NCBI GenBank assembly: GCA_040384485.1 | Contig: JAZKJH010000003.1 | Coordinates: 144,979-208,978, forward strand | DNA: 64,000 nucleotides | Source of the DNA: Patescibacteria group bacterium | Lineage (GTDB): Bacteria; Patescibacteriota; Minisyncoccia; Phycocordibacterales; DATDWN01 | Direction of reading: 5' to 3' | Part shown: positions 1-64,000 of the stretch, in pieces | Layout: every line of letters begins with the position of its first letter | Position numbering within the stretch: position 1 is the first letter of the stretch | Program-made: the position numbers and the translations under genes | The notes under the pieces: generated by a model | Seen by the model: only the letters and a program-made list of their open reading frames with translations | Told to the model about the DNA's origin: nothing | The model's database searches: none

Positions 1-167
1 TTCATATGCCAATACATATTTAAACCCATCATCATGTATATGTTTATTATAGGGTTTACTGCTAGTCCGATTATTAACCACTCTAGCAAAAATTGCGTTG
101 CATCAGCCAAAACAGCTATACATCCAAGCATTATCCATGCAATTTTACTAATTTCTCCTTTTTTCAT
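1..167 (-). CDS. Partial small hydrophobic protein, runs off the window start. Possible pilin/VirB2-like component directly downstream of the VirB4-like ATPase.
   Basis: Reverse-strand ORF starting at ATG 165-167, translating MKKGEISKIAWIMLGCIAVLADATQFLLEWLIIGLAVNPII...; two hydrophobic segments; begins right after the stop of the upstream ATPase gene; no stop codon before the window edge. Confidence 0.35.
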   Translation of the reverse strand, partial: MKKGEISKIAWIMLGCIAVLADATQFLLEWLIIGLAVNPIINIYMMMGLNMYWHM

Positions 168-174
168 AGCGTTT

Positions 175-1989
175 TTATTTACCAGCTTGCTCTAGCTCGT
201 CCTTAGCTTTTTTAATAGACAGTATTTGAGATGGGTCAGAGGTAATAATCTGTTCCTCTGTGTAAGAGGCTATGATTTTTACAGCAACATGTTTTAATCC
301 AGCAAAGAAAATACCCTCCCCTACATCCGATTCCAGTAACAGATATTTTTCCTCATCTGTTAAGTTAAAGGTTTGTTGGAGCTTGTCTATTGAGGTCGGC
401 GACTGTTTCAAAAGGATTTGAATAGAAGAGTTGGTGATAATAGGAACTCCATATGGTGACTTCATAAAGTCGTCCACATCTTGAGTGATGGTGGCAAGTC
501 CTAAGTAGTATTTTCTTCCTCTTTTTGCAAGAGAAAGCAAGAAAGATGCTGTATCTTCTGACTTCATCATCCACCAAGCCTCATCAATTACCAAAAGGCG
601 CTTCTTTAGTTTCTTTCGAACCATATTCCATATATAGTGCATAACTATATACATCGCCACCGGCTTAAGCTCATCCTCCATGTCTCGAAGTGAGAAAACT
701 ACAAATTTTTTGTTGATGTCTACGTTTGATGGTTTGTTTATGAAACCTGCCCAGGTACCTCTAGTGTATTTGGTCAGTCTTTGTGCCAATGAGTCCCCAC
801 CCTCCATTCCTGAAAGTACCAGTTCGAAGTCAGACATAAGTGGTGGTTCTATGTTAGAAAAGTTTGAGTCCGCAGTGATATCCTTTAACGCATAGGTTTC
901 AGTAATAGCTCGATCAATTATCGCGTCTTCTTCTGGAGTTAATCCTCCCATCATGATGCGGAATAGACCCACCAGGTTTATGATGTTTGAGCGAAGTACA
1001 CTAGAGAAAGACTCCCCTTCTCCTGGAGGAGGAAGTTCAAAAGGGTTTATGTGGTGTTCAGAGTTTAGAGATATATTAAAATATCTACCCCCAACTGTTT
1101 CTGCCAAGTATTCATATTCTTTTTCTGGGTCTAGAACTATCACATCTGTATCGAACATAAGAGTACGAAGGATTTCCAGTTTTGTTCCAAAAGATTTACC
1201 TGCACCTGATTTTGCAAAAGTAATAGAGTTGTAGTTTTCTAGTGAAAAACGGTCGAATAGAACCAAGGATGAGTTGTGGCGGTTTATTCCATACAAAATA
1301 CCCTTGTCTGACGTAAGGTCGAAAGATACAAATGGAAACAAAGAAGAAAGAGGTGAAGAGTTTAACTTGCTGTATACCTGCAACTCGTCTGTACCTATTG
1401 GCATAGTAGTTTTGAAAGCCTGTTCTTGTTGAAAAAGCGCTGGTTTTATATAAATAAGCTTAGCTTCAAGAATGGATTTTATCTCTGATTCGGTCTTATC
1501 TAACTCGTTGTCGGATTCTCCATAGATAGTGATATATAACCCCACATCAAAAAGTTTTTCTTGGGCCTGTTGTAGCTGGTCTCGCAAACCCTCTAAGTCT
1601 TGGTAGGCGGTGTCTAGCATAGGGTTTCGTACCAAACCCTTCGCTTCCCTAGCGTTTATCTGGCTCTGGACCTCCGCAACTTTCTTCTGAAAAGTTCTTA
1701 AAACTTGTGACGTTTCTATTGGTTGGACAAAAATAGAAACATCAAATATTTTGTCCAAGTTAATTATAGGAGAAAACCAATTTTCAGAAAGAAATCTAGG
1801 GTAAGAAATAACAAAGAAACTTCGGAGTATCTTTTCTCCAAGATTTATTTCTTTTGGTGTTACCTCTATAGCGCTGGGAGCAATGATATCTTTGAGTTCA
1901 AGATTCTGCGAATCATAGACCTCTTGTGGAAGTATGGTTGAGATATCTTGCTCTTTTGCTTTTGGTGATAAAAAGTCTAATAGTCCCAT
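175..1989 (-). CDS. virB4: VirB4/TraC/TrbE-family conjugation/T4SS ATPase (C-terminal ATPase part)
   Basis: 604-aa ORF with Walker A (AKSGAGKS) and a DEAW-type Walker B (LLVIDEAWWMM), typical of VirB4/TraC ATPases; coding-like composition across the whole length. Confidence 0.8.
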   Translation of the reverse strand: MGLLDFLSPKAKEQDISTILPQEVYDSQNLELKDIIAPSAIEVTPKEINLGEKILRSFFVISYPRFLSENWFSPIINLDKIFDVSIFVQPIETSQVLRTFQKKVAEVQSQINAREAKGLVRNPMLDTAYQDLEGLRDQLQQAQEKLFDVGLYITIYGESDNELDKTESEIKSILEAKLIYIKPALFQQEQAFKTTMPIGTDELQVYSKLNSSPLSSLFPFVSFDLTSDKGILYGINRHNSSLVLFDRFSLENYNSITFAKSGAGKSFGTKLEILRTLMFDTDVIVLDPEKEYEYLAETVGGRYFNISLNSEHHINPFELPPPGEGESFSSVLRSNIINLVGLFRIMMGGLTPEEDAIIDRAITETYALKDITADSNFSNIEPPLMSDFELVLSGMEGGDSLAQRLTKYTRGTWAGFINKPSNVDINKKFVVFSLRDMEDELKPVAMYIVMHYIWNMVRKKLKKRLLVIDEAWWMMKSEDTASFLLSLAKRGRKYYLGLATITQDVDDFMKSPYGVPIITNSSIQILLKQSPTSIDKLQQTFNLTDEEKYLLLESDVGEGIFFAGLKHVAVKIIASYTEEQIITSDPSQILSIKKAKDELEQAGK

Positions 1990-1990
1990 G

Positions 1991-2632
1991 TTAATTTGTT
2001 TTAATTGGCTTTTCTGTGTCCCCAGGATTGAAGAGTTTATAGAATAATTCTATCACCTCTTCTGTCCCGAGTCGTATAACTCGTATTCCACAACGAGATA
2101 GACCCTGCTCAACTACTGCTACTCTCTGTTCCAACTGAGTCCGGTTTTCTTCAAAGTTTGCTCGTTTGTTTTCCGCTTCCTCCGAACTACTTTTCTTTTT
2201 TAACATACTAAAAGGGCTACCACCCTTTTTTACATTTACAATAGCTGGGTCATATGAAACCACAACAAAAAAACTTTTTGTCATTATGTTGGTTGACTCA
2301 GTAAACTTCTTGACGAATTCTATGTATTCCCTGGTTTGGATTTTCATCAGCTCATTCATTTGTTCTTTGTAACGGTCCTCAAGTAGGGCTATGTAAGGCC
2401 GTATATCCAGTCGTCGTGACTCAACTACTATTTGGATAGGAAAATCTAGAGAGTTGAGAAAATCCTGATATTGCATAATAATCGCATTTCTTTCATCCTC
2501 AGATTTCAAGCTAAAGTTCAAAGATGATGCGAGCACCACCCCACGCATTGAACCATCTTTTAAAACAACTACGCCATCGCGCACTTCTTTTATTGGAACA
2601 AAGTCTTGAGTTGCTTTGGAGGTTACTGGCAT
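1991..2632 (-). CDS. VirB4 N-terminal-domain-like protein (separate ORF, 1-nt gap to the ATPase ORF)
   Basis: 213-aa ORF beginning MPVTSKATQDFVPIKEVRDGVVVLKDGSMRGVV, which resembles the N-terminus of Gram-positive-type VirB4/TraC proteins. Its TAA stop, one C, then the ATG of the ATPase ORF (TAAcATG); the two ORFs are in different frames. Confidence 0.5.
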   Translation of the reverse strand: MPVTSKATQDFVPIKEVRDGVVVLKDGSMRGVVLASSLNFSLKSEDERNAIIMQYQDFLNSLDFPIQIVVESRRLDIRPYIALLEDRYKEQMNELMKIQTREYIEFVKKFTESTNIMTKSFFVVVSYDPAIVNVKKGGSPFSMLKKKSSSEEAENKRANFEENRTQLEQRVAVVEQGLSRCGIRVIRLGTEEVIELFYKLFNPGDTEKPIKTN

Positions 2633-2699
2633 GTTTTTATTATAACACAGTAAAAATTTCTACTTCCTGATTTATAAACAAAAATTCAATTTAAAGTCT

Positions 2700-3134
2700 T
2701 TATTTAGTGGTTTTTCCACCATCCTTTGTTAGTGGGTTAAGGTTTTCGTTTATATCCAATGACCATGAAAGCTCTTTTAATTTACTATCAGAAAGTCTAG
2801 GAACGTAAACTTGGCTGTAGTTCTCCTCCACTTTTTTTACAGTTTCAATTTTTTTCTCCTGTTTTTTCCAAATATATAAGTTATTTTTAGTATAAAAAGT
2901 AAAAGCTGACTCTAGAAAGTCTATAAAAGGCTTGTTGTTTATCCTGTAGAATGCCAATGCTAGTGATAACGGAGCTATTATAGCGACAAGGATGATTGCT
3001 ATAAACAAAGGAAAAAAAGAATACATAATAAATGACATACCTGCTCCACCAACTAAGTACACAAACTGTTTTACAGTTAGTGGTCCTATCACCTTATCTT
3101 CTATTTCTATAAATTGTGGGACTTGGTATCGCAT
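2700..3134 (-). CDS. PrgI/VirB3-like small membrane protein
   Basis: 144 aa; the N-terminus MRYQVPQFIEIEDKVIGPLTVKQFVYLVGGAGMSF matches the PrgI-family pattern and is followed by two TM helices; sits directly upstream of the VirB4-like genes. Confidence 0.55.
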   Translation of the reverse strand: MRYQVPQFIEIEDKVIGPLTVKQFVYLVGGAGMSFIMYSFFPLFIAIILVAIIAPLSLALAFYRINNKPFIDFLESAFTFYTKNNLYIWKKQEKKIETVKKVEENYSQVYVPRLSDSKLKELSWSLDINENLNPLTKDGGKTTK

Positions 3135-3146
3135 TTTTTCAAATAT

Positions 3147-4145
3147 TTATTCTAATGGTTCTCTGTATGGATCCACGGCATAGCTATGGGTCGGCTTCAC
3201 AGTTTCAGCAACTTGTTTCTGTATTATAGCAGGATTTTCTATAGATTTTGTTTGTATAGGTGGAGTAGTTGTGTTTTTTGCTACTAGGTCTGGAGTAGTT
3301 TTTGGCAAAGGAACAGCTTCAGGACCAGCAGCAGGAATAACTTCATCATCGATATCTTTTGGTGCAGTAAATCTTGGAACAGGAACCGGCTGTTCTACTT
3401 TTTCTTCAATAAAATCTTTTGGTTTATAGTGAATACGATTTTCGGATGTCTTAGGTGCCTCTTGCAGTATTTTGCTTGAAGCGCTAACCATATTCTTCTC
3501 CACAAAAACAGGAGGAGTTGTTTTTTGTGGCACAAACCTTGGTGCATGATGTTTTGGTGCTACAGATACTTTTGGCTCAAGAATTTTTACACTCTCCCCC
3601 TTTTCCACCATGGGCATAATATTTGGCCTTATTTCTGGGATAGATGTAACTGGTTTTGTAATTTGAGTATGAAGTGGGGGTTTTTGTTGCTGCAGCTGTG
3701 TAGTAGGTTTTGGAGTGTTTGTTTGAGCTATGTCAGGCCTTTCAGCTACGGGACTCACCTGCTCAGTTTTTAGAAGTGGTGAGGGTTTTGAGTCCTCGCT
3801 TTCTTGGGGGGTAGGCGTTTCTGTTTTTGATGTTTTTCTTTCTACAGATTTTACGGCATATTCGAATACCCGTATTTCCAAGTCTTCAACAATCTGTTCA
3901 GATAAAAGTTTAGATATGCCTAACTCTGAAGGCATTAGTTTTATAAAATTTTCACCTTCGTCTATACCAATAAGCACAAACAGAACATTATCTGCCAGCG
4001 TTTCTGTTTGAGTGGGATTTAACGAATATTTTTTAGCGATACTCTCCGTTCTTTCTCTCCAAGATCCTTCAAAGATAAAATCCTGAACTGGTTTTGGCAG
4101 TTTTTGGAGGTAATCCGGCATGTTTTTTAGTGTTGTTTCATCCAT
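3147..4145 (-). CDS. Hypothetical protein with a ~100-aa N-terminal domain and a long Pro/Thr/Lys/Gln-rich, probably disordered, tail
   Basis: 332-aa ORF; low-complexity PT-rich C-terminal two thirds; tightly packed between the PrgI-like and VirB6-like genes (gaps of 9-13 nt). Confidence 0.5.
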   Translation of the reverse strand: MDETTLKNMPDYLQKLPKPVQDFIFEGSWRERTESIAKKYSLNPTQTETLADNVLFVLIGIDEGENFIKLMPSELGISKLLSEQIVEDLEIRVFEYAVKSVERKTSKTETPTPQESEDSKPSPLLKTEQVSPVAERPDIAQTNTPKPTTQLQQQKPPLHTQITKPVTSIPEIRPNIMPMVEKGESVKILEPKVSVAPKHHAPRFVPQKTTPPVFVEKNMVSASSKILQEAPKTSENRIHYKPKDFIEEKVEQPVPVPRFTAPKDIDDEVIPAAGPEAVPLPKTTPDLVAKNTTTPPIQTKSIENPAIIQKQVAETVKPTHSYAVDPYREPLE

Positions 4146-4153
4146 GTTGTATT

Positions 4154-6397
4154 TTAAGCAGTTGGTGTTGCAGGAGGGGTTTCTTTTGGTGCTGCAGCTT
4201 CTTCAGCTTTTGGCTTATCTGCATCAGACTCCTTAGCTTCTTCCTCTACTCTCTTCTTGGCCGCCTTCATGAGTTCTTCCATTGCTTTTTCTTCCTTACT
4301 CTTTCCTTGGAGAGCCTTTTTTGCAGCACTTGCAATTGCCCTTCTTTCACTCTGGTTTATTGGTGAGTTTGTAAGACCGGTTAATCCACCAATAAATTGA
4401 GCTGTACCCATAATACGTCCAGGATTAAGAGTTCTCTTTTCAACGGCTTCGACTCTATCAGTAAATACTTTCTTAAGCCTTGCAGCTTCAGATTTGTAGT
4501 TAGTTGCTTTGTTTTCCTCCGCCTTTTTAACAGCAGTCTCTGCGAGGGCAATATTTTCTCGCAATGTTTGCAAGCTATCTCTTTGTGACTTATTCCTGTT
4601 TTCTATTTGTTCTATTTGGTCTGCTATCTGCCTTCTCTCATCAGAATTTGTTGTTGATTGAAGGTTCATCCTCAACTCCTCTATTCTCGTCTCCCCTTCT
4701 TTTATAGATTTAGTTGCTGCTTTATTTTCTTCTTCCGCTTTCTTTTTTGCAGCCTCAGCAGCAGAGATTTCTGCATCAAATTTAGCCACTTCCACTTTGT
4801 CAGCGGCCTCCGCTTCCGCCTGCATATCCTCATTAGGTTTATATTTCTTAGCTGCTTCTTCAGCATCCTTTTTCTCCTTCTCCGCGATTGCCTTGAAGTT
4901 TAATTTCTTAGCGTCAGGAGCTTTGCCCATATCAACACCTGTTTGACTTATCAACGAAGACATTCCTGCTGAAGCTCTACCATCAAATGTGGCTGTTCTA
5001 GCTCTTTCTCCCCTATTCACTGTTATTTTCGCTAAGTTCCTTCCAACCAAACCTCCTGTTGCAGCTTTATCTTTCAAGTAATCACTGTTCGCTATCGCGT
5101 TACCTGCCCTTCCTATAGTGTTTCTACCAAGCGCTGCTGCACCTCCAAACACAGCTCCCCCAGCCAACTTACTTAATCGGCCAGTTGCTTGTCCAATAAG
5201 TTTTGAACCTTGGGTTGCAGAAGTTTTTGCCGTAATAAGGGTAAATATCGCTAAACCAATAATAATAGTGAAGTTAAAGAATAGAGATAGGAGGGACTGA
5301 GTTCCTATTGCCGCAGGACCTTGGGAAGCTCTAATAAAACCGTCACTAGAAAGCAGAGTAAGGACCACCCAGGTCATAAGCATAAACACTGGAGGAAAAA
5401 TGAGTTGTCCTTTCAAAGAGTCCCACCACTGGTTTGAGTAAGTTTTTATTGCTGGCAAGGCCATACCCATTATCGCAACAGGTGAAAGCATTAGTAATAC
5501 CAACAAAGTTACGTAACGGATTATAAAAAATATTGATATTGCAAAAAATACAAAAGAAGTAACTATAAACAGTATTGCACCCATAAGTTGTCCTACAAAC
5601 ACCTCCGGACCTGTACCGGCCACAGCAGCAAAAGTTTCACCTGAGTATATTTTATTCAAATCAAGTGCTTTCATGTACGCCACCGATAAACCAGAGATCG
5701 CCTCTCTGCTAGTATCACCCCCACCAGGTACAGAGAGTCTATCAGTTTCGTCCAATATGGCATTGTATAAGCCAATAGTTACTGCATTTGATGCGTCTAT
5801 CATAACTTTAGTGAAGAATAGTGAAAAGTTTACTAAGAGGGATGCAAGAACAAGAAAGCCCACAAACTTTTTCACATAATCTGTGCTAATCTGACCGATA
5901 ATCATCTGTATTCCATGCCAAACAAGCATGAATATAAAGACAATGTTTATCATGTCACGGATCAGTTTCCAGCCGGTATTTATACCTTCGAATTGATTAA
6001 TGCTGGTGGACATATCCATGATGGTTATATCCAAAACCATGTTCAATAAGCTTCCTGCCAGCCACAATATTCCAGAAGTTATACCAAGGATAAGTACACC
6101 AATACTTTCCAAGAAACAACCAAAAATCCATGTGGAAGGGCGGTAAAAAGTACAACCATCGCTAGGACCAGGCTGATTTGCCGCTCTCACCTCATTAACA
6201 GCTTCATCCGATCCGTCTTCGTCAAGTATGCATACCCAATTTGGGCCATCCAGGTCTCCATAGTTTACATATTTTCCAGGCTTGCCACCCTCGCCAGTAC
6301 AAGCCTGGCCGTTTACCTGGGCTAAGGAACTAGTAAAAGGAAAAAGTATTCCCGAAAAAACTATTCCTATAAAAATGTAACTGAAAAACTTTTTCAT
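4154..6397 (-). CDS. VirB6/TrbL-like polytopic membrane protein with a long C-terminal coiled-coil / KA-rich tail
   Basis: 747 aa; N-terminal signal/TM, then ~8 hydrophobic helices in the first ~430 aa, then an Ala/Lys/Glu-rich coiled-coil region. This architecture and its position next to a VirB4-like gene match VirB6-type channel subunits. Confidence 0.55.
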   Translation of the reverse strand: MKKFFSYIFIGIVFSGILFPFTSSLAQVNGQACTGEGGKPGKYVNYGDLDGPNWVCILDEDGSDEAVNEVRAANQPGPSDGCTFYRPSTWIFGCFLESIGVLILGITSGILWLAGSLLNMVLDITIMDMSTSINQFEGINTGWKLIRDMINIVFIFMLVWHGIQMIIGQISTDYVKKFVGFLVLASLLVNFSLFFTKVMIDASNAVTIGLYNAILDETDRLSVPGGGDTSREAISGLSVAYMKALDLNKIYSGETFAAVAGTGPEVFVGQLMGAILFIVTSFVFFAISIFFIIRYVTLLVLLMLSPVAIMGMALPAIKTYSNQWWDSLKGQLIFPPVFMLMTWVVLTLLSSDGFIRASQGPAAIGTQSLLSLFFNFTIIIGLAIFTLITAKTSATQGSKLIGQATGRLSKLAGGAVFGGAAALGRNTIGRAGNAIANSDYLKDKAATGGLVGRNLAKITVNRGERARTATFDGRASAGMSSLISQTGVDMGKAPDAKKLNFKAIAEKEKKDAEEAAKKYKPNEDMQAEAEAADKVEVAKFDAEISAAEAAKKKAEEENKAATKSIKEGETRIEELRMNLQSTTNSDERRQIADQIEQIENRNKSQRDSLQTLRENIALAETAVKKAEENKATNYKSEAARLKKVFTDRVEAVEKRTLNPGRIMGTAQFIGGLTGLTNSPINQSERRAIASAAKKALQGKSKEEKAMEELMKAAKKRVEEEAKESDADKPKAEEAAAPKETPPATPTA

Positions 6398-6400
6398 TTA

Positions 6401-9400
6401 TTATTTTTTACTAAAAGTTGCAACTCTCACTGTTGGGTTCCATGTGGCTACAGCATAATTTCCAGCACCATCTGTGGCTGCGTGAGGGGTGTGTGTTCTC
6501 TGATTCTCCCACAAGTTAAATTCTGATGACAGTGAGTTGTTGAATCTACCCACTACGCCATTATCGTCATGCGGTGTCACATCCGCTGCTACAGTTAAGT
6601 CCCCTGCATACCAAGAATTAAGTCCCCATGTTAATGCAGTTCTATCTGTATCAATCATTGTTACCACACCAGTAGACGATATTCTAGCTATTCCTGTTGG
6701 TAACCAATTTCGTATAAAAGTAGAAGACCCTCCAGTGAGTAGTCTTCTGTATACTTTGCTATCTGTACAGTTTGTACCTTCACATTTTTGCCATGCAATG
6801 TAGCCGTTCCCTACAGCCACTGGGTCATTGCCTACTGCAGGGCCAAGAGACTCTATTGAGTCAGTGCTTTTTTTCCATAACTTTATGTCTTCGCCGGATG
6901 ACTCCCCATCTCTAAATGCCAACCATAATGTGTTGCTACTGACTGTAAGTCTAGGGAATCCCCCAGCACCGGAATTTAGAGTAAATATTTTTTCTGTTTT
7001 TTGGTCACCGAGGTTTTTATCAAAACTAAAAAGATTAATAGCTAGATTGTTTGCACTTCGAAACGCGACATATAGTCTGTTTTGAAACCAAACAACATCA
7101 GGAAAAGAACCTACTCCCAAATCTTTATAATTTGGAGTTGAAATAGTTTGTGTCGATGCAACTGCGTTTCCTAGATTAGGAGCAAACCTTGTTATTCCAT
7201 ACTCGTAAGCTGATGTTGCAGAAAATGTTCCATCCGTGGTGTTGGCAGCTATGGTTGGCGAGAAGTTGCCGTAACCTCCTGCAAAAGCCACACCTTCAGA
7301 AACTTTTACTCCATTAGAGTTAAGTATTACAAAGGTATTTCCTGCATTGTGTGGGTTTTGCCCGATAGACGCGTACTGGTTGGACTTTGGGTTGTAAGCA
7401 AGGCTGTGCCCAGACGCTGCAGAGTTTAGGGTAATTGTCGAACCAGCCACACTACCATTACAACTAGTCATAAACTTCCCTTTTGCCCCGTTTGTTCCAG
7501 ACCAACCAACCAAGTATTTATTATTAACTGAGTTATATACAATACTCATCATTACCACAGTAGCGTTTGCTCCGGACTCTGAATACACTACAGTTTCTGG
7601 ACCAACTGTTCCTGTCAATGCATTGACAGTCCGTGCTCTGATAGAAGGGTTCCATGTAGCCGATGCTCCCGTGCCGGTGCTGTATCCTCTTTGGTATATA
7701 ACGCAGTATTCGTTCGTGCTCTCCTTTATTGCAACAGCAGGATCTCCTCTTCCATCGTCTTCAGCTACAGTAGAAAGAGAGCTTGTTAGGTTTATTCTCG
7801 GACCAACTTCTCCAGTCGTACTTATTGTTCTTAAATTAGAATGTCGTCCTGGTTTTACTGTCTGCCATACGTATACAAATTTTTTATTTTTTGAGTCGTA
7901 CTGCATAGGCGAGTTTGAATAAAACATTGAGGAGTCGTTTGGATAGCTAGTGTCAGAATGGACCAAGAAAGGACTACCAGAAAATGTTCCATCAGGGTTA
8001 ATAAAACGCCCCATAATATTTGAAGTTGTGGTTTTGTCACCATCATCCCAAGCTAACCAAACAACTAAATATTTGTTTATATCTTTTGAGTAAGCTACTT
8101 TTGGTCCTCCGGAATGCCCGCTTGTAATTGTTATTTGTCCCCCAACAGATGTTCCATCGTTGTTCATTATTTTCCCATATGTTCCGTTGGCAGATGTTCC
8201 TGCACTAACTACCAACCAGGTATTGTTGGTAGTGTTGTGTGCCAAGTTTCCACCCCAACCACCACTCGCGTTATATGAAGGAACAGTTGCTGTACCTCCC
8301 CCGCCACCACCAGGAGTGTTGGTTATCTGAATTAATTTACCATTCGAGAAAACCATTTCATTGGCAGGATTTCTTCCGATGTAAACTTTTACTGTTGCAT
8401 TTCCTACAGGAATACTGGTTGGAACTAAAGCAGTTGTTTGAGTTTTTGTGGAATTTACTGTTCCTGCAACAGACTCTCTGTTACCAGCACCATCAAAAAA
8501 CGAAACCTGATTTGTTAAGTCTGTTCCCGTTATTGTGATAGTTGTAGCTCCGGGTTTTGCAGACGAAGGCGAAACAGAGGTAATAAAAGCAGTTCCAGGG
8601 TTTGGATTGGTTTCCTCATCATCCCCACCATCTTCATCTTCTTCATCTGGTCCACCGGTACTTTCTCTACATCCACAATCATCCCCTCCACCTGCAGTAG
8701 TACAATCCATAGGAACAAATCCTTCAAAGTTTGTTTGACCCGCAGTCGCTATGGTCGCAGCTGCACCATTGATAGCGTCATACCTTTCCATGTATTCTTC
8801 TCCATCCCTCCATACAGCAATGATATCTCCCGTGGAAGGGTTATTGTTTCCATTCAGTACTTCGTCTGTGGCATTGAATCCTCTAGAAATAAGTTTTTCT
8901 TCTACAAGAGCTAGAAATCTTCTGGCATTCACTCTGCCACCCGATTCTATGTTTGGAAGGTCTGCTATGTCAGGATTTTCAGAAAGAACGGCATCCATAG
9001 CTGAACCCAAATCAGAGGCATACTTGTTTCCTGTGTCAGCACATTGACCGCCCGATGTACCAGGAACTTCATTCCCTATCCTACATCGCATAACACCAGT
9101 GTCGGGGTCAGTAAGACAAGTGAAAGTGTCCTCAGGATCGTTGACAGGCATTCTAATTGGTTGAGGTTCAGGGGCGTTTTGGAAGTCATCAATAAAGGAG
9201 TTTCCAGTCGAACCTGGTTGGCTCGTTCCTCGAAGTCCTCCTCCGTTTCCACTACCACCTACAACTCGTTCTATTAGTTGTCCAACTAACGCCCCTACAA
9301 TTTCTGTTATTTCATCGGCTGCTCCAAGTCTTTCCCAAGAAGAACCTAAACTTTTAGTAAGTTGCCCGTTGATTACTGATCCAGGAGTAACAACCTCTTT

Positions 9401-10144
9401 GGCATTAGGATCTTTATAACAATCACCCACTTCGTATCCAGCTGACAATAAATTTCCATAGTAACCTCGACTATTGTCATCCCCATCGAGCATTGCTTGA
9501 GTGATTACATACTCCTTTTTACATTTCTGAAACGACAAGAAACCACCACCCTGTTCTATTTGTTTATCTTTTTCTTCACCAGCCGCACTTACTCTCAATG
9601 ATAGTGAATTTTTTGCATCAAGATATGCCCCATAAGGGTTATTTTGACTTTTTTGAGTAATCTCAAACCACCCATCCCAACCACCCTTACTAAAGTCGTT
9701 CATAAACTCTTCGTAGTTGGCTTTTATTTTACTCAAACTACAGCTGTAATTTTCGCCACTTGTTTCTGAAAGATAATTTTTAACCAAAGCAAGTCTAACT
9801 TCTGCTTTGAAAGGAGCACACAACCGGTTTAGATTTGTATTGGATAGAAAAGAAGATGCTGTCTCATCCCCAACGTCCAAGAAAAATTGTTTTGGATCAG
9901 TTACATAACTAGGGTTTCCTTGGAATCCGGAGTTAATCCAATTTACTGTTTTTGCAGTAATCATTTTAAGGACTATTTGAGCAGCTGTGTATGCCAAAAA
10001 GTCACCAAAACCTTCTTTTGGAGCCTGAAACACATCGACATATTGAGCTTCAACCTTCTTCGGAGCAAAAGAAAAAAGCAGTGAGATTATAAAAAAAGAA
10101 AGTAGGGATTTTTTCCAAAAGTTTGATTGGGCGGAAAAAGACAT
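6401..10144 (-). CDS. Giant secreted protein (1247 aa): Cys-containing N-terminal domain, acidic Gly/Asp/Glu linker, IPT/TIG-like Ig domain, then beta-propeller-like repeats; candidate surface adhesin of the T4SS-like locus
   Basis: N-terminal signal peptide (LLSFFIISLLFSFAPKKVEAQ). TIG-like segment AFITSVSPSSAKPGATTITITGTDL. Repeated blade-like motifs (KYLVVWLAWDDGD, KFVYVWQTVKPG, KYLVGWSGTNG, LWLAFRDGE). Only 3 nt separate it from the VirB6-like gene. Confidence 0.7.
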   Translation of the reverse strand: MSFSAQSNFWKKSLLSFFIISLLFSFAPKKVEAQYVDVFQAPKEGFGDFLAYTAAQIVLKMITAKTVNWINSGFQGNPSYVTDPKQFFLDVGDETASSFLSNTNLNRLCAPFKAEVRLALVKNYLSETSGENYSCSLSKIKANYEEFMNDFSKGGWDGWFEITQKSQNNPYGAYLDAKNSLSLRVSAAGEEKDKQIEQGGGFLSFQKCKKEYVITQAMLDGDDNSRGYYGNLLSAGYEVGDCYKDPNAKEVVTPGSVINGQLTKSLGSSWERLGAADEITEIVGALVGQLIERVVGGSGNGGGLRGTSQPGSTGNSFIDDFQNAPEPQPIRMPVNDPEDTFTCLTDPDTGVMRCRIGNEVPGTSGGQCADTGNKYASDLGSAMDAVLSENPDIADLPNIESGGRVNARRFLALVEEKLISRGFNATDEVLNGNNNPSTGDIIAVWRDGEEYMERYDAINGAAATIATAGQTNFEGFVPMDCTTAGGGDDCGCRESTGGPDEEDEDGGDDEETNPNPGTAFITSVSPSSAKPGATTITITGTDLTNQVSFFDGAGNRESVAGTVNSTKTQTTALVPTSIPVGNATVKVYIGRNPANEMVFSNGKLIQITNTPGGGGGGTATVPSYNASGGWGGNLAHNTTNNTWLVVSAGTSANGTYGKIMNNDGTSVGGQITITSGHSGGPKVAYSKDINKYLVVWLAWDDGDKTTTSNIMGRFINPDGTFSGSPFLVHSDTSYPNDSSMFYSNSPMQYDSKNKKFVYVWQTVKPGRHSNLRTISTTGEVGPRINLTSSLSTVAEDDGRGDPAVAIKESTNEYCVIYQRGYSTGTGASATWNPSIRARTVNALTGTVGPETVVYSESGANATVVMMSIVYNSVNNKYLVGWSGTNGAKGKFMTSCNGSVAGSTITLNSAASGHSLAYNPKSNQYASIGQNPHNAGNTFVILNSNGVKVSEGVAFAGGYGNFSPTIAANTTDGTFSATSAYEYGITRFAPNLGNAVASTQTISTPNYKDLGVGSFPDVVWFQNRLYVAFRSANNLAINLFSFDKNLGDQKTEKIFTLNSGAGGFPRLTVSSNTLWLAFRDGESSGEDIKLWKKSTDSIESLGPAVGNDPVAVGNGYIAWQKCEGTNCTDSKVYRRLLTGGSSTFIRNWLPTGIARISSTGVVTMIDTDRTALTWGLNSWYAGDLTVAADVTPHDDNGVVGRFNNSLSSEFNLWENQRTHTPHAATDGAGNYAVATWNPTVRVATFSKK

Positions 10145-10225
10145 AATTATGTCTTTTATTATACACCAACTCGACTTGTTAACACTAGAGTTTGTGTTGA
10201 AAAGTTTTACTGAAACAAACGGTTG

Positions 10226-11050
10226 TTATATTGCTGAACCAGTTCGTTGTGCAAAGTAAGAATTTATGTCTAATAGTGCAAAGTTTAGATCTTCGCTTGT
10301 AGTGTTTTGATAGTGGTTTATTCCAGCTATTCCTGCTATTGGGTCGGAAACAGAGTCCCGCATAGCTTCAAGACTGGCGAGAATATTGCTGATGGCATTT
10401 AATAGTTTTAAATGATGCGAAGTTGCACTACTAGGCACTTCTATAGCCAACATGTCTTCAATAAAACCCTTAGTTATCCTAATTGTAGGGTCTAGTTTTA
10501 ATAAAACAGACTCATTTTCGGTCTCGATGGCAGTCATGGCGATATCTACTGGATTTTCTTTAACCTGGGTTGAGCTTTCTCTAAGAAGTCTGTTGACTGT
10601 GTTTTTGTAGCTAGTTACAAAATCTCGGTTGTTTTTGTTTACTATGTTTAAGTTTGCTTGGAGGTACACCGCCCCTTTTATCTGAGTATACTCAGGCATG
10701 GAGACAATATTTTTGGTTATTTGAGAAATCTCAGCGTCAGTGATAGTTCCATCGTCTCTAATAGATAAAAAGTACTGTGATAAAAAATCTTGAGATATTT
10801 TTGCAGTAAGGCTAGTGTCGTTAACAATTTCTTCGTCTACAGGTCTTACTACGCTTGATATTTCGTTTTGAGAAGAATCTACATCCGTTAGTATTTTTTG
10901 CCAGTCATTTTCAGTTTCTACAACAGCTCTGGGGTTTCCCGCAACCACTTGATTGTCTCCCTCGGTATTTTTTTCCTTTGTAAAAAGCCAAATACACGCA
11001 ACTATACTGGCTGAGATTATAAAAATTACAATAGTTTTATTACTAGGCAT
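10226..11050 (-). CDS. Bitopic membrane protein (N-terminal TM plus ~250-aa extracytoplasmic domain); possible T4SS accessory component of VirB8-like topology
   Basis: 274 aa with a single N-terminal hydrophobic helix (IVIFIISASIVACIWLF); first gene upstream of the giant protein on the same strand. Confidence 0.45.
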   Translation of the reverse strand: MPSNKTIVIFIISASIVACIWLFTKEKNTEGDNQVVAGNPRAVVETENDWQKILTDVDSSQNEISSVVRPVDEEIVNDTSLTAKISQDFLSQYFLSIRDDGTITDAEISQITKNIVSMPEYTQIKGAVYLQANLNIVNKNNRDFVTSYKNTVNRLLRESSTQVKENPVDIAMTAIETENESVLLKLDPTIRITKGFIEDMLAIEVPSSATSHHLKLLNAISNILASLEAMRDSVSDPIAGIAGINHYQNTTSEDLNFALLDINSYFAQRTGSAI

Positions 11051-11102
11051 ACGAAGATTATACTGCCATAATACTTTTTTTCAAAACTACTTAAGGTATT
11101 CC

Positions 11103-12764
11103 CTATATAATTCCTTTTATATACACAAAATAGTATAAAATTAGGTATGAAATCGCTATGCCTGTTAGAAACACAAAACGCAACACAAAAATAGGCTTTT
11201 CTTGGTAAGGTTTCTTCATAATTAGTCTGTACCCTATGAGTGCAGAAGGCAAGGCAATAATATACAAAAGATAAAATGATAGAAATACCGGAACTAGAAG
11301 GATGCTAAGTGCAAAACAGTAGGCTACTATTTTTATTCCCCTCTCGCCAAAAAGAGTCGGTATTGTCATTATTCCATTTGCTCTATCACCAGCAACATCT
11401 TTGATATCTTTGAAGTTTATTGCCATAGTCACCATCAACACGATTCCTAGTGCCAAAAGAGATGGAAAAGCTGAAATTTGTTTCAGTGGAGATATAAAAA
11501 AGTATCCAGCTAGTATGGTGGCCAAACATGCCACTCCTATAAGAAATGAAGAAATAATAGGGAATCTTCTAAGTCTGAGTGGAGGAACAGAATATATATA
11601 TGAAGCTGCTATATACACCAAACTCATAAAAAAAGGATAAAAACCAGCAGCCCACGCGCCCAGTAGTCCAATAATTAACCACAACCTACCAACTTCCCGC
11701 ATCTCCTCAACAGTTAAAGTCTTTTCTATCAGAGGTCTGTTTGTGTTTGATATTTTATCTATTTCAACATCAGCTATATCGTTTGTGTGTACTGCATTCA
11801 TCCACAAACCAACCCAAGCCATGAGCAAACATACCACTCCTATAAAATCTACCCACATTATATTTGAGATAATCATGGGGTTGTTGAGATAGGCAAAGCC
11901 CATACCTGATAGAAGCGATAGAGTGTAAAAGTTTACCCTCTCCAGTCTCAAGTTTCTGATAACCGCAATAAATTTATTTTTATCTATTCTGTAAAATAAA
12001 AGTGATGCCGAAATAACCGAGATAATGAACAAGATTTGAGTCAGTATTTTATTAAAACCAAGTTCAAAAAACCTGGCATATGAAACAGAGGAAACCCCCT
12101 CTCTCCAAGTGTTGTGAGATATTGTGGATTCAAAAATAACTTTTTCAAAAAATACTAAACTGTTTTCATTAGTGCTTGTGAAAATATTTGAAACCGTATT
12201 AATAATTCCTGGTGTCGATCCAATAATAAATATGAGCAAATACAAAGAAAACATTCCTAACGCTATTCTTTTATATCCATTTTTATTAATCCATAAATAA
12301 CAACCAAAACCTAGTATCATAAGAGCAATTCCGAACCGCATTCCAGAAGTCACCCCTATATTTGATGTTGTTCCTAAAAAAGTAACGAAGTTAGTTAGTA
12401 TTTCCCAGTTTGTACTGAAAATATAAGTCATTTTGCTACCAACTCCCCCACTAAAAACAAGGTCAGCAATAGGGGCTAACCAAAGAATTGGAAGTCCAAA
12501 CAATAAAATTTTCGGAGCGTTTTTGTAATCTTTGTTGAAATATCCGACTAACAAAATAGAACAAAGTGATACAGATAAAAGGAATAGAATATAGTGAATG
12601 GTTGTGTGTGGATCCAAGGGCATTATGCCGTCCGAGGCAGGACTGGAGATGTATTCAAATATAAACCTAACGAACACGATTCCTAAAAAACCCATTATCC
12701 ATTCTGATATAGAGACTCGGGTGTTTTTGATAGTATCTAGGAAGTTTGTTAACAAGAGTGTCAT
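11103..12764 (-). CDS. UbiA-family prenyltransferase fused to an extra ~270-aa N-terminal polytopic membrane domain
   Basis: C-terminal half carries the two Asp-rich UbiA motifs, NDIADVEIDKISNTNRPL (NDxxDxxxD...RPL) and DIKDVAGDRANG; hydrophobic throughout. Confidence 0.65.
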   Translation of the reverse strand: MTLLLTNFLDTIKNTRVSISEWIMGFLGIVFVRFIFEYISSPASDGIMPLDPHTTIHYILFLLSVSLCSILLVGYFNKDYKNAPKILLFGLPILWLAPIADLVFSGGVGSKMTYIFSTNWEILTNFVTFLGTTSNIGVTSGMRFGIALMILGFGCYLWINKNGYKRIALGMFSLYLLIFIIGSTPGIINTVSNIFTSTNENSLVFFEKVIFESTISHNTWREGVSSVSYARFFELGFNKILTQILFIISVISASLLFYRIDKNKFIAVIRNLRLERVNFYTLSLLSGMGFAYLNNPMIISNIMWVDFIGVVCLLMAWVGLWMNAVHTNDIADVEIDKISNTNRPLIEKTLTVEEMREVGRLWLIIGLLGAWAAGFYPFFMSLVYIAASYIYSVPPLRLRRFPIISSFLIGVACLATILAGYFFISPLKQISAFPSLLALGIVLMVTMAINFKDIKDVAGDRANGIMTIPTLFGERGIKIVAYCFALSILLVPVFLSFYLLYIIALPSALIGYRLIMKKPYQEKPIFVLRFVFLTGIAISYLILYYFVYIKGII

Positions 12765-12766
12765 GT

Positions 12767-13552
12767 TTATTTAATTATACTGCAAAAACTAACCCATGTT
12801 TCTAGAGGTAAGTCCTCCGCTCTTATTTTTGTAGAAATTCCAAGTTTTTCAAAAGCAGTCAAAATGTTTTCCTTTTTATACAAAGACGACAGGTTTGGTA
12901 AAAGCTGCTTTCTTTTGTGGGCAAAACCAGCGTGAATAGTTTGAAAAAACACTGCTTCGTCTACACCCCCCAACCTTCCTTTTGATATATCTTCTATGAG
13001 TAGTATGGCTGAATCGACGTTGGGAGCCGGTACAAAAGAACCCGCTTTTACAGTTTTTATGTATTTAGGTGTTCCAAATGCTTTTACAGAAAGTGAAAGT
13101 AAACTCTCTTTGTTGTCTCGAGCTAGTATTCTGTCAGCTACTTCCTTTTGAACCATAAGAGTCATCGATTTTGGTTGGTTTTTTGTTTCCAAAAACATTC
13201 GTAGTATCTGACCTGTTATATAGTATGGGATATTGGCTATGACCTTGTAGGGCAGTTTGTAAAAAGACAGCACTCCCGGATCAAACTCAAGGATATCTTT
13301 TTCTAACACATCCAACTTTCCCGTAGAAATTTCTTTTGCAAATTTTTCTGTTAAAAAAGGTATGAGCCTGTGGTCTTTTTCTATGGCAATAACCTTGCCA
13401 GCAAGTTTTGTTAGGTATTGTGTGAGGACCCCTTCCCCTGGCCCTATTTCAAGCACAATATCACTAGGCACAATGTCGCTCGCGTCTATTATCGCAGAGA
13501 TAGCACTCTCTGATTTTAGGAAATTTTGCCCTAGTGATTTTTTGTGAAGCAT
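12767..13552 (-). CDS. rsmA: 16S rRNA (adenine1518/1519-N6)-dimethyltransferase RsmA/KsgA
   Basis: N-terminal KKSLGQNFL signature, SAM-binding LEIGPGEGVLT, 261 aa. Confidence 0.9.
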   Translation of the reverse strand: MLHKKSLGQNFLKSESAISAIIDASDIVPSDIVLEIGPGEGVLTQYLTKLAGKVIAIEKDHRLIPFLTEKFAKEISTGKLDVLEKDILEFDPGVLSFYKLPYKVIANIPYYITGQILRMFLETKNQPKSMTLMVQKEVADRILARDNKESLLSLSVKAFGTPKYIKTVKAGSFVPAPNVDSAILLIEDISKGRLGGVDEAVFFQTIHAGFAHKRKQLLPNLSSLYKKENILTAFEKLGISTKIRAEDLPLETWVSFCSIIK

Positions 13553-13574
13553 GGTTGTATAATTCAGGTTGAAT

Positions 13575-15515
13575 CTAAAAATCTATTTTGAAAAATGATT
13601 CCTTTTCTACTTCTCCAAAAAATGATTCTTTGTCTATGTATTTTTTCGGTATATCGTCTATAAACTCCGAAGGCGAATTTACCTCCATTGAACCAAATAT
13701 AGTACGAGTGATAGCGTGAGTCAAAAACAGTTTGTGCCCTGCTCGCGTAAGTGCAACATAAAAAAGCCTTCTTTCTTCCTCTGCATCCTCCCCATCTTTT
13801 GCCCTCTCACCTCGTCGTCGGTGAGGAAATAGGTCGGCTTCTAGTCCACACACAAAAACATACTGAAACTCCAAACCTTTGGAGGAATGAACAGTCATAA
13901 GCTTTACTCCAGTTTTACTTCCATCCAAAGAGTCTTGGTCTGAAGTTAGTGCTACATCTGTAAGGAATTTTTCTATTCCCTCTTCGCTCTCATATATATC
14001 GTATTTGGTTGCGAGAGTTACAAGCTCCATTATGTTCTCAAGTCTATCAGTATCTTCCTCCAACCCTGTTTTATACATATCCTCCATACCGGAGTTTTTG
14101 ATGATATATTTCAGACTTTCACTAGGTTTTTCTTTTAGTAGAACCTCCTCAAAATCCAAAAGCATGTTTTTGAAACTATCTAGTTTGGCTTTTGTTCCAC
14201 TCGAAATCTCATCTTCTTTGCCGGTAAGGATTTTTTCCAAAGTAACCTTACCTATTCCTCTCGGTGGGATGTTTATAATCCTTGAAAAGTCACTTAAATT
14301 TTGAGGGTTTAGACTGGCTTTTACAAAACTAACCACATCCTTTATTTCTTTTCTCTCAAAGAATTTAGTCCCAAGCATTTGATAGGGCACCCCAAAAGCC
14401 ATAAAAGCATCTTCCAGCACTCGAGATTGGAAGTTGGCTCTATATAGAACAGCTATCTCCTCTGCACTCACGCCTTTTTCTAGTAAATCTTTTGAGCGGA
14501 GAGCTATAAAATGAGCCTCGTCTACTTCGTTCCTTGCTTCAAACAGGGTAATTTTCTCCCCTTCACTGTTTTCAGTAAAAAGTTTTTTAGGAATTCTAAA
14601 CTTATTCTTTTCTATAATCTCATTTGCAGCAGCCAAAATGTTTTTTGTTGAACGATAGTTCTGCTCTAGGAAGAAAGTTTGGACATCTGGATAGGTTTTT
14701 TCGAAGTGAAGCATGTTTTTTATCTCTGCTCCTCGCCAAGAGTAGATGTTTTGGTCAGTATCCCCCACCACACAGATATTTCGGTGTTTTTTAGCAAGCA
14801 TTTCTACAATGCTGTTTTGAACTTTGTTTGTATCTTGGTATTCGTCAATATGCACATAAAGAAAGCGTTCCTGGTATTTTTCCAGAACCTCCTTGTTTTT
14901 CTGGAGGAGTTTTAAGGTTTTTAAAAGCAAGTCGTCAAAGTCTAGGGCCTGCTCTCTTTTCAAAGTTGCTTCATATTTCTCCCAAACTTTTTTCACAAGC
15001 TCAGAAGTAAAGTCATAACTTCCTCTTTCCATGTATTCACTTAAACTCACTCCTCTACCTTTCTCATTTGAGATAATATGTCTCACTTTATCGGAATGCT
15101 CTTTTGGGTCGAGTCCTATGGCAACAACAGCATCTTTTACAGCTTTTTTGCTGTCTCCTTGGTCAAATATAGTAAAATGTCTTGGGATTTTTAAGATTTC
15201 AGCATTCTCTTTCAGAATTTGAACTCCAAGAGAGTGAAAGGTGCTCACAAAAGGCATAGTGCGTCGAAGATGTGCCATTGAAAGATCCTTTTCTATTAGG
15301 TCACGTACTCGTTCCCGCATTTCCTTCGCAGCTTTGTTGGTAAAAGTGATGGCCAGGATTTGTTCCGGTGAAACTCCACTAGCGACCAGGTGTAGTATTC
15401 GGTGAGTAAGTGTTTTTGTTTTTCCTGCCCCTGCCCCAGCGACGATAAGTACCGGTCCGTCAGTAGCGACAACTGCCTTTTTTTGCTCATCATTAAGAGA
15501 TTCTAGGTAATTCAC
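13575..15515 (-). CDS. pcrA: UvrD/PcrA-family ATP-dependent DNA helicase
   Basis: Walker A GAGAGKT near the N-terminus, UvrD-like motifs (TFH..., DEYQDTN, VGDTDQNIYSWRGA), 646 aa. Confidence 0.9.
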   Translation of the reverse strand: MNYLESLNDEQKKAVVATDGPVLIVAGAGAGKTKTLTHRILHLVASGVSPEQILAITFTNKAAKEMRERVRDLIEKDLSMAHLRRTMPFVSTFHSLGVQILKENAEILKIPRHFTIFDQGDSKKAVKDAVVAIGLDPKEHSDKVRHIISNEKGRGVSLSEYMERGSYDFTSELVKKVWEKYEATLKREQALDFDDLLLKTLKLLQKNKEVLEKYQERFLYVHIDEYQDTNKVQNSIVEMLAKKHRNICVVGDTDQNIYSWRGAEIKNMLHFEKTYPDVQTFFLEQNYRSTKNILAAANEIIEKNKFRIPKKLFTENSEGEKITLFEARNEVDEAHFIALRSKDLLEKGVSAEEIAVLYRANFQSRVLEDAFMAFGVPYQMLGTKFFERKEIKDVVSFVKASLNPQNLSDFSRIINIPPRGIGKVTLEKILTGKEDEISSGTKAKLDSFKNMLLDFEEVLLKEKPSESLKYIIKNSGMEDMYKTGLEEDTDRLENIMELVTLATKYDIYESEEGIEKFLTDVALTSDQDSLDGSKTGVKLMTVHSSKGLEFQYVFVCGLEADLFPHRRRGERAKDGEDAEEERRLFYVALTRAGHKLFLTHAITRTIFGSMEVNSPSEFIDDIPKKYIDKESFFGEVEKESFFKIDF

Positions 15516-15844
15516 TTGAAAAGTATATCACACGGGCCCTAATTTTTGAGTTGTTAATAAGTTTTGTTGTTTTATTTTTTAAAATGACACCACAAAATTC
15601 AACTTTTGTGTCATTCAATCAAAATTTAACCTTATTTTAATTGGTGATAACTGGCATTGACCCAAAGACCACAATATATATACTTAATATGTTGTCGGAA
15701 AGGGTTTTATAAATATGGCTATATAGAGCCATTATTTATCTTCAGAAATACAGAATAAAAGTTAATTTTTAGCTTATTTTAGGTAAAAAACAAGATCCTA
15801 AATTTGATGCAGGTCTTAAAATCACAGACGCCCAGGAGGGCCGA

Positions 15845-16855
15845 GTGGGATTTGCTCAGATAGTGGTGAACATAAGGTCATTTATCTTCTCTTTTTTGAT
15901 AATTTCGACCACAATTATCCCTTTGCATGCCAACGCAGGAGTTATTTCTTTTATTTCCAACTTGTTTTCAGATGAGGTTTCTGCAGAGGAAATAGATACA
16001 CCTAGTCAAAATATGGCTTTGTTGCAAGCGCCTTTGTCGCCTATGGGAGCAATAGAGGAAAAAGTAGACGAACTAGTTATTGTTGATGACGCCGCTCTGG
16101 TTTCAGAAGTAGTTATGCCAGGAGAAGGTAAGACATCTAGTGATGATCAGATTAGTATTTATGTGGTTCGTTCTGGTGACACCCTACCAGCTATAGCCAA
16201 GATGTTTGGCGTTACTGTAAACACTATTAGATGGGCGAACGATATAAATGGGAATACAATAAAAGTGGGTCAAACCTTGGTTATTCTTCCTATTGATGGC
16301 GTTCAACATGTTGTTAAAAAAGGAGACACACTACAAAGCATCGCAAAGCAACACAAAGGCGATTTGGAGGAAATAATGCAATATAACAACCTAGCCAAAG
16401 ATGCAAAACTAGTTGTAGGAGATATAGTGACTGTTCCAGACGGTGAAATAGCTGCAACCCCAACACCTACTAAGAAACCAAGTTCAGGTGGAAGTAAATC
16501 CCCTAGCTACGCTGGATACTATATGAGACCTATCGTTGGTGGAATAAAGAGTCAGGGAATCCACGGTAAAAATGGAGTTGACCTAGTTTCTCATCATGGA
16601 GCAAACATTCTTGCTTCTGCAGCAGGAGAAGTCATCATCGCTCGAAGTGCTGGATATAACGGAGGATACGGATTGTATGTAGTAGTAAAACACAGTAACG
16701 GAACTCAAACTTTGTATGCTCACATGAGTAGTGTAAATGTAAGTGTTGGACAGAAGGTTTCCCAAGGAGATGTGGTGGGTAAGATGGGAAATACAGGAAA
16801 AAGCACTGGTACACACCTTCACTTTGAGATCCGAGGGGCCAAAAACCCATTCTAA
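15845..16855 (+). CDS. LysM-domain M23-family peptidoglycan peptidase
   Basis: N-terminal signal/TM, two LysM repeats (YVVRSGDTLPAIAKMFGVTVNTI...; HVVKKGDTLQSIAKQH...), C-terminal M23 motifs (HHGANI..., GNTGKSTGTHLHFEI). Confidence 0.85.
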   Translation: MGFAQIVVNIRSFIFSFLIISTTIIPLHANAGVISFISNLFSDEVSAEEIDTPSQNMALLQAPLSPMGAIEEKVDELVIVDDAALVSEVVMPGEGKTSSDDQISIYVVRSGDTLPAIAKMFGVTVNTIRWANDINGNTIKVGQTLVILPIDGVQHVVKKGDTLQSIAKQHKGDLEEIMQYNNLAKDAKLVVGDIVTVPDGEIAATPTPTKKPSSGGSKSPSYAGYYMRPIVGGIKSQGIHGKNGVDLVSHHGANILASAAGEVIIARSAGYNGGYGLYVVVKHSNGTQTLYAHMSSVNVSVGQKVSQGDVVGKMGNTGKSTGTHLHFEIRGAKNPF

Positions 16856-17094
16856 AACTTCCAAATTTAGCGAAATCCCTACAGGATCAGTACACCTTTC
16901 ACATTTGATTACAAATGATCAAGGTTTTACGAAGTGATAATATCACTTCTCACCTCGTTCCTAGTTTTAAAACCCTCGTCACCTTACTAGGTGTAAGACT
17001 CCTTTTGTTCTAAAACTCTCACGTCGGATTTCATCTAAATTTGAAAGTTTGGTTTCATACTTAACCATCATAATTTTCTAAAGAAAAACCACAG

Positions 17095-17403
17095 CTAGTC
17101 TGTGGTTTTTTGTTCTGGCAGATCCGGCCTGCTCTGGTTTTTCAAATCCCTTAAGGTGAATATGTCCGCAAATGACATAAGCATTTGGATGGCGGTCAGA
17201 TGCCTGTTTGCTTTGCCGTATTGCTCAGGATTCATTATGTACTTCTTGGCGCCTTCACATAAGAAGTGTGCATGAGCAAGACGTTCATCAATACTCAAAG
17301 AACCAAAAGTTCTGTTCTCATCCATTTGGATTTTGGGAACCCCTTCTCTTAAGAGAAACTCTTCACAAGTTTCAACTACTGAGAGCATTTTTTCTGGTGT
17401 CAC
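17095..17403 (-). CDS. Hypothetical small protein (102 aa)
   Basis: ORF with a coding-like composition followed by a terminator hairpin; no motif I recognise. Confidence 0.4.
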   Translation of the reverse strand: MTPEKMLSVVETCEEFLLREGVPKIQMDENRTFGSLSIDERLAHAHFLCEGAKKYIMNPEQYGKANRHLTAIQMLMSFADIFTLRDLKNQSRPDLPEQKTTD

Positions 17404-17470
17404 ACTATCCTCACTTTCTATACTTAAATTTACTTTTTAAATGACGATTGTCAAACTAAGCTTGCGTAGC

Positions 17471-19213
17471 TTAAACTCTTTCGCCAATTTGTTGTCTCCA
17501 CATAGCGTAGTAGAGGCCTTTTTGTTCCAAAAGCTCTGTGTGGGTCCCATGTTCGGACACAACACCTTTTTCTAATACATATATTCTATTGGCATGCATT
17601 ATTGTAGAAAGTCTGTGCGCAACCAATATGGTTAAGTGATTTTTTGAATCGGTTATATTCCTTACTGTTTTGGTTATTTCTTCTTCAGTAATTGAATCCA
17701 ATGAAGAAGTTGCTTCATCAAAAACTAACAAATTTGGCTTGCGAAGCAAGGCTCTGGCGATAGATAATCTTTGTTTCTCTCCTCCAGATATCTTTACACC
17801 ACCTTCACCTATAACAGTATCAAGTCCTTTGTCGGCTCTTTGGAGTAGTGAGTCACAAGCACTTTCGTGTAAAACCCGAAGACACTCCTCGTCGGTGGCA
17901 GCAGGATTAACAAATAATAAGTTTTCCTTTATAGTGCCGGCAAAAAGTTGGGTGTCTTGTGTAACAAATCCAATTTGTTTTTGCAGGTCTTTGATGTTTA
18001 TCTCTTCAGACCTTACTTCATTGTAGCGGACTTCCCCTTCTGTGGGTCTGTACAGTGCTACCATCAGTTTCACTACACTTGTTTTTCCGGAACCAGACGG
18101 TCCTACAAAAGCAACTGTTTCTCCTTTATTAATTTTAAAAGAGATGTTTTCAATAGCATTGTTCTTCGAGCTTTTGTATGAAAAGGTAACACCTCTAAAC
18201 TCTATAGATTCTATTTTGGGTAAAGCTACAGGGCTAATACTCATGACTTCTACGGGTCTACTAACAATTTCTTTGTAACGTACCATAGATGCTTCAGCTT
18301 CCCTGTATGTATTTATTACCGCACCTATTTCTTGAAGAGGCCCAAAAACAAAGAAAGAGTAAACAAAAAGTGAGAAGAACTCCCCAAAAGTAATTATTTC
18401 AAGGAAAATTAAAACCATCATAAAAAGAAGAATAGCTGTACGCAAGAAGTTAATAATCGTTCCTTGTACAAAGCTGATACTGCGTAGATAGCGGAGTTTT
18501 TTGAGCTCTAACTCCAAGATTTTATTGGTGGTGTCGTTTAGTCTATCTATTTCTTGCTCTGATAATCCTAAGCTCTTTACAAGCTCGATATTACGAAGTG
18601 ACTCAGTGGTGGAACCGGCCAATGCTGAAGTTTCCAAAACAATTTTTTGCTGAATAGTTTTAACTTTTTTACTTAGAAAATAACTCACTCCACCAATGAT
18701 AGGGATGGTTAACCCAAAGGCTAGCGCCACTCCCCAATATAGGTTCAGTGCATAAACAGTTACAAAGATGAAACCAACCAAGGAGCTAAAAGTTATGTTT
18801 ATGGCCGAAATAATTAATCTCTCGCTGTCAGTTCTGGCTTTTTGCAGAATATTCAATGTTTCCCCACTCCTTTGGTCTTCAAATACTTCATATGGTAAGG
18901 CAAGAGAATGTTTTATTCCATCCGCATACATTTCAGCTCCAAGACGTTGAGTTATATTGTTTAGGTAATAGTCCTGAAAATTTTTGGCTACTCTAGAAAC
19001 GAAAGCAGTGCCAACTGCAAGTAGTAGCAAAAATCCTACTCCTTTTAGAAATTCTTCCATGGTGTATTCCCCAAACTTGGTAGCATAATTATCAATTACG
19101 TGTCGAAAAATGTAAGGATCGAGAAGAGAAAAAATCTGATTTATTGAAGCCAAAAGAAGTACCGCAATGCACAATTTCCAATATTTTTTTAAATAAGTAT
19201 ATAAAATTTCCAT
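17471..19213 (-). CDS. ABC transporter, fused permease/ATPase (MsbA-like exporter)
   Basis: Six-TM N-terminal half, Walker A GPSGSGKTS, ABC signature LSGGEKQRLSIARAL, Walker B LLVFDEATS. Confidence 0.85.
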   Translation of the reverse strand: MEILYTYLKKYWKLCIAVLLLASINQIFSLLDPYIFRHVIDNYATKFGEYTMEEFLKGVGFLLLLAVGTAFVSRVAKNFQDYYLNNITQRLGAEMYADGIKHSLALPYEVFEDQRSGETLNILQKARTDSERLIISAINITFSSLVGFIFVTVYALNLYWGVALAFGLTIPIIGGVSYFLSKKVKTIQQKIVLETSALAGSTTESLRNIELVKSLGLSEQEIDRLNDTTNKILELELKKLRYLRSISFVQGTIINFLRTAILLFMMVLIFLEIITFGEFFSLFVYSFFVFGPLQEIGAVINTYREAEASMVRYKEIVSRPVEVMSISPVALPKIESIEFRGVTFSYKSSKNNAIENISFKINKGETVAFVGPSGSGKTSVVKLMVALYRPTEGEVRYNEVRSEEINIKDLQKQIGFVTQDTQLFAGTIKENLLFVNPAATDEECLRVLHESACDSLLQRADKGLDTVIGEGGVKISGGEKQRLSIARALLRKPNLLVFDEATSSLDSITEEEITKTVRNITDSKNHLTILVAHRLSTIMHANRIYVLEKGVVSEHGTHTELLEQKGLYYAMWRQQIGERV

Positions 19214-19273
19214 AGGTCAACAGTATAACACGCAACGAAAGGGTTCCGAAAAGTTAATAGAAAAATATATTAG

Positions 19274-20827
19274 TTAAAAAGCCTGATACCTCTTTGGTCT
19301 GTATTGTAAGGCTTCTAGTATATGGTTTTCGGTTATTTCTTCACTCCCCTCCATGTCGGCTATGGTGCGAGCGAGTTTTATAATGCGGTGGTATGAACGA
19401 GCAGACAAGTCTAGTTGTTTGGCTGATTTGTTTAGTAAATCTTTCACATTTTCTGCAAGGTTTATTTTTGTAACCAGTTCTTTTGCAGAAAGTTCTGCAT
19501 TAGTTTTTATTTTTAAACCCTCATATCTTTTCTCTTGGATTTTTCTGGCCTTCGCAACTCTCGGTTTCATTTTGTCAGTTCCTTCGTGCAGTTCTCGCTT
19601 GTCTGTGAGTTTTTCGTGTTCTATTTTGGAAACCTCTACCCATAAGTCTATTCTGTCGACTATTGGGCCTGAAAGTTTTCGTTTATACTTTTCTATATTT
19701 TGAGCATTACAAACACATTCCTTACCTTTTACGCCATAATTCCCACAGGGACACGGGTTCATGGTGGCAACTAGAATAAAGTGAGCCGGGTATCTCACAC
19801 TTCCTTTTGCACGAGAAATAGTTACTTCCCTATCTTCTAGTGGTTGGCGCAACGTTTCTAAAACTTTAGTATCAAACTCGGGAAACTCGTCCAGGAACAA
19901 AACTCCTTTGTGGGCCAAGGTAACTTCCCCTGGTTTCAGGTTCGCTCCTCCACCCACCAAGGAAACATATGAAGATGTGTGATGTGGGGCTCGAAACGGT
20001 GGATGTTCAACCAAACCTGTTTGCAATGAACCAGTAACAGAATAAATAGAAGTCACCTCTAATTTGTCATCAAAGGAAAGTTCTGGAAGTAGGTGTGTAA
20101 AAGCTTTGGCCAACATAGTTTTTCCAGTTCCTGGTGGTCCGTACATAATAATGTTGTGTCCTCCAGCAGCTGCAATCTCCAATCCTCGCTTGGCAGATTC
20201 TTGACCTTTGATATCGGCAAAATCAATATCTATTTCCCGAGCTTTTGTCTCAGTATTGTTTCTTTTATATTCAGCAATTTTTTCTGTGGTAAGTGTTTCA
20301 TCCTCACTCTCTTTCTCATTAATATGTTTTACGACTTCTAGCAAATTCTTTGCACCAAATATTTTTACACCATTTATGTTGCTAGCCTCTTCAGCATTGT
20401 CTAAAGGTAAGAATATTTCAGTGAAACCTTCTTTTTGAGCTTTTTGAGTTATCGGCAGTATTCCTTTTACTGAACGCAACTCACCATCCAAAGAAAGTTC
20501 TCCGACAAAAAGCCTATTCTTTGTATCGGCTTCTATGTCCTCACTAGCAATTAGGTAAGCAACAGCGATTGGTAGATCGAACAATGGTCCCTCCTTTTTA
20601 ACATCTGCTGGAGCAAGGGAGACAACCACTTTTTGGTTTTTGTTTTTTGGTGATTTCCAACCAGAGTTTTTTATAGCAGAAGATACTCTGTCTTTGGATT
20701 CATCCACTGACTTGTTGGCAAGTCCAACTATAGAAAAAGAGTGGAGCCCTCGAGAGAGATCCACTTCTATATCTATGATTTCCGCATTTAGGAGAGTTGT
20801 TTGAGCGCTGTAAACTTTGGAAATCAT
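19274..20827 (-). CDS. comM: YifB/ComM-family Mg-chelatase-like AAA+ ATPase
   Basis: N-terminal Lon-protease-like domain, Walker A GPPGTGKT, Walker B LFLDEFPEF, conserved CPCG motif (MNPCPCGNYG), 517 aa. Confidence 0.85.
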   Translation of the reverse strand: MISKVYSAQTTLLNAEIIDIEVDLSRGLHSFSIVGLANKSVDESKDRVSSAIKNSGWKSPKNKNQKVVVSLAPADVKKEGPLFDLPIAVAYLIASEDIEADTKNRLFVGELSLDGELRSVKGILPITQKAQKEGFTEIFLPLDNAEEASNINGVKIFGAKNLLEVVKHINEKESEDETLTTEKIAEYKRNNTETKAREIDIDFADIKGQESAKRGLEIAAAGGHNIIMYGPPGTGKTMLAKAFTHLLPELSFDDKLEVTSIYSVTGSLQTGLVEHPPFRAPHHTSSYVSLVGGGANLKPGEVTLAHKGVLFLDEFPEFDTKVLETLRQPLEDREVTISRAKGSVRYPAHFILVATMNPCPCGNYGVKGKECVCNAQNIEKYKRKLSGPIVDRIDLWVEVSKIEHEKLTDKRELHEGTDKMKPRVAKARKIQEKRYEGLKIKTNAELSAKELVTKINLAENVKDLLNKSAKQLDLSARSYHRIIKLARTIADMEGSEEITENHILEALQYRPKRYQAF

Positions 20828-20842
20828 GGTTTTGGAGATACT

Positions 20843-21199
20843 TTACATATGAAGCTTACAAGTCTTGGCTGCAGGATTTGCCTCTAGTCTATCCTCTTCT
20901 ATTGGAGCCTCACATTCTTCACATACTCCATATGTTCCTTCCTCTATTTTGTCCAATGCCGCTTTTACTTCATTAAGTCTAAGCTCTAGTTGCTCGGTTA
21001 CGGCGTTATTGTTTGAAAATTCACTCATTGTATCTGCAACTTCCCCGTCATCAGCTGAATCAGTGTTCATTTCAGGCTCTACTCCCTCCCAGTCTTCTTT
21101 GTTGTCAGGGTTTATTCTGGCAACGCCTGAGATTTCCTTCTCTAGTATCACAAGCTCACCTTCTAGCAATTCTTTAAAATGTTGAATGTTTGTGTCCAT
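20843..21199 (-). CDS. DksA/TraR-family C4-type zinc-finger protein
   Basis: C-terminal CEEC-x17-C-x2-H spacing, matching the DksA/TraR zinc finger with His as fourth ligand; acidic coiled-coil N-terminus. Confidence 0.55.
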   Translation of the reverse strand: MDTNIQHFKELLEGELVILEKEISGVARINPDNKEDWEGVEPEMNTDSADDGEVADTMSEFSNNNAVTEQLELRLNEVKAALDKIEEGTYGVCEECEAPIEEDRLEANPAAKTCKLHM

Positions 21200-21241
21200 A
21201 AATCTAATTGTATCAGAACAGGAAACCTGCGCAAATCATTT

Positions 21242-22195
21242 TTATCTAGGTTCTTTGATTGAAAGGTATTTCGTGAGGATGGCCGAGAAGATGTTCTCGT
21301 TTTTGGTTATAAGTAGGGTGTTTTTGTCTATGAAAGAATACAAAAACTGAGTTTTTCCTTGAGAGTCTTTCATTATTCGCATATCACGGTTTTTAAATTC
21401 TTTGTCGTAAAAAACAGCATCTATGGTGGAACTAGCATTTTTTTCCATAACAAATATATCCCCTAGATCTGATGGAATATCCTTTTCCCATCGAAGCATA
21501 CCAGCAAAACTCCCAGCAAAATCTTCGGTTTTTAAAATAATAAAAGGCTCATTGGTGTCAAAAGAATATACTCCCAACATATACTGTGGAGAAAAAGTTC
21601 TCTCAAGTGATGCCGGCATACTCGGCGATAATATTTCCAACACACTAGTTCTGTCAGCTTGGATTTGTGGGGATTTTTCTATATTTATATATAAAATAGA
21701 ATTGATCGGAGCATCAAAATTTTTCTTCGCGTCAGTTATTGCAGATGTGAGGGTGTTACGGTTTGTTTTGTCTAACTCCAGTACCATTTCTTCGGTAAAA
21801 GATAAAAGGGCTTTATCTCTTTGCTCAATCATTACTTGCTCGTTGGAACGCAGATAATATCCTGCACCAATGGCTAAACCACCCAATATAAGTAATAACC
21901 CACCAAGCACTGCAAAGAATTTATTTTTATCTTCAGTTTTTATTGAAAAGTTGGAAGAGGGAGAGTCAATCAAACTTTTATCTCTTTTGTTTTGTTCAGC
22001 TACGAAAATAGAAGTGGCAGAAGATCTGTCTTTGGTCATCGCTTCTTGTACGTCGCCCTGGTATGTTCTGAGGGATTTTATCGGATCATGAGTTTCTGTT
22101 TTTGGAGTGGGAGACGTGGAAGGATTTTGTTCAAGAACTTCTTCCGGATTTGTTATTGATTCTGGGATTTTTACTTCTTTATCTTCGGGATTCAT
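21242..22195 (-). CDS. Hypothetical bitopic membrane protein
   Basis: 317 aa; polar N-terminus, one TM (FFAVLGGLLLILGGLAIGAGYY), then a ~200-aa domain. Confidence 0.5.
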   Translation of the reverse strand: MNPEDKEVKIPESITNPEEVLEQNPSTSPTPKTETHDPIKSLRTYQGDVQEAMTKDRSSATSIFVAEQNKRDKSLIDSPSSNFSIKTEDKNKFFAVLGGLLLILGGLAIGAGYYLRSNEQVMIEQRDKALLSFTEEMVLELDKTNRNTLTSAITDAKKNFDAPINSILYINIEKSPQIQADRTSVLEILSPSMPASLERTFSPQYMLGVYSFDTNEPFIILKTEDFAGSFAGMLRWEKDIPSDLGDIFVMEKNASSTIDAVFYDKEFKNRDMRIMKDSQGKTQFLYSFIDKNTLLITKNENIFSAILTKYLSIKEPR

Positions 22196-22210
22196 TTTTT
22201 TATTATATCA

Positions 22211-22236
22211 AAAAAACCGACAGGTGTCGGTTTTTT
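22211..22236. terminator. Rho-independent terminator hairpin between two minus-strand genes, flanked by A and T runs (bidirectional-capable)
   Basis: aaaaaaCCGACAGGTGTCGGtttttt. Confidence 0.7.
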
Positions 22237-22239
22237 ATA

Positions 22240-22794
22240 CTAGATCGTTCTCGGCACTCTTCTCGGTCTTTTGTTCCCAGGTCCACGGAATCCCAAGAGA
22301 TACTTGGCTGGATTGTCGTCCAAATCTATGAAGTCATCACAGATTTCTATCAGTTTGACAGAGGATGCTTTCCCAAAAGACATAACTTCTACCTGACACC
22401 CTTCGTTTACCTGTAAGTATTCTACTAGTGGTACAAAGTCCCCGTCTCCAGTAACAAGAATAATGGAATCTAGTTTAGGAGCCATTTTGATAGCGTCTAC
22501 AGCCAAACCCACATCCCAGTCCGCTTTTTTTGCCCCTCCAGAGAAAATCTGTAAGTTCTTTGTTTTAGTTTCGATTCCCGCTTTTTCCAGAGCCTCGAAG
22601 AAATTTTTCTCATCCCCTGCTTCTGTGGTTATCACATAAGCTAGTGCTCGAATAAGTTGTCTTCCTGCTAAGCCTTCTTTTACTACTTCCGCAAAGTTTA
22701 CCTTTGCTCCGTAGATGTTTTTTGCACAATGGTATAAGTTTTGTGTGTCTATAAAGATACCGACACGCTGGTTGTTGTGTTTGATTACACTCAT
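22240..22794 (-). CDS. NYN-domain (PIN-like, LabA-like) protein
   Basis: VGIFIDTQNLYHCAKN... and LVTGDGDFVPLVEYL motifs typical of NYN/LabA ribonuclease-like domains. Confidence 0.65.
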   Translation of the reverse strand: MSVIKHNNQRVGIFIDTQNLYHCAKNIYGAKVNFAEVVKEGLAGRQLIRALAYVITTEAGDEKNFFEALEKAGIETKTKNLQIFSGGAKKADWDVGLAVDAIKMAPKLDSIILVTGDGDFVPLVEYLQVNEGCQVEVMSFGKASSVKLIEICDDFIDLDDNPAKYLLGFRGPGNKRPRRVPRTI

Positions 22795-22895
22795 AAATTA
22801 AAAATTAAATATAAAAATAGCTATTAAATAAAACAAATATATAAAAATAATAATGCTTACTCCTAAATAATAACATAGAAACAAATAGATCGCGT

Positions 22896-22922
22896 TGAAC
22901 AAAACATCCCCTTTCGGGGAGT
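22896..22922 (-). terminator. rpsO terminator
   Basis: On the minus strand: hairpin TCCCCGAAAGGGGA followed by a U-rich tract, immediately after the rpsO stop. Confidence 0.65.
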
Positions 22923-22926
22923 TTTA

Positions 22927-23247
22927 TTATTTCTTTAGACCGAGTTTTTTGTTTAAAGCGTTGAATCTTCGAGGGTTTTTCTTCTCTAGGTATTTCATGT
23001 GTGCTTTTCTGTCCGCAACCATTTGTAGTAAACCTCTTCTTGAGTGGTTATCTTTTGCGTTTTTCTTTAGGTGAGAAGCTAGTTCGTCTATTCTTTTAGA
23101 CAAAATAGCGATTTGTACCTCTGGAGAACCAGTATCTGTGTCGTGTACCTGTGTTTCCTTGATTATTTTAGATTTTTTCGTTTTTGTAAGCATTGAATAG
23201 AGAATATCATACATCCATCTTTTTTGCAAGGGGCTATATTGAGCCAT
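22927..23247 (-). CDS. rpsO: 30S ribosomal protein S15 (true start probably at internal Met19, giving ~88 aa)
   Basis: Contains TGSPEVQIAILSKRIDELASHLKKNAKDNHSRRGLLQMV, a near-universal S15 core. Confidence 0.85.
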   Translation of the reverse strand: MAQYSPLQKRWMYDILYSMLTKTKKSKIIKETQVHDTDTGSPEVQIAILSKRIDELASHLKKNAKDNHSRRGLLQMVADRKAHMKYLEKKNPRRFNALNKKLGLKK

Positions 23248-23281
23248 TATCTCTTAAATCAAGAGATTTTAAGGATATTTT

Positions 23282-23310
23282 TTGACACCAATGGCTTATA
23301 ATGATATAAA
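23282..23310 (+). promoter_or_regulatory. Sigma70-like promoter (TTGACA, 17-nt spacer, TATAAA) driving the plus-strand island genes
   Basis: TTGACA at 23282-23287 and TATAAA at 23305-23310, followed by GGGAGG and a GTG start at 23331. Confidence 0.5.
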
Positions 23311-23330
23311 ACTACCGGGAGGTACACATA

Positions 23331-23720
23331 GTGTACAAATTGAATGTGTTGGGTCTTTTGAAGTCGAATATCGAAGCGGTACGTCACAAGGCTGCTCAGT
23401 GGGCCAAGTCAGCCCCTATCGAGGAGGTACTGAAGCATGTGCCTGGTGCGGTGTTCGGTCAGACCGTCGGACCGACCGAGGTGGATCAGAAGCAAAGGGC
23501 AAAACGGATTCTGACCAAGATCCGCGCCCGCGTAAGCGAAGTTGACGCCAAGCGCATCCGGACTGAACTGCAAGGGCTCAAGCCGAAAACGGAGGCCTAC
23601 AGCGAAAAACGCGACTCTTTATCCCGATCTCTGGGGTACACTCGTCGTCAGGTAGGTGCAGCTGCAACAGGTATTGAAAGGGCAGCTAAACGCAAAAAGG
23701 CTCAGCCGAAAAAGAAATAG
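23331..23720 (+). CDS. Hypothetical basic, helical protein (129 aa) encoded by the highest-GC stretch of the window; first gene of the putative integrated element
   Basis: GTG start 9 nt after GGGAGG; Lys/Arg-rich C-terminus (AAKRKKAQPKKK); GC content visibly much higher than flanking DNA. Confidence 0.4.
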   Translation: MYKLNVLGLLKSNIEAVRHKAAQWAKSAPIEEVLKHVPGAVFGQTVGPTEVDQKQRAKRILTKIRARVSEVDAKRIRTELQGLKPKTEAYSEKRDSLSRSLGYTRRQVGAAATGIERAAKRKKAQPKKK

Positions 23721-23816
23721 TTCGAACCAATACAAAGGTACCGCAAGGTACCTTTTCTTTATATATCAACACAAAGGGAATAGTGTCGCACAATATTATG
23801 TTACAATTTATACATA

Positions 23817-24794
23817 ATGGCTTCGCTTAAAGATTTAAAAACTCAGTTTCTAGAATACATAGAGATAGAACGAGGTCGCTCTCTTAAAACTGTAGAAAAT
23901 TATGACCGATACATATCTAGGTTTTTAGGATTTTTGAAAAACGATGACCCGACAACAATAACCGACTCATCTGTTCGCGAGTTCCGTCTGTGGCTCAACA
24001 GACAACCAAACTTGCCATGGAAAACTCTTTTGAAAAACTCCGGGGTTGTGAAAAACAGGGATATAGACAAAACTCTTTCCAAAAGAACCCAGAACTACTA
24101 CCTCATTGCTCTACGCGCTTTTCTCAAGTACCTTGCACGCCAAGGTGTAAAAAGCATGTCTGCTGAAAGAATAGAGCTGGCAAAAGTAAGTGAACGTTCG
24201 CTAGATTTGATAACTCCAAACGAAATGTCTAGACTTATGTCCGCTCCAAACGGAAGTGACCTCAAATCTCTTCGCGACAAAGCCATCCTCGAGCTACTTT
24301 TCTCAACAGGACTCCGTGTGTCTGAGTTGTGTTCCCTACCTAGAGATATGGATATCAACTCTGACGAGCTATCTATTCGAGGAAAAGGTGGCAAGGTCCG
24401 AGTAGTTTTCATATCTGATGAAGCTCGAAATGCTGTGAAGACGTACCTAGCAAAAAGAAAAGATATGGAGGATGCATTGTTTGTGCGAGTAGGACGAGAT
24501 GGAGAGAAAAAAGCTAGTAAAAAAGAAATCAGTACCAGTAGTGCTTTGAACAGACACTCTATAGAAAGAATAGTTCGCCACTATGCAACTAAGGCTGGTT
24601 TGTCGAAAAAAGTTACTCCCCACACCATGCGCCACTTGTTTGCAACAGATTTACTATCAAACGGAGCAGATATTCGCTCAGTCCAAGCACTACTAGGGCA
24701 TTCTAGTATCATAACTACACAGATATATACACATGTGACGGATAGACATCTGAAGGATATACACAAAAAGTTCCACGGCAAAAACAAACGATAA
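23817..24794 (+). CDS. Tyrosine site-specific recombinase (XerC/XerD-like integrase)
   Basis: N-terminal SAM-like core-binding domain; catalytic residues in order: R (LRVSEL), HTMRHLFATDLL, LLGHSSIITTQIYTHV (His-x-x-Arg ... Tyr). Confidence 0.85.
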   Translation: MASLKDLKTQFLEYIEIERGRSLKTVENYDRYISRFLGFLKNDDPTTITDSSVREFRLWLNRQPNLPWKTLLKNSGVVKNRDIDKTLSKRTQNYYLIALRAFLKYLARQGVKSMSAERIELAKVSERSLDLITPNEMSRLMSAPNGSDLKSLRDKAILELLFSTGLRVSELCSLPRDMDINSDELSIRGKGGKVRVVFISDEARNAVKTYLAKRKDMEDALFVRVGRDGEKKASKKEISTSSALNRHSIERIVRHYATKAGLSKKVTPHTMRHLFATDLLSNGADIRSVQALLGHSSIITTQIYTHVTDRHLKDIHKKFHGKNKR

Positions 24795-24844
24795 TATTGA
24801 CATATCAGTTTTTTAGTGTATTATCCAGAAAGGAGTAAATACAA

Positions 24845-25096
24845 ATGAGTGTTGTTCGTATGCATCGTGGTCGTGTTGTAAAAACACGACAAGTCATTAA
24901 CTTGAAACTACCAGGAACCTTCGGCGCTTTCACTGCTGATGACCTTGGGTGTGAGTTTGTAACTCAAGGTGTCAGAAACAAGTTGGTTCAGAACAGAGAC
25001 CAGCTTGCTGGACATGTTCTGGAAGGAAAAGATAAGGGCCGCTCCTTTATTTACCAACCACAACTGAAAGTATCCAATATCGTTCGGGAACCTTGA
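24845..25096 (+). CDS. Small cold-shock-domain-like / OB-fold protein (83 aa), divergent
   Basis: GRVVKT...GTFGAFTADDLGCEFVTQGV...LAGHVLEGKDKG parallels the CspA layout (GxVKWFN..GFGFI..DDG..VFVH...L.EGQ.V); followed by a terminator. Confidence 0.35.
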   Translation: MSVVRMHRGRVVKTRQVINLKLPGTFGAFTADDLGCEFVTQGVRNKLVQNRDQLAGHVLEGKDKGRSFIYQPQLKVSNIVREP

Positions 25097-25102
25097 ATAC
25101 TA

Positions 25103-25125
25103 CCTCGCATAAGCGAGGTTTTTTA
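25103..25125 (+). terminator. Rho-independent terminator
   Basis: CCTCGCATAAGCGAGGtttttt. Confidence 0.7.
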
Positions 25126-25196
25126 TATGTAGTTGACAGTACCTACCTGTTCATATATAAAACAATACAGAAACGGCTTTTGCGTGGGAGATTTAT

Positions 25197-25493
25197 ATGG
25201 GTTCAAGTGCAAGTTCGAGCGCGTTGCTGGGAAAAGGCCTTCAGGGTCGAGTGGTAGTCACGAAACCTCGTGGCACTGAGGGCACATTTGGGTATTTCAT
25301 ATTCCCGATCGATCTCGGAGCAAGGTTTCGATACAACGGTGTTTTGTTTCAAGTTGTTCATTTGCCCGGCGATGGGCGGGACACTATCGGGGCTCTCTGT
25401 CTCGAGGGTTCCGAAGCAAATTATGTACACCGGTTTACCGACACTGTGTCGATTACGGATGTTGCCCTGCATCATCCATTGAAACCACGATAG
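25197..25493 (+). CDS. Second small CSD-like / OB-fold protein (98 aa), a divergent paralog of the previous ORF
   Basis: GRVVVTKPRGTEGTFGYFIFPIDLGARFRYNGVLFQVVHLPGDG shares the same GTFG-centred layout; followed by a terminator. Confidence 0.35.
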   Translation: MGSSASSSALLGKGLQGRVVVTKPRGTEGTFGYFIFPIDLGARFRYNGVLFQVVHLPGDGRDTIGALCLEGSEANYVHRFTDTVSITDVALHHPLKPR

Positions 25494-25500
25494 AAGATAT

Positions 25501-25526
25501 CCGCCCCTCCGGGCGGATTTTATTTT
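25501..25526 (+). terminator. Rho-independent terminator
   Basis: CCGCCCCTCCGGGCGG followed by ATTTTATTTT. Confidence 0.7.
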
Positions 25527-25640
25527 GACAAAAGGTGTTATTCATTGACTTTGTGTATAAGTAATGTAGAGTAAAAAGGGAATGTAATTTGACTTTGGTT
25601 GTTTAAAACAACCGTTTAAATGGCTATCTAAGGAGGGTTT

Positions 25641-26291
25641 GTGGTAAAAGGAAAGCGAAGCCTGATTCCAGCCGTCATCACTCAAAGCAGGACCGAACTT
25701 GTACCTGGGAATGTACGAGTTAAGTCCATTGCTTTTAAGCTCCGATGGAGTGTGTACACCGTGATCAAAAGGGTGGAAAGCTCGCTGACTTCCAAGGTGG
25801 AGCAGGAAGTCTACCTCTTGATTGCCGGTGGTTATAGGATTCAGCCCGAATCCCTCCTGAAAATGCTTAAAGTTTTTAGAGGAGAGGATGGTTTGCGCCC
25901 TTGCGATCAGGAATATAACCAGGTCGGAAAGAACTTGTTTAAAAGCAAGTTTGACGATGTGGTTGAAAAAGTTGAACAGGCTCTTGTTCTGGTGGATAAA
26001 AGTTCTGATTCTGCTGACTACATGATGAGTATGGAGTCAGCTGCTCAACTGGTTGAGGCTTATGGTGGCCACTCAGAAGAAATTCTCGGAGAAATTGTGG
26101 AGAATCTGGCTGATGTGGCTAAATTGCTCAGAATCAAATCTGAAACACCACGAGTTATCGTGGGTGTGGCGATTAAGGTTTTGGTAAAGAAAATAACCGA
26201 CAGCTCTCAGGGGTCAACATTGCCTATGACGATTGAAGAAATGTTCAGTAGTCGAGGAAAGGAAGTAAAGAATAGAGGCTTCCGTGAGTGA
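25641..26291 (+). CDS. Hypothetical protein (216 aa), first gene of a two-gene module; its end overlaps the next gene by 8 nt
   Basis: Higher-GC ORF with no recognisable motif; translationally coupled to the J-domain protein gene. Confidence 0.5.
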   Translation: MVKGKRSLIPAVITQSRTELVPGNVRVKSIAFKLRWSVYTVIKRVESSLTSKVEQEVYLLIAGGYRIQPESLLKMLKVFRGEDGLRPCDQEYNQVGKNLFKSKFDDVVEKVEQALVLVDKSSDSADYMMSMESAAQLVEAYGGHSEEILGEIVENLADVAKLLRIKSETPRVIVGVAIKVLVKKITDSSQGSTLPMTIEEMFSSRGKEVKNRGFRE

Positions 26292-27447
26292 AACTTCCAG
26301 AAATCTAAGAAAGCGAATGGTTAATGAGTTTCCAAACGGGAACCCATTAGCTTTGATTGGTGTAGCAACTCAAGTGTTGGATTTGGGACTTACTGCTGAT
26401 GAGTTGTTTGACTACATCGTAAAAGATGTAGCCCGTCGACTCGTTATGAAGTTTCACCCAGACAGGTCCGTTCCTGAAAGCCAAACAGTAGACACTGAAC
26501 TTCAAAGGAAGTATTCAGAGGCTTACGAGCTTTTGAAAAACAGAACTACCTTTGACAGGGCTATGGCCGAGTTCAGAGCCTTGAGGTCCGAAGAGCGAAA
26601 CGAGACAAAACACTTGCGTCGAGCACTCGAAGATGCGCGAAAGAAGATTGAGCGCATCAGCTCAAAAGACAAGGAGTTGCTTTCGAGAGAGAGAAAACTC
26701 AGTGTCGATACCAGCAAGTTGGCCGAAGCTCGTGAGATTTTTTCCAAAGAGCAGCATGAGCAAAGCTTGATTGTTCCAAAACTTGAGAATCATATCGAAA
26801 GCATGAGTGATCGATATGAAAAAGCTCGGCTAGCATCCTCGTACCACAGAAAACTATTTGATGGACTTCATCGATACTTTTCCTATCTTGGCGACATAAA
26901 AGGCAGTCTCGGCACTCATGTTTTGGATGCAAGATGGGTGATGGTCGCTGTTTTACTTCCAAAGTTCAAGGCGAACAAAGTAATAAAGCCTGAGGACGAA
27001 GGAAAGTGGACGGAAGAATTCCTCAAATCTGTTGGGCACTTAGAGATTCCAGTGGAGACGCTGGAACAGGTTCTTGAGAGATGGATACAGATGCAGAAAA
27101 GTTTCTATAGTTTTCCAAACTTAGAAGCTACAAAATACCTGCATCCTAGACTGTGTGTAATGGAACTTTCTGGCGCAAAACCCAGACCGATCCTTGGACT
27201 AGATCATCCTGGCCCTGTCGGGCGGATTATTGGGTCAATACCCAATTCGCTGGAGCAGTTCGATTTGCTCAGTTTGAAGAATTTGGTTCCAAGAACGACT
27301 ATGTTCGAGGAAACCATACCGTTTGTAGTTGAGGGAGGACTTCTCGTTTCAACTATGTTTCTGAAAACTAGCAAATTTCATGCTAACGACCCTGGTGAAG
27401 CCCATTTTGCGAGAGAGACTCGCAGGCTCATCCTGGGAGTTGGATAG
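26284..27447 (+). CDS. J-domain (DnaJ-like, HPD motif) protein with a coiled-coil middle and a ~200-aa C-terminal domain of unknown function
   Basis: Residues ~35-95, DELFDYIVKDVARRLVMKFHPDRSVPESQ...RKYSEAYELLKNRTTFDRA, match helices II-IV of a J domain including the HPD tripeptide. Confidence 0.6.
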   Translation: MSETSRNLRKRMVNEFPNGNPLALIGVATQVLDLGLTADELFDYIVKDVARRLVMKFHPDRSVPESQTVDTELQRKYSEAYELLKNRTTFDRAMAEFRALRSEERNETKHLRRALEDARKKIERISSKDKELLSRERKLSVDTSKLAEAREIFSKEQHEQSLIVPKLENHIESMSDRYEKARLASSYHRKLFDGLHRYFSYLGDIKGSLGTHVLDARWVMVAVLLPKFKANKVIKPEDEGKWTEEFLKSVGHLEIPVETLEQVLERWIQMQKSFYSFPNLEATKYLHPRLCVMELSGAKPRPILGLDHPGPVGRIIGSIPNSLEQFDLLSLKNLVPRTTMFEETIPFVVEGGLLVSTMFLKTSKFHANDPGEAHFARETRRLILGVG

Positions 27448-27551
27448 TGGAATATAAAATATACACCGAATCGCATGGTCCTAATACGACTATCCGATTC
27501 GGTTTTTTTGTATTATCACTTTGGATTACCATTTGGTACAATTCTATTTAT

Positions 27552-28358
27552 ATGAAAATCATCAGTTGGAATTTAAACGGCATTCGTGCAGTACACAAAA
27601 AAGGTCTTTTTAACGAATTTATAGACAAACACAAGCCAGATATTGTTTGTTTTCAAGAAACAAAAGCCCAGGAGGAACAAAGTGAGGTTGATTTGCCAGA
27701 CTACACTGAGTATTGGAACTCCGCGGTGAAAAAAGGCTACAGTGGAACAGCCATTTTCCATAACAACAAAAACGGCCCCCTACCAATTTCCATAACTAAA
27801 GATTTTCCAGAGAAAATAGTAAAAAAATACAAACTAGAAGATAAGTATGGCGACCCGAACACAGAGGGTCGTGTGATAACTGCAGAATACGAAGATTTTT
27901 ATTTAGTCACTGTATATACTCCGAATGCCAAAGACGACTTGTCGCGAATCCCCCTACGACACCTTGGTTGGGATCCAGCTTTTCTAGAACATGTGCAAGA
28001 GTTAGATAAACACAAACCAGTTATTTTCTGCGGAGACTTAAACGTTGCCCATACTGAAGACGATCTTGCTCGACCGAAAGACAATGTTGGTAAAAAAGGT
28101 TTTACTGCTGAAGAGCGAGAAGGAATCCAGAAATTTATTGATGCAGGTTTTGTAGATACCTTTCGGATATTTAGGGAAGGCAACGGGCACTACACCTGGT
28201 GGAGTCATTTTGCTAACGCTCGCGAGCGCAATGTCGGCTGGAGAATAGACTACTTTTTTGTAAGTAAAAGAATAAAAAATAAAGTAAAAAAAGCAGAAAT
28301 ACTCCCAGAGGTTTTAGGTTCAGATCATTGCCCGGTAGTTATAGAGATAGATTTGTAA
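27552..28358 (+). CDS. xth: Exodeoxyribonuclease III (ExoIII/Xth AP endonuclease)
   Basis: MKIISWNLNGIRA start, FQETK, catalytic GDLNVAH and SDHCPV motifs; the annotated longer ORF (from 27447) probably has an N-terminal over-extension. Confidence 0.9.
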   Translation: MKIISWNLNGIRAVHKKGLFNEFIDKHKPDIVCFQETKAQEEQSEVDLPDYTEYWNSAVKKGYSGTAIFHNNKNGPLPISITKDFPEKIVKKYKLEDKYGDPNTEGRVITAEYEDFYLVTVYTPNAKDDLSRIPLRHLGWDPAFLEHVQELDKHKPVIFCGDLNVAHTEDDLARPKDNVGKKGFTAEEREGIQKFIDAGFVDTFRIFREGNGHYTWWSHFANARERNVGWRIDYFFVSKRIKNKVKKAEILPEVLGSDHCPVVIEIDL

Positions 28359-28359
28359 T

Positions 28360-28965
28360 TTATTCACTAATACCTCCAAACTGTATTTCCGGCAGAGTTA
28401 TCGAAGAAAACTTTTCATTGGCAACTTTAGGAATAGGTCTAGTAATATCTTTCATTTTTGGGCTATTCGGTTTTAAGGGTTCTTGCCCAATAACTTCCGT
28501 GTGTATATCCCCTCCTACAAAGCCGAGTGTGATGTGAAAATATCTAGAAGGTAATCCGATTTTTGCTCGGAACTCTTGTAATGCAGGAATATCCAATGCG
28601 ACAAAAGATGTTTTCTTTACTGTATCAACTTCTCTCATTTTAAATTCTTCTCCAGCTCCATCTATTACACCAATCCCTTGGATAGTTATTCCTTCGCCAT
28701 TCAGAATCTGTTTGTTTATCTCATTCAATTCTGCTAACTGCTCTTCAGTCAAAGTTGCCAGTACTTTTGACTCTGCCGGTCCAATAATAGTTAAGTGAAA
28801 ACCATCTTCCCTGGGTGCGAAATTTATTCCCGTTTGTTGCTTCAGCTCTTCCAAAGTCTGACCAAGGTCAGTTTTAATCTCCACTTCCAGAGATTTCATT
28901 TGCTGGATTTTTTCTAAAGTTAGCTCACTACTTTCTTCTGTTGGCATTGCATCGAGTTCTTTCAT
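28360..28965 (-). CDS. 2H phosphoesterase superfamily protein (LigT/ThpR-like), tentative
   Basis: Two H-x-T-x motifs flanked by hydrophobic residues (FHLTIIGP and FHITLGFVGG) about 85 residues apart. Confidence 0.4.
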   Translation of the reverse strand: MKELDAMPTEESSELTLEKIQQMKSLEVEIKTDLGQTLEELKQQTGINFAPREDGFHLTIIGPAESKVLATLTEEQLAELNEINKQILNGEGITIQGIGVIDGAGEEFKMREVDTVKKTSFVALDIPALQEFRAKIGLPSRYFHITLGFVGGDIHTEVIGQEPLKPNSPKMKDITRPIPKVANEKFSSITLPEIQFGGISE

Positions 28966-29487
28966 TTGTTTGTAAGGTTAATTATGAATCAATTGTATCA
29001 CTGGTGCCTGAATGGAAGAAAACTACTCTTAGTATCAAAAAACCGCCCGGACAAAACCTTGGAGCAATTTCACAATTGTTCGTTGGTATGTTACGCAGGG
29101 CGGTTGGCTAAACTGTTTGGGCAAACAGTTTAGTGGAGAAGTACATCCCAGTTGAGGTGATAGAGTGGGGTACAATATCACGCTTTTTAAAATAGTAGAT
29201 AAAGTTGATGATATTTTGACCATCCAACAGTACACCTACCAGGGTGCCTTCAAGGGGGAGGCTCGGCCGAGCCTCAAAAAATTGAAAGAACAAATTAAGA
29301 AGTTCATCCCGGGGTTTATCGGAAATCTTTTCTTGTTCTGAAATTAGTATATGTTTTTATAAAAGACATGTAAAGGACAAACAAAATAAAATTGTGGATA
29401 ACTAAATTTTAAATTGTATTTCTAGAGGGAAAAATAAAAGACAATATAATTTTACAAAATAAAAATCGATACTGAATGTATCGATTT

Positions 29488-30957
29488 TTATTTTACTTTA
29501 TGTTCTTTTCTTATTTTCTTCACCTCTATTTCATCCGCTTCTTCTTTGCTCTCTTTTCCACTCTCCCCCAGTGCTTTTAATTCGTCGGGTGGGAGTTGCA
29601 TCAGCTCTATTGCTTTGGTTTCCATGTATTCCTCGGTATTTTTCAACGGATCATCTAAAACTTCTTCAAGTAAGGCATGCAAAATGAATCCGATATGAGG
29701 TCCTGGTGCAGTTTTTGTTATTTCTATTATTTTTTTACCATCAATCTTGAGCATTCCTACCGAAACTGGGTCACGAAGTGCTTCTTCTATCATGGCGTGG
29801 TATTTGCGGAGACGATACGGGTCTTCTTTGGGCCTGCCAGTTCCTATACGGTCGCATATGCGCAGATTCATAAGATCCCAGATATTCTCCCGTCCAACAT
29901 TTACAATCATTCTACGGACCGCAGAGAGCGTAATTTGCTCAGTGTCAGAAAAGAACATGTGCCAACGAATCATCTTGGTTACTTTTTCAATAACTTTCGT
30001 CGGATACTTCATTCTTTCCAAGATTTTCTTGGTAACTCTTGCTCCAACCACTTCGTGACCATAAAAAGTCCACATTTTTGCCTTCAATCCCCTTCTGCGG
30101 GTTTCTGGTTTAGAAATATCATGAAACAAAGCCGAAAGTCGCATTTCTAGAGGGTAATTTTTGTCAGCCGAGGCCTGTACAGAGCGGAGCAAATGTTCCC
30201 ATACGTCGTATGAGTGTGCCCCACCTTGTTCTATTCCTATAGCTTTCTCTAGTTCAGGCGAGATATATTTCAAAATATCTAGCTTCCTCAGTGTCTGAAT
30301 AGCTATCATAGGGCTTGGAGACATAAGCATTTTGTTAAACTCATCTCGAATCCTCTCAGTACTGATGTTTTCTAATAGTTGAGCGTTGTTTAAGATAGCT
30401 TTCTCTGTCTCAGGCTCTATCTCGAACCCTAGTTCTACAGCAAAACGAATAACTCTAAGCATTCTAAGGCCATCTTCGTTGAAACGGTCCTCTGGCTTCC
30501 CTACTGTTCTAGCTATTTTATTTTGTAAGTCTTTCTGTCCCTCGAACAAGTCCACAATTGTTTCTTGTGAAACTGAGTACGCAAGAGAGTTGATGGTCAA
30601 ATCCCTTCTTTTTAGATCATCTTCTATTTTTTGGCTAAAAGTAACACTGTCTGGGTGCCTGTTGTCTGAATACTCGGATTCAAGTCTGTAAGGAGTCACT
30701 TCTATCACTTTTAGGCGCTCATCCCCCACTTCTTCGTTTACAATCCCTACTGTCCCAAAGGTATTTTCGTAAAACGTGTGGGTAAACAAAGGAATTATCT
30801 GTTCCGGAGTCGCGTTTGTGGTCACATCCCAATCCTTCGGATCCCTGCCGAGGATAAGATCTCTGACACATCCACCTACAAGAAAAGCCTCAAAACCAGC
30901 TTTTTCTAGCTCTTTTGTTACATATGAAACTTCACTGGGTATGGAGAATTTGTGCAT
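29488..30957 (-). CDS. cca: CCA-adding tRNA nucleotidyltransferase with a C-terminal HD domain
   Basis: Polymerase-beta head GGCVRDLILGR...DWDVTT, RRDLTIN, HD-domain motif (ALFHDISKP). Confidence 0.85.
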   Translation of the reverse strand: MHKFSIPSEVSYVTKELEKAGFEAFLVGGCVRDLILGRDPKDWDVTTNATPEQIIPLFTHTFYENTFGTVGIVNEEVGDERLKVIEVTPYRLESEYSDNRHPDSVTFSQKIEDDLKRRDLTINSLAYSVSQETIVDLFEGQKDLQNKIARTVGKPEDRFNEDGLRMLRVIRFAVELGFEIEPETEKAILNNAQLLENISTERIRDEFNKMLMSPSPMIAIQTLRKLDILKYISPELEKAIGIEQGGAHSYDVWEHLLRSVQASADKNYPLEMRLSALFHDISKPETRRRGLKAKMWTFYGHEVVGARVTKKILERMKYPTKVIEKVTKMIRWHMFFSDTEQITLSAVRRMIVNVGRENIWDLMNLRICDRIGTGRPKEDPYRLRKYHAMIEEALRDPVSVGMLKIDGKKIIEITKTAPGPHIGFILHALLEEVLDDPLKNTEEYMETKAIELMQLPPDELKALGESGKESKEEADEIEVKKIRKEHKVK

Positions 30958-31014
30958 ACTGATTTATTTTAACATAGACCGAGCTAGATATTTATAGTAA
31001 TATGTTTTACTAAT

Positions 31015-31086
31015 GCACCCGTAGCTCAATGGATAGAGTACCGGTCTTCGGAACCGTGGATGTGGGTTCGATTCCTGCCGGGTGCA
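31015..31086 (+). tRNA. tRNA-Arg (anticodon TCG)
   Basis: Cloverleaf by eye: acceptor GCACCCG/CGGGTGC, D arm GCTC..GAGT, anticodon loop CTTCGGA, T loop TTCGATT; no encoded CCA. Confidence 0.6.
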
Positions 31087-31115
31087 CAATGAATGCTTTT
31101 TAGTGCGGCTTACGG

Positions 31116-31224
31116 AACTGGGAAACCCACGGTTTTCCCAATCCTTCCTCCACGGAAAACTCCCGTTTTCCGACCCTTTCCCACCCGGTACCCGCAGCAA
31201 AAATAACAGAGTTATTTTTTTCTG
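31116..31224 (-). mobile_element. ~110-nt structured element inserted immediately 3' of tRNA-Gly(GCC), flanked by a ~12-nt duplication of the tRNA 3' end; copy 1 of 2
   Basis: Internal hairpins GGGAAACCCACGGTTTTCCC and CGGAAAACTCCCGTTTTCCG. The tRNA 3' terminus TGCGGCTACCGG (31225-31236) recurs as TGCGGCTTACGG at 31104-31115 on the far side. Nearly identical to 32182-32293 in inverted orientation. Confidence 0.5.
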
Positions 31225-31295
31225 TGCGGCTACCGGGAATCGAACCCGAATCTCGTCCTTGGCAAGGACGTGTTCTACCACTAAACCATAGCCGC
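31225..31295 (-). tRNA. tRNA-Gly (anticodon GCC)
   Basis: Reverse complement reads GCGGCTATGGTTTAGTGGTAGAACACGTCCTTGCCAAGGACGAGATTCGGGTTCGATTCCCGGTAGCCGCA; anticodon stem CGTCC/GGACG, loop TTGCCAA. Confidence 0.8.
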
Positions 31296-31612
31296 AATCC
31301 CTAGAATAATACTATTATCCAAGCAAAAAGTAAAATTGTCTTTTTAGTGTTTAAAACTTAATGTTTTGTTAATAACTGTGGATAACCTTGTGGACATGTG
31401 TATTAAAGACAGGTCTTTGACTTCCCTGTTTTTGGAGTTTAAAAGTCAGTTTTTGATGATAATATGGCTACAAACAAGGGTTTTTAGAATAAGACAGCGC
31501 AGTTTATGCTACCAAGTGACAGGAGAATATGCATTTCACGTGAAACACACCTATAAATGTTACACATGTAACAAATAGACCTATTTTGTGGAAGGAGTTA
31601 TAATAATGTTAC

Positions 31613-32044
31613 ATGTGGAACAGAGCTAAAAAGGCTAAGGAACAGACTGAAAAGCAAAAAATTGGAAAGATAGGGGAGGATTCGGCTTGTGTTTATTTGG
31701 AAAGGACAGGTTTCGCTATTTTGGATAGAAATTACCTCAAAAAATGGGGAGAAATAGATATTGTGGCTAAAAAGAAGGATAAAATACATTTTGTGGAAGT
31801 AAAAAGTGTAAGTAGGAATTTGAATAACGTTTCGGATGAAACATTTGGTAGGGAAGGTGAATACCGGGCTGAAGACAATATGCATCCATGGAAACTAGAA
31901 CGCCTAGCTAGAGCCATCAGCTCATATCTATTGGACAAAAACGTTTCGGATGAAACAGAGTGGCAACTGGATCTGGCTGTCGTTTATGTGGATATGGATA
32001 AGAGACTTTCGAGAGTGGAAATTCTACATGACATAGTCCTATAG
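31613..32044 (+). CDS. YraN/UPF0102-family endonuclease-like protein
   Basis: GEDSACVYLERTGFAILDRNYLKKWGEIDIVAKKKDKIHFVEVKS matches the YraN core; preceded by GGAAGGAG Shine-Dalgarno. Confidence 0.65.
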   Translation: MWNRAKKAKEQTEKQKIGKIGEDSACVYLERTGFAILDRNYLKKWGEIDIVAKKKDKIHFVEVKSVSRNLNNVSDETFGREGEYRAEDNMHPWKLERLARAISSYLLDKNVSDETEWQLDLAVVYVDMDKRLSRVEILHDIVL

Positions 32045-32101
32045 AATAAATTGTAATTTGGAATCTTTGTGGTAGACTTGTTGAGTAATATATTTAGTAT
32101 A

Positions 32102-32172
32102 CGGGGTGTAGTATAGCGGTAGTATTCATGATTTGGGATCATGAGGCCCGAGTTCGATTCTCGGCACCCCGA
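32102..32172 (+). tRNA. tRNA-Pro (anticodon TGG)
   Basis: C1:G72 acceptor CGGGGTG/CACCCCG, anticodon stem CATGA/TCATG with loop TTTGGGA, T arm CCGAG-TTCGATT-CTCGG. Confidence 0.75.
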
Positions 32173-32181
32173 CAATAAAAT

Positions 32182-32293
32182 CTTTAGATTTTTGACGTGC
32201 CGAGAGGGAAAGGGTCGGAAAACGGGAGTTTTCCGTGGAGGAAGGCAACGAGCAAAGCGAGTGTTGGAAAACCGTGGGTTTCCAAGGACGGTA
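32182..32293 (+). mobile_element. Copy 2 of the ~110-nt structured element, immediately 3' of tRNA-Pro, flanked by a 15-nt direct repeat of the tRNA 3' end
   Basis: CCCCGACAATAAAAT occurs at 32167-32181 (tRNA-Pro 3' end plus trailer) and again at 32294-32308. The internal sequence is the reverse complement of the 31116-31224 element (shared core CCTTCCTCCACGGAAAACTCCCGTTTTCCGACCCTTTCCC). Confidence 0.5.
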
Positions 32294-32366
32294 ACCCCGA
32301 CAATAAAATTCTTCAGTTTTCAGTATTATCCTCGCAAAAAATTTTTGTTGCTGATATTATTTATTA

Positions 32367-33281
32367 ATGCTCACAACAATAGTTATCCCGGTTCTCTCTT
32401 TAGTGGCAGTGTTTCTTTTTGCAGTAGGGAAGTTTAGTAACCAAATCCGTCAGACAACAGACGACAAATTGCGTCATTATCTTAATAAATTTACTAAAAC
32501 TCCATTTAGAGGACTGTTGGTCGGAACTTTTTTTACAGCGATAGTGCAGTCTAGTACAGCCACAACTGTTATATTGGTGAGTATAGTGGGGGCGGGAGTA
32601 CTACCTTTTGTTAACAGTCTTGGGGTTATTTTTGGAGCAAACATAGGTACAGCATTAGCAACCCAGTTGGTGGCACTAAAACTTTCAGCCATCGCGCCGT
32701 ATATTATTATTGTTGGCTATTTGTTTTCTAACTTCAGTGAGAGATATAAAAAACTTGGTAAACCAATATTTTATTTCGGTTTGATATTTTTCAGTCTTTA
32801 TTTGATAGGTTTGTATGTGGAGCCACTGAAGGATAGTCAACTTGCAATAAGTTTGTTCTCAAGTATCTCCAATATTTACCTAGCTATACTTTTTGGGTTT
32901 ATTTTTACGGCAATTATTCAAGCAAGTTTGGTCACATCTAGTCTTGCTGTTCTGCTTGCTGGTGCCGGGGTACTTTCTTTTGAGCAGGCTATCGGACTTA
33001 TCCTTGGAGCCAACTTGGGAACAACAACCACCGCTCTTATCGCAGCGATAAAACTTGATGTGGATGCAAAGAAGGTTGCCATGGCCCACTTTCTTTTCAA
33101 CTTCTTAGGAGTTTTGATGTTGATACCAGTTTATGGGTATTTTGTGGATTTGGTTAAGTGGATAGGTGGGGGACTGGATCAGGAAGTGGCAACAGCGAAT
33201 ATTTTGTTAAACGTTTTTTCAGCAATTATATTTTTAATTTTCATTAAGCCATTTAAAAGGCTTATTGACCTTACTGTTTAG
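32367..33281 (+). CDS. Na+/phosphate cotransporter-family (NptA-like) membrane protein
   Basis: Polytopic; duplicated QSSTATT / TSSLAV motifs characteristic of Na/Pi cotransporter family II. Confidence 0.75.
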   Translation: MLTTIVIPVLSLVAVFLFAVGKFSNQIRQTTDDKLRHYLNKFTKTPFRGLLVGTFFTAIVQSSTATTVILVSIVGAGVLPFVNSLGVIFGANIGTALATQLVALKLSAIAPYIIIVGYLFSNFSERYKKLGKPIFYFGLIFFSLYLIGLYVEPLKDSQLAISLFSSISNIYLAILFGFIFTAIIQASLVTSSLAVLLAGAGVLSFEQAIGLILGANLGTTTTALIAAIKLDVDAKKVAMAHFLFNFLGVLMLIPVYGYFVDLVKWIGGGLDQEVATANILLNVFSAIIFLIFIKPFKRLIDLTV

Positions 33282-33331
33282 ATAATAAAAAAACACCTCG
33301 CTCCCAAAACAGGGAACGAGGTGAGTGGTTG

Positions 33332-33787
33332 CTAACGACCAATTTCACCATAGACGAAGGTTGGTCTACCCTGCACAATCACAATTTGAAGCCGATTCAT
33401 GTTAAGTTCTCTTCGTGCCAGTCTAACCGCTTCATCCCAGTCGTGGAACTGAGCTTTGATGTTTTCCGACTCAGAGTCATCCCCTAAGCTTTGCGGAATT
33501 CCGAGTAACACCACTTGCCCTTCGAGACGGTCAAAATCTTCTGGATCGAGGGGTGGTGAGTCGAAAAAACCAATCTGACTAAGAAGAACAAAAAACACAG
33601 CAGCGTGCTGTGCGGCCAGAACTGACTTGATGCAAACCGGAGTCTGTTCTCCGTCAATGAAGAAGAATCCGTGAGGTTCTTTTTCAGTGTGTGGATGTTG
33701 TGAAAGTCCAAAATCGACTCGTGGCATTTGTGTCCTCCAATGTACAAAATCTGAGTTTAAAATAGCAACCCGAGATATCTTTGTCAA
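33332..33787 (-). CDS. Hypothetical protein (true start probably at the internal MPRVDF...), higher GC
   Basis: ORF only; no motif recognised. Confidence 0.35.
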   Translation of the reverse strand: MTKISRVAILNSDFVHWRTQMPRVDFGLSQHPHTEKEPHGFFFIDGEQTPVCIKSVLAAQHAAVFFVLLSQIGFFDSPPLDPEDFDRLEGQVVLLGIPQSLGDDSESENIKAQFHDWDEAVRLARRELNMNRLQIVIVQGRPTFVYGEIGR

Positions 33788-33811
33788 TTAATTTTGTGAT
33801 ATATTTGGTTT

Positions 33812-34117
33812 ATGACTTTTATTAAAAATAAGGAAGACTTTGTTTGTGAAAAATGTGGAACAGAGGTTGCTGGTAATGGATACACTAACCATTGTCCAGA
33901 ATGTTTGTGGTCCAAACATGTTGATATAAATCCAGGGGACAGAGCGAGCATTTGTGCGGGAATGATGGAGCCGGTGCGTGTAGAAAAAAAAGGAAAAGAA
34001 TATACGTTAATCCACAAATGCATTAAATGTGGTTTTGAAAAACCAAACAAGGCTGTACCGGAAGATAATTTTCAAATTCTGGTACAGGTCTCGGCAGAAA
34101 ATGCAAAAAAGTTTTAA
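33812..34117 (+). CDS. RNHCP-domain zinc-ribbon protein
   Basis: CEKCG...GYTNHCPECLWSKH...CIKCG pattern matches the RNHCP domain. Confidence 0.55.
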   Translation: MTFIKNKEDFVCEKCGTEVAGNGYTNHCPECLWSKHVDINPGDRASICAGMMEPVRVEKKGKEYTLIHKCIKCGFEKPNKAVPEDNFQILVQVSAENAKKF

Positions 34118-35244
34118 TTCACTCTCTTCAAAACATCAGTCAGTATTTTCGTAAGCTCGGGAGCCTTTTCTGTTTGAAACTTTTGTGCAAAGGCTTCTAC
34201 ATCTCCATTTAAAAATTGTTCCAAATTAAGTCCCGTGTCTTTTTCTAGACTTCTGTTTATATATCCAGTGGTTATGGCTCGCAAGTCTCTTTCGCCAGTC
34301 GTGTCACCGTCTGTACTTGTAGAAATGACTCCCAAAAGTTCCCCGTCATCATCCACCACAGCTCCACCTGACGAGCCCTTCTGGGAAACTACAGTTCCGC
34401 CAACAGCAAGGAGATCCACCGTTCCTTCTTTGTATGTAAAAACATCTTGTATTGTCGTGATAGCACTAACTAGACTTAAATTTTGAGCGATAGTCTGTCC
34501 CCCCAGGAAACCAGCAGGGTAGGACACTAGTACAACTGACTCACCGATATCTATAACTGCTCTAATGTCTGGTTTTGTATGAGGAATATTTGTTGAGATA
34601 GGTGTTCCATCCACATGACCTGTAACTCGCAGGAAAGCAAAATCATACTCACCTGTTCCCAAAGGATTTTGGTCTTTTATGGTGGTGGTATTTTCTCTAA
34701 CCCACTCTGGGGAAATATAAGCTAACTCGAGTGTGTATTTTGGATAGGCAGGACTACCAGTTCTCGCCACACATCGGATAAAATCTTTGTAATAAAGATC
34801 TTTGAGTAATAGATATTGAGCAATGTGCGCATTGGTCAGTATCACTCCACTTTCGTGTATAAGTATCCCTGTACCTGAAATAGGTGAGAGCGAGCCTACC
34901 CCTGTGGTGCAGAGTATGTTAACAACAGAACTCCGTGTTGCTAGGTTTATTTTTTCAAAATCAACAACTTTTTTCGGTACTTCTATTTTCGGCACATCTA
35001 TAATAACTTCCGGTTTTGTCTCAATTTTGGGAGGAGTCGGGGCGGCAACAGGTTTTTTGGCAACTTCTTCATTCACAACAACCTTTGTTTCCTCTGTTGA
35101 AGAGGCGATATCTAACACTGTTTCCGTTTCTGTTTCTGAGTTTTCAGTTGCAACTGTTGTTTCGACTTTGTTTCGCTCAGTATAAAAACTTACACCAGAT
35201 ACAATAAAAACAGTCCCAATTAGTATCAAAAAAGCTTTCTGCAT
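34114..35244 (-). CDS. Secreted trypsin-like (S1-family) serine protease
   Basis: Signal peptide, low-complexity linker, catalytic motifs TNAHI (His), D, and GSSGGAVVDDDGELLGVIS (Ser). Confidence 0.8.
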   Translation of the reverse strand: MQKAFLILIGTVFIVSGVSFYTERNKVETTVATENSETETETVLDIASSTEETKVVVNEEVAKKPVAAPTPPKIETKPEVIIDVPKIEVPKKVVDFEKINLATRSSVVNILCTTGVGSLSPISGTGILIHESGVILTNAHIAQYLLLKDLYYKDFIRCVARTGSPAYPKYTLELAYISPEWVRENTTTIKDQNPLGTGEYDFAFLRVTGHVDGTPISTNIPHTKPDIRAVIDIGESVVLVSYPAGFLGGQTIAQNLSLVSAITTIQDVFTYKEGTVDLLAVGGTVVSQKGSSGGAVVDDDGELLGVISTSTDGDTTGERDLRAITTGYINRSLEKDTGLNLEQFLNGDVEAFAQKFQTEKAPELTKILTDVLKRVN

Positions 35245-35433
35245 AATGTGATGATTATATCACTAAATGAAAACATATAATTTTTTGATTCTGCACTGTG
35301 TTTCTGTAGGTACATAAGCATTTGGTGGCAGATTTAGGCAAAAACATGGACTGTACGCATACCACAAAACATCGCAGGACCTTCTTCTGTTAAATTGCAG
35401 ATATTGGAGTTTTCTGATAACATATTTAACAAT

Positions 35434-35504
35434 ACGGGATTAGTTTAGTGGTAAAATGACTGCCTTCCAAGCAGTATACACCAGTTCGATTCTGGTATCC
35501 CGTA
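35434..35504 (+). tRNA. tRNA-Gly (anticodon TCC)
   Basis: Acceptor ACGGGAT/ATCCCGT, anticodon stem ACTGC/GCAGT with loop CTTCCAA, T arm ACCAG-TTCGATT-CTGGT; followed by a terminator. Confidence 0.7.
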
Positions 35505-35511
35505 CATTAAT

Positions 35512-35546
35512 AAAAAACACCAATTGGAGGTGTTTTTTATTTTTTC
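35512..35546 (+). terminator. Rho-independent terminator after tRNA-Gly
   Basis: ACACCAATTGGAGGTGT followed by a long T run. Confidence 0.65.
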
Positions 35547-35695
35547 TTAATAATTTGCTTTAACGTAGACAAAATTATCCCTGACTGGTTCTACCATCCC
35601 AACTTTTTCCAAAGCATGAAATATTCCTCATCTTATATAAAAATAAAAAACACCGTATTCTGCTAACTAGTAGAATACGGTGCGATGCAGAGAGA

Positions 35696-35980
35696 TTATT
35701 TCCAAAGTGGAATTAATCCGTGGTCGATCTTTTTTCCAGACAGCACATTCAATGTCATAAACATGAGACATCCAAAGGAGCCCATGAAGCCAAAAAATGA
35801 AAATATCGCCAGCACGAACCCAAGATTCACCGTGACAAGTTCAAGAACTAGCGGCGGGTTTTTCATCTCTACTGTAAAAGTAAAAAGATAGAAACCCACG
35901 AGAATCATCAAGAAACAAACCACTGAGCCAATAAGCGTTGTAAACCAGAGTTTGAATGATTTCATTTTTCCTCCTCGCAT
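35696..35980 (-). CDS. Small membrane protein (94 aa, three hydrophobic helices)
   Basis: ORF only; strongly hydrophobic. Confidence 0.4.
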   Translation of the reverse strand: MRGGKMKSFKLWFTTLIGSVVCFLMILVGFYLFTFTVEMKNPPLVLELVTVNLGFVLAIFSFFGFMGSFGCLMFMTLNVLSGKKIDHGLIPLWK

Positions 35981-36185
35981 TCGCGAGATGTAGACCTTGG
36001 CGTAATTGCCAGGTTTACTATACGGGGTGCTCGATTGAGCAAATCTTGGGGAGTCAACGAACTATCTAAGAAAATAATACCACGCATAACAAATAACGTC
36101 AAACATATAATTTATAAACTATATATTATTCAATAAAAAGGTTTATTTTAAAACATATAAATGATATAATATATTTATATCATTT

Positions 36186-36929
36186 ATGAAAAATATAGAT
36201 TTAGAATTGAAAAAAGTTGGTTTGTTGAGCTCAGAAATCACTGTTTATAAATTTTTACTATCCAGTGGACTATCTAGTCCGCCAGATATAGCCCAAGGTA
36301 CCAAGTTATTAAGGCCAAATGTATATGGGGTTTTGAAAAGCTTAAGAAGGATGAACTTGATAGATGTAAGACAGAAAGGAAAAAGAATTTTGTACTTGGC
36401 CAAGGACCCAGAAGCCCTAATCGTTTCATTGGAGAACAAGAAGGAGGCAATAGAGAGTATACTGCCAGACCTAAGGGATTTGTTTAAAAGTGAAAAAAAC
36501 AAACCATCTACTAGGTATTATTACGGTTTAGAAGAGATAAAAACTATTTTTAAAGAATGTGGTGATGCAAAAGAGATTTTATTTATAGTGACTACGGATA
36601 AGTTATTTACTACTTACTCGAGTTTTTTTGATAAATTTAGGTCGGATATGACAAAACAAGGAGTTTTTATTAAAGATATCTTAACTTATGGGTCGAAAGA
36701 GAGTGTGGCCATCCCAACCAAGGAAACTATGAAAGGATATTATGACTACAGAGTTCTTTCTGGTGACAACAACTCCTATCCAACCAGTATTAGGATTTGG
36801 GGGGATAATGTGGCGTTGGTCACTCTAGAGGAAAGCGCCATTGGAATGGTTATCACCAATAAAGCTATGGCAGAAACATTCAAAATGATTTTTAATGTAA
36901 TGTGGTCTCAATCCAAGCCACAATTTTAA
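36186..36929 (+). CDS. TrmB-family transcriptional regulator
   Basis: N-terminal winged-helix segment (LSSEITVYKFLLSSGLSSPPDIAQGTKLLRPNVYGVLKSL) and TrmB-like C-terminal domain, 247 aa. Confidence 0.6.
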   Translation: MKNIDLELKKVGLLSSEITVYKFLLSSGLSSPPDIAQGTKLLRPNVYGVLKSLRRMNLIDVRQKGKRILYLAKDPEALIVSLENKKEAIESILPDLRDLFKSEKNKPSTRYYYGLEEIKTIFKECGDAKEILFIVTTDKLFTTYSSFFDKFRSDMTKQGVFIKDILTYGSKESVAIPTKETMKGYYDYRVLSGDNNSYPTSIRIWGDNVALVTLEESAIGMVITNKAMAETFKMIFNVMWSQSKPQF

Positions 36930-37565
36930 TTGATACCAGCTATTCATGGTATTATTTATTTTATGACTAAACAAATTGTTGTTATTCACGGGGGAGATAC
37001 TTTTGAGACATATGATAAATATTTAGAATTCCTTAATGATTTTGAGATTAACCTCGAATGGTATAAAACTAGTAAAAATGACTGGAAACCTTGGCTTAGA
37101 GAGAGATTGGGGAGTGAATACGAAGTTATTCTGCCTCAAATGCCAAACAAGACTAATGCTCAGTATGAGGAATGGAGTTTGTGGTTTGAAAAACTCATTC
37201 CTTTTTTAAATGATGAGGTTATTTTAATCGGGCACTCTCTCGGGGCTGTCTTTTTAGCTAAGTATCTTTCGCTAAACAAGTTTCCAAAAACAATAAAAGG
37301 AGTATTTTTAGTGGGCGCCGTATATAATAAGGACACTGACGGGTACACATTAGCTAGCTTTTCTATACCAGATAGCCTCGATCTTCAAAGTGATAATGTG
37401 TTTCTCTATCACAGCGAAGATGACCCAGTCGTGCCATTTTCTGATTTGGCGTTATATGAAAAAGCATTACCACATGCAATAGCTAGAGTTTTTAAAGATA
37501 GACAGCATCTTACTCAGTCGGAGTTTCCTGAGCTGGCTGAAGACATTTTAAAAATAACGATCTAA
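36930..37565 (+). CDS. Alpha/beta-hydrolase-fold serine hydrolase (YdeN/RBBP9-like)
   Basis: Nucleophile elbow GHSLG, downstream Asp/His candidates, ~200 aa; start overlaps the previous stop. Confidence 0.65.
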   Translation: MIPAIHGIIYFMTKQIVVIHGGDTFETYDKYLEFLNDFEINLEWYKTSKNDWKPWLRERLGSEYEVILPQMPNKTNAQYEEWSLWFEKLIPFLNDEVILIGHSLGAVFLAKYLSLNKFPKTIKGVFLVGAVYNKDTDGYTLASFSIPDSLDLQSDNVFLYHSEDDPVVPFSDLALYEKALPHAIARVFKDRQHLTQSEFPELAEDILKITI

Positions 37566-37582
37566 TTAGACCGTTTTAAACT

Positions 37583-37610
37583 AAAAAAGCACCCACATGG
37601 TGCTTTTTTC
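37583..37610. terminator. Bidirectional rho-independent terminator between convergent genes
   Basis: aaaaaAGCACCCACATGGTGCTttttt. Confidence 0.7.
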
Positions 37611-37631
37611 GATTTCCTCTAGAGAAAATGC

Positions 37632-37904
37632 TTATTTAACTGAGTCCTTCAGAGCCTTAGCCGCTCTAAACTTAGGAACTTTCATTGCTGGAACAGAGAT
37701 ACTCTCACCTGTTCTAGGGTTTCTAGCTTGTCTCGCAGCTCTTGTCTTTGTTGAAAAGATACCTAGACCTGCTACTGAAACTTCACCACCAGTTTTTAGG
37801 GTAGACACGATAGAGTCTATCACTATATCCATCACTTCCTCTGCTTGAACCTTAGTTCCGCCTAGTTTCGCATGAATTGCTTCTACGATTGCTTGCTTGT
37901 TCAT
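37632..37904 (-). CDS. hup: HU-family DNA-binding protein
   Basis: MNKQAIVEAIHAKLGGTK...GFGIFSTKTRAARQARNPRTGE.ISVPAMKVPKFRAAKALKD is a classic HU fold; the start is taken at the internal Met (the ORF track over-extends). Confidence 0.85.
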   Translation of the reverse strand: MNKQAIVEAIHAKLGGTKVQAEEVMDIVIDSIVSTLKTGGEVSVAGLGIFSTKTRAARQARNPRTGESISVPAMKVPKFRAAKALKDSVK

Positions 37905-38195
37905 ATTTTGTTTTCTTAAACCTATAATACTTACGCAAATCAATTCGACCCTTTACCTACTATAAAGTTATTATATACCAAGGGTTTTTTAGCGCAACAG
38001 ATAGACAAAGGTAACAAAATATTGTTTATTTTAAACAAACTTTCTTAAAATTTTATTAATCAGACCCACCAAAATTCATATTTTAAGTAAATTTTAGTCG
38101 AGCTGTGTTTTTTACAACGCATTGAGTGATTATTTTTTCTAAAATATTGCACGAACTATTGAAAAACTCCAACACCACCACAAATAAAACACTAA

Positions 38196-39725
38196 TTACC
38201 TCGCAAACTCTATGCTTCGCATCTCTCTTATCACTGTCACTTTTATTTCTCCAGGATATTTTAATTCACTTTCTATTTTTACAGCAATATCCCTCGCCAT
38301 TTTTCTTGCTTCCAAATCAGTTACATCATTTGGAGTAACAAAAATTCTTATTTCTCTTCCTGCCTGTAGTGCGTATGCTTTTTCTACACCTTTGAATTGA
38401 GACGCAACAGCTTCTAAGTCTTTCAATCTCTTTAAGTAATTTTCAACACTGTCTCGTCTTGCTCCAGGTCTTCCACCAGAAATAGCATCTGCAGTTTGAA
38501 CTATCATAGACTCCACTGTTTCATATGGGTATTCTTCGTGATGAGCCTGCATCGCTTTGATTACCGCTTCATCAGTTCCAAATTTTTGTAAAATTCTTCT
38601 TCCAATTTCCACATGTGTTCCGACCACTTCATGATCAAGCGCTTTTCCTATGTCGTGCACCAGAGCTCCTGCTTTAGCCACAGCAACATTCGCTCCTATT
38701 TCTTCTGCTATCATTCCTGCAATATGAGTCATTTCTATAGAGTGGGCTAGGACATTTTGGCCATAACTTGTTCGGAAGTGTAGTCGTCCAAGAATAGATA
38801 TCACTCTTGGATCAAGGCCAATAACACCTGTTTCGTAAACAGCTTCTTCACCTTTCTCTTTCATCATTTTATTTACTTCTTCTTCTGACTTCTGAACCAT
38901 CTCCTCTATTTTTGCAGGTTGGATCCTTCCGTCAGCGATAAGTTTCTCTAAAGCGATTTTTGCAATTTGTCTTCGAACTGGATCAAAAGAAGATATAGTG
39001 ATAGAGCCTGGTGTGTCATCTACTATGACTTCAACTCCAGTCCATCTTTCAAAAGCTTTTATATTTCTACCTTCTTTTCCAATTATCTTTCCTTTTATTT
39101 CATCGTTCTGTATCGCAACATGGGTTGTAAGCATGTCAGAAGAAACAGAGTTCGCTAGTCGCTGGATAGAAGTAGCCAAAATAGACTTTGCTTTTTCTTC
39201 TAGTTTGTCTTCACCATCCTGTTCAAGTTTTTTTAGTCTTACTAAAATATCTTCTTCAGATTCTCTCTCAATTTTTTTAATTATCTCTTCTTTGGCTTGT
39301 TCGGGAGTTAGTCTAGCTATCTTCTGAAGTTCTTCTTTTTTCTCACGTTCAATTTTATCAGCATTTTCTCTAATTATTTTTATTTCTTCAATTCTTTTTT
39401 TAACTTCTTCTACTTCCTTGTCTATGTCTCTTTGTCTGCCATCAAGTAACTCATCTTTTTTGATAAGCCTTTCTTCTGTCTTTTTCAATCCTTCTTCTTT
39501 TTCTTTAGATTCCTTTCTGGCAACCTTTAGTATTTCTTCCGCCTCTTTCTCTGCCTCTTCTATTATTTTCTGTTCACGTTCTTTTGCAGCCAGCTCCATC
39601 TGTTTCAGGTCTAGTTCCATTGAACCTTTTTTCCCAAGGGAAATAATAAGGCGCAAATAGTAACCTAGCCCTAAAGAAACTAGGGAAGCTATGCTCAAAA
39701 GCAGCACAACTATTTTTAATGACAT
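38196..39725 (-). CDS. rny: Ribonuclease Y
   Basis: N-terminal TM, long coiled coil, KH domain (GKIIGKEGRNIK), HD domain (ALVHDIGKA), 509 aa. Confidence 0.9.
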   Translation of the reverse strand: MSLKIVVLLLSIASLVSLGLGYYLRLIISLGKKGSMELDLKQMELAAKEREQKIIEEAEKEAEEILKVARKESKEKEEGLKKTEERLIKKDELLDGRQRDIDKEVEEVKKRIEEIKIIRENADKIEREKKEELQKIARLTPEQAKEEIIKKIERESEEDILVRLKKLEQDGEDKLEEKAKSILATSIQRLANSVSSDMLTTHVAIQNDEIKGKIIGKEGRNIKAFERWTGVEVIVDDTPGSITISSFDPVRRQIAKIALEKLIADGRIQPAKIEEMVQKSEEEVNKMMKEKGEEAVYETGVIGLDPRVISILGRLHFRTSYGQNVLAHSIEMTHIAGMIAEEIGANVAVAKAGALVHDIGKALDHEVVGTHVEIGRRILQKFGTDEAVIKAMQAHHEEYPYETVESMIVQTADAISGGRPGARRDSVENYLKRLKDLEAVASQFKGVEKAYALQAGREIRIFVTPNDVTDLEARKMARDIAVKIESELKYPGEIKVTVIREMRSIEFAR

Positions 39726-39939
39726 GTTTTTCGAGTAACGTTCGCTTTTGCTTTCTGCATTCAGGGACCGAGTGAGTGTTGAGAATTATCTATATTTTAG
39801 GCTATTTTTTGGAAAATTCGGGAATTTCGGACGTAATCAGGACAAAATCTGCAATATTTAATGTAAAAATCAAAAACTACTAATTACAATTAATCAGTAA
39901 TATTCAAACTATATATGAGTAGTAGGGTTTTGTCCAATT

Positions 39940-40509
39940 TTACAACACCTTGTCCACAATTCCATACTTTTTAGCCTCCTCAGCTGACATAAAGAAGTCT
40001 CTATCTATATCTTTTTCTACCTTCGAAACTGGCTGACCTGTGTTTTTAGACATTATTTTAGCCAAATTCTCTCTAGTTTTTAGTATGTGTCGAGCAGTAA
40101 TCTCGATATCTGATGCCTGTCCTTCCGCACCTCCTAGTGGCTGGTGTATCATTACTTCTGAGTTAGGTAGTGCATATCTTTTGCCTTTTTTACCCGCAGA
40201 TAGTAACCAAGCCCCACCGGAAGCTGCCATTCCTACACATATAGTAGATACATCGTTTTTGATATGATTCATGGTGTCAATCATTGCTAGTGTTGCTGTG
40301 ACTGAGCCACCTGGTGAGTTTATGTATAAATGTATGTCTTTTTTAGGATCTTCAGACTGCAAAAACAACATTTGAGCTATAACTAGGTTTGCTGAGTGTA
40401 AATCTATTGTTCCATCCAGGAAAATAATATTATCTCGCAAAAGGCGTGAAAATATATCATACGCTCTTTCTCCAAACTGTGATTTTTCTATAACTGTAGG
40501 TATAAGCAT
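39940..40509 (-). CDS. clpP: ATP-dependent Clp protease proteolytic subunit
   Basis: Catalytic [11 protein letters not shown] (Ser), His and Asp in the conserved context; 189 aa. Confidence 0.9.
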
Positions 40510-40637
40510 AATTTATATAAGAATTAACCAATAATACCAATCTTTTAGGTAAAGTGAGTATAACAGAAAGCTAAAAATAGGTAAAACCTTGTTGACATAA
40601 GTATTTGCTGGCTGTAACCTGTCTAAGGAGGTTCTGA

Positions 40638-40844
40638 TTGCGCGTAGTCGATGATAGCCAGGTCTTTTATGGGGTAGCCAGGATGTGCACATTCGAAGAA
40701 TGTGGAAGGAAACTGTCTCACCTCAACAAGACCGACCAGTGTTTCTCACACAAGATTACTTCCGGACACCCACAAGGGAAGCCGGGATTCCATCGATCGA
40801 TAGGAGCAGGACGACGGGCTGTAGCAAGGATTGGGAGGGGTTAA
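40638..40844 (+). CDS. Possible small Cys/His-containing protein (68 aa, TTG start) in a higher-GC segment with strong Shine-Dalgarno and terminator; it could instead be a non-coding RNA
   Basis: AAGGAGGT sits 5 nt before the TTG; translation ...RMCTFEECGRKLSHLNKTDQCFSHK... with an Arg-rich tail. Promoter-like TTGACA-17-TAACCT at 40592-40620; terminator at 40834-40860. Confidence 0.3.
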   Translation: MRVVDDSQVFYGVARMCTFEECGRKLSHLNKTDQCFSHKITSGHPQGKPGFHRSIGAGRRAVARIGRG

Positions 40845-40860
40845 CACCCCTCTCTTTTTT
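40834..40860 (+). terminator. Rho-independent terminator
   Basis: GGGAGGGGTTAACACCCCTCTC followed by tttttt. Confidence 0.7.
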
Positions 40861-40892
40861 AATACATAAAACTATTGTATATTATAGTCAAC

Positions 40893-41597
40893 ATGAGATT
40901 ACATCGTTTTTATACAAGCACTCCTATTGAATCAGACAATTTTGAGTTCAACGATAGAGAAGTTATTCACCAATGGAAAAAGGTTTTTCGATATAACGTT
41001 GGAAGTCAGGTTATTGTTTTTGATGGTAGGGGAATGGACTATTTGTGCATGATATCAGCCTTGCGTCCAGGCGGAGCAAGTCTTATGGTGGTAAACAGGA
41101 AAAAGACGGATTTTTCAAATAGAAAAAATATTGTTTTGTGTGTCGGACTTATTAAAAAAGATAATTTTGAGATGGTGGTTCAAAAAGCAGTAGAATTGGG
41201 CGTAAACCATATTGTTCCTGTGCTTTGTGAAAGAAGTGAGAAAAGAAAAATAAATCCAGAAAGACTGGATAAAATTATTATTGAATCCACCGAACAGTCA
41301 GGTAGGGGAGACTTGATGACTGTTAGTAAATCTATGACCATCCAGGAAGTGTTGGATTTAGGAATTTTGCCTCAAGAAAAAGTAGCATTTCATCCAGATG
41401 GAACTTCCTTTAAACAATACAAAGAAAACACAAAACAAGTATCATTTGCGGCATTTGTCGGGCCAGAAGGCGGTTTTAGTGATAAAGAAATAGAGCTATT
41501 TAGAAAGCACAATATGCAAGTATTAGCACTAGGCCAAACTATTCTCCGTGCAGAAACTGCAAGTATAGTAGTAGCCAGCCAATTTCTTGTGGATTAA
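40893..41597 (+). CDS. rsmE: 16S rRNA (uracil1498-N3)-methyltransferase RsmE
   Basis: MRLHRFY start typical of RsmE, PUA-like N-terminus, SPOUT C-terminus with GPEGGFS motif. Confidence 0.8.
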   Translation: MRLHRFYTSTPIESDNFEFNDREVIHQWKKVFRYNVGSQVIVFDGRGMDYLCMISALRPGGASLMVVNRKKTDFSNRKNIVLCVGLIKKDNFEMVVQKAVELGVNHIVPVLCERSEKRKINPERLDKIIIESTEQSGRGDLMTVSKSMTIQEVLDLGILPQEKVAFHPDGTSFKQYKENTKQVSFAAFVGPEGGFSDKEIELFRKHNMQVLALGQTILRAETASIVVASQFLVD

Positions 41598-41624
41598 CAT
41601 TTGAGACGAGTCTACATTTTATAA

Positions 41625-41695
41625 AAAAGACTAGTAAGCGCGACGGCGCGAACTCAAGCAAAATTCTAGCAAGAATTTATGCGTGTCTTTTTTTA
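41625..41695 (+). repeat. ~68-nt intergenic repeat, copy 1 (second copy at 53985-54052)
   Basis: GACTAGTAAGCGCGACGGCGCGAACTCAAGCAAAATTCTAGCAAGAATTTATGCGTGTCTTTTT versus GACTAGGTAGCGCGACGGCGCGGACTCAAGGAAAATTTTAGCAAAAATTTATCCGTGTCTTTTT; roughly 88% identical by eye, same orientation. Confidence 0.6.
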
Positions 41696-41716
41696 TAAAA
41701 TCGTAGCGAGGAACTT

Positions 41717-42784
41717 TTATTTCTGACCCTCTAAAAACTGAAACACTAGTTCATTAGTAAGGAAAGTTTCCACATACATTCTAACTCGGAATCTCTCAGC
41801 ATCTTTGTGTTGAGAGAGTATGTTTTCCATTTCTTTTTTGATTTCTTCCTCAGCAGGGGCAATAGACTCATCTTTTGCAATAGTGTTTAGAATTATTTGG
41901 GATTTTGCTCGTTTCACTGCGACATCTTTCCATTCCGTTCTTAGATCCGCTTCAGTTTTTTTGATATGCAATAGATATTCTTCATAACTGCCTCCAGCTC
42001 TGGCTATATCGTCTTTTAGTTGAGCCAGCATTTTATCCATCTCACCGTCTATAATAATTCTAGGTAGTTCTATGGTAGACGCTTCCATAACCGCTTCCAA
42101 GATAGCTGTTCTTTTCTTATCTTTTTCTTTTATTGATTTTTCTGCAGCGATATTTTCTTTGATTTTCGCTTTTAAGTCTTCTGCATTTTTAAAGTCTCCT
42201 AGGAGTTTTACAAAATTCTCGTCTACTGGAGGCAAATCCTCGTCTTTTATTTCACCGTGACCGTGTCCTTCGTCATCAGGGTTCTCGGTGTGCCATTTTT
42301 GGTGAGCAAGGTTTCTCTGAATGTTTTTTATCACATCATCAACTTCCTTCTCCGACACTTCAGGAGTCTTTGTTTCACTGGAGTTCTCTTTTTTTGCCAA
42401 CTTTTTGTAATCAGTAAGTTTCACGTCTGGCATTAAGAAAGTATTTATTTTAAACTCCATCTCACTACCTACTCCTAGTTTTGTGATAGAAATTTCTGGT
42501 CTGCCTATAGCGTCTAAGTTGTGTTCGTCCAAAATAGCAGGGTATTCTTCGTTTAGAGCAATTTCAGCTGCTTCTTCAAGTAGTCTACCTTCTCCAACTT
42601 TTTGAGCGATAAGGTTTTCTGGAGCGTTTCCTTTTCTAAAACCTGGTAGTTCAACTGACTCCTTTAGTTTGCTAATAGCTTTGGCTCGCATGTCGGCCAT
42701 CTTTTCCGCAGTTATTGTTCCAATAATTTCCACTTCTCTTTCAGGAAGGGAATTTATAACGATGTTTTTATAGTTTTTTGACAT
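41717..42784 (-). CDS. tig: Trigger factor (short form, apparently lacking the PPIase domain)
   Basis: N-terminal ribosome-binding signature LPGFRKGNAP; 355 aa against ~430 aa for a canonical Tig. Confidence 0.75.
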   Translation of the reverse strand: MSKNYKNIVINSLPEREVEIIGTITAEKMADMRAKAISKLKESVELPGFRKGNAPENLIAQKVGEGRLLEEAAEIALNEEYPAILDEHNLDAIGRPEISITKLGVGSEMEFKINTFLMPDVKLTDYKKLAKKENSSETKTPEVSEKEVDDVIKNIQRNLAHQKWHTENPDDEGHGHGEIKDEDLPPVDENFVKLLGDFKNAEDLKAKIKENIAAEKSIKEKDKKRTAILEAVMEASTIELPRIIIDGEMDKMLAQLKDDIARAGGSYEEYLLHIKKTEADLRTEWKDVAVKRAKSQIILNTIAKDESIAPAEEEIKKEMENILSQHKDAERFRVRMYVETFLTNELVFQFLEGQK

Positions 42785-42913
42785 AGTTCTTAGAGTCTAT
42801 ATTATCAATAGCTTTTTATCAACTCTCATTTTATTAGTTTAAGGTAAAGAAAAAAGAGACACAAAAACCAGTGAGAAAAAATTTTAGTCACTGGTCCCTG
42901 TTAAAGTCGCTTA

Positions 42914-43159
42914 TTAAAACTCTGATGCCGGTTCAGGATTGGTAGAATTCAATTCAGCTTCTATTGTATCCAAGTCATCGTCTGAACTTAAACTCAAAAT
43001 AGTTTCCACATCACTTTCGCTACTTTCATTCAATAGGTTGTTACCTGTTCTAGTTTCTTCAACTCTTTTTCCCCAGAAGTACAGAGCTCCAAGAATAATA
43101 ACCGCAATAATCAATATTGTTGCTATGATTGAACCTATTCCTGCTTTTTTTTCTTCCAT
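42914..43159 (-). CDS. Small bitopic membrane protein with an acidic, Ser-rich tail
   Basis: ORF with one TM (IIATILIIAVIILGALYFW). Confidence 0.4.
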   Translation of the reverse strand: MEEKKAGIGSIIATILIIAVIILGALYFWGKRVEETRTGNNLLNESSESDVETILSLSSDDDLDTIEAELNSTNPEPASEF

Positions 43160-43183
43160 ATTATTGTTTGTTAGATAACTTTA

Positions 43184-43972
43184 TTAATTGCTTGTAGTTG
43201 TGGATGCATTACCTTGTTTTAGCTGAGAAACACCTCTTAGGCTCCCTACTATTTTCATAAGTGATTGGTGTGTGTTTCTTAGGTGCTTGTGAACCTCTGT
43301 TGTAGCTGATTTTATTGAGCCAAGTGCGATTTCTGTTACTGGTTCGCCTGTTGTTTCGTTAGTCACCACAGTTTTCATTCCGGATAGAGCAGTCTTTGCT
43401 TCCTCAAGATGCATTTTAGCTTCAGACATTAGAGTTTCTGCTTCTGTTGTATTCCCACTCTCAGCTTTTATCTTCTCTATTCTAGATCCAAGTTTCTCCA
43501 TGATGGATTCTTCGCGGGCAATAGTTGCTTCTAATTTCGAGACCGCTTTTTCTAGTCTTGCGTCTACTTTTTTTACCATCATTTCTTTTCTTTTTGCTTC
43601 AATCTCGGTTTTTCGTAGTTCCATTTTTTGCTTTATTTCCTCTCGAGCCTCTTCTCTTTGAGCAGTTGTTGATGCCTTTCTTTCTTCGATGGCTGTAGCC
43701 CTCTCAGTTCTCGTAGCTTCAATTGTTGCCTTCCTTGCTTCTGCAGTTGTTGCCTTCTCAGTTCTAGCTGTTTCAACCGCTGCCTTTCTTTCCTCCATTC
43801 GAGCTTTCGCCTCTTCAATCTTTTCGTTTTTAGCAGGCATTATTGCGCGAAGTCTTGGCAACAAACCTTCATCTTTAGTTTCTAATGTACCTTCGGCAGT
43901 TTGTGCCATGGCAACTCCGCTCCATCCTAAGGCTACTGCAAACATGAGAATAAATAGTATGCTTTTTTTCAT
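43184..43972 (-). CDS. Secreted coiled-coil protein (Ala/Glu/Lys/Arg/Thr-rich)
   Basis: Signal peptide MKKSILFILMFAVALGWSGVAMAQ, then heptad-like repeats. Confidence 0.5.
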   Translation of the reverse strand: MKKSILFILMFAVALGWSGVAMAQTAEGTLETKDEGLLPRLRAIMPAKNEKIEEAKARMEERKAAVETARTEKATTAEARKATIEATRTERATAIEERKASTTAQREEAREEIKQKMELRKTEIEAKRKEMMVKKVDARLEKAVSKLEATIAREESIMEKLGSRIEKIKAESGNTTEAETLMSEAKMHLEEAKTALSGMKTVVTNETTGEPVTEIALGSIKSATTEVHKHLRNTHQSLMKIVGSLRGVSQLKQGNASTTTSN

Positions 43973-44080
43973 TTTTACTTGAAAGTTAATTACTAGTAAT
44001 ATAAGCCTAATTATACAGGAATAGATTTCTAAACAAAAGCAATTTGATTTTGGTTAAAACTAGAGTATTATGTTTGTATT

Positions 44081-45007
44081 ATGATAAAAGTATTTGGACA
44101 CATTTCACCTGATACAGACGCAACAGGTAGTGCTATTTTATGGGCATGGTATTTAAATAACCATACAAGTAACAAAGGTACTCCCTATGTTTTGGGTCAA
44201 CTTAACAAGGAAACAAGCTTCGTTTTAAGAAAATGGGGGATAACTGAGCCAGAATTTTTGGAAAACTTGAGTTCTGATGATGAGGTGGTAATAGTAGACA
44301 CTAACAACCCTCAAGAGTTGCCAACCAACGTAAATGAAGCAAAAATAGTACAAATTATTGACCATCACTTGCTAGTTGGAGGATTAACTACAAAAGGACC
44401 AATAGAGGTCACGATGAGACCCCTTGCTTGTACTGCTACGGTTATTCACGGACTTATGGGGGAAACCGCCCACAACCTTCCAAAAGAGATAGCAGGGCTT
44501 ATGCTTTCATGCATTTTGTCAGACACACTAGCATTCCGTTCGCCAACTACAACTTCTCATGATAAAGATGTGGCAGAAAAGCTGGCAAAAGAACTAGGGA
44601 TAGATATAACAGAGTATTCAAACGAGATGTTCAAGGCAAAATCCGATGTTTCTGACTTTACCGACACAGGACTAATTCACATAGATAGTAAGAAATACGC
44701 AGTAGGAGACAAAAACTTTCGAGTCTCAGTGGTGGAAACGACAGATGCAGATTCTATTCTAGCTAGAAAAGACGGCATAGTAGAAGCTATTAAAACTCTC
44801 GTAACTGAAGAAGCCGATGTGGATGATGTTCTTTTTTTCATCACCGACATTCTTAAGGAGGAGGCAACAGTGTTTACATACAATGAACTAACCAAGGGAA
44901 TAGTAGAAGCATCCTTCGGAGTAACAGTAGAAGGAGACACAGAAGTTCTTCCGGGAATCCTCTCCCGCAAAAAACAAATCCTCCCAGTTTTGAAACTTCC
45001 TAATTAA
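44081..45007 (+). CDS. ppaC: Manganese-dependent inorganic pyrophosphatase (family II, DHH)
   Basis: MIKVFGHISPDTDATGSA start, DHH motif (IIDHH), DHHA2 C-terminal domain. Confidence 0.9.
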   Translation: MIKVFGHISPDTDATGSAILWAWYLNNHTSNKGTPYVLGQLNKETSFVLRKWGITEPEFLENLSSDDEVVIVDTNNPQELPTNVNEAKIVQIIDHHLLVGGLTTKGPIEVTMRPLACTATVIHGLMGETAHNLPKEIAGLMLSCILSDTLAFRSPTTTSHDKDVAEKLAKELGIDITEYSNEMFKAKSDVSDFTDTGLIHIDSKKYAVGDKNFRVSVVETTDADSILARKDGIVEAIKTLVTEEADVDDVLFFITDILKEEATVFTYNELTKGIVEASFGVTVEGDTEVLPGILSRKKQILPVLKLPN

Positions 45008-45038
45008 CAAAAACTCCGTCAGATGACGGAGTTTTTGT
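45008..45038. terminator. Bidirectional terminator between ppaC and nusA
   Basis: aaaaACTCCGTCAGATGACGGAGTtttt. Confidence 0.7.
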
Positions 45039-45047
45039 TAATTGTAC

Positions 45048-46193
45048 TTATTCAGCTGGAGTTTCTTCTGTTTCTTCAACTTTCTCCTCTACAGGAGCCG
45101 CTTTATTACTTACTGATTGAATATCTATTTTCCATCCAGTTAGTTTTGCTGCTAGTCGAACGTTTTGTCCTTGTTTTCCGATAGCTAGAGATTGTTGGTC
45201 TTCAGAAACCATGACTGTAGCTTTTTTCTCTTCTTCGTTTATTTCAACTGAGAGAGCTTTGGCAGGTGATAGAGCATCCTCGATAAATTTCTTTGGATCT
45301 TCTGACCATTCAATAATATCTATTTTTTCTCCACCAAGTTCAGACATAACAGTAGATACTCTTACTCCTCTTTGTCCCACCATAGAACCAACAGGATCTA
45401 TGTGAGAGTCTTTTGAGGCAACAGCTATCTTTGTTCTTGAACCTGCTTCTCTAGCAACTGATTTAACCATTACTGTTCCATTTACTATTTCTGGAGCTTC
45501 TGCTTCAAAAAGTTTCTCTAGGAATTTTGGATGACTTCTTGAAAGTCGTAGGAATACTCCCTTTCCACTCTCTTCTACTTTATATAGGTAAGCACGTACT
45601 CTTTCTCCTTGGCCAAATCTCTCTCCAGGGATTTGCTCTTCGTATGGAAGAAGTCCTGTAGCTCTACCCATATCAACAAAGATATTTCCTCTTTCCATTC
45701 TCTGGACAGTTCCACTAACTATCTCTCCCTCTCTTTGTCCGTACTCAGTCATTACTGAAACTTTTTCTGCCTCTCTGATTTTTTGCATGATAACTTGTTT
45801 TGCTGTTTGAGCTGCAATACGACTATAGTCGTCATGTGCAGGAAGAGGGAATACTAGTTCTTCACCAAGAACCACATCTTTTTTGATTCTTTTAGCATCC
45901 TCTAGCATTATGTGTTTCTCCTCACTGTATAGATCCATTCCTTCTGGAAGCTCTCCTTCGATGTCCTCCATAAGCACAGTAGTTTCATCCACTGCAATTT
46001 TTACTTGGAACATTTCTGTTTTACCTGTGTTTAGGTCGAACTTTGCCTTCACGATCTGACCCTTTTTTCCGTATTCTTTCTTGTAAGCAGTAGCAAGAGC
46101 AAGTTCAATAGCCTCAATGATTTTCGCTTGAGGAATGCCACGCTCTTCTTCTAATTGCTTCAAAACACTATTTATAACTTTTAAATCAAACAT
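45048..46193 (-). CDS. nusA: Transcription termination/antitermination factor NusA
   Basis: N-terminal RNAP-binding domain, S1 domain, two KH domains (GxxGxxV motifs), 381 aa. Confidence 0.9.
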   Translation of the reverse strand: MFDLKVINSVLKQLEEERGIPQAKIIEAIELALATAYKKEYGKKGQIVKAKFDLNTGKTEMFQVKIAVDETTVLMEDIEGELPEGMDLYSEEKHIMLEDAKRIKKDVVLGEELVFPLPAHDDYSRIAAQTAKQVIMQKIREAEKVSVMTEYGQREGEIVSGTVQRMERGNIFVDMGRATGLLPYEEQIPGERFGQGERVRAYLYKVEESGKGVFLRLSRSHPKFLEKLFEAEAPEIVNGTVMVKSVAREAGSRTKIAVASKDSHIDPVGSMVGQRGVRVSTVMSELGGEKIDIIEWSEDPKKFIEDALSPAKALSVEINEEEKKATVMVSEDQQSLAIGKQGQNVRLAAKLTGWKIDIQSVSNKAAPVEEKVEETEETPAE

Positions 46194-46242
46194 ACTTTTA
46201 TTTAGTTAAATTTTAATATATTTATATTTTACCTCAAAATTT

Positions 46243-46272
46243 GGTAAAAAAATGGTCCGCCCTCGTGGGCGA
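46243..46272 (-). terminator. Terminator/attenuator hairpin in the nusA leader (proximal)
   Basis: Minus strand: CGCCCACGAGGGCG followed by GACCATTTTTTT. Confidence 0.55.
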
Positions 46273-46317
46273 ACTTCAATACATATATAATACACCTACT
46301 CTATATTATTGTCAAAT

Positions 46318-46358
46318 ATAAATAAAAATGGTCAAGTAAGCCTTGCTTACATGACCAT
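46318..46358 (-). terminator. Long near-perfect hairpin terminator in the nusA leader (distal), after the small membrane protein gene
   Basis: ATGGTCAAGTAAGC-CTT-GCTTACATGACCAT (14-bp stem, one mismatch), followed on the minus strand by TTTTATTT. Confidence 0.6.
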
Positions 46359-46374
46359 TTATGCTTGAAAACAG

Positions 46375-46524
46375 TTATTTACACCTGCCGTTATCGTAGT
46401 AACAGCTCAGTGTTTGTCTCTCTGCACGACCCCTTTTTGCGTAGTAGTCAATTGTTGCGAAAATTCCGGTCAAAACGCAAGAACAAACAAAAATTAATAC
46501 CAAACCAGTCTCATGACGCCTCAT
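46375..46524 (-). CDS. Small membrane protein (49 aa) with a Cys-rich C-terminus
   Basis: TAGGAGGTGAAAGC then ATG; MRRHETGLVLIFVCSCVLTGIFATIDYYAKRGRAERQTLSCYYDNGRCK. The start is taken at the internal ATG with its strong Shine-Dalgarno rather than the longer ORF. Confidence 0.45.
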   Translation of the reverse strand: MRRHETGLVLIFVCSCVLTGIFATIDYYAKRGRAERQTLSCYYDNGRCK

Positions 46525-46607
46525 GCTTTCACCTCCTAAATAAAACATTAAGCTTTCTTGGTGTTTTGTCAAATATGCCTTTGTGTGTAATATAGGGCTG
46601 GGGGAAC

Positions 46608-47024
46608 ATGACACCACATAGCAGAAGTCTTGTATCAGACACAGATTTTTTACTTTTCTCCAAAATCCGTCAGGCGGTCATCGACCTACCTGACCTGGAT
46701 TATGGCAAAGACAAGGAAGACAACCCTGTGCTTTTGAGTTGCCACATGCTTGCAATGGCTTGTTCCAGAGCTTTTGAGGTCAAAGCTGAACATGGTTTTT
46801 ACCTGGAAAGCTATCGGCATTCCTGGCTCAGGTTACCTAGTGGTAACATAATCGATGTTTATCCAGTGGCTCAACTGGGTGGACCGATACTTTTCGATGC
46901 AGTGAACTTTTATCATTCACTGGCTCTTTATAAGCCACTCGCTTTGCGTAATGAGTTCAATTCTGAGGAATTCTTGGGCCATGTGGTGAAAATCGAAGAA
47001 CAGATTCAACTTGCAAAAGTCTAA
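46608..47024 (+). CDS. Hypothetical protein (138 aa), higher GC
   Basis: ORF only. Confidence 0.4.
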   Translation: MTPHSRSLVSDTDFLLFSKIRQAVIDLPDLDYGKDKEDNPVLLSCHMLAMACSRAFEVKAEHGFYLESYRHSWLRLPSGNIIDVYPVAQLGGPILFDAVNFYHSLALYKPLALRNEFNSEEFLGHVVKIEEQIQLAKV

Positions 47025-47041
47025 CAAAGCTGGAGGTCCGG

Positions 47042-47422
47042 ATGGTGCTAACGCTGGTGATCGTGTTCGTAGTAGTGACGTTTATCCGCCTTGAAAACTA
47101 TTACTACAGGGTAGTATGTTCCAATAGGCTTCGAGAGTACAGTGTGAAGGAGTTAACTGGTAAAGACAACTCCACCACTGAAGAGATTCTTTCGTCAGTC
47201 AAGACAAAAGATTTGGCTTGTGAGAGGTCTATTGCGAAAGATATTGCTCTCATGTTTCAAAAACATGCAGGAGTTTCTGTCCGTTCAATGGTTAAAGACC
47301 GCAATGGCAATCCAGAAGTTTGTTTTGTTGCCAGATATGGAAAAATTATGACAGTCGACGAATGTAGTCATCCGTCATATCCATGGCAAGGTGACGAAAA
47401 GTTTGTTTGTCAGATGCACTGA
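47042..47422 (+). CDS. Hypothetical protein with an N-terminal TM (126 aa)
   Basis: ORF followed by a terminator at 47431-47458. Confidence 0.4.
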   Translation: MVLTLVIVFVVVTFIRLENYYYRVVCSNRLREYSVKELTGKDNSTTEEILSSVKTKDLACERSIAKDIALMFQKHAGVSVRSMVKDRNGNPEVCFVARYGKIMTVDECSHPSYPWQGDEKFVCQMH

Positions 47423-47430
47423 AAGAAATA

Positions 47431-47458
47431 ACCCGCCAGAATATCGGCGGGTTTTTAT
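47431..47458 (+). terminator. Rho-independent terminator
   Basis: CCCGCCAGAATATCGGCGGG followed by TTTTT. Confidence 0.7.
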
Positions 47459-47564
47459 ATTTACAAATTTATTTCTAACTTGTTCACAATTTTTATACTA
47501 AATAAACATTTTTTTTGATAGAATGTAGATAAACATTCGTAGTATTTCGAATAATTCTATTCTC

Positions 47565-49319
47565 ATGCACATCGAAGAATCACAATTAAAAGATTTTATA
47601 TTGGACTCCGGGCTTGTTTCTCGTGCTGATTTAGACGCAGCAACAAAAGAAGCAAAAGAAAGTGGTAAAACTCTTGGCAAGGTGTTGGTAGCAAACGGTA
47701 AGCTGACTGATGACGGGTTGCGTCGTATGCAAGCTTATACAATAGGCATTCCTTTTGTTGATATAAAGAACGAAAAAATTCCTTTTGAAGTTCTCTCACT
47801 TATTCCAGAGCCGATTGCACGAAACCATAATATTATTGCATTCAAAAAAACCGATACAGCACTCGAGGTAGCGATGTTAGACACAGAGGACCTTACAGCG
47901 ATTGATTTTATAAAAAAGAAAGTTGGGCTAAAAATACTCCCACGACTTACAGACAGTGAGTCCATGAAGGTGGCCATACTTCAGTATCAAAAAAGTTTGA
48001 AAGCTGAGTTCGGGGATTTGATTCAAGAAGATACAAAAGCATTGCAAAGTATCCCTGAAGATGGGAAGGAAGGGGACATTTCTGGAGATGATTTAAAAAA
48101 GCTGGCTGACGATGTTCCTGTTGTTCGTATCGTAGACACACTTTTGAAACATGCCATTTTGCAAAATGCATCTGACATCCACATTGAACCCCAAGAAAAA
48201 GAATTACTTGTTCGATATAGACTAGATGGAATGCTTCATGATGCCATGGTTCTTCCAAAAAACATGGCTGCAAGTATCGTGGCTCGTATAAAAGTTTTAT
48301 CTAGCTTGAAGCTTGATGAAAAACGCCTTCCACAAGACGGACGTTTCAAAATAGATTCAAACGGAGAAAAAGTTTCTTTCCGTGTATCCACTCTTCCAAC
48401 TTATTATGGAGAAAAAATAGTTATGCGTCTTTTGCGAGAGAACGTTTCAGGGTTTACTCTCGAGCACCTGGGTTTTCATGGCGATGGACTAGAGAGAATC
48501 CACAAAGCAGTAAAGTCTACTACGGGGATGATACTTACTACTGGACCTACTGGTTCAGGTAAAACAACTACCTTGTATACTATTTTAGATATTCTAAACA
48601 CGCCAGATGTAAACATATCTACTATCGAGGATCCAATAGAATACCAGATGAAAAGAATAAATCAGACCCAAGTTCGACCTGAGATTGGTTTCACTTTTTC
48701 TTCTGGACTTCGAACTCTAGTTCGACAAGACCCGGATGTGATAATGGTGGGGGAGATTCGAGACGGTGAGACCGCGTCACTTGCCATCAACGCTTCTCTT
48801 ACCGGGCACGTCGTGCTTTCTACTCTCCACACCAACTCTGCTGCGGGAGCTATTCCTAGACTTATTGATATGAAAGTAGAACCTTTTTTGTTGGTGTCTA
48901 CTATAAACGTAATAATCGGACAGAGACTTGTTAGAAAACTAAATGATCAAAAAGAAAAGTATTTTCTAACAAAGGCTGAAGTTGAGACTTTGGGTAAGTC
49001 AGTTAACCTAGAGAAGGTTCTGTCTGCATTAAAAGAAGAAAAAGTGGTGGGTAAAAGCGATAAGTGGGAAGAAGTTCCTTTTTGGAGACTAAAAAAAGAC
49101 GTAGCTGATGAACAGGGTTTTGCTGGACGAGTCGGCATTCACGAGATTCTTAAAGTAACCCCGACTATAAAAGAAGTTATTCTAAAGTCGGGAACAACAG
49201 ATGAAATACAAAAACAAGCTGAAGCAGAGGGAATGCTAACGATGATCGAGGACGGGATTTTCAAGGCGGTTCTCGGAGTGACCACCATAGAGGAGGTGTT
49301 AAGAGTGGTGTCTGAATAA
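47565..49319 (+). CDS. pilB: Type IV pilus assembly ATPase PilB (GspE family)
   Basis: N-terminal GspII_E_N-like domain, Walker A GPTGSGKTT, Asp box, Walker B (MVGEIRD), His box; 584 aa. Confidence 0.9.
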   Translation: MHIEESQLKDFILDSGLVSRADLDAATKEAKESGKTLGKVLVANGKLTDDGLRRMQAYTIGIPFVDIKNEKIPFEVLSLIPEPIARNHNIIAFKKTDTALEVAMLDTEDLTAIDFIKKKVGLKILPRLTDSESMKVAILQYQKSLKAEFGDLIQEDTKALQSIPEDGKEGDISGDDLKKLADDVPVVRIVDTLLKHAILQNASDIHIEPQEKELLVRYRLDGMLHDAMVLPKNMAASIVARIKVLSSLKLDEKRLPQDGRFKIDSNGEKVSFRVSTLPTYYGEKIVMRLLRENVSGFTLEHLGFHGDGLERIHKAVKSTTGMILTTGPTGSGKTTTLYTILDILNTPDVNISTIEDPIEYQMKRINQTQVRPEIGFTFSSGLRTLVRQDPDVIMVGEIRDGETASLAINASLTGHVVLSTLHTNSAAGAIPRLIDMKVEPFLLVSTINVIIGQRLVRKLNDQKEKYFLTKAEVETLGKSVNLEKVLSALKEEKVVGKSDKWEEVPFWRLKKDVADEQGFAGRVGIHEILKVTPTIKEVILKSGTTDEIQKQAEAEGMLTMIEDGIFKAVLGVTTIEEVLRVVSE

Positions 49320-49354
49320 TTCCCACTTCATTTTATATCTTAAATTTCTAATAC

Positions 49355-50572
49355 ATGCCTTTATTTCACTATCAACTAATCGATCAAAAAGGTATCCGTT
49401 CAGAGGGTACCATGGAAGCGAGTGATAAGTTTGCTTTGTATAACATTATAAAAAAGGACGGAATTACCATAATAGGAGCAGAAGAATTGATGCACAAAAG
49501 CACGATGGAGGTCTTGAATAATCTTCCTATTTTTAACAGTGTAAAACTTCACGACAAGATTTTGTTTGCTAGAAACCTTTCTAAGATGTTAGATGCAGGG
49601 CTACCGATGACTCGAGCCTTAGCTATCATGCAAAGGGAAGCAAAAGGCGAGCTGAAGAAAGTTCTGACGAAACTAGAGGATTCACTTTCTAAAGGAGTTA
49701 GCTTGAGTGAAGGTATGAAACAGCACCCAAAAGTTTTCTCAACCTTGTTTATTTCGATGGTAAAAGCAGGAGAGGAGTCAGGCAATCTCTCTATTTCTTT
49801 GCAAAACGTTTCCCTGCAGATGGAAAAAAGTTATCAATTAAACAAAAAAATCAAAGGAGCTCTGATGTATCCGGCAGTTATTATTTGTCTTATGGTGGCT
49901 ATCGGAGTACTTATGATGATATATATGGTTCCAACTCTTACCGCTACTTTTACCAGTCTAAAAGTTGAGCTTCCTTTGGCTACCAGACTGATTATAGGCA
50001 CAAGTAATTTTCTAGTTAATTATTCGTTGTTGGTTTTAGTGGGAGTTGTGGCCTTAGGCTTTTCAGTTATGTATTCCATACGAACCACAAAAGGCCAAAG
50101 GTTTATGGATTGGTTTTTGCTCAAACTTCCTATTGTGGGAGACATGGTGAAACAAATTAACTCCGCTAGAACCGGAAGAACAATGTCATCCCTGGTGTCA
50201 TCGGGAGTAGATATTGTGGTTGCACTAGGAGTTACAAAAGATGTTTTGCAAAACTCATATTACAAAGAAGTGTTGGGGGAGGTCCAAAACACTATTCAAA
50301 AAGGAGCAACTATTTCTTCCGTACTTTCAAAACACGGCAACTTGTACCCGGTGTTTGTATCTGAAATGGCAGCTGTAGGAGAGGAAACAGGAAAAATAGG
50401 TGACATGCTACTCAGCGTGGCTTTATTCTATGAAGAAGAAATAGATCAAAAGACAAAGGATATGTCTTCGGTTATAGAACCTTTCCTCATGGTATTTATA
50501 GGCCTTGCTGTAGGGTTCTTCGCCATATCTATTATTAGTCCTATATACTCTATAGGAGACTCTATTGGATAA
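49355..50572 (+). CDS. pilC: Type IV pilus inner-membrane platform protein PilC (GspF family)
   Basis: Two GspF repeats, three TM segments, 405 aa. Confidence 0.9.
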   Translation: MPLFHYQLIDQKGIRSEGTMEASDKFALYNIIKKDGITIIGAEELMHKSTMEVLNNLPIFNSVKLHDKILFARNLSKMLDAGLPMTRALAIMQREAKGELKKVLTKLEDSLSKGVSLSEGMKQHPKVFSTLFISMVKAGEESGNLSISLQNVSLQMEKSYQLNKKIKGALMYPAVIICLMVAIGVLMMIYMVPTLTATFTSLKVELPLATRLIIGTSNFLVNYSLLVLVGVVALGFSVMYSIRTTKGQRFMDWFLLKLPIVGDMVKQINSARTGRTMSSLVSSGVDIVVALGVTKDVLQNSYYKEVLGEVQNTIQKGATISSVLSKHGNLYPVFVSEMAAVGEETGKIGDMLLSVALFYEEEIDQKTKDMSSVIEPFLMVFIGLAVGFFAISIISPIYSIGDSIG

Positions 50573-51053
50573 AATGAAATACTTTATAAACAAAAAAGAA
50601 AAAACCTCTGGCTTCAGTCTCATGGAAGTTCTGGTAGTGCTGGGTGTTCTGGCACTAGTTGTCAGTATTGTTTTTTCCGGTTTCAATAGTTTCAGTAAAA
50701 CAAAATCAGTTGGAAGTGATGCTGAAACAATAGTAGAGATTCTTCGACAAGCTCGCAACGAAACCATAGCTTCTAAAAATTCGTCAGCATATGGAGTACA
50801 TTTTAGTGGTAACACCATGACTATTTTTGTCGGACCTACCTATAGTGCTGGAGCAGCAACAAATAGGGTAATAAGTTTGCCTTCCAACAACACCTCACTC
50901 ACACTTTCTCTTACTGGTGGAGTTTCGTATGTTCTGTTTGCAAAAATTTCTGGAGAAACAAATCAAAACGGAACGATCACAGTATCTTCTTCTGGTGTTA
51001 CTGGAACAAAAACTGTTACAATATACAAAACAGGAATTGTAGAGATGAATTAA
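50565..51053 (+). CDS. Type IV pilin / pseudopilin (prepilin-type N-terminal cleavage/methylation domain)
   Basis: KTSG|FSLMEVLVVLGVLALV: Gly at -1, Glu at +5, hydrophobic helix. Confidence 0.75.
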   Translation: MDKMKYFINKKEKTSGFSLMEVLVVLGVLALVVSIVFSGFNSFSKTKSVGSDAETIVEILRQARNETIASKNSSAYGVHFSGNTMTIFVGPTYSAGAATNRVISLPSNNTSLTLSLTGGVSYVLFAKISGETNQNGTITVSSSGVTGTKTVTIYKTGIVEMN

Positions 51054-51059
51054 TTTTTT

Positions 51060-51524
51060 ATGATAAATAAAAAAGCAGGTCTAGCACTTGCAGAAATAAT
51101 TATCGGAGCCTCTATTATGTCGATAGCAATACTCGCAGTTAGTTCTGTGTATGCTAGGTATGTTGATTATGCCTTATCCAACGATGAGAATGTCGTGGCT
51201 TCGTATGTACTGGAGGAGGGGGTGGAGGTTATGACTTTTTTTAGGGATGTTAGCTGGTTAAATATTGGGAACCTTAGTACAACTACAACATACTATCTGA
51301 CCTTTTCTGGAAATTCTTGGGCTACCAGTACAACTCCACAATATGTAGATGGAAAAATTTTGAGGAGAGTTAACTTGGAAGATGTTAGGAGAGATATTAA
51401 TGATGATATTGCCGTCGCTGGAACCGTTGACTCTAATATCAAAAAAATCACAGTCACGGTGGAGTACTTTCAGGGGCATGCCACAACAACCAAATCACTT
51501 TCAACTTATTTAACAAATATATAA
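51060..51524 (+). CDS. Pilin-like protein (prepilin-type N-terminus)
   Basis: KKAG|LALAEIIIGASIMSIAIL with Glu at +5. Confidence 0.6.
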   Translation: MINKKAGLALAEIIIGASIMSIAILAVSSVYARYVDYALSNDENVVASYVLEEGVEVMTFFRDVSWLNIGNLSTTTTYYLTFSGNSWATSTTPQYVDGKILRRVNLEDVRRDINDDIAVAGTVDSNIKKITVTVEYFQGHATTTKSLSTYLTNI

Positions 51525-51525
51525 T

Positions 51526-52029
51526 ATGTTAAAAAACTCTAAAACAAGAGGGTATTCTTTGGTGGAGATGATCATATATGTCACTATCCTTTCGATTGTT
51601 TCTGTAGTTTTAGTTAACACACTACTTTCTTTTACAGGTTCATATAAACAACTACAAGCTTTGAGAGCGGTGGATCGTTCAGCGATGGATGTTATGGAAA
51701 AGTTTAGCAGGAGTATCAGAAGCAGTACCTCTATAGATATAGGAGGAAGTAGTTTTGGTGCCAACCCTGGTGTTTTGGTGCTAGTTGAAACGGATGGTTT
51801 GGTGTCCACTACTACTAGATTTTACCTGGAGAACCAAGTAGTAAAAATGGATGTGAACGGTGTTTATTATGGACCATTATCTCTTGGTGTTGCAGATGTA
51901 ACTAGTTTAGTGTTTAGAAAAACAGATAGCGATAGTACTAGCGCTATAAAAATAGAAATGACTGTATCGGCAAATATAGGTGGAGTAACAAAGCAGAAGA
52001 ACTTTTTTCTAACCACAGTTACAAAATAA
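51526..52029 (+). CDS. Pilin-like protein (prepilin-type N-terminus)
   Basis: TRG|YSLVEMIIYVTILSIV with Glu at +5. Confidence 0.7.
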   Translation: MLKNSKTRGYSLVEMIIYVTILSIVSVVLVNTLLSFTGSYKQLQALRAVDRSAMDVMEKFSRSIRSSTSIDIGGSSFGANPGVLVLVETDGLVSTTTRFYLENQVVKMDVNGVYYGPLSLGVADVTSLVFRKTDSDSTSAIKIEMTVSANIGGVTKQKNFFLTTVTK

Positions 52030-52045
52030 ATTTTATATATTTATC

Positions 52046-53824
52046 ATGCAAACCAACCACAAAAAACAAAACAATAAAGGGGCAGCAATGCTTATTGTTG
52101 TTATGTTTTCACTCTTTGCTTCGATGACAGTTGTGATGGGGGTAGTGGTCCCAGTGTTAAAACAAGCTGCAGCTTCTAAAAACATTTTTCAATCAAAAGA
52201 GAGTTTCTATATGGCTAACAGTGCATTAGAAGATGCTGTATATAGAATACAAAACGGCATGGACATAGATTCGGGAGATATTTTGACTCTAAATGGACAT
52301 GACACAGTTATTTCTGTTACAGATACAATAAACGGAAAAATAATAGAAACAATCAGCGACAGGGACGGGATAGTGAGAAAAATGCAATCAGAAGTAACTC
52401 TGGGGGAAGGAGTAGCTTTTAACTACGGTATTCAAGTTGGCGAAGGAGGTTTTGAATTGTCAGGAGGCTCTAGAGTAAATGGAAACGTGTACTCAAATGG
52501 TAATATTCACGCTGTGAGTGGTGTGACTATAACTGGTTCAGCTATTGCGGGAAATGGTGCTGTTAGTGTGGTAGATGTTACAAATGATACACCCTTACCA
52601 CCAACAAATAATGTGACTTTTAGAAATGCTGCAGCAAGCCAGGACTTTGCACAGAGTTTTCAAGTAACACAAGCATTACCTATTAAAAAAATTAGTTTTT
52701 ATGTTAGACGAGTTGGAAGCCCGAGTGATGCTACTGTTAGAATAGTAAACGATTCAGGTGGGTCTCCAGGAACAACTAATCTGTTATCTAGCAACGGCAC
52801 ACTCTCCAGTTCACTTGTAACAACAAACTACGGTTGGGTGGATGTTGTTTTGCCAAGCAATCCCACTTTAACTCCAGGCACAACATACTGGCTAGTCATA
52901 GACAACAGTACTCAACACTCTAGTCGATACTACGAAATAGGTGGAAACACATCTTATGCTAGTGGTGTAGCAAAGGTTGGAGCTTACTCTGGTGTATGGA
53001 ATAACACTAGTCCGAGCGGTTTGGATGGATATTTTAAGATTTACCTTGGAGGGGAACCTTCTTATATAGGAGGGGATTCTTATGTTGGAGGTGTAAATAT
53101 AGGAGGAACAGCTCATGCAAATACTGTAAGAGGTGCATCAGTTACTGGAGCCTTGTACTGTCAGACAGGAGTTACAAATAACAAAGCATGCGACACTAGC
53201 TTGCCAGACCCGTCTCCACTTAACTACCCGGTATCTGAAGCAAACATAAATGACTGGAAGGCAGGGGCTGAGTCTGGAGGAGTTACAACCGGAAACGTAA
53301 CTATTGGATGGGCCGGAGGAAGTTTGGGCCCACGAAAAATAGTCGGAAACTTAACAGTAAACGGCGGTGGCGTACTGACATTAAATGGTAACTTGTGGGT
53401 AACTGGTACAGTTACAGTTAGTGGTGGAGGACAAATAAGACTTTCTTCTTCTTATGGTAGTAGTAGTGGAGTGATGGTTGCTGATGGAGCGGTAGTATTA
53501 AGTGGTGGAGGAGCCCTTGCGGGCTCTGGTCAAGCGGGAAGCTATCTCATGCTTCTAAGTACTTACGATAGTAGTTGTGTCGGGTCTGTCTGTTCTGGAG
53601 ACCCAGCTATCATTATTACTGGTGGAGCAGGTTCAGTAATTTTGAATGCGCCAAATGGAATACTAGAAATTAATGGAGCTGGAAGCGTAAAGTCAGCAAC
53701 AGCATACAAAATAGAAGCAAGTGGAGGAGCAACTATTACCTATGAGAGCGGTTTGGCGGATATGAATTTTAATAGTGGGCCTTCTGGAGGTTTTAGCATT
53801 TCCTCATGGGAGGAAATCGAATAA
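52046..53824 (+). CDS. Giant minor-pilin / pilus-tip candidate (592 aa): pilin-like N-terminal helix without Glu+5, followed by Gly/Ser/Thr/Asn-rich beta-helix-like repeats
   Basis: NKG|AAMLIVVMFSLFASMTVVMG; PilX-like N-terminus; long repetitive G/S/T/V-rich C-terminal region; last gene of the pilus operon. Confidence 0.55.
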   Translation: MQTNHKKQNNKGAAMLIVVMFSLFASMTVVMGVVVPVLKQAAASKNIFQSKESFYMANSALEDAVYRIQNGMDIDSGDILTLNGHDTVISVTDTINGKIIETISDRDGIVRKMQSEVTLGEGVAFNYGIQVGEGGFELSGGSRVNGNVYSNGNIHAVSGVTITGSAIAGNGAVSVVDVTNDTPLPPTNNVTFRNAAASQDFAQSFQVTQALPIKKISFYVRRVGSPSDATVRIVNDSGGSPGTTNLLSSNGTLSSSLVTTNYGWVDVVLPSNPTLTPGTTYWLVIDNSTQHSSRYYEIGGNTSYASGVAKVGAYSGVWNNTSPSGLDGYFKIYLGGEPSYIGGDSYVGGVNIGGTAHANTVRGASVTGALYCQTGVTNNKACDTSLPDPSPLNYPVSEANINDWKAGAESGGVTTGNVTIGWAGGSLGPRKIVGNLTVNGGGVLTLNGNLWVTGTVTVSGGGQIRLSSSYGSSSGVMVADGAVVLSGGGALAGSGQAGSYLMLLSTYDSSCVGSVCSGDPAIIITGGAGSVILNAPNGILEINGAGSVKSATAYKIEASGGATITYESGLADMNFNSGPSGGFSISSWEEIE

Positions 53825-53984
53825 AATTACCTAATTTGCGTTGTTGCAGTTCAATTTTGCTCGCGCACCGTATTCTTATACGGCTTACTCTCAAAACATC
53901 CTGCGCCTAGCATCTCAGGCAATTTAATTGATTTCCCAAATTCAGACGAGAACCACTCATTGTTTTTGTTACTCGTTGAGAAAA

Positions 53985-54052
53985 GACTAGGTAGCGCGAC
54001 GGCGCGGACTCAAGGAAAATTTTAGCAAAAATTTATCCGTGTCTTTTTGAGA
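53985..54052 (+). repeat. ~68-nt intergenic repeat, copy 2 (see 41625-41695)
   Basis: Same core GCGCGACGGCGCG ... TAGCAA..AATTTAT.CGTGTCTTTTT, downstream of the pilus operon and upstream of tpiA. Confidence 0.6.
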
Positions 54053-54089
54053 CGATGTAACAAAAACAGCTTTATGTTAAAATATTGAG

Positions 54090-54848
54090 ATGAAAAAACA
54101 GAAGAAACTCATAGTGGGAAACTGGAAAATGAACCCAGAAAGTTTGGACGACGCCAAGAAAATAGCTAGAGACATAAAGAGAGGGGTGGTGAATATTAAA
54201 AAAACAGATATTGTTCTTTGTCCTCCTTTTGTGTATATCCCAGCTTTGAGCGGTACTCCAAAATCTCCTATGTTTCTAGGTTCTCAGGATTGTCACTCAG
54301 AAGATAGAGGTCCATTTACTGGAGAGGTAAGCATAACTCAGTTGTATGAGTTCGGGGTCCGTTTTGTGATAGTTGGACACAGTGAAAGAAGAAAGATGGG
54401 GGAGAGTGAGGAAGTCATAAACAGAAAAATCCGAGCTGTAGTTATAGGAGGTATGACAGCTATTGTTTGTATTGGAGAGAATGAGAGAGATTCTCATGGA
54501 GACTACTATGAGGTCATAAAGAGTCAGATTCATTCTGCGCTAAAAGATGTTCCCAAAAAAATGCTAAGCAGTTTGGTTATTGCTTATGAACCAGTCTGGG
54601 CTATAGGCGCTAAAGAAGCTATGTCACCAAATGAGCTGCATGAGACTTCTATTTTTATAAAAAAAGTTTTGAGAGATAGTTTTGGGATAGCCAGTGATGG
54701 AATCAGAATTATATATGGAGGAGCTGTAGATAGAGTAAACGCGGACAGACTTATCAAAGATGGGGGAGTGAGTGGTTTTTTGGTTGGACGAGAGAGTTTG
54801 AAACCAAAGGATTTCATGGAGATAGTAAAATTAGCAGATTCTATTTAA
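54090..54848 (+). CDS. tpiA: Triosephosphate isomerase
   Basis: LIVGNWKMN start region, catalytic His/Glu context (VGHSERR, AYEPVWAIG), 252 aa. Confidence 0.9.
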   Translation: MKKQKKLIVGNWKMNPESLDDAKKIARDIKRGVVNIKKTDIVLCPPFVYIPALSGTPKSPMFLGSQDCHSEDRGPFTGEVSITQLYEFGVRFVIVGHSERRKMGESEEVINRKIRAVVIGGMTAIVCIGENERDSHGDYYEVIKSQIHSALKDVPKKMLSSLVIAYEPVWAIGAKEAMSPNELHETSIFIKKVLRDSFGIASDGIRIIYGGAVDRVNADRLIKDGGVSGFLVGRESLKPKDFMEIVKLADSI

Positions 54849-54855
54849 TACCAGG

Positions 54856-56001
54856 ATGATCAAATATATAGATGAACTGAAAAAGGAAGATTTGGCAGGC
54901 AAAAGAGTGCTTCTTCGGCTCGACCTCAATGCACCTATTGTAGACGGGGAGATAAAAGACGTAAGTAGGTTGGAAAGTGTTATTCCTACAGTTGACTTTC
55001 TTCGAATAAACGACGCCAAGGTTATTATAATAGCTCACGCAGAAAACAAAGACGGAGAAAATGAAAGCCTAATACCAATACTGCACCACCTAAACGGATA
55101 TTTTAAAACAGAATTTTGTCCAACCTATTTCACTGGAGAGGCAATAGAAAAGGTTTTGAAGATGGAAGACAAAAGCGTTTTACTTTTTGAGAATGTTAGA
55201 ACAAATCCAGGAGAAAAGGAAAATGATCCGGATTTCGCACATAAGCTATCCCAAATGGCAGATATTTACGTAAACGATGCATTCAGTGTTAGTCACAGAA
55301 AGCACGCTTCGGTTGTTGGGGTTCCACAATATATTCCACACTATGGTGGTTTACATTTGAAGAGTGAGATAGAAAACTTGTCTAAGGCTTTTTCCCCAGA
55401 ACACCCATTTGTTTTCATACTGGGTGGTGCAAAATTTGAAACTAAGATACCTTTGGTGAAAAAGTATTTGAATAAGGCCGACACTATTTTTATAGGAGGT
55501 GCACTAGCAAACGACATTTATAAAGCAAAGGGTTTGGAAGTCGGGGGATCACTAGTGTCTAAAAGTAGTTTCGACGGAGAAGATTTGCTTAGTAGTAATA
55601 AAGTGTTGGTCCCAGTGGATGTTACTGTCGCTGACAAGGAAGGTGTCGTTTCTTTTAAGAAACCAGAGGAAGTAAATAAAAGTGATTGTATTGTTGACGC
55701 TGGACCTGAAACGCTAGAACAGCTAAAAGATGTTTTAAATGATGCGAAAACTATTATTTGGAATGGACCGCTGGGTAATTATGAAAAAGGCTTTTCCGAC
55801 AAAACAGAATCATTGGTAGAAATAATAGCTAGTCTGACTGAGGGAGGGGCATTAAGTGTCGTGGGAGGAGGAGATACAGTAGCTTCCATACAGAAAATGG
55901 ATATTGGTCATAAGTTTAGTTTTGTTTCTACTGGTGGAGGTGCGATGATGGATTACTTAGTCAACGAAACACTCCCTGGTATAGAAGCACTAGAAAAATA
56001 A
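54856..56001 (+). CDS. pgk: Phosphoglycerate kinase
   Basis: RLDLNAP..., GGGA..., C-terminal GGGDT and STGGGA motifs, 381 aa. Confidence 0.9.
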   Translation: MIKYIDELKKEDLAGKRVLLRLDLNAPIVDGEIKDVSRLESVIPTVDFLRINDAKVIIIAHAENKDGENESLIPILHHLNGYFKTEFCPTYFTGEAIEKVLKMEDKSVLLFENVRTNPGEKENDPDFAHKLSQMADIYVNDAFSVSHRKHASVVGVPQYIPHYGGLHLKSEIENLSKAFSPEHPFVFILGGAKFETKIPLVKKYLNKADTIFIGGALANDIYKAKGLEVGGSLVSKSSFDGEDLLSSNKVLVPVDVTVADKEGVVSFKKPEEVNKSDCIVDAGPETLEQLKDVLNDAKTIIWNGPLGNYEKGFSDKTESLVEIIASLTEGGALSVVGGGDTVASIQKMDIGHKFSFVSTGGGAMMDYLVNETLPGIEALEK

Positions 56002-56025
56002 TTCTACTCTGCGTTGACAAATTAG

Positions 56026-56454
56026 TTGAAAACCGTAGATTTATCGACGGAGGGTATTTTGAACATTGTTGATTTGGCAAAAAAAGTTTTAAGGAAAAAA
56101 TCTTGGACGAAAGCAGACCTAGCCAGGGCATGTGGTTTTCAGAACCAGATTCTTCAAGACATACTAGCGAAACCCCTCGAAGTAAAAAATCGTGACATTT
56201 TCTACAAACAAGTTGTTGGGCTAGCTCTTGAGGAAGGCTATGTGGAAGAAGTTTTGGAAGTCATGATTGAGCGAGGGCTAGTAGTGGAGAAATCCAGTGT
56301 GCTCCTGGCGTCAATCATGTTTCCGGATTTGTCAGCAGACGAGCTTCGAAAGATTCGTTTTGCGGAACAGATCTCCATAACAGGTCCGTTGGATGCAAAA
56401 TACATCCGCAATCTTGTTACAACATACAGAAAGGAAAACAAAAAAGCCCAATAG
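56026..56454 (+). CDS. Hypothetical protein (142 aa)
   Basis: ORF ending inside a bidirectional terminator. Confidence 0.4.
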   Translation: MKTVDLSTEGILNIVDLAKKVLRKKSWTKADLARACGFQNQILQDILAKPLEVKNRDIFYKQVVGLALEEGYVEEVLEVMIERGLVVEKSSVLLASIMFPDLSADELRKIRFAEQISITGPLDAKYIRNLVTTYRKENKKAQ

Positions 56455-56470
56455 TTGGGCTTTTTCTTTT
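56440..56470. terminator. Bidirectional terminator
   Basis: aaaaAGCCCAATAGTTGGGCTttttt. Confidence 0.7.
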
Positions 56471-56828
56471 ACAAGTTTTCTTTTATTATTCTGGCGTTGT
56501 TTTCAAAATCTTTTGCATCACCGGGAGTTTCTTTGTTTGGAAAAACCCAGATGTGAGCATGATGAACTTCGTCACCTACTATTTTAGAGAGTATCCATTC
56601 GGTATTGAAAGCTTTTCTTTGTGCTAGAGCTATTTTTTTACAAACTTCAAAGTATTCTTCTGTGTTTGGGGTGTCCCAAACCCAACGATGATGTTCTTTC
56701 GGTATTACTTGAACATGCCCAGGAGATTGAGGATTAATATCAAGAAAAGCTAAAAAATTATCATTTTCGTAGACTTTGTAGCAAGGTATTTCTCCCTTAA
56801 CTATTTTGCAGAATATACATGTTTCCAT
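56469..56828 (-). CDS. HIT-family (histidine triad) hydrolase
   Basis: CIFCKIVKGEIP N-terminus and histidine triad HHAHIWVF. Confidence 0.85.
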   Translation of the reverse strand: METCIFCKIVKGEIPCYKVYENDNFLAFLDINPQSPGHVQVIPKEHHRWVWDTPNTEEYFEVCKKIALAQRKAFNTEWILSKIVGDEVHHAHIWVFPNKETPGDAKDFENNARIIKENL

Positions 56829-56867
56829 CGCTAAATTCTATCATATTTTCTGTGATAGAATAATCAA

Positions 56868-58592
56868 ATGTCAAAATACTCAGCACGAGAAACAATTCCA
56901 GAAAATGTGGGAGAAGCGTTAAAAACCTATCATCCCTTCGTACAATCCCTCCTATACACTCGTGGAGTTGTGGATGCCGAAAATGCCGAAAGATTTCTAA
57001 ATCCTAAGTATAATGAGCATTTGCACGACCCATACTTACTCAAAGGAATGGATAAGGCAATAAAGCGAATACTCAAAGCAATTAAGGATGGAGAAAAAAT
57101 AGGAATATTTAGTGACTACGATGCAGACGGTATTCCTGGAGCAGTGGCACTTCATGATTTTTTTAAAAAGATTGGTTACCAGAATTTTGTAAATTATATT
57201 CCACTTCGTAATGAAGAAGGTTTCGGTCTTAACAATGATGCAATATGTAACCTAGCAGAAGATGGAGTAACTCTGATCATCACCATAGACTGTGGTATTA
57301 CAGACATAGAGCAGGTTGAGTGCGCAAATGAAAAAGGAATAGATGTAATCATTACTGACCACCATCTTCCTATGAAAAAGATTCCCAAGGCATTTGCCAT
57401 AGTAAATCCAAAACAAAAAGACTGCGAGTATCCAGACAAAAACTTGTGTGGGTCTGGAGTTATTTTCAAAGTGATTCAGGCACTTGTTTCAAAAATAAAG
57501 GATGATAAGAATTTTAATTGGAAAGAAGGACAGGAAAAGTGGTTACTTGATATGGTGGGACTAGCTACTATGTCGGACATGGTTCCTCTCATTGGGGAGA
57601 ATAGGGTTTTGTCATACTTCGGCATGAAGGTTTTGCAGAAGTCTCCTCGCGTGGGTTTACAGAAACTTTTTGCAATGCTCAAGATTAATTCACACACAGC
57701 TACCGAAGACGATATTGCTTTTATGATAACTCCGCGTATCAACGCCGCAAGTCGTATGGGAATACCTAGGGACGCGTTTCTTCTGCTTTCTACGGTGGAC
57801 GAAGTCGAAGCGGGGATGCTTGCAGAACACCTGAACAACAAGAATGACGAGCGAAAAGGTGTGGTGGCAAGTATGATAAAGGAAGTAAAAAGGAAATTAG
57901 AGTCGAGAAACGACCCAATGAAAAAAGTTTTAGTTTTCGGCAACCCAGAGTGGAAACCAAGTTTGCTGGGCCTTGTGGCTAACAGTTTTTCTGATGAGCA
58001 CGAAAGACCAACTTTTTTCTGGGGAAGAAATGGAGAGAGCGACGGAGTAATAAAAGGTTCTTGTCGTGCGGGAGGAAACACTAATATTGTGAAGCTTATG
58101 GAAAAAGTGAAAGATGTTTTTGTAGACTATGGTGGACATAAAGGAGCCGGGGGATTTTCATTATTGCAAGAGCATGTTCATACACTAGAAGATAGACTGA
58201 ACGAAGCCTATCTTGAGCTAATGGAAACAGAAGGTTTAGAAGAAGATATAATGGTCGACAAGAAACTTTCACTGGATGATGTATCTTGGGAAACGTGGGG
58301 TCATATAGAAAAGTTTGCACCTTTTGGGCTAGAAAATCCAAAACCTACTTTTATTTTTGAGAACATCCAAATAGACGCTGTAAAGTTGTTTGGTAAGGAA
58401 AAGAACCATCTGGAACTAAAATTTAAGAATGGAAAAGGAAAAGACGTAACAGCAATGGCCTTTTTCTCAAATCTAGATTCCTACGGAACCAAGCTCGAGA
58501 GGGTAAGCACAATAAACCTAGTAGCAACAATGGAAAAGTCAGTATTTCGTAACTTTCCAGAACTTCGCCTGCGAATAGTCGATATATTTTAA
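56868..58592 (+). CDS. recJ: Single-stranded-DNA-specific exonuclease RecJ
   Basis: DHH motifs (DYDADGI, IITDHH), DHHA1 domain GGHKGAGG, C-terminal OB region, 574 aa. Confidence 0.85.
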   Translation: MSKYSARETIPENVGEALKTYHPFVQSLLYTRGVVDAENAERFLNPKYNEHLHDPYLLKGMDKAIKRILKAIKDGEKIGIFSDYDADGIPGAVALHDFFKKIGYQNFVNYIPLRNEEGFGLNNDAICNLAEDGVTLIITIDCGITDIEQVECANEKGIDVIITDHHLPMKKIPKAFAIVNPKQKDCEYPDKNLCGSGVIFKVIQALVSKIKDDKNFNWKEGQEKWLLDMVGLATMSDMVPLIGENRVLSYFGMKVLQKSPRVGLQKLFAMLKINSHTATEDDIAFMITPRINAASRMGIPRDAFLLLSTVDEVEAGMLAEHLNNKNDERKGVVASMIKEVKRKLESRNDPMKKVLVFGNPEWKPSLLGLVANSFSDEHERPTFFWGRNGESDGVIKGSCRAGGNTNIVKLMEKVKDVFVDYGGHKGAGGFSLLQEHVHTLEDRLNEAYLELMETEGLEEDIMVDKKLSLDDVSWETWGHIEKFAPFGLENPKPTFIFENIQIDAVKLFGKEKNHLELKFKNGKGKDVTAMAFFSNLDSYGTKLERVSTINLVATMEKSVFRNFPELRLRIVDIF

Positions 58593-58622
58593 AAATACAT
58601 AGGTCTCACCTATGTATTTTTA
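58593..58622 (+). terminator. recJ terminator
   Basis: TACATAGGTCTCACCTATGTA followed by ttttt. Confidence 0.7.
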
Positions 58623-58705
58623 AAATATGGTGTAATGAGTGGAGTAAAAAATGGCCTTATAAGGCTATTTTTTATATACAGACACCACATTTTCAGCTTA
58701 AATGC

Positions 58706-58734
58706 TTGACAAATATATTTAAATATGTTAAGAT
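58706..58734 (+). promoter_or_regulatory. Sigma70-like promoter (TTGACA, 17 nt, TAAGAT) for the sRNA candidate
   Basis: TTGACA at 58706-58711, TAAGAT at 58729-58734. Confidence 0.45.
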
Positions 58735-58744
58735 TATAAAAGAA

Positions 58745-58975
58745 TTAACAAATGACCTGATGGGAAAGAACAGGGCTCAATCTTTCCTTGGATAACGCGG
58801 ACTGCCAGCATAATGGCTAAAAGTCCCCAAACACCGCCGCGATGAGGAACATCCTATGAAGCGTAGATGATTAAGTCGTCGGACTTGGAAGAGTTCGGCG
58901 CATAGGTAGGCTAAGGGGATTAGCCGCAAACCAACCCCACAACTTCCCGGCATCTCACAAGGATGCCGATTTTTT
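58745..58975 (+). ncRNA. Candidate structured small RNA (~230 nt, GC-rich) of unknown class with its own promoter and intrinsic terminator
   Basis: No ORF longer than a few codons. Long-range complementary segments (GGCTAAAAGTCCCC with GGGGATTAGCC; CCGCC with GGCGC; AGGAacaTCCT). Terminator CGGCATCTCACAAGGATGCCG followed by TTTTTT at 58946-58975. Confidence 0.45.
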
Positions 58976-59192
58976 ATATAAGAACTATATTTTAGGCCAT
59001 ATTCCCAGCCATCATGCCTGTTTTTCTTTACCTTGACATAGGGAAAATTAAGTGCTAATATTTAGCATAACTACCTTATATTTCCTCTTCTAAAGTTTTT
59101 TACGTTTCGTAAAGGATTTTGGAAGGGGAAATTTTGTTCCCCGAGTTCTTTACATGGCCTTAAAAAAGAGGCCCTTAACAGAGGGAGAGTGG

Positions 59193-61040
59193 ATGAAAAA
59201 GTTGAGTGAGTTGAAGGAAACAATGATGACGTTGTTTCTGGCCACGAAGTATTCTTTGGCATTTTGCTGGAGGAACAGTCGCGGCGCCACAATGTTTCGG
59301 ATAGTGATCGCAGTTTGCACAACACTACTGATGTATCTTGGAATCCAGTCAAACGGGTTCATGATCAACAGCGTTCAAAACTCCATTGGAAAGTTCAGCC
59401 CCACGGACAGCTTTTATAAAGTGTTCGTGGAGGGGGGTATTTTATACCCAGTTCTTTTCATTAGTGGAGTGATCTTGTTTGGGATGTTCTTGAGCAGGTT
59501 CAACTGGTATTACAGAAGTAAGTGGAACCAGACTCTGCGTTTCGCAAACCAGCGAGAATTGAACAACCACCGAGCAACTCTAGATATTGCACGATTCAAA
59601 AGTAAGGAGTACGACGATTTGTCCAAACGAATCCAAGAACTCCCTACATCGTGGCAAACGAGAATTTGGTTTTCTGATGAGATGCTAAGTCTCTTCACAA
59701 CTTCAGTTTCGTTTGTTTTGTTCGGGGCGTCACTTTTGTGGTACAAACCCGTTTACGCACTCATCCTGGTGGTGACTTCGTTGCCGATGATGTTCACAGA
59801 GTTTCGACTCGGAGCATTGTGGTGGGGTCTGTTTGAAAAAATGGTCCCTCACAACAAAAAGCGCTCTGTCTTGGAACGACCGTATCATGGGCCCACAGCA
59901 TTTGCCCAAGCATTGATGTGGAATCAGATGTCGCCACTTCGTCGAAAGATTGATATCAATATCGGCGAGGTGGTGAATGAGTACGACAGCATCAGGTCTA
60001 CAGTCCTTAAAAAGGAGATTGTCACAAACTTCTTTGCTATTGCTGGCCTTTGCGGGATTCTGGTGAACGAGATTTTGTTTACCGTTACTCACGCGGGGCA
60101 GATCGGAACCTTCACGGTTATCTTTGCTGCAGCCAAGACATTTCAGGGTAACCTGGAGTCGATTGTCACAGTTATTGCTAACCAGTGGAATAATGCCAAA
60201 GGAGTCATTCTCATCGAGAAGGATTTCCTGGGGCTAAAACCGCTTGTCCAGACTGAATACCCAGTGGTGCCAAGTTTCGAAAACACGCCGAGGATTCGGT
60301 TCGAAGACGTCAAGTTCATTTACCCAGAGAGTGAGAACGAAGTACTCAGGGGAGTGAACTTTGTTATCGAGCCCGGTAGTAAAACGGTGATTCTCGGGAA
60401 AAGTGGTAATGGCAAATCAACCCTTCTTCATCTTTTGATGCGACAGTACGACCCCACCTCAGGCAACATCTTTGTAGGCGAAACAAACCTACGAAGCATT
60501 GAGCCCAATGTTTGGTCAAATGTGGTTTCTGCACTTATGCAGGAGTACACAGTGCTGGAACGCAAAATTGGGGAGGAGATAGCTTCTTCTCGACTGGATG
60601 AACCGGTTGATATGGATAGGGTAGCCGAGTCCGCTCGGTTCGCACACTTCGATGGAGTTGTGAGTTCGGATCCGGATGGATACGAGTCTCAGATCGGCGT
60701 TGATTTTGGTGGCAGGGATTTCTCGGGTGGTGAACGTCAACGCCTCGCGTTGGCTCGAGTTCATTATCGAGGGACACCTATCCTTATTCTGGATGAGCCA
60801 GATTCCAAGCTCGATGCCGAGTCAGCTCAGAAGGTTATCGACCAAGTCTTCGCACTTTCCGGAGTGACGGTCATCATGATCACACATCATGTTTCTCGCG
60901 CAGAGAGATGTGACAAAGTCATTGTGATGGGCGAAGGTCGAGTAGTCGAAGAGGGAACTCCCTCTGAACTTCTGGCTAAAGGCGAAATCTATGCCTCAAT
61001 GCTCCAAAAAGACAGAGAGCGCGCAGGTCTTAAGTCATAG
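59193..61040 (+). CDS. ABC transporter, fused permease/ATPase (exporter)
   Basis: TM domain followed by Walker A GKSGNGKST, signature FSGGERQRLALAR, Walker B ILILDEPDS. Start is chosen at the Met preceded by GAGGGAGAG; the longer ORF starts at 59154. Confidence 0.8.
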   Translation: MKKLSELKETMMTLFLATKYSLAFCWRNSRGATMFRIVIAVCTTLLMYLGIQSNGFMINSVQNSIGKFSPTDSFYKVFVEGGILYPVLFISGVILFGMFLSRFNWYYRSKWNQTLRFANQRELNNHRATLDIARFKSKEYDDLSKRIQELPTSWQTRIWFSDEMLSLFTTSVSFVLFGASLLWYKPVYALILVVTSLPMMFTEFRLGALWWGLFEKMVPHNKKRSVLERPYHGPTAFAQALMWNQMSPLRRKIDINIGEVVNEYDSIRSTVLKKEIVTNFFAIAGLCGILVNEILFTVTHAGQIGTFTVIFAAAKTFQGNLESIVTVIANQWNNAKGVILIEKDFLGLKPLVQTEYPVVPSFENTPRIRFEDVKFIYPESENEVLRGVNFVIEPGSKTVILGKSGNGKSTLLHLLMRQYDPTSGNIFVGETNLRSIEPNVWSNVVSALMQEYTVLERKIGEEIASSRLDEPVDMDRVAESARFAHFDGVVSSDPDGYESQIGVDFGGRDFSGGERQRLALARVHYRGTPILILDEPDSKLDAESAQKVIDQVFALSGVTVIMITHHVSRAERCDKVIVMGEGRVVEEGTPSELLAKGEIYASMLQKDRERAGLKS

Positions 61041-61051
61041 TTAGTCATTTA

Positions 61052-61097
61052 CACGCACCGCGTGCCCAAACTTTGGGCACGCGGTGATTTTTTTTAA
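61052..61097 (+). terminator. Long-stem terminator
   Basis: CACGCACCGCGTGCCCAAACTTTGGGCACGCGGTG followed by a T run. Confidence 0.7.
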
Positions 61098-61115
61098 TTT
61101 TGATATAATACTTTC

Positions 61116-61787
61116 ATGATTATTTTTACTGACGGTTCGTCTAGGGGCAACCCTGGAAGAGGGGGGTGGGGAGCTATTATTTTTGGGAATGACAATGTAA
61201 CAGAGCTTGGTGGTAACGAGTCTAACACTACCAACAATAGAATGGAGCTAATGGCTGTTATTTCTGCACTTGAGTTTGCAAAAGAAAAAGAAATTGTGGT
61301 TTACACCGACTCAGCTTACATAGTTTCTGGTATTACTCGATGGATTGCTGGATGGAAAAGAAATAACTGGAAGACTAGTACAAAAGATGACGTGTTGAAT
61401 CGTGATTTGTGGGAGAGGTTGGACAACGCAACTGCAAAAAGAATTATTGATTGGAGACTAGTAAAAGGTCATAGTGGTAACCCAGGCAACGAGAGGTGTG
61501 ATGTTATCGCAACTACTTTTGCAGATAACGATCCAACATCCTTATATAATGGACCAAAAGAAAACTACAATATTAACCCGAGCGTGGATAACAGTTTGTC
61601 GACAACCCAGAAACCAAAAAACAAAGGTAAGGGATATTCTTATGTGAGTTCAGTTGATGGAGTAATTCAAGTTCACAGAACTTGGGAAGAGTGTAAAAAA
61701 AGAGTGAACGGTACAAGTGGTGCAAAGTTTAAAAAATCTTTTTCTCCAGAAAACGAAGAAGAAATAATAAACGAGTTTACAAGGTAA
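61116..61787 (+). CDS. rnhA: Ribonuclease HI with a C-terminal RNase H1-type hybrid-binding (Cauli_VI-like) domain
   Basis: Catalytic core (TDGSSRGNPG..., MELMA, YTDSAY, HSGNPGNERCD). The C-terminal ~50 aa, GKGYSYVSSVDGVIQVHRTWEECKKRVNGTSGAKFKKSF, matches the HBD consensus (Y.V..G...GIY..W.EC...V.G..GA.YKKF). Confidence 0.8.
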   Translation: MIIFTDGSSRGNPGRGGWGAIIFGNDNVTELGGNESNTTNNRMELMAVISALEFAKEKEIVVYTDSAYIVSGITRWIAGWKRNNWKTSTKDDVLNRDLWERLDNATAKRIIDWRLVKGHSGNPGNERCDVIATTFADNDPTSLYNGPKENYNINPSVDNSLSTTQKPKNKGKGYSYVSSVDGVIQVHRTWEECKKRVNGTSGAKFKKSFSPENEEEIINEFTR

Positions 61788-61869
61788 ATATACGAATGGG
61801 TAAGATACTAAAACCTACGAATGACTACGAATGAATACAGAACTAGGGAAAATTTATTAAATATCTGCC

Positions 61870-63342
61870 ATGGTGGTTTCATTATTTAGTGGATTTATTC
61901 TCGGGTTGTTTGTAGGGTCATTGACTACCTACTTAATTACCTTATGCTCAGTATTCTTTTTTCTATTTTTAATTTTCTTTTTTTACAAAAACTTTCTTCA
62001 AGAATCTCAGAAGAAAGTTTTTTTGTATATTGCAATATGTTTGTTAGGAATATCACTTGGTTTGCTTAGAATGAATTTTTCTAATTTGAATCAAGAGTCA
62101 GAACTCGCTTCTTATGTTGGGCAAAAAATTTCTGTGGTCGGAGTAGTTGTTTCAGAACCAGATGTTAGGGAATCTAGTACACGGTATCATGTTCGAATTA
62201 TTGAGGTTTTAGGTCCCAACATAATTCAAAAAATAGATGAAAAAATTTTGGTGAGTGTGCCTACGTATCCAAAGTTCAGTTATGGTGACAAAGTTGAGAT
62301 GGTGGTTACGCTTTCTGAACCAAGTGAAATAGAAAACGACGGACGAGTTTTTGATTATGTAAACTATTTGAGAGTGAGAGGGGTTTGGCTAACGAGTCGT
62401 TTTACAACCATAAAGTTTTTAGAAAGTGGACATGGAAATCCTGTCAAAGAAAAATTGTTTGCAATAAAAAGTTATTTTGTAAGTTCCATAAAAAATACTT
62501 TACCTGAACCAGAATCCAGTTTACTGGGTGGGCTATTGCTTGGCTCAAAGCAAAGTTTGGGTAAAGAACTTTTGGATGATTTTCAAAAAACTGGAGTGTC
62601 GCATATCGTGGTACTTTCTGGTTACAACATCGCACTTGTGGCAAATAGTATAGTTGAAGTTTTTAAATTTTTACCAAAACATTTGTCGTTTGGGTTCGGA
62701 GCGGTGGGAATATTTTTGTTCGCATTGTTGTCTGGTGGAGGAGCTTCTGTCTGGCGTGCGTCGATAATGGTGTTAGTTGCTTTGTTTGCGAAACACTCCA
62801 ACCGAGACTACAACGCGGCCAAGATATTGGGTTTCACAATCTTTGTGATGTTGTTTCCGAACCCGCTTCTCCTTGTGTTCGATCCGTCTTTCCAGCTGTC
62901 TGTGCTTGCCACAATCGGGCTGGTGTTTGTTTCACCAGTGTTATTGCCATATCTCACAAAGGTTCCAGAGAGGTTTGGTTTGCGAGAAATAGTTTCAACA
63001 ACTCTCTCCACACAGGTAACAGTGTTACCGCTACTTCTGTACAGTACCGGATTATTTTCTGTAGTTTCACTCCCTGTAAATATTTTAGTTCTTGTAACAA
63101 TACCGTTCGCTATGCTCTTAGGTTTTGTGACCGGACTCTTTGGACTTGTCTCTTTTTATCTAGCTTTCATTCCAGGAATTTTTACTTATATTTTTTTATG
63201 GTACGAACTAAAAGTTATCGAGGTAGGTGCTGACATTCCTTTTGCAGCAGTTTCACTACCTGCTTTTTCTCCAATTTTTCTTTTTGTTGTCTATGCAATT
63301 ATTTTCCTGTGGTTGTATATTTTGAAAAAGAAAAAACTCTAG
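61870..63342 (+). CDS. comEC: ComEC/Rec2-like DNA-uptake channel protein (DUF4131 plus competence domain; no metallo-beta-lactamase domain)
   Basis: Polytopic; conserved competence-domain stretch LLGGLLLGSKQSLGKELLDDFQKTGVSHIVVLSGYNIALVA; 490 aa. Confidence 0.75.
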   Translation: MVVSLFSGFILGLFVGSLTTYLITLCSVFFFLFLIFFFYKNFLQESQKKVFLYIAICLLGISLGLLRMNFSNLNQESELASYVGQKISVVGVVVSEPDVRESSTRYHVRIIEVLGPNIIQKIDEKILVSVPTYPKFSYGDKVEMVVTLSEPSEIENDGRVFDYVNYLRVRGVWLTSRFTTIKFLESGHGNPVKEKLFAIKSYFVSSIKNTLPEPESSLLGGLLLGSKQSLGKELLDDFQKTGVSHIVVLSGYNIALVANSIVEVFKFLPKHLSFGFGAVGIFLFALLSGGGASVWRASIMVLVALFAKHSNRDYNAAKILGFTIFVMLFPNPLLLVFDPSFQLSVLATIGLVFVSPVLLPYLTKVPERFGLREIVSTTLSTQVTVLPLLLYSTGLFSVVSLPVNILVLVTIPFAMLLGFVTGLFGLVSFYLAFIPGIFTYIFLWYELKVIEVGADIPFAAVSLPAFSPIFLFVVYAIIFLWLYILKKKKL

Positions 63343-63359
63343 CGGTGCTAGAGTTTTTA
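63331..63359 (+). terminator. Terminator after the ComEC-like gene
   Basis: CTCTAGCGGTGCTAGAG followed by TTTTT. Confidence 0.6.
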
Positions 63360-63366
63360 TACTTAA

Positions 63367-63972
63367 CTATATTTTTGAGTTGTTAAAGTTTGCTTCTATT
63401 TTTTTCCAATTCAGATTTGTAAAGAAGTCCTCGATGTATTGTTTCTTTCCACTCGGTTGGTAGTCTGCAACAAAAGAGTGTTCCCACATGTCGAGCGCCA
63501 GAACTAATGTGCAATCTTGCAGCTGTCCCAAATGTTGTTCATCAACCCAGCTCATCAAAAGCCTGTGTTCTTTTCTGTCCAAATAAAGCATCGCCCAACC
63601 AACGCCTCGAGTCATAGCAAGAGCCTTAAATTGTGTCAGCCATGATTCATATGAACCCCACAAGTATGCTATCGATTTTGCTAGCTCGCTCTCAGAGTCC
63701 AATTCATTTGCTCCACCTGATAATGAATCAAAATAAACTTCGTGGTTTCTCATGCCACTGTACTCGAAAGAGAATCTTCGATAAAGCTCGCTTACTACAT
63801 ACGGAGCAAAAGCGTCTTCAGTTGCATAGCCATTATATTCCGGAATTTTTTCTAAAACAGAGTTAGCATTTTTTACATATCCAGCATAAAGTTTCAAATG
63901 TTCCTCAATGTTTTTTGCGCTTATTCCTTTTAACTCACCAATCTCAAATTTTTTTTCTTCGAATTTCATCAT
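63367..63972 (-). CDS. Fe/Mn-family superoxide dismutase
   Basis: Metal ligands in conserved contexts (HLKLYAGY..., H..., DMWEHSF), 201 aa. Confidence 0.9.
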   Translation of the reverse strand: MMKFEEKKFEIGELKGISAKNIEEHLKLYAGYVKNANSVLEKIPEYNGYATEDAFAPYVVSELYRRFSFEYSGMRNHEVYFDSLSGGANELDSESELAKSIAYLWGSYESWLTQFKALAMTRGVGWAMLYLDRKEHRLLMSWVDEQHLGQLQDCTLVLALDMWEHSFVADYQPSGKKQYIEDFFTNLNWKKIEANFNNSKI

Positions 63973-64000
63973 AAAGTATATATACGAATTAGCTGATAAT

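Follow-up and report, generated by a model that had tools for sequence, protein, structure and literature searches.

Does the run of eight genes that fills positions 1-11050 of the window (the whole stretch of DNA analysed, 64 kb) encode a type IV secretion system (T4SS), and if so, of which kind and to what end? The original prediction saw here a T4SS-like, non-conjugative envelope machine encoded by eight consecutive, near-touching minus-strand genes. The ORF coordinates agree with this layout: all eight genes are co-directional on the minus strand and are separated, from left to right, by 7, 1, 67, 12, 8, 3 and 81 nt. The proposed machine also holds up, given the profile matches, the conserved synteny and the fit with published Patescibacteria T4SSs (PMC12102498, PMC10633639); neither of the outcomes named beforehand as refuting it, an absence of significant profile matches or a scattering of the ORFs in related genomes, occurred. 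We conclude, with a probability of about 0.8, that 1-11050 is the promoter-proximal two-thirds of a chromosomal, origin-proximal Patescibacteria-type T4SS in a Paceibacteria/Parcubacteria genome. In profile searches on the ORFs, VirB4, PrgI and the TIG domain scored above their thresholds, and TrbL below.

The motor part of the system is a 604-aa VirB4-type ATPase (175-1989). Its match to NCBIfam conju_CD1110 scores 368 bits, above the cutoff of 325, and spans 182-732 of the 752 model positions; Pfam P-loop_TraG matches as well (5e-29), and the sequence shows a Walker A motif, AKSGAGKS, and a Walker B motif, VIDEAW. The adjacent 213-aa, TrsD-like protein (1991-2632) matches N-terminal stretches of VirB4 models, namely positions 101-281 of VirB4_plasma (1.5e-13) and 2-120 of CD1110, as well as the TrsD model (2e-8), and carries a precomputed Pfam match to PF26593 (TraC-like). 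Because the 213-aa product matches the N-terminal model parts and the 604-aa motor later model positions, with a junction that reads TAA-C-ATG, the split of VirB4 that had been predicted is, as judged from sequence, real, TrsD being the VirB4 N-terminal domain made as a separate polypeptide. A separate TrsD adjoining virB4 is kept in 78 of 80 related loci; it lies directly before virB4 in 68 of the 78, and in the remaining ones a further gene separates them. A programmed frameshift joining TrsD and VirB4 was rejected, in view both of the gaps found in relatives (-29 to 167 nt) and of the whole gene that stands between them in ~10 loci. The TrsD plus VirB4 arrangement has already been named, and is also found in staphylococcal pSK41/pGO1.

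The neighbourhood of the cluster is conserved well beyond this pair. Across 80 species-level CPR loci the order reads UvrD-KsgA-P274-N-domain protein-VirB6-P332-PrgI-TrsD-VirB4-f8-f4-pilin-410-aa protein-yidC/rnpA-dnaA-dnaN (P274, P332, f8 and f4 being protein families), and it is kept in about 50-80 Paceibacteria/Parcubacteria species genomes. With the identical order found again in dozens of genomes at species level, chance is a very poor explanation of the arrangement. The 80 loci, all from CPR/Parcubacteria-type MAGs, are the nearest genomic relatives; as they were picked for their resemblance in VirB4, the identity values for this protein (77-91%, median identity to the window 80%) are inflated. 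The median is 65% for TrsD, 53% for PrgI and 26-33% for VirB6, the N-domain protein, P274 and P332, such that identity drops from the cytoplasmic toward the exposed parts.

Synteny also suggests where the cluster ends. The suspicion that it continues to the left of the window is supported by relatives, in which virB4 is followed by f8, f4, pilin and 410-aa protein genes and then by yidC/rnpA and dnaA-dnaN, with dnaA 5 kb past virB4. The locus can thus no longer be called compact or minimal, as it initially was, because in relatives the cluster runs four genes further, to the dnaA origin region, with a T4SS_pilin-domain protein among them. The products encoded to the left in relatives are a secreted protein, the T4SS_pilin-domain protein and the 410-aa protein; in L001, a close relative, PF18895 (T4SS_pilin) is matched at 3.9e-6 by the product of the third gene downstream of virB4. 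From these relatives we infer that a VirB2-like pilin gene lies just beyond the left edge of the window. Database records for the 1247-aa protein of the cluster and for TrsD lead only to a 15-kb contig that stops within virB4, and the VirB4 product has no record. On the other side of the cluster, the window carries KsgA at 12767-13552. A LysM plus M23 peptidase is encoded 4.8 kb from the cluster on the opposite strand, and the only Rfam matches are four tRNAs, all distant from the locus.

The left-edge ORF itself (1-167), a 5' part of 55 codons that runs off the window, had been taken for a possible pilin, an assignment that we reject. It matches the f8 profile (E 2.8e-16, the fragment itself being 1 of the profile's 44 rows), and the f8 family consists of conserved membrane proteins of 109-339 aa with ~4 TM segments, without a signal peptide or a pilin Pfam match; the f8 orthologue of L001 has no Pfam match at all. 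An f8 gene lies directly downstream of virB4 in 53 of the 80 loci.

Upstream of TrsD are the genes for the putative membrane components. The 144-aa PrgI/VirB3-like protein (2700-3134), present in 77 of the 80 loci, had been described as a two-TM protein, and rightly so: it matches PF12666 (3.7e-10, 40.6 bits vs a gathering score of 27 bits) and its hydrophobic segment at residues 27-66 forms a two-TM hairpin. The VirB6/TrbL-like assignment of the polytopic 747-aa protein (4154-6397) fared less evenly. Its predicted polytopic topology (a signal peptide and 6-8 TM segments) and coiled-coil tail (~350 aa, K/E/A-rich, matching generic coiled coils only) were found, but its sole Pfam match, TrbL, scores under the gathering score (5e-5, 23.6 vs 25.9 bits). 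Among 47 members of its family, six match TrbL and one TrbL_4, and hhalign gave a probability of 36% for a relation to pSK41 TrsL. Identification as VirB6 is thus weakly supported by sequence, and topology and gene position fit it. Between the PrgI and VirB6-like genes lies P332 (3147-4145; 332 aa), which has neither a TM segment nor a signal peptide, but a conserved N-terminal domain of ~100 aa followed by a variable P/T/Q-rich tail. We found no Pfam or NCBIfam match for P332, and no relation to the tested Prg/Trs proteins in hhalign; a member of its family occupies the same position in 59 loci, at lengths of 105-599 aa, and in one of the loci (L045) a single ORF fuses the P332 domain to PrgI.

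The cluster begins with P274 (10226-11050; 274 aa), a bitopic protein anchored by a TM segment at its N-terminus (residues 2-26) and with an extracytoplasmic domain of ~245 aa. Members of its family were found in 53 loci, and in 50 of 52 the N-domain gene comes directly after. P274 has no Pfam, NCBIfam or PDB match, and among its 35 database relatives, each either without a name or labelled 'hypothetical', only two carry a precomputed Pfam match (PF18884). A role as a VirB8 analogue was considered and rejected, as no PDB profile matched and hhalign found P274 unrelated to PrgL and the Trs proteins; we detected no VirB8- or VirB1-like protein among the products of the cluster.

Transcription of the cluster probably starts immediately upstream of P274. 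The region's best sigma-70-like site (11057-11084, minus strand; TTGAAA, 16-nt spacer, TATAAT; 11 of 12 matches) places its -10 box so that it ends 6 nt before the P274 ATG. The overall number of sigma-70-like sites does not exceed that in shuffles. Of 50 related loci, 31 have an extended -10 motif in the 45 nt that precede P274, vs 0.5% of random windows, and we consider 11057-11084 the probable cluster promoter. Two further boxes on the minus strand are consensus matches only: a TATAAT box (10158-10163), ending 13 nt ahead of the ATG-proximal edge of the 1247-aa protein gene, and an extended -10-like box, TGTTATAAT (2639-2647), ending 6 nt ahead of the start codon of TrsD. The latter is a possible internal promoter, which would give a leaderless or very short-leader TrsD mRNA; the same motif class precedes TrsD in 13 of 73 related loci, vs a background of 0.5%. 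Starts with a short leader or none are predicted for three genes, those of P274, the 1247-aa protein and TrsD. A terminator scan brought up none that was convincing between the cluster genes.

The largest gene of the cluster (6401-10144; NCBI MAG locus tag V4690_02890, 'hypothetical protein') encodes a modular protein of 1247 aa, with a signal peptide that we read by eye. Its description as a secreted giant is accurate for this protein, in secretion as in size, but not for its family, whose members measure 301-1247 aa (median 538). Directly after the signal peptide comes what we term the N-domain (residues 36-300; 9245-10039), to which conservation across the family is limited. It is followed by a module at residues 360-495 (8660-9067), mapped by BLASTP, which varies in position among homologues and has no Pfam match, and by an IPT/TIG domain at residues ~520-591 (8372-8587). 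The latter, also predicted originally, matches PF01833 above the gathering score (9.2e-6, 26 vs 20.9 bits) when residues 515-625 are scanned alone, and is missed in a whole-protein scan. Residues 620-991 (7172-8287), previously labelled a propeller, form a module with internal sequence repeats (Smith-Waterman score of 77 for residues 620-930 vs 34 +/- 5.7 for shuffles) whose end, residue 991, is also an end in several homologues. The C-terminal module (residues 1008-1246; 6407-7123), which has no Pfam or PDB match, occurs alone behind other modules in homologues. The C-termini of homologues are swapped in a modular fashion and include Ig-like, TIG, discoidin, metallophosphoesterase and S9 peptidase domains.

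The N-domain family is very large (6080 cluster representatives), and its surface-exposed ends are hypervariable and modular. The domain itself is predicted to be mostly alpha-helical with one beta hairpin (a moderate model, pTM 0.38) and neither Pfam, PDB sequences nor fold searches gave a match for it. In 49 of 53 loci its gene is followed immediately by virB6, from which 3 nt separate it in the window, and homologues at only 25-30% identity share the same gene context. The conserved residues 36-300, the size of the family, the adjacency to virB6 and the shuffled C-terminal modules appear to have gone unreported so far.

What would such a system be used for? PMC12102498 describes VirB4, TrsD, PrgI, VirB6 and VirB2-like genes as widespread in Patescibacteria, near dnaA/ksgA and without a relaxase, and PMC10633639 reports the T4SS genes of S. 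epibionticum, the one species tested, to be essential for epibiotic growth. Moreover, import by such a T4SS is suggested in PMC11665869 and PMC12102498. The cluster described here is probably used in host interaction as well. We propose that VirB4/TrsD, held at the membrane by PrgI, would drive both the building of a VirB6-like channel and transport through it. The extracytoplasmic part would be made up of P274, the N-domain protein, f4, the VirB2-like pilin and the 410-aa protein, and would probably include a pilus-like conduit to the host cell. The N-domain would dock the 1247-aa protein onto the apparatus (VirB6 or the pilus), and the shuffled C-terminal modules (TIG, repeats and others) would contact the host surface. 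As a contact-dependent conduit for host-dependent growth, the system would most likely serve the uptake of host macromolecules, a proposal to which we give somewhat less than even odds; effector export is a tentative option, and a role in attachment only is rather unlikely.

The cluster could instead be the mating-pair-formation module of a conjugative element, an ICE or plasmid remnant that exports DNA, given that VirB4, TrsD, PrgI and VirB6 have homologues among the conjugation proteins of Gram-positive bacteria, that the VirB3-TrsD-VirB4 order is that of TrsC-TrsD-TrsE of pSK41, and that a tyrosine recombinase is encoded at 23817-24794. This recombinase, however, is located 13 kb from the cluster amid housekeeping genes. 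Neither a relaxase nor VirD4 was found among the 20 window ORFs of at least 300 aa that were scanned (three of them without any match), which upholds, for ORFs of this size, the earlier claim that the window contains neither. Moreover, dozens of species carry the cluster at one chromosomal place, between ksgA/uvrD and dnaA, its degrees of identity follow those of the neighbouring housekeeping genes and do not point to recent transfer, its GC content resembles that of the remainder of the window, and a published survey counts relaxases in only 103 of 3035 genomes (PMC12102498). A conjugative role is, on this evidence, highly improbable. Were the system instead a competence T4SS for the uptake of DNA, comparable to Helicobacter ComB and partnered by ComEC, this would account for the presence of ComEC (61870-63342), RecJ and a ComM-like protein in the same window, and T4SS-based uptake has precedent (PMC11665869). 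[quoted passage not shown]

A different doubt concerns the 1247-aa protein, and perhaps P274, which might be an independent surface or cell-wall protein, with the N-domain as a general envelope anchor that merely shares a position in the operon. In favour of this, neither sequence, profile nor fold comparison linked the N-domain to a T4SS subunit, its family is of the size given above, and in one locus (L081) the trio of P274, N-domain and VirB6-like genes is intact with no virB4 adjacent. That trio nevertheless retains its VirB6-like gene, and the N-domain gene, besides its adjacency to virB6, is present in one copy per locus and in a single copy in the 64-kb window. In other T4SSs, furthermore, genes for Sec-dependent extracytoplasmic subunits adjoin virB6 as a rule, as in virB5-virB6 and trbJ-trbL. 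We consider an independent envelope anchor unlikely, and favour the N-domain protein as a putative part of the T4SS.

Compared with known systems, the locus probably belongs to the 'Patescibacteria clade' of T4SSs derived from monoderm MPF-FATA systems. With that clade (PMC12102498; S. epibionticum SEML1_0006-0019, PMC10633639) it shares VirB4 plus a separate TrsD, PrgI/VirB3, a VirB6-like protein, a nearby VirB2-like pilin (here seen in relatives), a cluster without relaxase or T4CP, and a chromosomal position next to ksgA and dnaA; nothing essential differs, and what we see here is the orthologous locus of a Paceibacteria MAG. The system is thus known (Wang 2023, Quinonero-Coronel 2025), and the locus adds no new one. 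What surrounds the recognised core are the unnamed conserved families P274, the N-domain protein, P332 and f8, candidate host-contact parts that the searchable text of PMC12102498 and PMC10633639 does not name; nor does that text report adhesins.

With Gram-positive MPF-FATA systems, the cluster shares a CD1110-type VirB4 and the lack of an outer-membrane core, and with pSK41 the TrsC(VirB3)-TrsD-TrsE(VirB4) order found in the Trs systems of pSK41/pGO1. Its order of VirB6-like gene, further on VirB3, then TrsD and VirB4 likewise agrees with Gram-positive systems, that of pCF10 Prg/Pcf being PrgH(VirB6)-PrgI(VirB3)-PrgJ(VirB4). Unlike MPF-FATA systems, it lacks a relaxase, a VirD4-type coupling protein, a CHAP/lysozyme hydrolase (VirB1/PrgK/TrsG type) and a detectable VirB8-like protein, and unlike pSK41 and pCF10 it is chromosomal and vertically conserved. 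All hhalign probabilities between the lineage-specific proteins and the tested pSK41 Trs and pCF10 Prg accessory proteins were below 10%.

The closest functional likeness that we propose for the N-domain protein is with VirB5/TrbJ, the Gram-negative stalk or pilus-tip adhesins. It has no sequence similarity to VirB5/TraC and no helical-bundle fold match; it is likewise Sec-secreted and mainly alpha-helical, its gene stands directly upstream of virB6, and its system, going by relatives, also has a VirB2-like pilin. We tentatively suggest that the N-domain may supply the extracellular subunit still missing from the Patescibacteria T4SS, as a functionally VirB5-like docking domain at the stalk or pilus tip that carries interchangeable host-binding or enzymatic modules. 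If so, module swapping on the N-domain would set the host range of these episymbionts.

Eight ORFs, all on the minus strand, fill the leftmost 11 kb of the window and are separated, from left to right, by 7, 1, 67, 12, 8, 3 and 81 nt, in agreement with the gene cluster of the original prediction; the same-strand genes upstream encode a UbiA-family membrane protein, KsgA/RsmA and a UvrD/PcrA helicase. The 604-aa VirB4 protein (175-1989) scored 368 bits against an NCBIfam CD1110-type model (cutoff 325), spanning only model positions 182-732 of 752, matched Pfam P-loop_TraG at 5e-29, and carries legible Walker A and Walker B motifs. The 213-aa protein encoded just upstream (1991-2632) has matches to the TrsD family and to the N-terminal region of VirB4 models (precomputed Pfam label PF26593, TraC-like), and the junction between the two genes reads TAA-C-ATG. 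With the motor part and the N-terminal part, i.e., TrsD, in separate ORFs that each have profile matches, the proposed splitting of VirB4 is real.

For comparison, we scanned a genome collection for VirB4 and used the best 80 of 539 relatives (77-91% identity), all Parcubacteria/Paceibacteria-type MAGs (e.g., Zambryskibacteria and Taylorbacteria), determining gene order by tblastn and all-against-all ORF clustering. TrsD is encoded separately in 78 of the 80 loci and immediately precedes VirB4 in 68 of these 78, the gap ranging from -29 to 167 nt; an unrelated gene sits between the two in about ten loci. The separate ORFs, variable gaps and inserted genes rule out a frameshift artefact and, judged from these sequences, the split is ancient. 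Genes of the 23S_rRNA_IVP four-helix-bundle family (~120-140 aa; PF05635 in L082) interrupt the clusters of relatives at various points (loci L023, L025, L026, L030, L040, L043, L048, L051, L054, L056, L059, L067, L070, L072 and L082), in some between TrsD and VirB4, and look like a mobile insertion tolerated by the operon.

The 144-aa product of 2700-3134 belongs to the PrgI/VirB3 family, exceeding the Pfam gathering score and forming a transmembrane hairpin, in line with the two-transmembrane protein originally described. In the 747-aa protein (4154-6397), a signal peptide is accompanied by 6-8 hydrophobic segments and a long tail rich in K, E and A; its sole Pfam match, TrbL/VirB6, falls under the gathering score and is found in only 6 of 47 orthologues, while hhalign gave 36% against pSK41 TrsL. 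It is a likely, not a proven, VirB6. Two further proteins had no match in Pfam, NCBIfam or PDB, and their profiles showed no similarity to the pSK41 Trs and pCF10 Prg accessory proteins tested: P274 (10226-11050; 53 loci), a bitopic 274-aa protein with an extracytoplasmic domain, and P332 (3147-4145; 59 loci), a 332-aa protein lacking a transmembrane segment, in which a conserved N-terminal domain of ~100 aa precedes a variable proline-rich tail. In one related locus, L045, a single 426-aa ORF upstream of TrsD joins the conserved P332 domain to PrgI, which could be a Rosetta-stone hint that both act together, or an assembly error.

The three larger gaps each contain a -10 box 6-13 nt before a start codon, all minus-strand consensus matches only: TTGAAA, a 16-nt spacer and TATAAT before P274 (11057-11084), the best sigma-70-like site within 13.6 kb; TATAAT before the giant gene (10158-10163); and TGTTATAAT before TrsD (2639-2647). 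Among 50 related loci, 31 have an extended -10 motif no more than 45 nt upstream of P274, as against 0.5% of random windows. Since a Shine-Dalgarno site would not fit into such a short spacing and the motif upstream of P274 is kept, these signals suggest that the cluster begins at P274 and that its mRNAs may be leaderless or very short-leadered.

The 1247-aa giant protein (6401-10144) is identical to the NCBI MAG entry V4690_02890, labelled 'hypothetical protein'. Its conservation across loci is confined to residues 36-300, right behind the signal peptide (hereafter the N-domain). Proteins carrying this domain in 54 loci range from 301 to 1247 aa (median 538), the window's copy being the longest, and a profile search of a 1.84-billion-protein library returned 6080 cluster representatives (3633 at E<=1e-30), with the domain near the N-terminus in all 150 matches listed. 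The N-domain had neither a Pfam match nor a PDB sequence match; two AlphaFold models (pLDDT 62 and 71, pTM 0.37-0.38) are both mainly helical, with a beta hairpin bracketing a Cys-flanked variable insert. Past this domain the protein is modular, comprising residues 360-495, a TIG domain, a repeat region (620-991) and residues 1008-1246; the predicted TIG assignment was borne out, PF01833 exceeding its gathering score if the segment is scanned alone. Every module recurs in other homologues, differently combined, and in other family members their place is taken by Ig-like, discoidin, metallophosphoesterase or S9 peptidase domains.

The related loci share a single order: UvrD, KsgA, P274, N-domain protein, VirB6, P332, PrgI, TrsD and VirB4, followed by f8 (a small membrane protein), f4 (secreted, ~335 aa), a ~300-aa protein with a T4SS_pilin domain (PF18895, 3.9e-6 in L001), a transmembrane-anchored ~410-aa protein, yidC/rnpA on the opposite strand, dnaA and dnaN. 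The suspected leftward continuation of the locus was right. The partial ORF at the left edge (1-167, frame translation) belongs to the f8 family, which has ~4 transmembrane segments and lacks both a signal peptide and any pilin match in Pfam; the ORF, tentatively called pilin-like, is thus not a VirB2-type pilin. Between KsgA and P274, the window and its 4 or 5 closest relatives alone carry the UbiA gene (11103-12764, minus strand; 553-aa membrane protein, prenyltransferase in the C-terminal half), whereas at this place other relatives have one or two genes for secreted proteins on the reverse strand.

Compared with the window, median identity is 80% for VirB4, a value biased upward by the selection of loci for similarity to VirB4, 65% for TrsD, 54% for neighbouring UvrD, 53% for PrgI, 51% for neighbouring KsgA, 33% for the N-domain, 30% for VirB6, 28% for P332 and 26% for P274. 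Despite this bias, the contrast between cytoplasmic and exposed proteins is in keeping with a machine in which the outer parts diversify. The excess of VirB4 over KsgA and UvrD, partly selection bias, suggests that the ATPase is under strong constraint (175-1989 was compared with 12767-15515 in the same genome set).

The remainder of the window holds housekeeping genes, a plus-strand type IV pilus cluster (47565-53824) and ComEC. The pilus cluster opens with a PilB-like T2SSE ATPase (47565-49319) and PilC-like T2SSF (49355-50572), followed by several small ORFs and a 592-aa protein without a Pfam match; beyond it lie RecJ (56868-58592) and ComEC (61870-63342), both plus-strand. One 64-kb stretch thus contains a T4SS and a type IV pilus, both reported essential in Saccharibacteria, along with the competence gene comEC, reported dispensable there. 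The opposite strand encodes, 4.8 kb away from the cluster, a secreted 336-aa protein with LysM and Peptidase_M23 domains (15845-16855, plus), and its family lies beside the UvrD end or adjoins PrgI in 11 related loci; as the published survey noted these domains in candidate VirB1 substitutes (PMC12102498), it may be the system's cell-wall hydrolase. Cumulative GC skew (1-64000) declines to about 46 kb and rises thereafter, turning where mostly minus-strand genes give way to mostly plus-strand ones; dnaA lies left of the window in relatives, so the skew may reflect transcription direction rather than a replication origin.

In line with the original account, neither the eight genes nor 20 other window ORFs of at least 300 aa (3 without any match) include a relaxase, a VirD4-type coupling protein or VirB9/10/11, and a conjugative element, for all its shared ATPase, is very improbable. 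A ComB-like competence system seems improbable too, comEC in the window notwithstanding. That the giant protein is an independent surface protein merely co-located with the T4SS is unlikely: the N-domain gene lies immediately 5' of VirB6 in 49 of 53 loci, P274 immediately 5' of it in 50 of 52, and two homologues at only 25-30% identity retain this context. We favour a putative contact-dependent conduit supporting host-dependent growth. VirB4/TrsD, held at the membrane via PrgI, would power a VirB6-like channel. The extracytoplasmic part, perhaps a pilus-like conduit, would be made up of P274, f4 and the N-domain, pilin-domain and 410-aa proteins, and the N-domain would attach variable host-binding modules to it. 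Import of host macromolecules is the leading role for this conduit (probability about 0.4), export of effectors is a weaker candidate, and adhesion only is doubtful.

The locus, with its ATPase, TrsD and VirB3 core, gene order, conserved chromosomal synteny and lack of conjugation-specific genes, is the T4SS described by Quinonero-Coronel et al. 2025 (PMC12102498). There, the Patescibacteria VirB4 clade is monophyletic and nested in MPF-FATA, its commonest partner is TrsD (1664 copies adjoining virB4), PrgI/VirB3, VirB6 and VirB2-like pilins are reported, relaxases are almost absent, T4CP genes are seldom close by, and dnaA, dnaN, rnpA, ksgA and rpmH are common neighbours. The original T4SS-like interpretation, supported with five corrections, had thus correctly recognised an already known system. 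The orthologous cluster of S. epibionticum was shown to be essential to its epibiotic growth (Wang et al. 2023, PMC10633639), and reviews call the role unknown, speculating on effector delivery or host-molecule uptake (PMC11665869, PMC12857230). To this known system our analysis makes a modest addition of four components that are conserved but unnamed, chief among them the very large N-domain family with its exchanged surface modules.

What the first reader, a model, noticed from the sequence alone, without database searches (positions are those of the whole stretch)
6401..10144. 1247-aa secreted giant protein: Cys-bearing N-domain, acidic Gly/Asp/Glu linker, TIG domain, then propeller-like blades
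After the signal peptide there are ~480 aa with paired cysteines (CAPF, YSCSLS, QKCKKEY, GDCYKDP, FTCLTD...RCRIG, GGQCADTG, CTTAGGGDDCGCRES), suggesting a disulfide-stabilised extracellular domain. Next is an acidic GGPDEEDEDGGDDEETNP hinge, then an IPT/TIG-like Ig fold, then ~12 repeats with the hydrophobic-x-[VIL]-x-W signature of beta-propeller blades. As the largest gene in the window, located inside the T4SS-like operon, it is a strong adhesin/tip-protein candidate and a likely determinant of host or partner specificity.
Basis: partly seen in the sequence, partly recalled or inferred. Interest (0 to 1): 0.6.

Follow-up and report, generated by a model that had tools for sequence, protein, structure and literature searches.

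The report
Modular surface protein of a Patescibacteria T4SS
This 1247-residue secreted protein of an ultrasmall (Patescibacteria) bacterium joins a conserved, previously undescribed domain encoded next to the type IV secretion channel gene to a swappable stalk-and-two-propeller head, so it is a strong candidate for the part of the machine that touches the host cell.

Summary

The new result is how the protein is organised. Only residues ~40-300 are conserved. This helical domain has four invariant cysteines, no Pfam family and no solved structural relative. It defines a Patescibacteria family of at least 3,440 50%-identity clusters. In 65 of 72 species loci its gene lies within 150 nt of the VirB6-like gene (median gap 5 nt), in a fixed order p274-X-VirB6-p332-VirB3-TrsD-VirB4-...-VirB2-like pilin. 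Family members range from ~325 to more than 1,300 aa, and their C-terminal modules are shuffled (Ig-like, TIG, propellers, discoidin, enzymes).

About a third of short members start with a TrbJ/VirB5-type (DUF4141) N-terminal motif. The window protein has lost that motif.

Best reading: a T4SS-anchored, VirB5-position subunit that displays host-binding modules. VirB5 homology itself is unproven. Held literature on Patescibacteria T4SS reports no adhesin and no VirB5-like component.

The parts
10046..10144 (-). Signal peptide, aa 1-33 (KK, hydrophobic core 13-27, P28, VEA|Q)
   Evidence: Hydropathy and motif inspection. P28 and A33 are conserved across the family.
9215..10045 (-). Conserved family-defining N-domain, aa 34-310. 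Predicted mostly helical. Invariant C109, C135, C208, C242. Motifs TVNWINSGFxGNP, GGWDxWFxxTQ, NNPYGAY, TPGSVI.
   Evidence: Present in all 84 first-round homologues. Invariant columns. AF2 model helical, pLDDT 40-92. No Pfam/NCBIfam hit. No PDB fold match. 5,979 50%-identity clusters at E<=1e-3.
9422..9520 (-). Hypervariable loop bracketed by invariant C208 and C242 (aa 209-241) inside the N-domain
   Evidence: Loop length 9-86 residues across the family with column conservation ~0.2. The C109-C135 spacing is fixed at 21-28.
9065..9214 (-). Low-complexity linker plus a Cys343/Cys354 beta-hairpin, aa 311-360
   Evidence: Strands 341-345 and 352-356 in the AF2 model, low pLDDT. Cys positions.
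8657..9064 (-). Module B, aa 361-496: compact alpha/beta domain with C368, C481, C490, C492; function unknown
   Evidence: pLDDT >90. Found in 11/84 related loci. No Pfam hit. No PDB fold match.
8588..8656 (-). Acidic Gly/Asp/Glu hinge, aa 497-519
   Evidence: Sequence GGPDEEDEDGGDDEETNPNPG; 30% D+E in aa 501-530.
8324..8587 (-). IPT/TIG Ig-like domain, aa 520-607
   Evidence: PF01833, E 2e-5, 24.9 bits against cut-off 20.9. Beta-sandwich in the AF2 model.
7172..8275 (-). Seven-bladed beta-propeller, aa 624-991
6404..7132 (-). Second beta-propeller-like domain, aa 1005-1247, probably five blades
   Evidence: 21 strands in the AF2 model. Weak ~49-aa internal period. Occurs as an independent module directly after TIG in P0008, P0011, P0014 and P0017, and after other sequence in P0032. 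Blade number is inferred.
4154..6397 (-). VirB6/TrbL-like polytopic membrane protein (747 aa). Its start codon is 3 nt after the stop of the finding's gene.
   Evidence: PF04610 TrbL, E 5e-5, 23.6 bits, just under the 25.9-bit cut-off. Found downstream of the N-domain gene in 72/84 loci, median gap 5 nt.
10226..11050 (-). p274: conserved membrane-anchored protein of unknown family, immediately upstream
   Evidence: Homologue in the same position in 71/84 loci. No family hit.
175..4145 (-). Rest of the operon: p332 (3147-4145), PrgI/VirB3 (2700-3134), TrsD (1991-2632), VirB4 (175-1989)
   Evidence: PF12666 PrgI; NCBIfam TrsD and VirB4 CD1110 family at 368 bits against cut-off 325. Same order in 51-58 of 84 loci.

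Best explanation
The protein is a cell-surface subunit of the chromosomal Patescibacteria (Paceibacteria-type) type IV secretion system.

It is exported by Sec and cleaved after Ala33 (inferred). Its conserved, disulfide-stabilised helical N-domain (aa ~34-310) is the part that belongs to the machine. It is made together with the VirB6-like channel protein encoded 3 nt downstream. It probably docks on the extracellular face of VirB6 or at the base or tip of the VirB2-like pilus, the place VirB5/TrbJ occupies in diderm systems (inferred).

The rest of the protein is a lineage-specific display cassette: module B, an acidic hinge, a TIG stalk, a 7-bladed propeller and a second propeller. This cassette projects away from the cell and binds a structure on the host or partner cell, giving the T4SS contact its specificity (inferred).

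Shown: the domain anatomy, the family, the fixed synteny and tight coupling with VirB6, and the modular C-terminal variability. Not shown: localisation, binding, ligand and stoichiometry.
For: Conserved core with variable tail. The N-domain is present in all homologues, while C-terminal modules differ and recombine. Family length is 325-1312 aa, median 556, so many members are the N-domain alone.

Linkage to the T4SS. 287 GTDB species genomes encode a relative. In the 84 loci examined the order UvrD-KsgA-(UbiA)-p274-X-VirB6-p332-VirB3-TrsD-VirB4 is nearly universal. VirB6 follows in 72/84, the rest being mostly contig ends, and 65/72 gaps are within +/-150 nt. A PF18895 VirB2-like pilin lies downstream of VirB4 in L001 and has homologues in 42 loci.

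VirB5/TrbJ-like start. 9/33 short members hit PF13605 DUF4141 (best 32.6 bits against cut-off 30) and 11/33 hit NCBIfam TrbJ PRK13874, always in the first ~45-60 residues. hhalign of the family against a TrbJ alignment gives 87% probability, E 4e-6, over 54 columns. Bona fide TrbJ proteins carry PF07996, and one carries PF13605. DUF4141 genes sit next to traJ in Bacteroides conjugative transposons (PMC10434189).

Extracellular character. Signal peptide, conserved cysteines, and a hypervariable loop between invariant C208 and C242. TIG and propellers of the kind found in lectins, integrins and the secreted YncE.

Context. The Patescibacteria T4SS is essential for epibiotic growth in Southlakia and lacks a relaxase and coupling protein there (PMC10633639). 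No adhesin has been detected in these systems (PMC12102498).
Against: There is no experimental or structural evidence for contact with VirB6 or the pilin.

The TrbJ/DUF4141 similarity covers only the signal peptide plus ~26-30 mature residues. With signal peptides removed, hhalign falls to 21.5% probability, P 1e-3. TrbJ scores are far below curated cut-offs (23.6 against 225).

The window protein has a ~16-residue deletion that removes this motif.

There is no C-terminal anchor, so simple release into the medium cannot be excluded.

The propeller matches are fold-level only (8-12% identity) and say nothing about the ligand.

The pilin gene cannot be seen in this window because the window ends just after virB4.
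Confidence: 0.55

Rival explanations
1. The conserved N-domain is a novel cell-wall-remodelling enzyme, a VirB1 substitute that opens the peptidoglycan for T4SS or pilus assembly. The C-terminal modules target it to the wall or to the host wall.
For: Monoderm T4SS need a hydrolase, and recognisable VirB1 homologues are rare in Patescibacteria (PMC12102498). The N-domain is helical, as lysozyme/SLT folds are. It carries invariant polar and aromatic motifs (GGWDxWF, TQ..NNPYGAY, TPGSVI) that could form a glycan groove. Some relatives carry enzyme tails such as Metallophos and Peptidase_S9.
Confidence: 0.15
2. It is a Sec-secreted adhesin or nutrient-scavenging surface protein that works independently of the T4SS. 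It sits in the locus only because the gene order is frozen in these tiny genomes.
For: The neighbouring genes UvrD, KsgA and UbiA are just as syntenic yet unrelated to secretion. The protein has its own signal peptide. There is no detectable homology of the bulk of the N-domain to any T4SS component.
Against: The gap to virB6 is a median 5 nt, with frequent overlap, which points to translational coupling. The most distant relative, P0084, keeps the pairing with a downstream 574-aa protein even where virB4 is not adjacent; that protein was not shown to be VirB6-like. The TrbJ/DUF4141-type N-terminus occurs in about a third of short members.
Confidence: 0.2
3. It is a true, highly diverged VirB5/TrbJ homologue: a pentameric stalk/tip protein that nucleates the VirB2-like pilus on VirB6, with adhesin modules fused to it.
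For: The same evidence as for the best explanation. Specifically: the position directly upstream of virB6, the TrbJ/DUF4141-type N-terminus, a secreted helical domain, and a pilin in the operon.
Against: The match is short and partly driven by the signal peptide. There is no fold match. The domain is larger than VirB5 and has four conserved cysteines. The motif is deleted in the window protein.
Confidence: 0.3

Closest known systems
VirB5/TrbJ pilus-tip and stalk proteins of diderm T4SS (Pfam PF07996; NCBIfam TIGR02780/PRK13874), and Bacteroidetes DUF4141 (PF13605) proteins encoded next to TraJ
   Same: Sec signal peptide. Helical secreted protein. The gene lies directly upstream of the VirB6-family gene. 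A mature N-terminal V-x-D-x-x-N...N motif is present in about a third of short family members. A pilin gene is in the same operon. VirB5's proposed role as an adhesin at the tip comes from the review PMC12857230.
   Different: Only ~26-54 columns align. Scores are far below family cut-offs. No fold match. The N-domain is larger (~270 aa), has four invariant Cys and a hypervariable loop, and carries large C-terminal passenger modules. The host is a monoderm. The window protein lacks the motif.
Surface adhesins of Gram-positive conjugative T4SS (e.g. PrgB of pCF10)
   Same: A large secreted multi-domain surface protein encoded with an MPF_FATA-type T4SS and presumed to mediate cell-cell contact.
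   Different: No sequence-family match. No LPXTG or other C-terminal anchor (C-terminus ...VATFSKK). Different domains. The published survey found no PrgB-like adhesin in Patescibacteria. Here the conserved part is N-terminal and tightly coupled to VirB6.
Phage receptor-binding proteins and tail fibres (architectural analogy only)
   Same: A conserved N-terminal 'adaptor' that fits the machine, plus interchangeable C-terminal binding modules that differ between close lineages.
   Different: No homology was tested or claimed. This is a chromosomal cellular secretion system, not a virion.
Secreted seven-bladed propellers such as E. coli YncE and the PLL/BP39L lectins
   Different: 8-12% identity and no shared Pfam family. 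Ligand-binding residues were not compared. Equally good matches to cytosolic WD40 proteins show the similarity is only at fold level.

Membership tests
VirB5/TrbJ (PF07996, TIGR02780, PRK13874) | Profile HMM match at or above the curated cut-off over most of the ~220-250 aa protein | tested here: not met
   The window protein has no hit. Relatives match only profile positions ~4-59, with 14-24 bits against cut-offs of 100-225.
VirB5/TrbJ (PF07996, TIGR02780, PRK13874) | Homology detectable by profile-profile comparison | tested here: inconclusive
   hhalign family vs TrbJ alignment: 87% probability, E 4e-6, but only 54 columns including the signal peptide. Without signal peptides: 21.5%, P 1e-3, 26 columns.
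VirB5/TrbJ (PF07996, TIGR02780, PRK13874) | Helical-bundle fold like TraC (pKM101) or TrwJ (R388) | tested here: not met
VirB5/TrbJ (PF07996, TIGR02780, PRK13874) | Secreted protein encoded next to the VirB6-family gene in a pilin-encoding T4SS operon | tested here: met
   Signal peptide. 3-nt gap to virB6 here; median gap 5 nt in 72 loci. PF18895 pilin in related operons.
VirB5/TrbJ (PF07996, TIGR02780, PRK13874) | Pentamer on VirB6 / location at the pilus tip | not testable with these tools
   Needs multimer modelling (structure jobs were exhausted) or microscopy.
DUF4141 (PF13605) | Pfam match at or above the gathering score (30 bits) | tested here: not met
   The window protein has no hit. 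Among relatives 9/33 hit, and one (L031) reaches 32.6 bits. Many family clusters carry precomputed PF13605.
IPT/TIG domain (PF01833) | Pfam match above the gathering score, and an Ig-like beta-sandwich | tested here: met
   24.9 bits against 20.9 on aa 511-615. Seven or eight strands at aa 520-607 in the model.
Seven-bladed beta-propeller fold | Seven four-stranded blades, strong structural match, internal sequence repeats | tested here: met
Gram-positive T4SS adhesin PrgB / sortase-anchored MSCRAMM-type adhesins | Family HMM match and a C-terminal LPXTG sorting signal with TM segment | tested here: not met
   No Pfam/NCBIfam hit. No hydrophobic C-terminal segment and no LPXTG.
VirB1-type T4SS peptidoglycan hydrolases (SLT, CHAP, NlpC/P60) | Hydrolase-domain HMM or fold match | tested here: not met
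   No such family, and no lysozyme-like fold.
Patescibacteria-clade T4SS locus (MPF_FATA-like; Quinonero-Coronel et al. 2025) | Chromosomal cluster with VirB4 (CD1110-like), TrsD, PrgI/VirB3 and VirB6, near ksgA | tested here: met
   Description in PMC12102498.

The most novel reading that the evidence does not exclude
The ~270-aa N-domain is the long-missing VirB5 equivalent of a monoderm T4SS. On this reading it caps the VirB6 channel or the VirB2-like pilus of Paceibacteria-type Patescibacteria. It has been turned into a plug-in platform for exchangeable receptor-binding heads (propellers, Ig-like, discoidin, enzymes) and also carries a disulfide-bracketed hypervariable loop. Together these would set which host cell an episymbiont can attach to and feed from.
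Probability: 0.3. Interest if true: 0.75.

Novelty: new variant of a known kind. Interest (0 to 1): 0.6.

Why it matters
Patescibacteria make up a large share of bacterial diversity. They live on other cells, and in the one genetically tractable species the T4SS is essential for that lifestyle (PMC10633639). What the machine touches and how host range is set are unknown.

Published surveys found no adhesin and no VirB5-like component (PMC12102498; PMC12857230). This gene family is large, unnamed, tightly coupled to virB6 and modular at its C-terminus. That makes it a concrete candidate for the host-contact element.

It also suggests testable predictions. C-terminal module type should track host taxon. 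Deletion should phenocopy T4SS loss. The N-domain should bind VirB6 or the pilin.

Tried and rejected
1. Whole-protein Pfam, NCBIfam and PDB sequence searches gave nothing. A profile of the N-part against PDB sequences gave only a 0.21 E-value hit in the variable region.
3. I considered that TrsD (1991-2632) and VirB4 (175-1989), 1 nt apart, were a frameshifted single VirB4. I rejected this because the split is the normal TrsD+VirB4 arrangement in these systems (PMC12102498) and recurs in ~55 loci.
4. I tried to see the genes beyond virB4 for this very genome. The VirB4 look-up found no record, and the only contig recovered for P0001 ends inside virB4.
5. The exhaustive representative search lists only the top 150 hits, so the distant tail, where TrbJ-like proteins might bridge, could not be inspected.
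6. The TrbJ homologues retrieved were all at least 71% identical to R751 TrbJ, so the TrbJ profile was shallow.
7. RK2 accession BN000925 was not in the plasmid collection. R751 was used instead.
8. The promoter and terminator scan was no better than shuffled controls overall.
Full report
1. THE OBSERVATION

The stated coordinates hold a single ATG-initiated ORF of 1247 codons on the minus strand (6401..10144). The plus-strand reading is full of stops. It is the largest ORF in the window. It is identical to an NCBI MAG protein annotated only as 'hypothetical protein [Patescibacteria group bacterium]' (P0001).

The N-terminus has the features of a Sec signal peptide: K11-K12, a hydrophobic core at residues 13-27, P28, then V-E-A33|Q34. 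No other TM-like segment is present. P28 and A33 are invariant or nearly so across the family.

The acidic hinge GGPDEEDEDGGDDEETNPNPG lies at aa 497-517.

The TIG call is confirmed. Scanned alone, aa 511-615 matches PF01833 at 24.9 bits against a cut-off of 20.9.

2. WHAT THE PROTEIN IS MADE OF

BLAST mapping of 84 homologues shows five independent modules:
- A: aa ~40-300, present in every homologue.
- B: aa ~361-496.
- TIG: aa ~520-607.
- Propeller 1: aa ~624-991.
- Propeller 2: aa ~1005-1247.

The modules recombine. P0008, P0011, P0014 and P0017 have propeller 2 directly after TIG. P0004 (2004 aa) has two propeller-1 copies. Other relatives end in Bact_surface_Ig-like, InlK_D3, SdrD_B, F5/8 type C, Metallophos or Peptidase_S9 domains.

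Module A has four invariant cysteines. The C109-C135 spacing is fixed at 21-28 residues. C208 and C242 bracket a loop that varies from 9 to 86 residues, with column conservation ~0.2.

3. THE GENOMIC SETTING

All on the minus strand, the gene is followed after 3 nt by a VirB6/TrbL-like protein (4154-6397). Next come a Pro-rich 332-aa protein, PrgI/VirB3, TrsD and a CD1110-type VirB4 (368 bits against cut-off 325). It is preceded by a membrane-anchored 274-aa protein of unknown family, a UbiA-family protein, KsgA and a UvrD-family helicase. This is the chromosomal, MPF_FATA-like T4SS locus described for Patescibacteria, including its proximity to ksgA (PMC12102498).

A scan of one genome per GTDB species found relatives of module A in 287 genomes. 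The 80 best were kept, and essentially all are Paceibacteria/Zambryskibacteria/Parcubacteria-type MAGs.

In those 80 loci plus four fetched by exact protein look-up, the order UvrD-KsgA-(UbiA)-p274-X-VirB6-p332-VirB3-TrsD-VirB4 is almost invariant. VirB6 follows X in 72 of 84 loci, and the exceptions are mostly contig ends. The median X-VirB6 gap is 5 nt, and 65 of 72 gaps are within +/-150 nt.

X itself ranges from 325 to 1312 residues (median 556). Module B occurs in 11 loci, TIG in 8, propeller 1 in 3 and propeller 2 in 2.

Downstream of virB4, related operons carry a PF18895 VirB2-like pilin (L001), with homologues in 42 loci. This window ends 174 nt after virB4, so its own pilin cannot be seen, and attempts to extend the contig failed.

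The family is large. An exhaustive profile search found 5,979 50%-identity clusters at E<=1e-3 and 3,440 at E<=1e-30. Wherever a source names a member, the name is 'hypothetical protein'.

4. A LINK TO VirB5/TrbJ

Many short members begin, right after the signal peptide, with A-Q-W-V-V-x-D-P-x-N-x-x-x-N.
- Nine of 33 short members hit Pfam DUF4141 (PF13605). The best is 32.6 bits against cut-off 30.
- Eleven of 33 hit NCBIfam PRK13874 'conjugal transfer protein TrbJ'.
- These hits always fall in the first ~45-60 residues, and the TrbJ scores are far below cut-off.

Many family clusters carry precomputed PF13605. Genuine TrbJ proteins carry PF07996, and one carries PF13605. In Bacteroides conjugative transposons the DUF4141 gene is listed beside traJ (PMC10434189). 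In R751, trbJ lies just upstream of trbK-trbL.

Profile-profile comparison of the family with R751 TrbJ alone gives 29% probability. Against a 22-sequence TrbJ alignment it gives 87%, E 4e-6, over 54 columns. With the signal peptides trimmed it falls to 21.5%, P 1e-3, over 26 columns.

So there is a reproducible but short resemblance at the mature N-terminus, in the gene position that VirB5-family proteins occupy. The rest of the domain does not align and no fold match exists. The window protein and a subclade (QY[VI]D[VI]...) have a ~16-residue deletion that removes the motif. I therefore treat VirB5 homology as unproven and VirB5-like position and role as the working model.

5. MECHANISM

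Best explanation (confidence 0.55): a Sec-exported T4SS surface subunit. Its conserved N-domain anchors it to the VirB6/pilus apparatus. Its lineage-specific C-terminal cassette (module B, acidic hinge, TIG stalk, two propellers) is the distal host-binding head.

Shown: anatomy, family, synteny and coupling, modular variability. Inferred: cleavage, docking, exposure, binding.

Rivals:
- A novel VirB1-like wall hydrolase (0.15). Against it: no hydrolase signal, and a LysM+M23 peptidase conserved next to the locus at 15845-16855.
- A T4SS-independent adhesin in frozen synteny (0.2). Against it: the near-zero intergenic distance and the TrbJ-type start.
- The stronger claim of true VirB5 homology (0.3).

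The CylK enzyme match is a 9%-identity fold match among hundreds of propellers, and a signal peptide is present.

6. WHAT IS KNOWN

The Patescibacteria T4SS is published, and in Southlakia epibionticum it is essential for epibiotic growth (PMC10633639; PMC12102498; PMC12857230).

Those papers report VirB1-, B2-, B3-, B4-, B6- and (rarely) B8-like components. They state that no adhesins such as PrgB were detected. VirB5 is mentioned only for one diderm-type system. The FEMS review says VirB2/VirB5 are not found in Gram-positive T4SSs apart from Patescibacteria, and there it describes only the pilins.

I found no description of this family in the held literature. That library is incomplete, so prior description elsewhere cannot be excluded.

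7. VERDICT

The family-defining, machine-linked part is the ~270-aa N-domain. The TIG-propeller region is an optional, exchangeable head.

Novelty: a new variant of a known kind (a T4SS-associated tip or adhesin subunit). Interest 0.6.

Noticed in passing
window 1991-2632 and 175-1989 (minus strand): The VirB4 N-terminal-like protein (TrsD, 213 aa) and VirB4 (604 aa) are separate ORFs only 1 nt apart. This looks like a frameshift, but it is the conserved TrsD+VirB4 arrangement (about 55 of 84 loci; described in PMC12102498).
   Followed up: yes
window 11057-11084 (minus strand): The best sigma-70-like match in the first 16 kb (TTGAAA-16-TATAAT, 11/12) ends 6 nt before the start codon of p274 (11050). 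This hints that the operon starts here, possibly with a leaderless or very short-leader mRNA. Overall promoter counts were not above shuffled controls.
   Followed up: no
window 10226-11050 (minus strand): p274 is a membrane-anchored 274-aa protein with no family hit. It is conserved immediately upstream of the N-domain gene in 71/84 loci, so it is probably another unrecognised T4SS component (a VirB8-like role is possible but untested).
   Followed up: partly
window 4154-6397 (minus strand): The VirB6/TrbL-like protein has a ~280-residue C-terminal Lys/Glu/Ala-rich, probably coiled-coil tail (aa ~470-747), i.e. an 'extended VirB6'. Its N-terminus has a signal-like segment and four Cys before the first TM block.
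   Followed up: no
window 15845-16855 (plus strand): A LysM (x2) + Peptidase_M23 protein is present at the same relative position in L001/L002. It is a candidate peptidoglycan-remodelling partner of the T4SS in place of VirB1.
   Followed up: partly
window 3147-4145 (minus strand): A Pro/Thr/Lys-rich 332-aa protein without signal peptide or family hit sits between VirB6 and VirB3. A homologue in this position was detected in 51/84 loci.
   Followed up: partly
L013 (JBEBJM010000026.1, 7.8 kb, labelled Nitrospira sp.): This contig carries the full Patescibacteria order UvrD-KsgA-UbiA-p274-X-VirB6, so it is almost certainly mis-binned into a Nitrospira MAG. Many other loci with this Paceibacteria-type order are titled 'uncultured Candidatus Saccharibacteria', and those labels may be unreliable.
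   Followed up: partly
L003/L004 (locus of P0084): In the most distant relative, the N-domain starts at about aa 234 of a 1199-aa protein. The gene is followed 8 nt later by a 574-aa protein with no Pfam hit and then by ribosomal protein L19, with no virB4 within 10 kb. The X + downstream-partner pair may persist apart from the ATPase genes. Whether the 574-aa protein is VirB6-like was not established.
   Followed up: no
P0004 (2004 aa) and P0002 (1409 aa): P0004 contains two copies of the seven-bladed propeller module. The closest relative, P0002, has a ~170-aa insertion between the N-part and the TIG-propeller part, and is 66% (N) and 75% (C) identical to the window protein. Where the C-terminal head is shared, it is at least as conserved as the N-domain.
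   Followed up: partly
window 11103-12764 (minus strand): A UbiA-family prenyltransferase has an unusually long (~300 aa) extra N-terminal polytopic region. It is wedged between ksgA and the T4SS genes in 34/84 loci.
   Followed up: no

Follow-up and report, generated by a model that had tools for sequence, protein, structure and literature searches.

An ancestral Xer recombinase gene between two separate, probably acquired accessory insertions at the rpsO-xth locus of a Patescibacteria genome

This study provided evidence that segment 23250-27450 of the window (the whole 64-kb stretch of DNA that was analysed) is a composite, in which an ancestral xer core is accompanied by two separate lineage-specific accessory insertions that were probably acquired horizontally; we put the probability of this reading at roughly 0.78. 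An earlier note on this DNA had described a single 4-kb element with its own integrase, a small integrated mobile element or its remnant, carrying a cargo of unknown function. The latter description is fair for the genes other than xer, which are lineage-specific, somewhat raised in GC and, in our reading, acquired. The single element is not retained, as two independent insertions flank an ancestral xer.

The xer gene (23817..24794, forward strand) encodes a Xer-type tyrosine recombinase of 325 aa with a Phage_integrase domain (Pfam, E 7e-43), an N-terminal SAM-like domain and, as the earlier note had recognised, an intact catalytic set (R167, K190, H269, R272, H295 and Y304). It passes the NCBIfam XerA_Arch cutoff marginally (score 224.8, cutoff 220), has XerD (236) and XerC (227) scores that fall short of the respective cutoffs, and matches phage integrase PHROGs. 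A scan of genome contigs found more than 401 relatives, and the best 80 loci were compared. Orthologues with 62-80% protein identity were present in at least 80 Paceibacteria species, and tblastn mapping of the 80 loci recovered the gene order NYN(-), rpsO(-), xer(+), xth(+) for nearly every locus whose neighbours were in view. The rpsO gene lies upstream of xer and is divergent from it in nearly all related loci, and xer and xth abut or overlap in many species, the smallest gaps being approximately 20-70 bp for rpsO-xer and -6 to +50 bp for xer-xth. Because the rpsO/xth synteny is conserved at this identity in the 80 species loci, wherever these neighbours are in view, xer is an ancestral housekeeping Xer, namely a conserved chromosomal gene in its ancestral slot and not the integrase of an island. 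Conserved synteny in relatives had been named beforehand as the pattern indicating ancestral rather than acquired DNA, and for the recombinase this is the pattern that the comparison revealed.

The left ancestral neighbour, rpsO (22927..23247, reverse strand), encodes ribosomal protein S15 (Pfam Ribosomal_S15, E 3.9e-30), and its translation probably begins at an internal Met, at ~23193. The right ancestral neighbour, xth (27549-28358, forward strand; NCBIfam xth, 1e-82), follows a promoter located by the promoter scan at 27513-27542. Since the first codon of xth is at 27549 (MKIISWN...), in line with all its homologues, the right boundary of the segment lies at 27548 and not at ~27450 as first proposed.

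The closest known counterparts of this gene are the single-recombinase Xer systems, namely XerA/dif of archaea, XerS/difSL of streptococci and lactococci, and XerH/difH of epsilon-proteobacteria. Like these recombinases, the window xer, which passes the XerA cutoff, joins a SAM-like N-terminal domain to a catalytic domain with the full RKHRHY set and is a core gene across the whole class. Judged by family membership alone, Xer would act as a dimer resolvase, resolving chromosome dimers or catenanes via site-specific recombination at a dif-type site. A single site resembling a recombinase arm or an operator, TGTCGCACAATATT (23784..23797, forward strand), ends 4 nt upstream of the xer -10 box TACAAT (23802-23807) and has one occurrence within the 64-kb window. 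The 13-nt arm was found at the xer promoter in ~68 of the 80 loci; the exact 11-mer was found in 57 of 85 loci, once per locus, in either orientation and without exception at the promoter or start of xer. Its position immediately beside xer resembles that of difSL, to which xerS is immediately adjacent, the pair acting as one module (PMC5357621). Unlike in the single-recombinase systems, most genomes, the window included, have one 13-nt arm that overlaps the promoter and lacks a conserved partner arm, whereas complete 13-8-13 inverted sites occur in 6 species' loci of the 80 (versus 0 in 20 shuffles). No terminus signature was seen at this locus, because GC skew there merely tracks the gene strand where genes diverge. 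Our literature searches found no published link between dif sites and Patescibacteria. The 13-nt motif overlaps the xer promoter and is most likely a site for Xer binding or autoregulation.

The first insertion occupies the rpsO-xer gap and consists of ORF-A (V4690_02955; 23331..23720, forward strand), which encodes a basic, all-helical orphan protein of 129 aa. The near-consensus promoter described in the earlier note is present on the forward strand at 23282..23310, with TTGACA (23282-23287), a 17-nt spacer and TATAAA (23305-23310) read from the sequence, and is followed by the ribosome-binding site GGGAGG (23317-23322) and a GTG start; our consensus promoter scan omitted it, its -10 box ending in A. 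An intrinsic terminator with a nine-pair stem and a T run lies downstream (23734..23755, forward strand). The sole homologue, 70% identical, holds the same rpsO-xer position in the close relative L003, whose sequence ends within xer, short of the xer-xth junction. Differences between the two genes by codon position are 30/22/86, with 58 synonymous and 37 non-synonymous codon changes, and ORF-A is a real protein gene under selection. No match was found in Pfam, PHROG, PADLOC or PDB, nor by a fold search with its helical AF2 model (pLDDT 67.6). Although synonymous divergence between the two genomes is saturated, ORF-A has kept a high GC in each, a pattern that might be due to selection and not to a foreign source. 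The cassette of promoter, ribosome-binding site, protein and terminator would have been gained before the split from L003.

The second insertion (24795-27548, 2.75 kb) occupies the xer-xth junction and comprises three transcription units on the forward strand, namely monocistronic ORF-B, monocistronic ORF-C and a translationally coupled D-E pair. ORF-B (V4690_02965; 24845-25096, 83 aa) has a TTGACA-16-TATTAT promoter (24797-24824) and an intrinsic terminator (25102-25119), and ORF-C (25197-25493, 98 aa) has a promoter-like TTGACA-17-TATAAA site (25133-25161) and an intrinsic terminator (25499-25518). Both are orphans with ribosome-binding sites and are paralogous to each other (29% identity, E 3e-5); a search of 5.8 billion protein clusters with ORF-B returned nothing beyond itself and ORF-C. 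The two small ORFs and their terminators had been described correctly, whereas their proposed likeness to cold-shock domains was not supported, with no Pfam match even at E <= 10 and an hhalign probability of 0.03% against E. coli CspA.

ORF-D (25641-26291, 216 aa, forward strand), behind a promoter-like site at 25545-25572 on the same strand, belongs to an uncharacterised helical family with 97 representative clusters at E <= 1e-3 and 55 at E <= 1e-10, among which no Pfam or PDB match was found. It overlaps ORF-E (V4690_02975; 26284..27447, 387 aa, forward strand) by 8 nt (26284-26291), and overlap or abutment is kept in homologues, in line with the proposed translationally coupled module. 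A terminator-like hairpin (27464..27510, forward strand; RNAfold -20.2 kcal/mol) followed by TTTTTTT lies 3' of ORF-E. Every unit of the two insertions carries signals for transcription and translation (promoter, ribosome-binding site and terminator), one of the grounds for regarding the ORFs as real genes. ORF-D adjoins an ORF-E homologue in L004, L005, L086, L087 and L088, and in a JGI contig a 229-aa gene in the same position is a candidate ORF-D. The genomic contexts vary: the pair follows trmD in L004 and the JGI contig, neighbours a RecB-like nuclease gene in L086 and precedes an asparagine-synthase-like gene in L005. The GC content of the contigs carrying D-E homologues, 40-50%, would fit a donor richer in GC.

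Concerning ORF-E, its N-terminal region scores under the threshold of Pfam DnaJ (E 2.2e-3), and 13 of its 15 best PDB matches are J-domains aligned over residues 34-95. As with J-domain proteins, Hsp40 co-chaperones such as DnaJ, CbpA and DjlA, residues ~34-95 match J-domain helices II and III and contain the HPD motif; unlike in these proteins, the Pfam match is subthreshold, and some homologues have a degenerate motif, two of them reading HSD or HTD. The glycine/phenylalanine-rich region, zinc finger and DnaJ C-terminal domain are missing, and ORF-E instead has a coiled-coil helix of ~115 residues (~87-202) and a C-terminal domain without an assigned fold (AF2 model pLDDT 58.6), and in every case has the uncharacterised ORF-D, or its candidate in the JGI contig, as its partner. 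With its J-like domain, coiled coil and variable C-terminal domain, ORF-E looks like a J-domain co-chaperone adaptor, which might bring DnaK/Hsp70 into contact with ORF-D, its partner, or with a client.

The composition of the segment is uneven. Against a mean of 39.1% for the 64-kb window, GC reaches 53.8% in ORF-A (GC3 0.58), in agreement with the earlier note, which had placed 23330-23720 above 50% over a high-30s background; it is 51% in ORF-C, 45% in both ORF-D and ORF-E, and 43.9% in the whole xer-xth insert. GC3 as well as GC1 and GC2 is elevated in ORFs A, C, D and E. The continuous GC island suggested for 23330-27450 is raised in parts, but broken by xer at background composition (GC 41.2%, GC3 0.37) and by ORF-B (GC3 0.36). 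A k-mer check gave little further sign of an island, as the GC-normalised dinucleotide signature was not deviant (z < 1.2) and the tetranucleotide distance reached a z of only ~2. A search for the direct repeats suggested at the boundaries found no direct or inverted repeats bracketing the segment. The compositional support for transfer is modest. Elsewhere in the window, a stronger outlier lies at 59.5-61 kb.

None of ORFs A-E had a tblastn match in any of the 80 related loci, and the xer-xth junction lacks ORFs B-E in 80/80 species loci, including the clade of the window itself. The cargo genes had no PHROG or PADLOC match except a marginal coiled-coil match of ORF-E to JetC (E 0.0086), and no relatives of ORF-A or ORF-E were found in viral contigs. 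Leaving out two duplicates of the source contig, the rpsO-xer gap exceeds 300 bp in 35 relatives' loci (maximum ~5.5 kb) and the xer-xth gap in 34 (maximum ~2.8 kb), the inserts often being GC-rich and coding for unrelated accessory genes. With inserts at both xer junctions in many relatives, these two sites are hotspots of recurrent insertion throughout the class.

These data bear on other explanations of the locus. That one mobile element of ~23.3-27.45 kb was inserted with its cargo between rpsO and xth by its own integrase is very improbable and, as a whole, a classical mobile element is not supported. The window does resemble tyrosine-integrase genomic islands in having a recombinase, with an intact catalytic set and phage integrase matches, beside orphan genes of atypical GC. 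In such islands the recombinase belongs to the element, whereas here it is a syntenic core gene: it occupies the identical place in ~80 species, its abutting or overlapping xth in many of them shows that it is no insert, and its composition is at background. The segment further lacks att repeats, a tRNA target and an excisionase, and the cargo is split into two blocks around xer. A different possibility, which we regard as unlikely though the least so of the alternatives, is that the motif is the dif of a single-recombinase module, near which the host Xer integrated ORF-A and ORFs B-E. The arm conserved in both orientations, the six species with inverted sites of tyrosine-recombinase core architecture, the recurrent insertion at both junctions and the precedents of the xerS-difSL module and of IMEX elements, which integrate at dif (PMC5357621), speak for it, and the window resembles integrase-less elements at Xer sites in its accessory DNA beside a candidate Xer site. 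Unlike those elements, the inserts have no phage or conjugation genes and no duplicated dif-like site at their borders, the adjacent dif being only a candidate; neither ORF-A nor the B-E block is flanked by a second arm or degenerate site. Moreover, a single arm is the rule, the terminus signature is absent, ~1 kb separates the motif from block 2, which is downstream of xer, the full 13-8-13 site was not found in viral contigs, and an operator would account just as well for a motif that adjoins the -10 box or overlaps the start codon.

It is also improbable, somewhat more so than integration by Xer, that nothing was acquired, the genes being ancestral and lost in relatives and their GC following from amino-acid composition or expression level. 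The unremarkable dinucleotide signature, the synteny of ORF-A in L003 and the native-looking promoters, ribosome-binding sites and terminators would agree with this; however, B-E are missing from the junction in every species locus compared, D-E occurs in three other contexts, and GC3 is raised too. Least probable of all is that the GC peak at 23331-23720 (390 nt) is a structured non-coding RNA gene. The peak is sharp against an AT-rich genome, has a promoter and a terminator of its own, and was assigned different frames by two gene callers (84-aa ORF in the Logan annotation, 126-aa ORF at NCBI), all of which might suggest one, but no Rfam match was found even at E <= 1, folding gave a z-score of only -1.0, the start follows a strong ribosome-binding site, and the 129-aa frame is conserved in L003 with differences concentrated at the third codon position.

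Returning to the composite of an ancestral xer and two insertions, both blocks were probably transferred horizontally from Patescibacteria of higher GC through illegitimate or homology-assisted recombination, and the resident Xer was probably uninvolved in their insertion. The xer allele is phylogenetically incongruent with its neighbours; therefore, the locus has undergone inter-lineage recombination. The allele appears to be mosaic between clades, and ORF-A may have come in along with part of xer. The locus is thus largely ordinary, with a conserved Xer gene in its ancestral slot and lineage-specific orphan genes of raised GC on either side.

The segment between rpsO and xth is a composite, in which a housekeeping Xer recombinase held in conserved synteny is flanked by two blocks of accessory genes. 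The product of xer (23817–24794, + strand) carries the Pfam Phage_integrase domain (E 7e-43) together with an N-terminal SAM-like domain (Phage_int_SAM_1/4), and the residues R167, K190, H269, R272, H295 and Y304 are all present, confirming the tyrosine recombinase with an intact catalytic set described in the earlier note. Compared with the NCBIfam models, its score was marginally above the cutoff for XerA_Arch (224.8 vs. 220) and below those for XerD (236.3 vs. 329.6), XerC (227.4 vs. 335) and XerS (106.8 vs. 267); against the integron integrase subfamily, it scored 132.3, with a cutoff of 265. The source Patescibacteria MAG covers the segment with locus tags V4690_02955 to V4690_02975.

Relatives of xer were sought by scanning one genome per GTDB species, and more than 401 were obtained. 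The best 80 loci match xer along its entire length at 62–80% identity and carry labels such as Paceibacterota, Nomura-, Zambryski-, Taylor- and Yonath-bacteria. When 17 window proteins were mapped by tblastn onto these 80 loci, nearly all of them showed the order ComM(−), DksA(−), p317(−), NYN(−), rpsO(−), xer(+), xth(+) and, further on, CCA(−); in many species, the rpsO–xer gap is just tens of bp long and xer abuts or overlaps xth. These data show xer to be a core gene of the lineage in stable synteny. As it is kept between rpsO and xth in the relatives, it is not an island integrase, and the previous interpretation of the segment as an integrated mobile element with its own integrase does not hold for xer. 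ORF-A, located in the rpsO–xer gap, and ORFs B–E, located in the xer–xth gap (24795–27548), gave no tblastn match at the 80 species loci. The idea of a cargo of unknown function therefore survives in part, since ORFs A–E are lineage-specific and GC is raised in four of them, although they form two blocks and not one element. Both blocks are probably horizontally acquired and moderately GC-rich; taken as a whole, the locus is a chromosomal hotspot occupied by an accessory-gene islet.

The signatures expected of an integrated element were searched for at the locus. Apart from short chance-level matches, the repeat search over 22800–28600 revealed no att site or target-site duplication, no direct repeats bracketing 23.25–27.55 kb, for which a search at the boundaries had been suggested, and no direct or inverted repeats around either block. 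No attC-like inverted repeats recur between the ORFs; unlike integron cassettes, each ORF of the segment has its own promoter and terminator and is not bounded by attC. That the cargo came from a phage or a defence system was rejected, since the only PHROGs and PADLOC matches were those of xer to integrase PHROGs and a marginal, coiled-coil one of ORF-E to JetC. Scans of viral contigs with ORF-A and ORF-E found no relatives, and the alignment of the ORF-D family was too divergent for such a scan. Concerning the arrival of the blocks, no att sites, transposase or phage genes were found at the locus.

The GC island claimed for 23.3–27.45 kb was only partly reproduced. Against a window mean of 39.1%, the sliding profile showed a sharp peak of 48–52% at 23.2–23.8 kb, a return to approximately 39–44% over 23.6–25.0 kb and a plateau of 43–47% at 25.0–27.4 kb. 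Gene by gene, GC and GC3 were 53.8% and 0.58 in ORF-A (23331–23720, +), 51% and 0.48 in ORF-C (25197–25493, +), 45% and 0.47 in ORF-D (25641–26291, +) and 45% and 0.45 in ORF-E (26284–27447, +), all of which are elevated, compared with 41.2% and 0.37 in xer and 44% and 0.36 in ORF-B (24845–25096, +), which are at background; GC was 39% in xth (27549–28358, +), and the GC3 of background genes is approximately 0.25–0.40. Judged by per-gene GC and GC3 against this background, the GC rise is real but patchy, and it does not include the recombinase. In the k-mer comparison, the tetranucleotide distance reached a maximum z of about 2.0 (26.0–27.5 kb), and the GC-normalised dinucleotide signature was unremarkable across the segment (z < 1.2). 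A stronger compositional outlier sits at 59.5–61 kb of the window, where a gene for a 628-aa ABC-type ATPase (59154–61040, +) shows the strongest deviation of the whole window (GC3 0.54, tetranucleotide z = 4.2).

The GC peak corresponds to ORF-A. The promoter noted previously is present (TTGACA-17-TATAAA, 23282–23310), with GGGAGG and then a GTG start downstream, and an intrinsic terminator follows the 3′ end of the gene. The 129-aa frame has one homologue, P0002, which is 70% identical and is encoded in the same slot of L003, a related metagenomic contig in which the order is rpsO, an 85-aa membrane ORF, ORF-A and xer; besides the window, ORF-A was found only there. L003 is close to the window (NYN 97% identical, ComM 92%, N-terminal part of xer 92%). 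In the codon-aligned comparison of the two copies of ORF-A, differences at positions 1/2/3 numbered 30/22/86, and 58 of the codon changes were synonymous, compared with 37 that were non-synonymous. This codon-position pattern and the synonymous excess mark a protein under selection, and the GC peak is a protein-coding gene rather than an RNA. A non-coding RNA at this position was also considered and rejected: at gathering thresholds, Rfam detected tRNAs elsewhere in the window and nothing at the peak, no relevant match appeared there at E ≤ 1, and the predicted fold was no better than that of shuffled sequence (RNAfold z = −1.0). The product is basic and all-helical in the AF2 model (pLDDT 67.6), and matched no known family, fold or PDB entry; a Foldseek comparison of the model with PDB structures gave nothing significant (best E 0.96). 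As for its annotation, Logan calls an 84-aa ORF in another frame across the peak (23282–23545, +, equivalent to 7551–7805 of L002, a copy of the same contig), and NCBI calls a 126-aa frame at ORF-A; only the 126/129-aa frame is backed by conservation and the codon-position pattern. In the neighbouring rpsO ORF (22927–23247, −, 106 aa), about 18 N-terminal codons are probably spurious, as the Pfam S15 match begins only with residue 25; translation is likely to start from an internal Met (MLTKTKK).

Downstream of xer, ORF-B and ORF-C are each followed by an intrinsic terminator, as had been reported, but their supposed likeness to cold-shock domain proteins was not borne out: neither matched a Pfam family even at E ≤ 10, and a combined profile of the two aligned with CspA at a probability of 0.03% (hhalign). 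They are weak paralogues of each other (29% identity, E 3e-5), with no other relatives among 5.8 billion protein clusters. Weak Rfam matches lie between them at approximately 25095–25182 (Chlorobi-1, 20.5 bits; Leu leader, 19.2 bits), far below gathering thresholds; an RNA gene was rejected here, as these matches are explained by the terminator hairpin of ORF-B and the AT-rich promoter of ORF-C.

ORF-D and ORF-E overlap by 8 nt, in agreement with the translationally coupled two-gene module proposed before. They always occur together and coupled, in varying genomic contexts: downstream of trmD in both L004 and a JGI contig, adjoining a RecB-like nuclease gene in L086, and, in L005, the closest relative of the pair (76.7% DNA identity), with an asparagine-synthase-like gene behind it instead of xth. 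The pair has a GC of 52% in L004, compared with 41% in its neighbour, and is not enriched in L086 (40%). The uncharacterised ORF-D family comprises 97 representative clusters and is related to no Pfam or PDB entry, and no consistent domain emerged when 51 of its members were scanned with Pfam; PDB sequence searches with ORF-A, ORF-D and the ORF-D family profile returned only noise. ORF-E has three non-self homologues. Its match to Pfam DnaJ is sub-threshold (18.5 bits vs. a cutoff of 27.8; E ~2e-3), and J-domains made up 13 of its 15 best PDB matches (E 0.016–1), aligned across the HPD motif. J-domain (DnaJ/Hsp40) proteins carry an HPD tripeptide between helices II and III and stimulate the ATPase of Hsp70 (DnaK). 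The tripeptide occurs in the ORF-E proteins of the window and L086 and is replaced by HSD or HTD in the homologues P0005 and P0006. Past the J-like domain, ORF-E continues as a helix of about 115 residues and ends in a C-terminal domain for which AF2 gave no usable model (pLDDT 58.6, poor beyond the helices). The conserved pair is the part of the blocks that offers a mechanistic lead: it may consist of a J-like co-chaperone adaptor and a partner protein, and could serve as a specialised Hsp70-adaptor module where the proteostasis machinery is minimal. Between ORF-E and xth (27447–27548), a terminator-like hairpin of −20.2 kcal/mol with a T run lies 3′ of ORF-E and is followed by a TG-extended xth promoter. 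The xth ORF starting from 27447 is an artefact; its homologues all begin with MKI(I/L)SWN, which lies at 27549 here.

Both junctions flanking xer are recurrent insertion hotspots across species. When L001 and L002, the copies of the window's own contig, are left out, more than 300 bp is present in the rpsO–xer gap of 35 related loci (maximum ~5.5 kb) and in the xer–xth gap of 34 (maximum ~2.8 kb). With inserts in one or the other gap of many loci, the window shows one instance of a fixed xer with variable flanking genes. The inserts are often GC-rich (0.45–0.55 in genomes of 0.36–0.42), and their ORFs are mixed, including small proteins with two transmembrane helices, ORF6N-type DNA-binding proteins, methyltransferases and TrmB-like regulators, none of which is related to the window ORFs; no known RNA family was detected in the gaps of the 11 loci examined. 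ORF6N is a phage-associated type of DNA-binding protein. Individual inserts in L006–L085 range from 0.35 to 5.5 kb (e.g., L011 9571–10000 and 10919–11271, L025 6108–10000, L057 4474–10000 and 10943–13292), and some carry small two-transmembrane-helix ORFs of 53–61% GC in genomes of 36–40% GC. An ORF6N-like gene lies just downstream of xer in L057 (10952–11494). The identity of xth to that of the window is bimodal in L006–L085, at 38–46% or 60–78% in the same syntenic position; this split is at odds with the clades of the flanking genes and suggests two interchanging xth types.

An apparently mosaic xer allele and a conserved site at the xer promoter were two side observations of note. The window xer is most similar to those of L006–L009 (75–80% identity), the flanks of which are more distant (rpsO ~61%, NYN ~72%), whereas the clade closest in its flanks (e.g., L014, L015, L020 and L051; rpsO ~80–85%, NYN ~85%, ComM ~78%) has xer genes only 68–73% identical. 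In NJ bootstraps, full xer placed the window as sister to L006/L008/L009 in 40/40 replicates, and NYN+rpsO placed it in the other clade in 40/40. Within xer, residues 1–259 grouped with L006–L009 in 100/100 replicates and residues 260–325 with the flank clade in 94/100; the conserved N-terminal core without two variable loops was ambiguous (33 vs. 37). A 12-residue insertion, NLPWKTLLKNSG (residues 65–76), is common to the window, L003 and L006–L009 only. This pattern suggests inter-lineage recombination or gene conversion within xer before the split between the window and L003, possibly coincident with the acquisition of ORF-A; as the data had been inspected before the partitions were set, the mosaic is suggestive and not proven. 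Whatever the origin of parts of the allele, xer occupies its ancestral position.

In the alignment of short rpsO–xer gaps, (A)TGTCGCACAATATT(t) stands just upstream of the xer −10 box or, in five loci, overlaps the xer ATG. The motif was found at the matching place in L003 and L007–L085, and the window copy lies at 23784–23797 (+). As an exact 11-mer, it was found in 57 of 85 loci, with a single copy in each that lies, without exception, at the promoter or start of xer, in either orientation; with two mismatches or fewer, it was present in 68 of 80 (37 minus, 31 plus). It has about 15 informative positions and no conserved partner arm. An ORF6N-like gene of 177–190 aa lies between the motif and xer in L019 (9466–9999), L020 (9410–9982) and L044 (9427–9990). 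In addition, a TTGCAA palindrome, apparently the rpsO −35 box, is conserved in the short rpsO–xer gaps of the relatives.

Xer recombinases resolve dimers at a cognate dif site, which consists of two inverted arms around a 6–11 bp spacer at the replication terminus, and tyrosine-recombinase core sites are laid out as 13-8-13. The motif may be bound by Xer, be a dif-like site or act as an operator. The complete inverted pair, AATATTGTGCRAC-N8-10-GTYGCACAATATT, is present upstream of xer in six species (L011, L021, L029, L041, L042 and L044) and occurred in 0 of 20 shuffles. If the motif were the dif of an IMEX-type hotspot, an IMEX being an element integrated by the host Xer at dif, arms would be looked for at the borders of the inserts; however, no dif-like site lies there, and the window holds a single exact copy without a second copy or partner arm, matches with up to three mismatches being at chance level. 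Most loci are likewise single-armed, the B–E block sits downstream of xer, and the full site is missing from viral contigs. Further, the genes diverge at this locus, and the GC skew gives no terminus signal in the window but only follows gene strand. An operator for Xer or for a repressor at the xer promoter is at least as likely as dif.

A word-based literature search on Xer/dif in CPR bacteria yielded nothing relevant; in streptococci, difSL is immediately adjacent to xerS, with which it works as a single module (PMC5357621). That Paceibacteria (CPR) possess a compact XerS-like module of xer plus an adjacent site, in which the conserved GTCGCACAATATT arm, completed to a AATATTGTGCRAC-N8-GTYGCACAATATT site in some species, is the Xer recombination site and the xer junctions serve as a platform for cassette capture, appears unlikely to us, with a probability of about 0.12. 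If true, small GC-rich cassettes such as ORF-A and ORFs B–E would be repeatedly integrated and exchanged between lineages beside xer, and such exchange would also account for the mosaic xer allele. The strongly conserved, recombinase-arm-like motif at the xer promoter is a concrete, testable candidate for the Xer site or operator of CPR bacteria, which is still undescribed. For annotation, the housekeeping Xer-family recombinases of Patescibacteria should not be taken for island integrases; across a whole class of ultra-small bacteria, orphan accessory genes of high GC have repeatedly landed in the two junctions beside xer.
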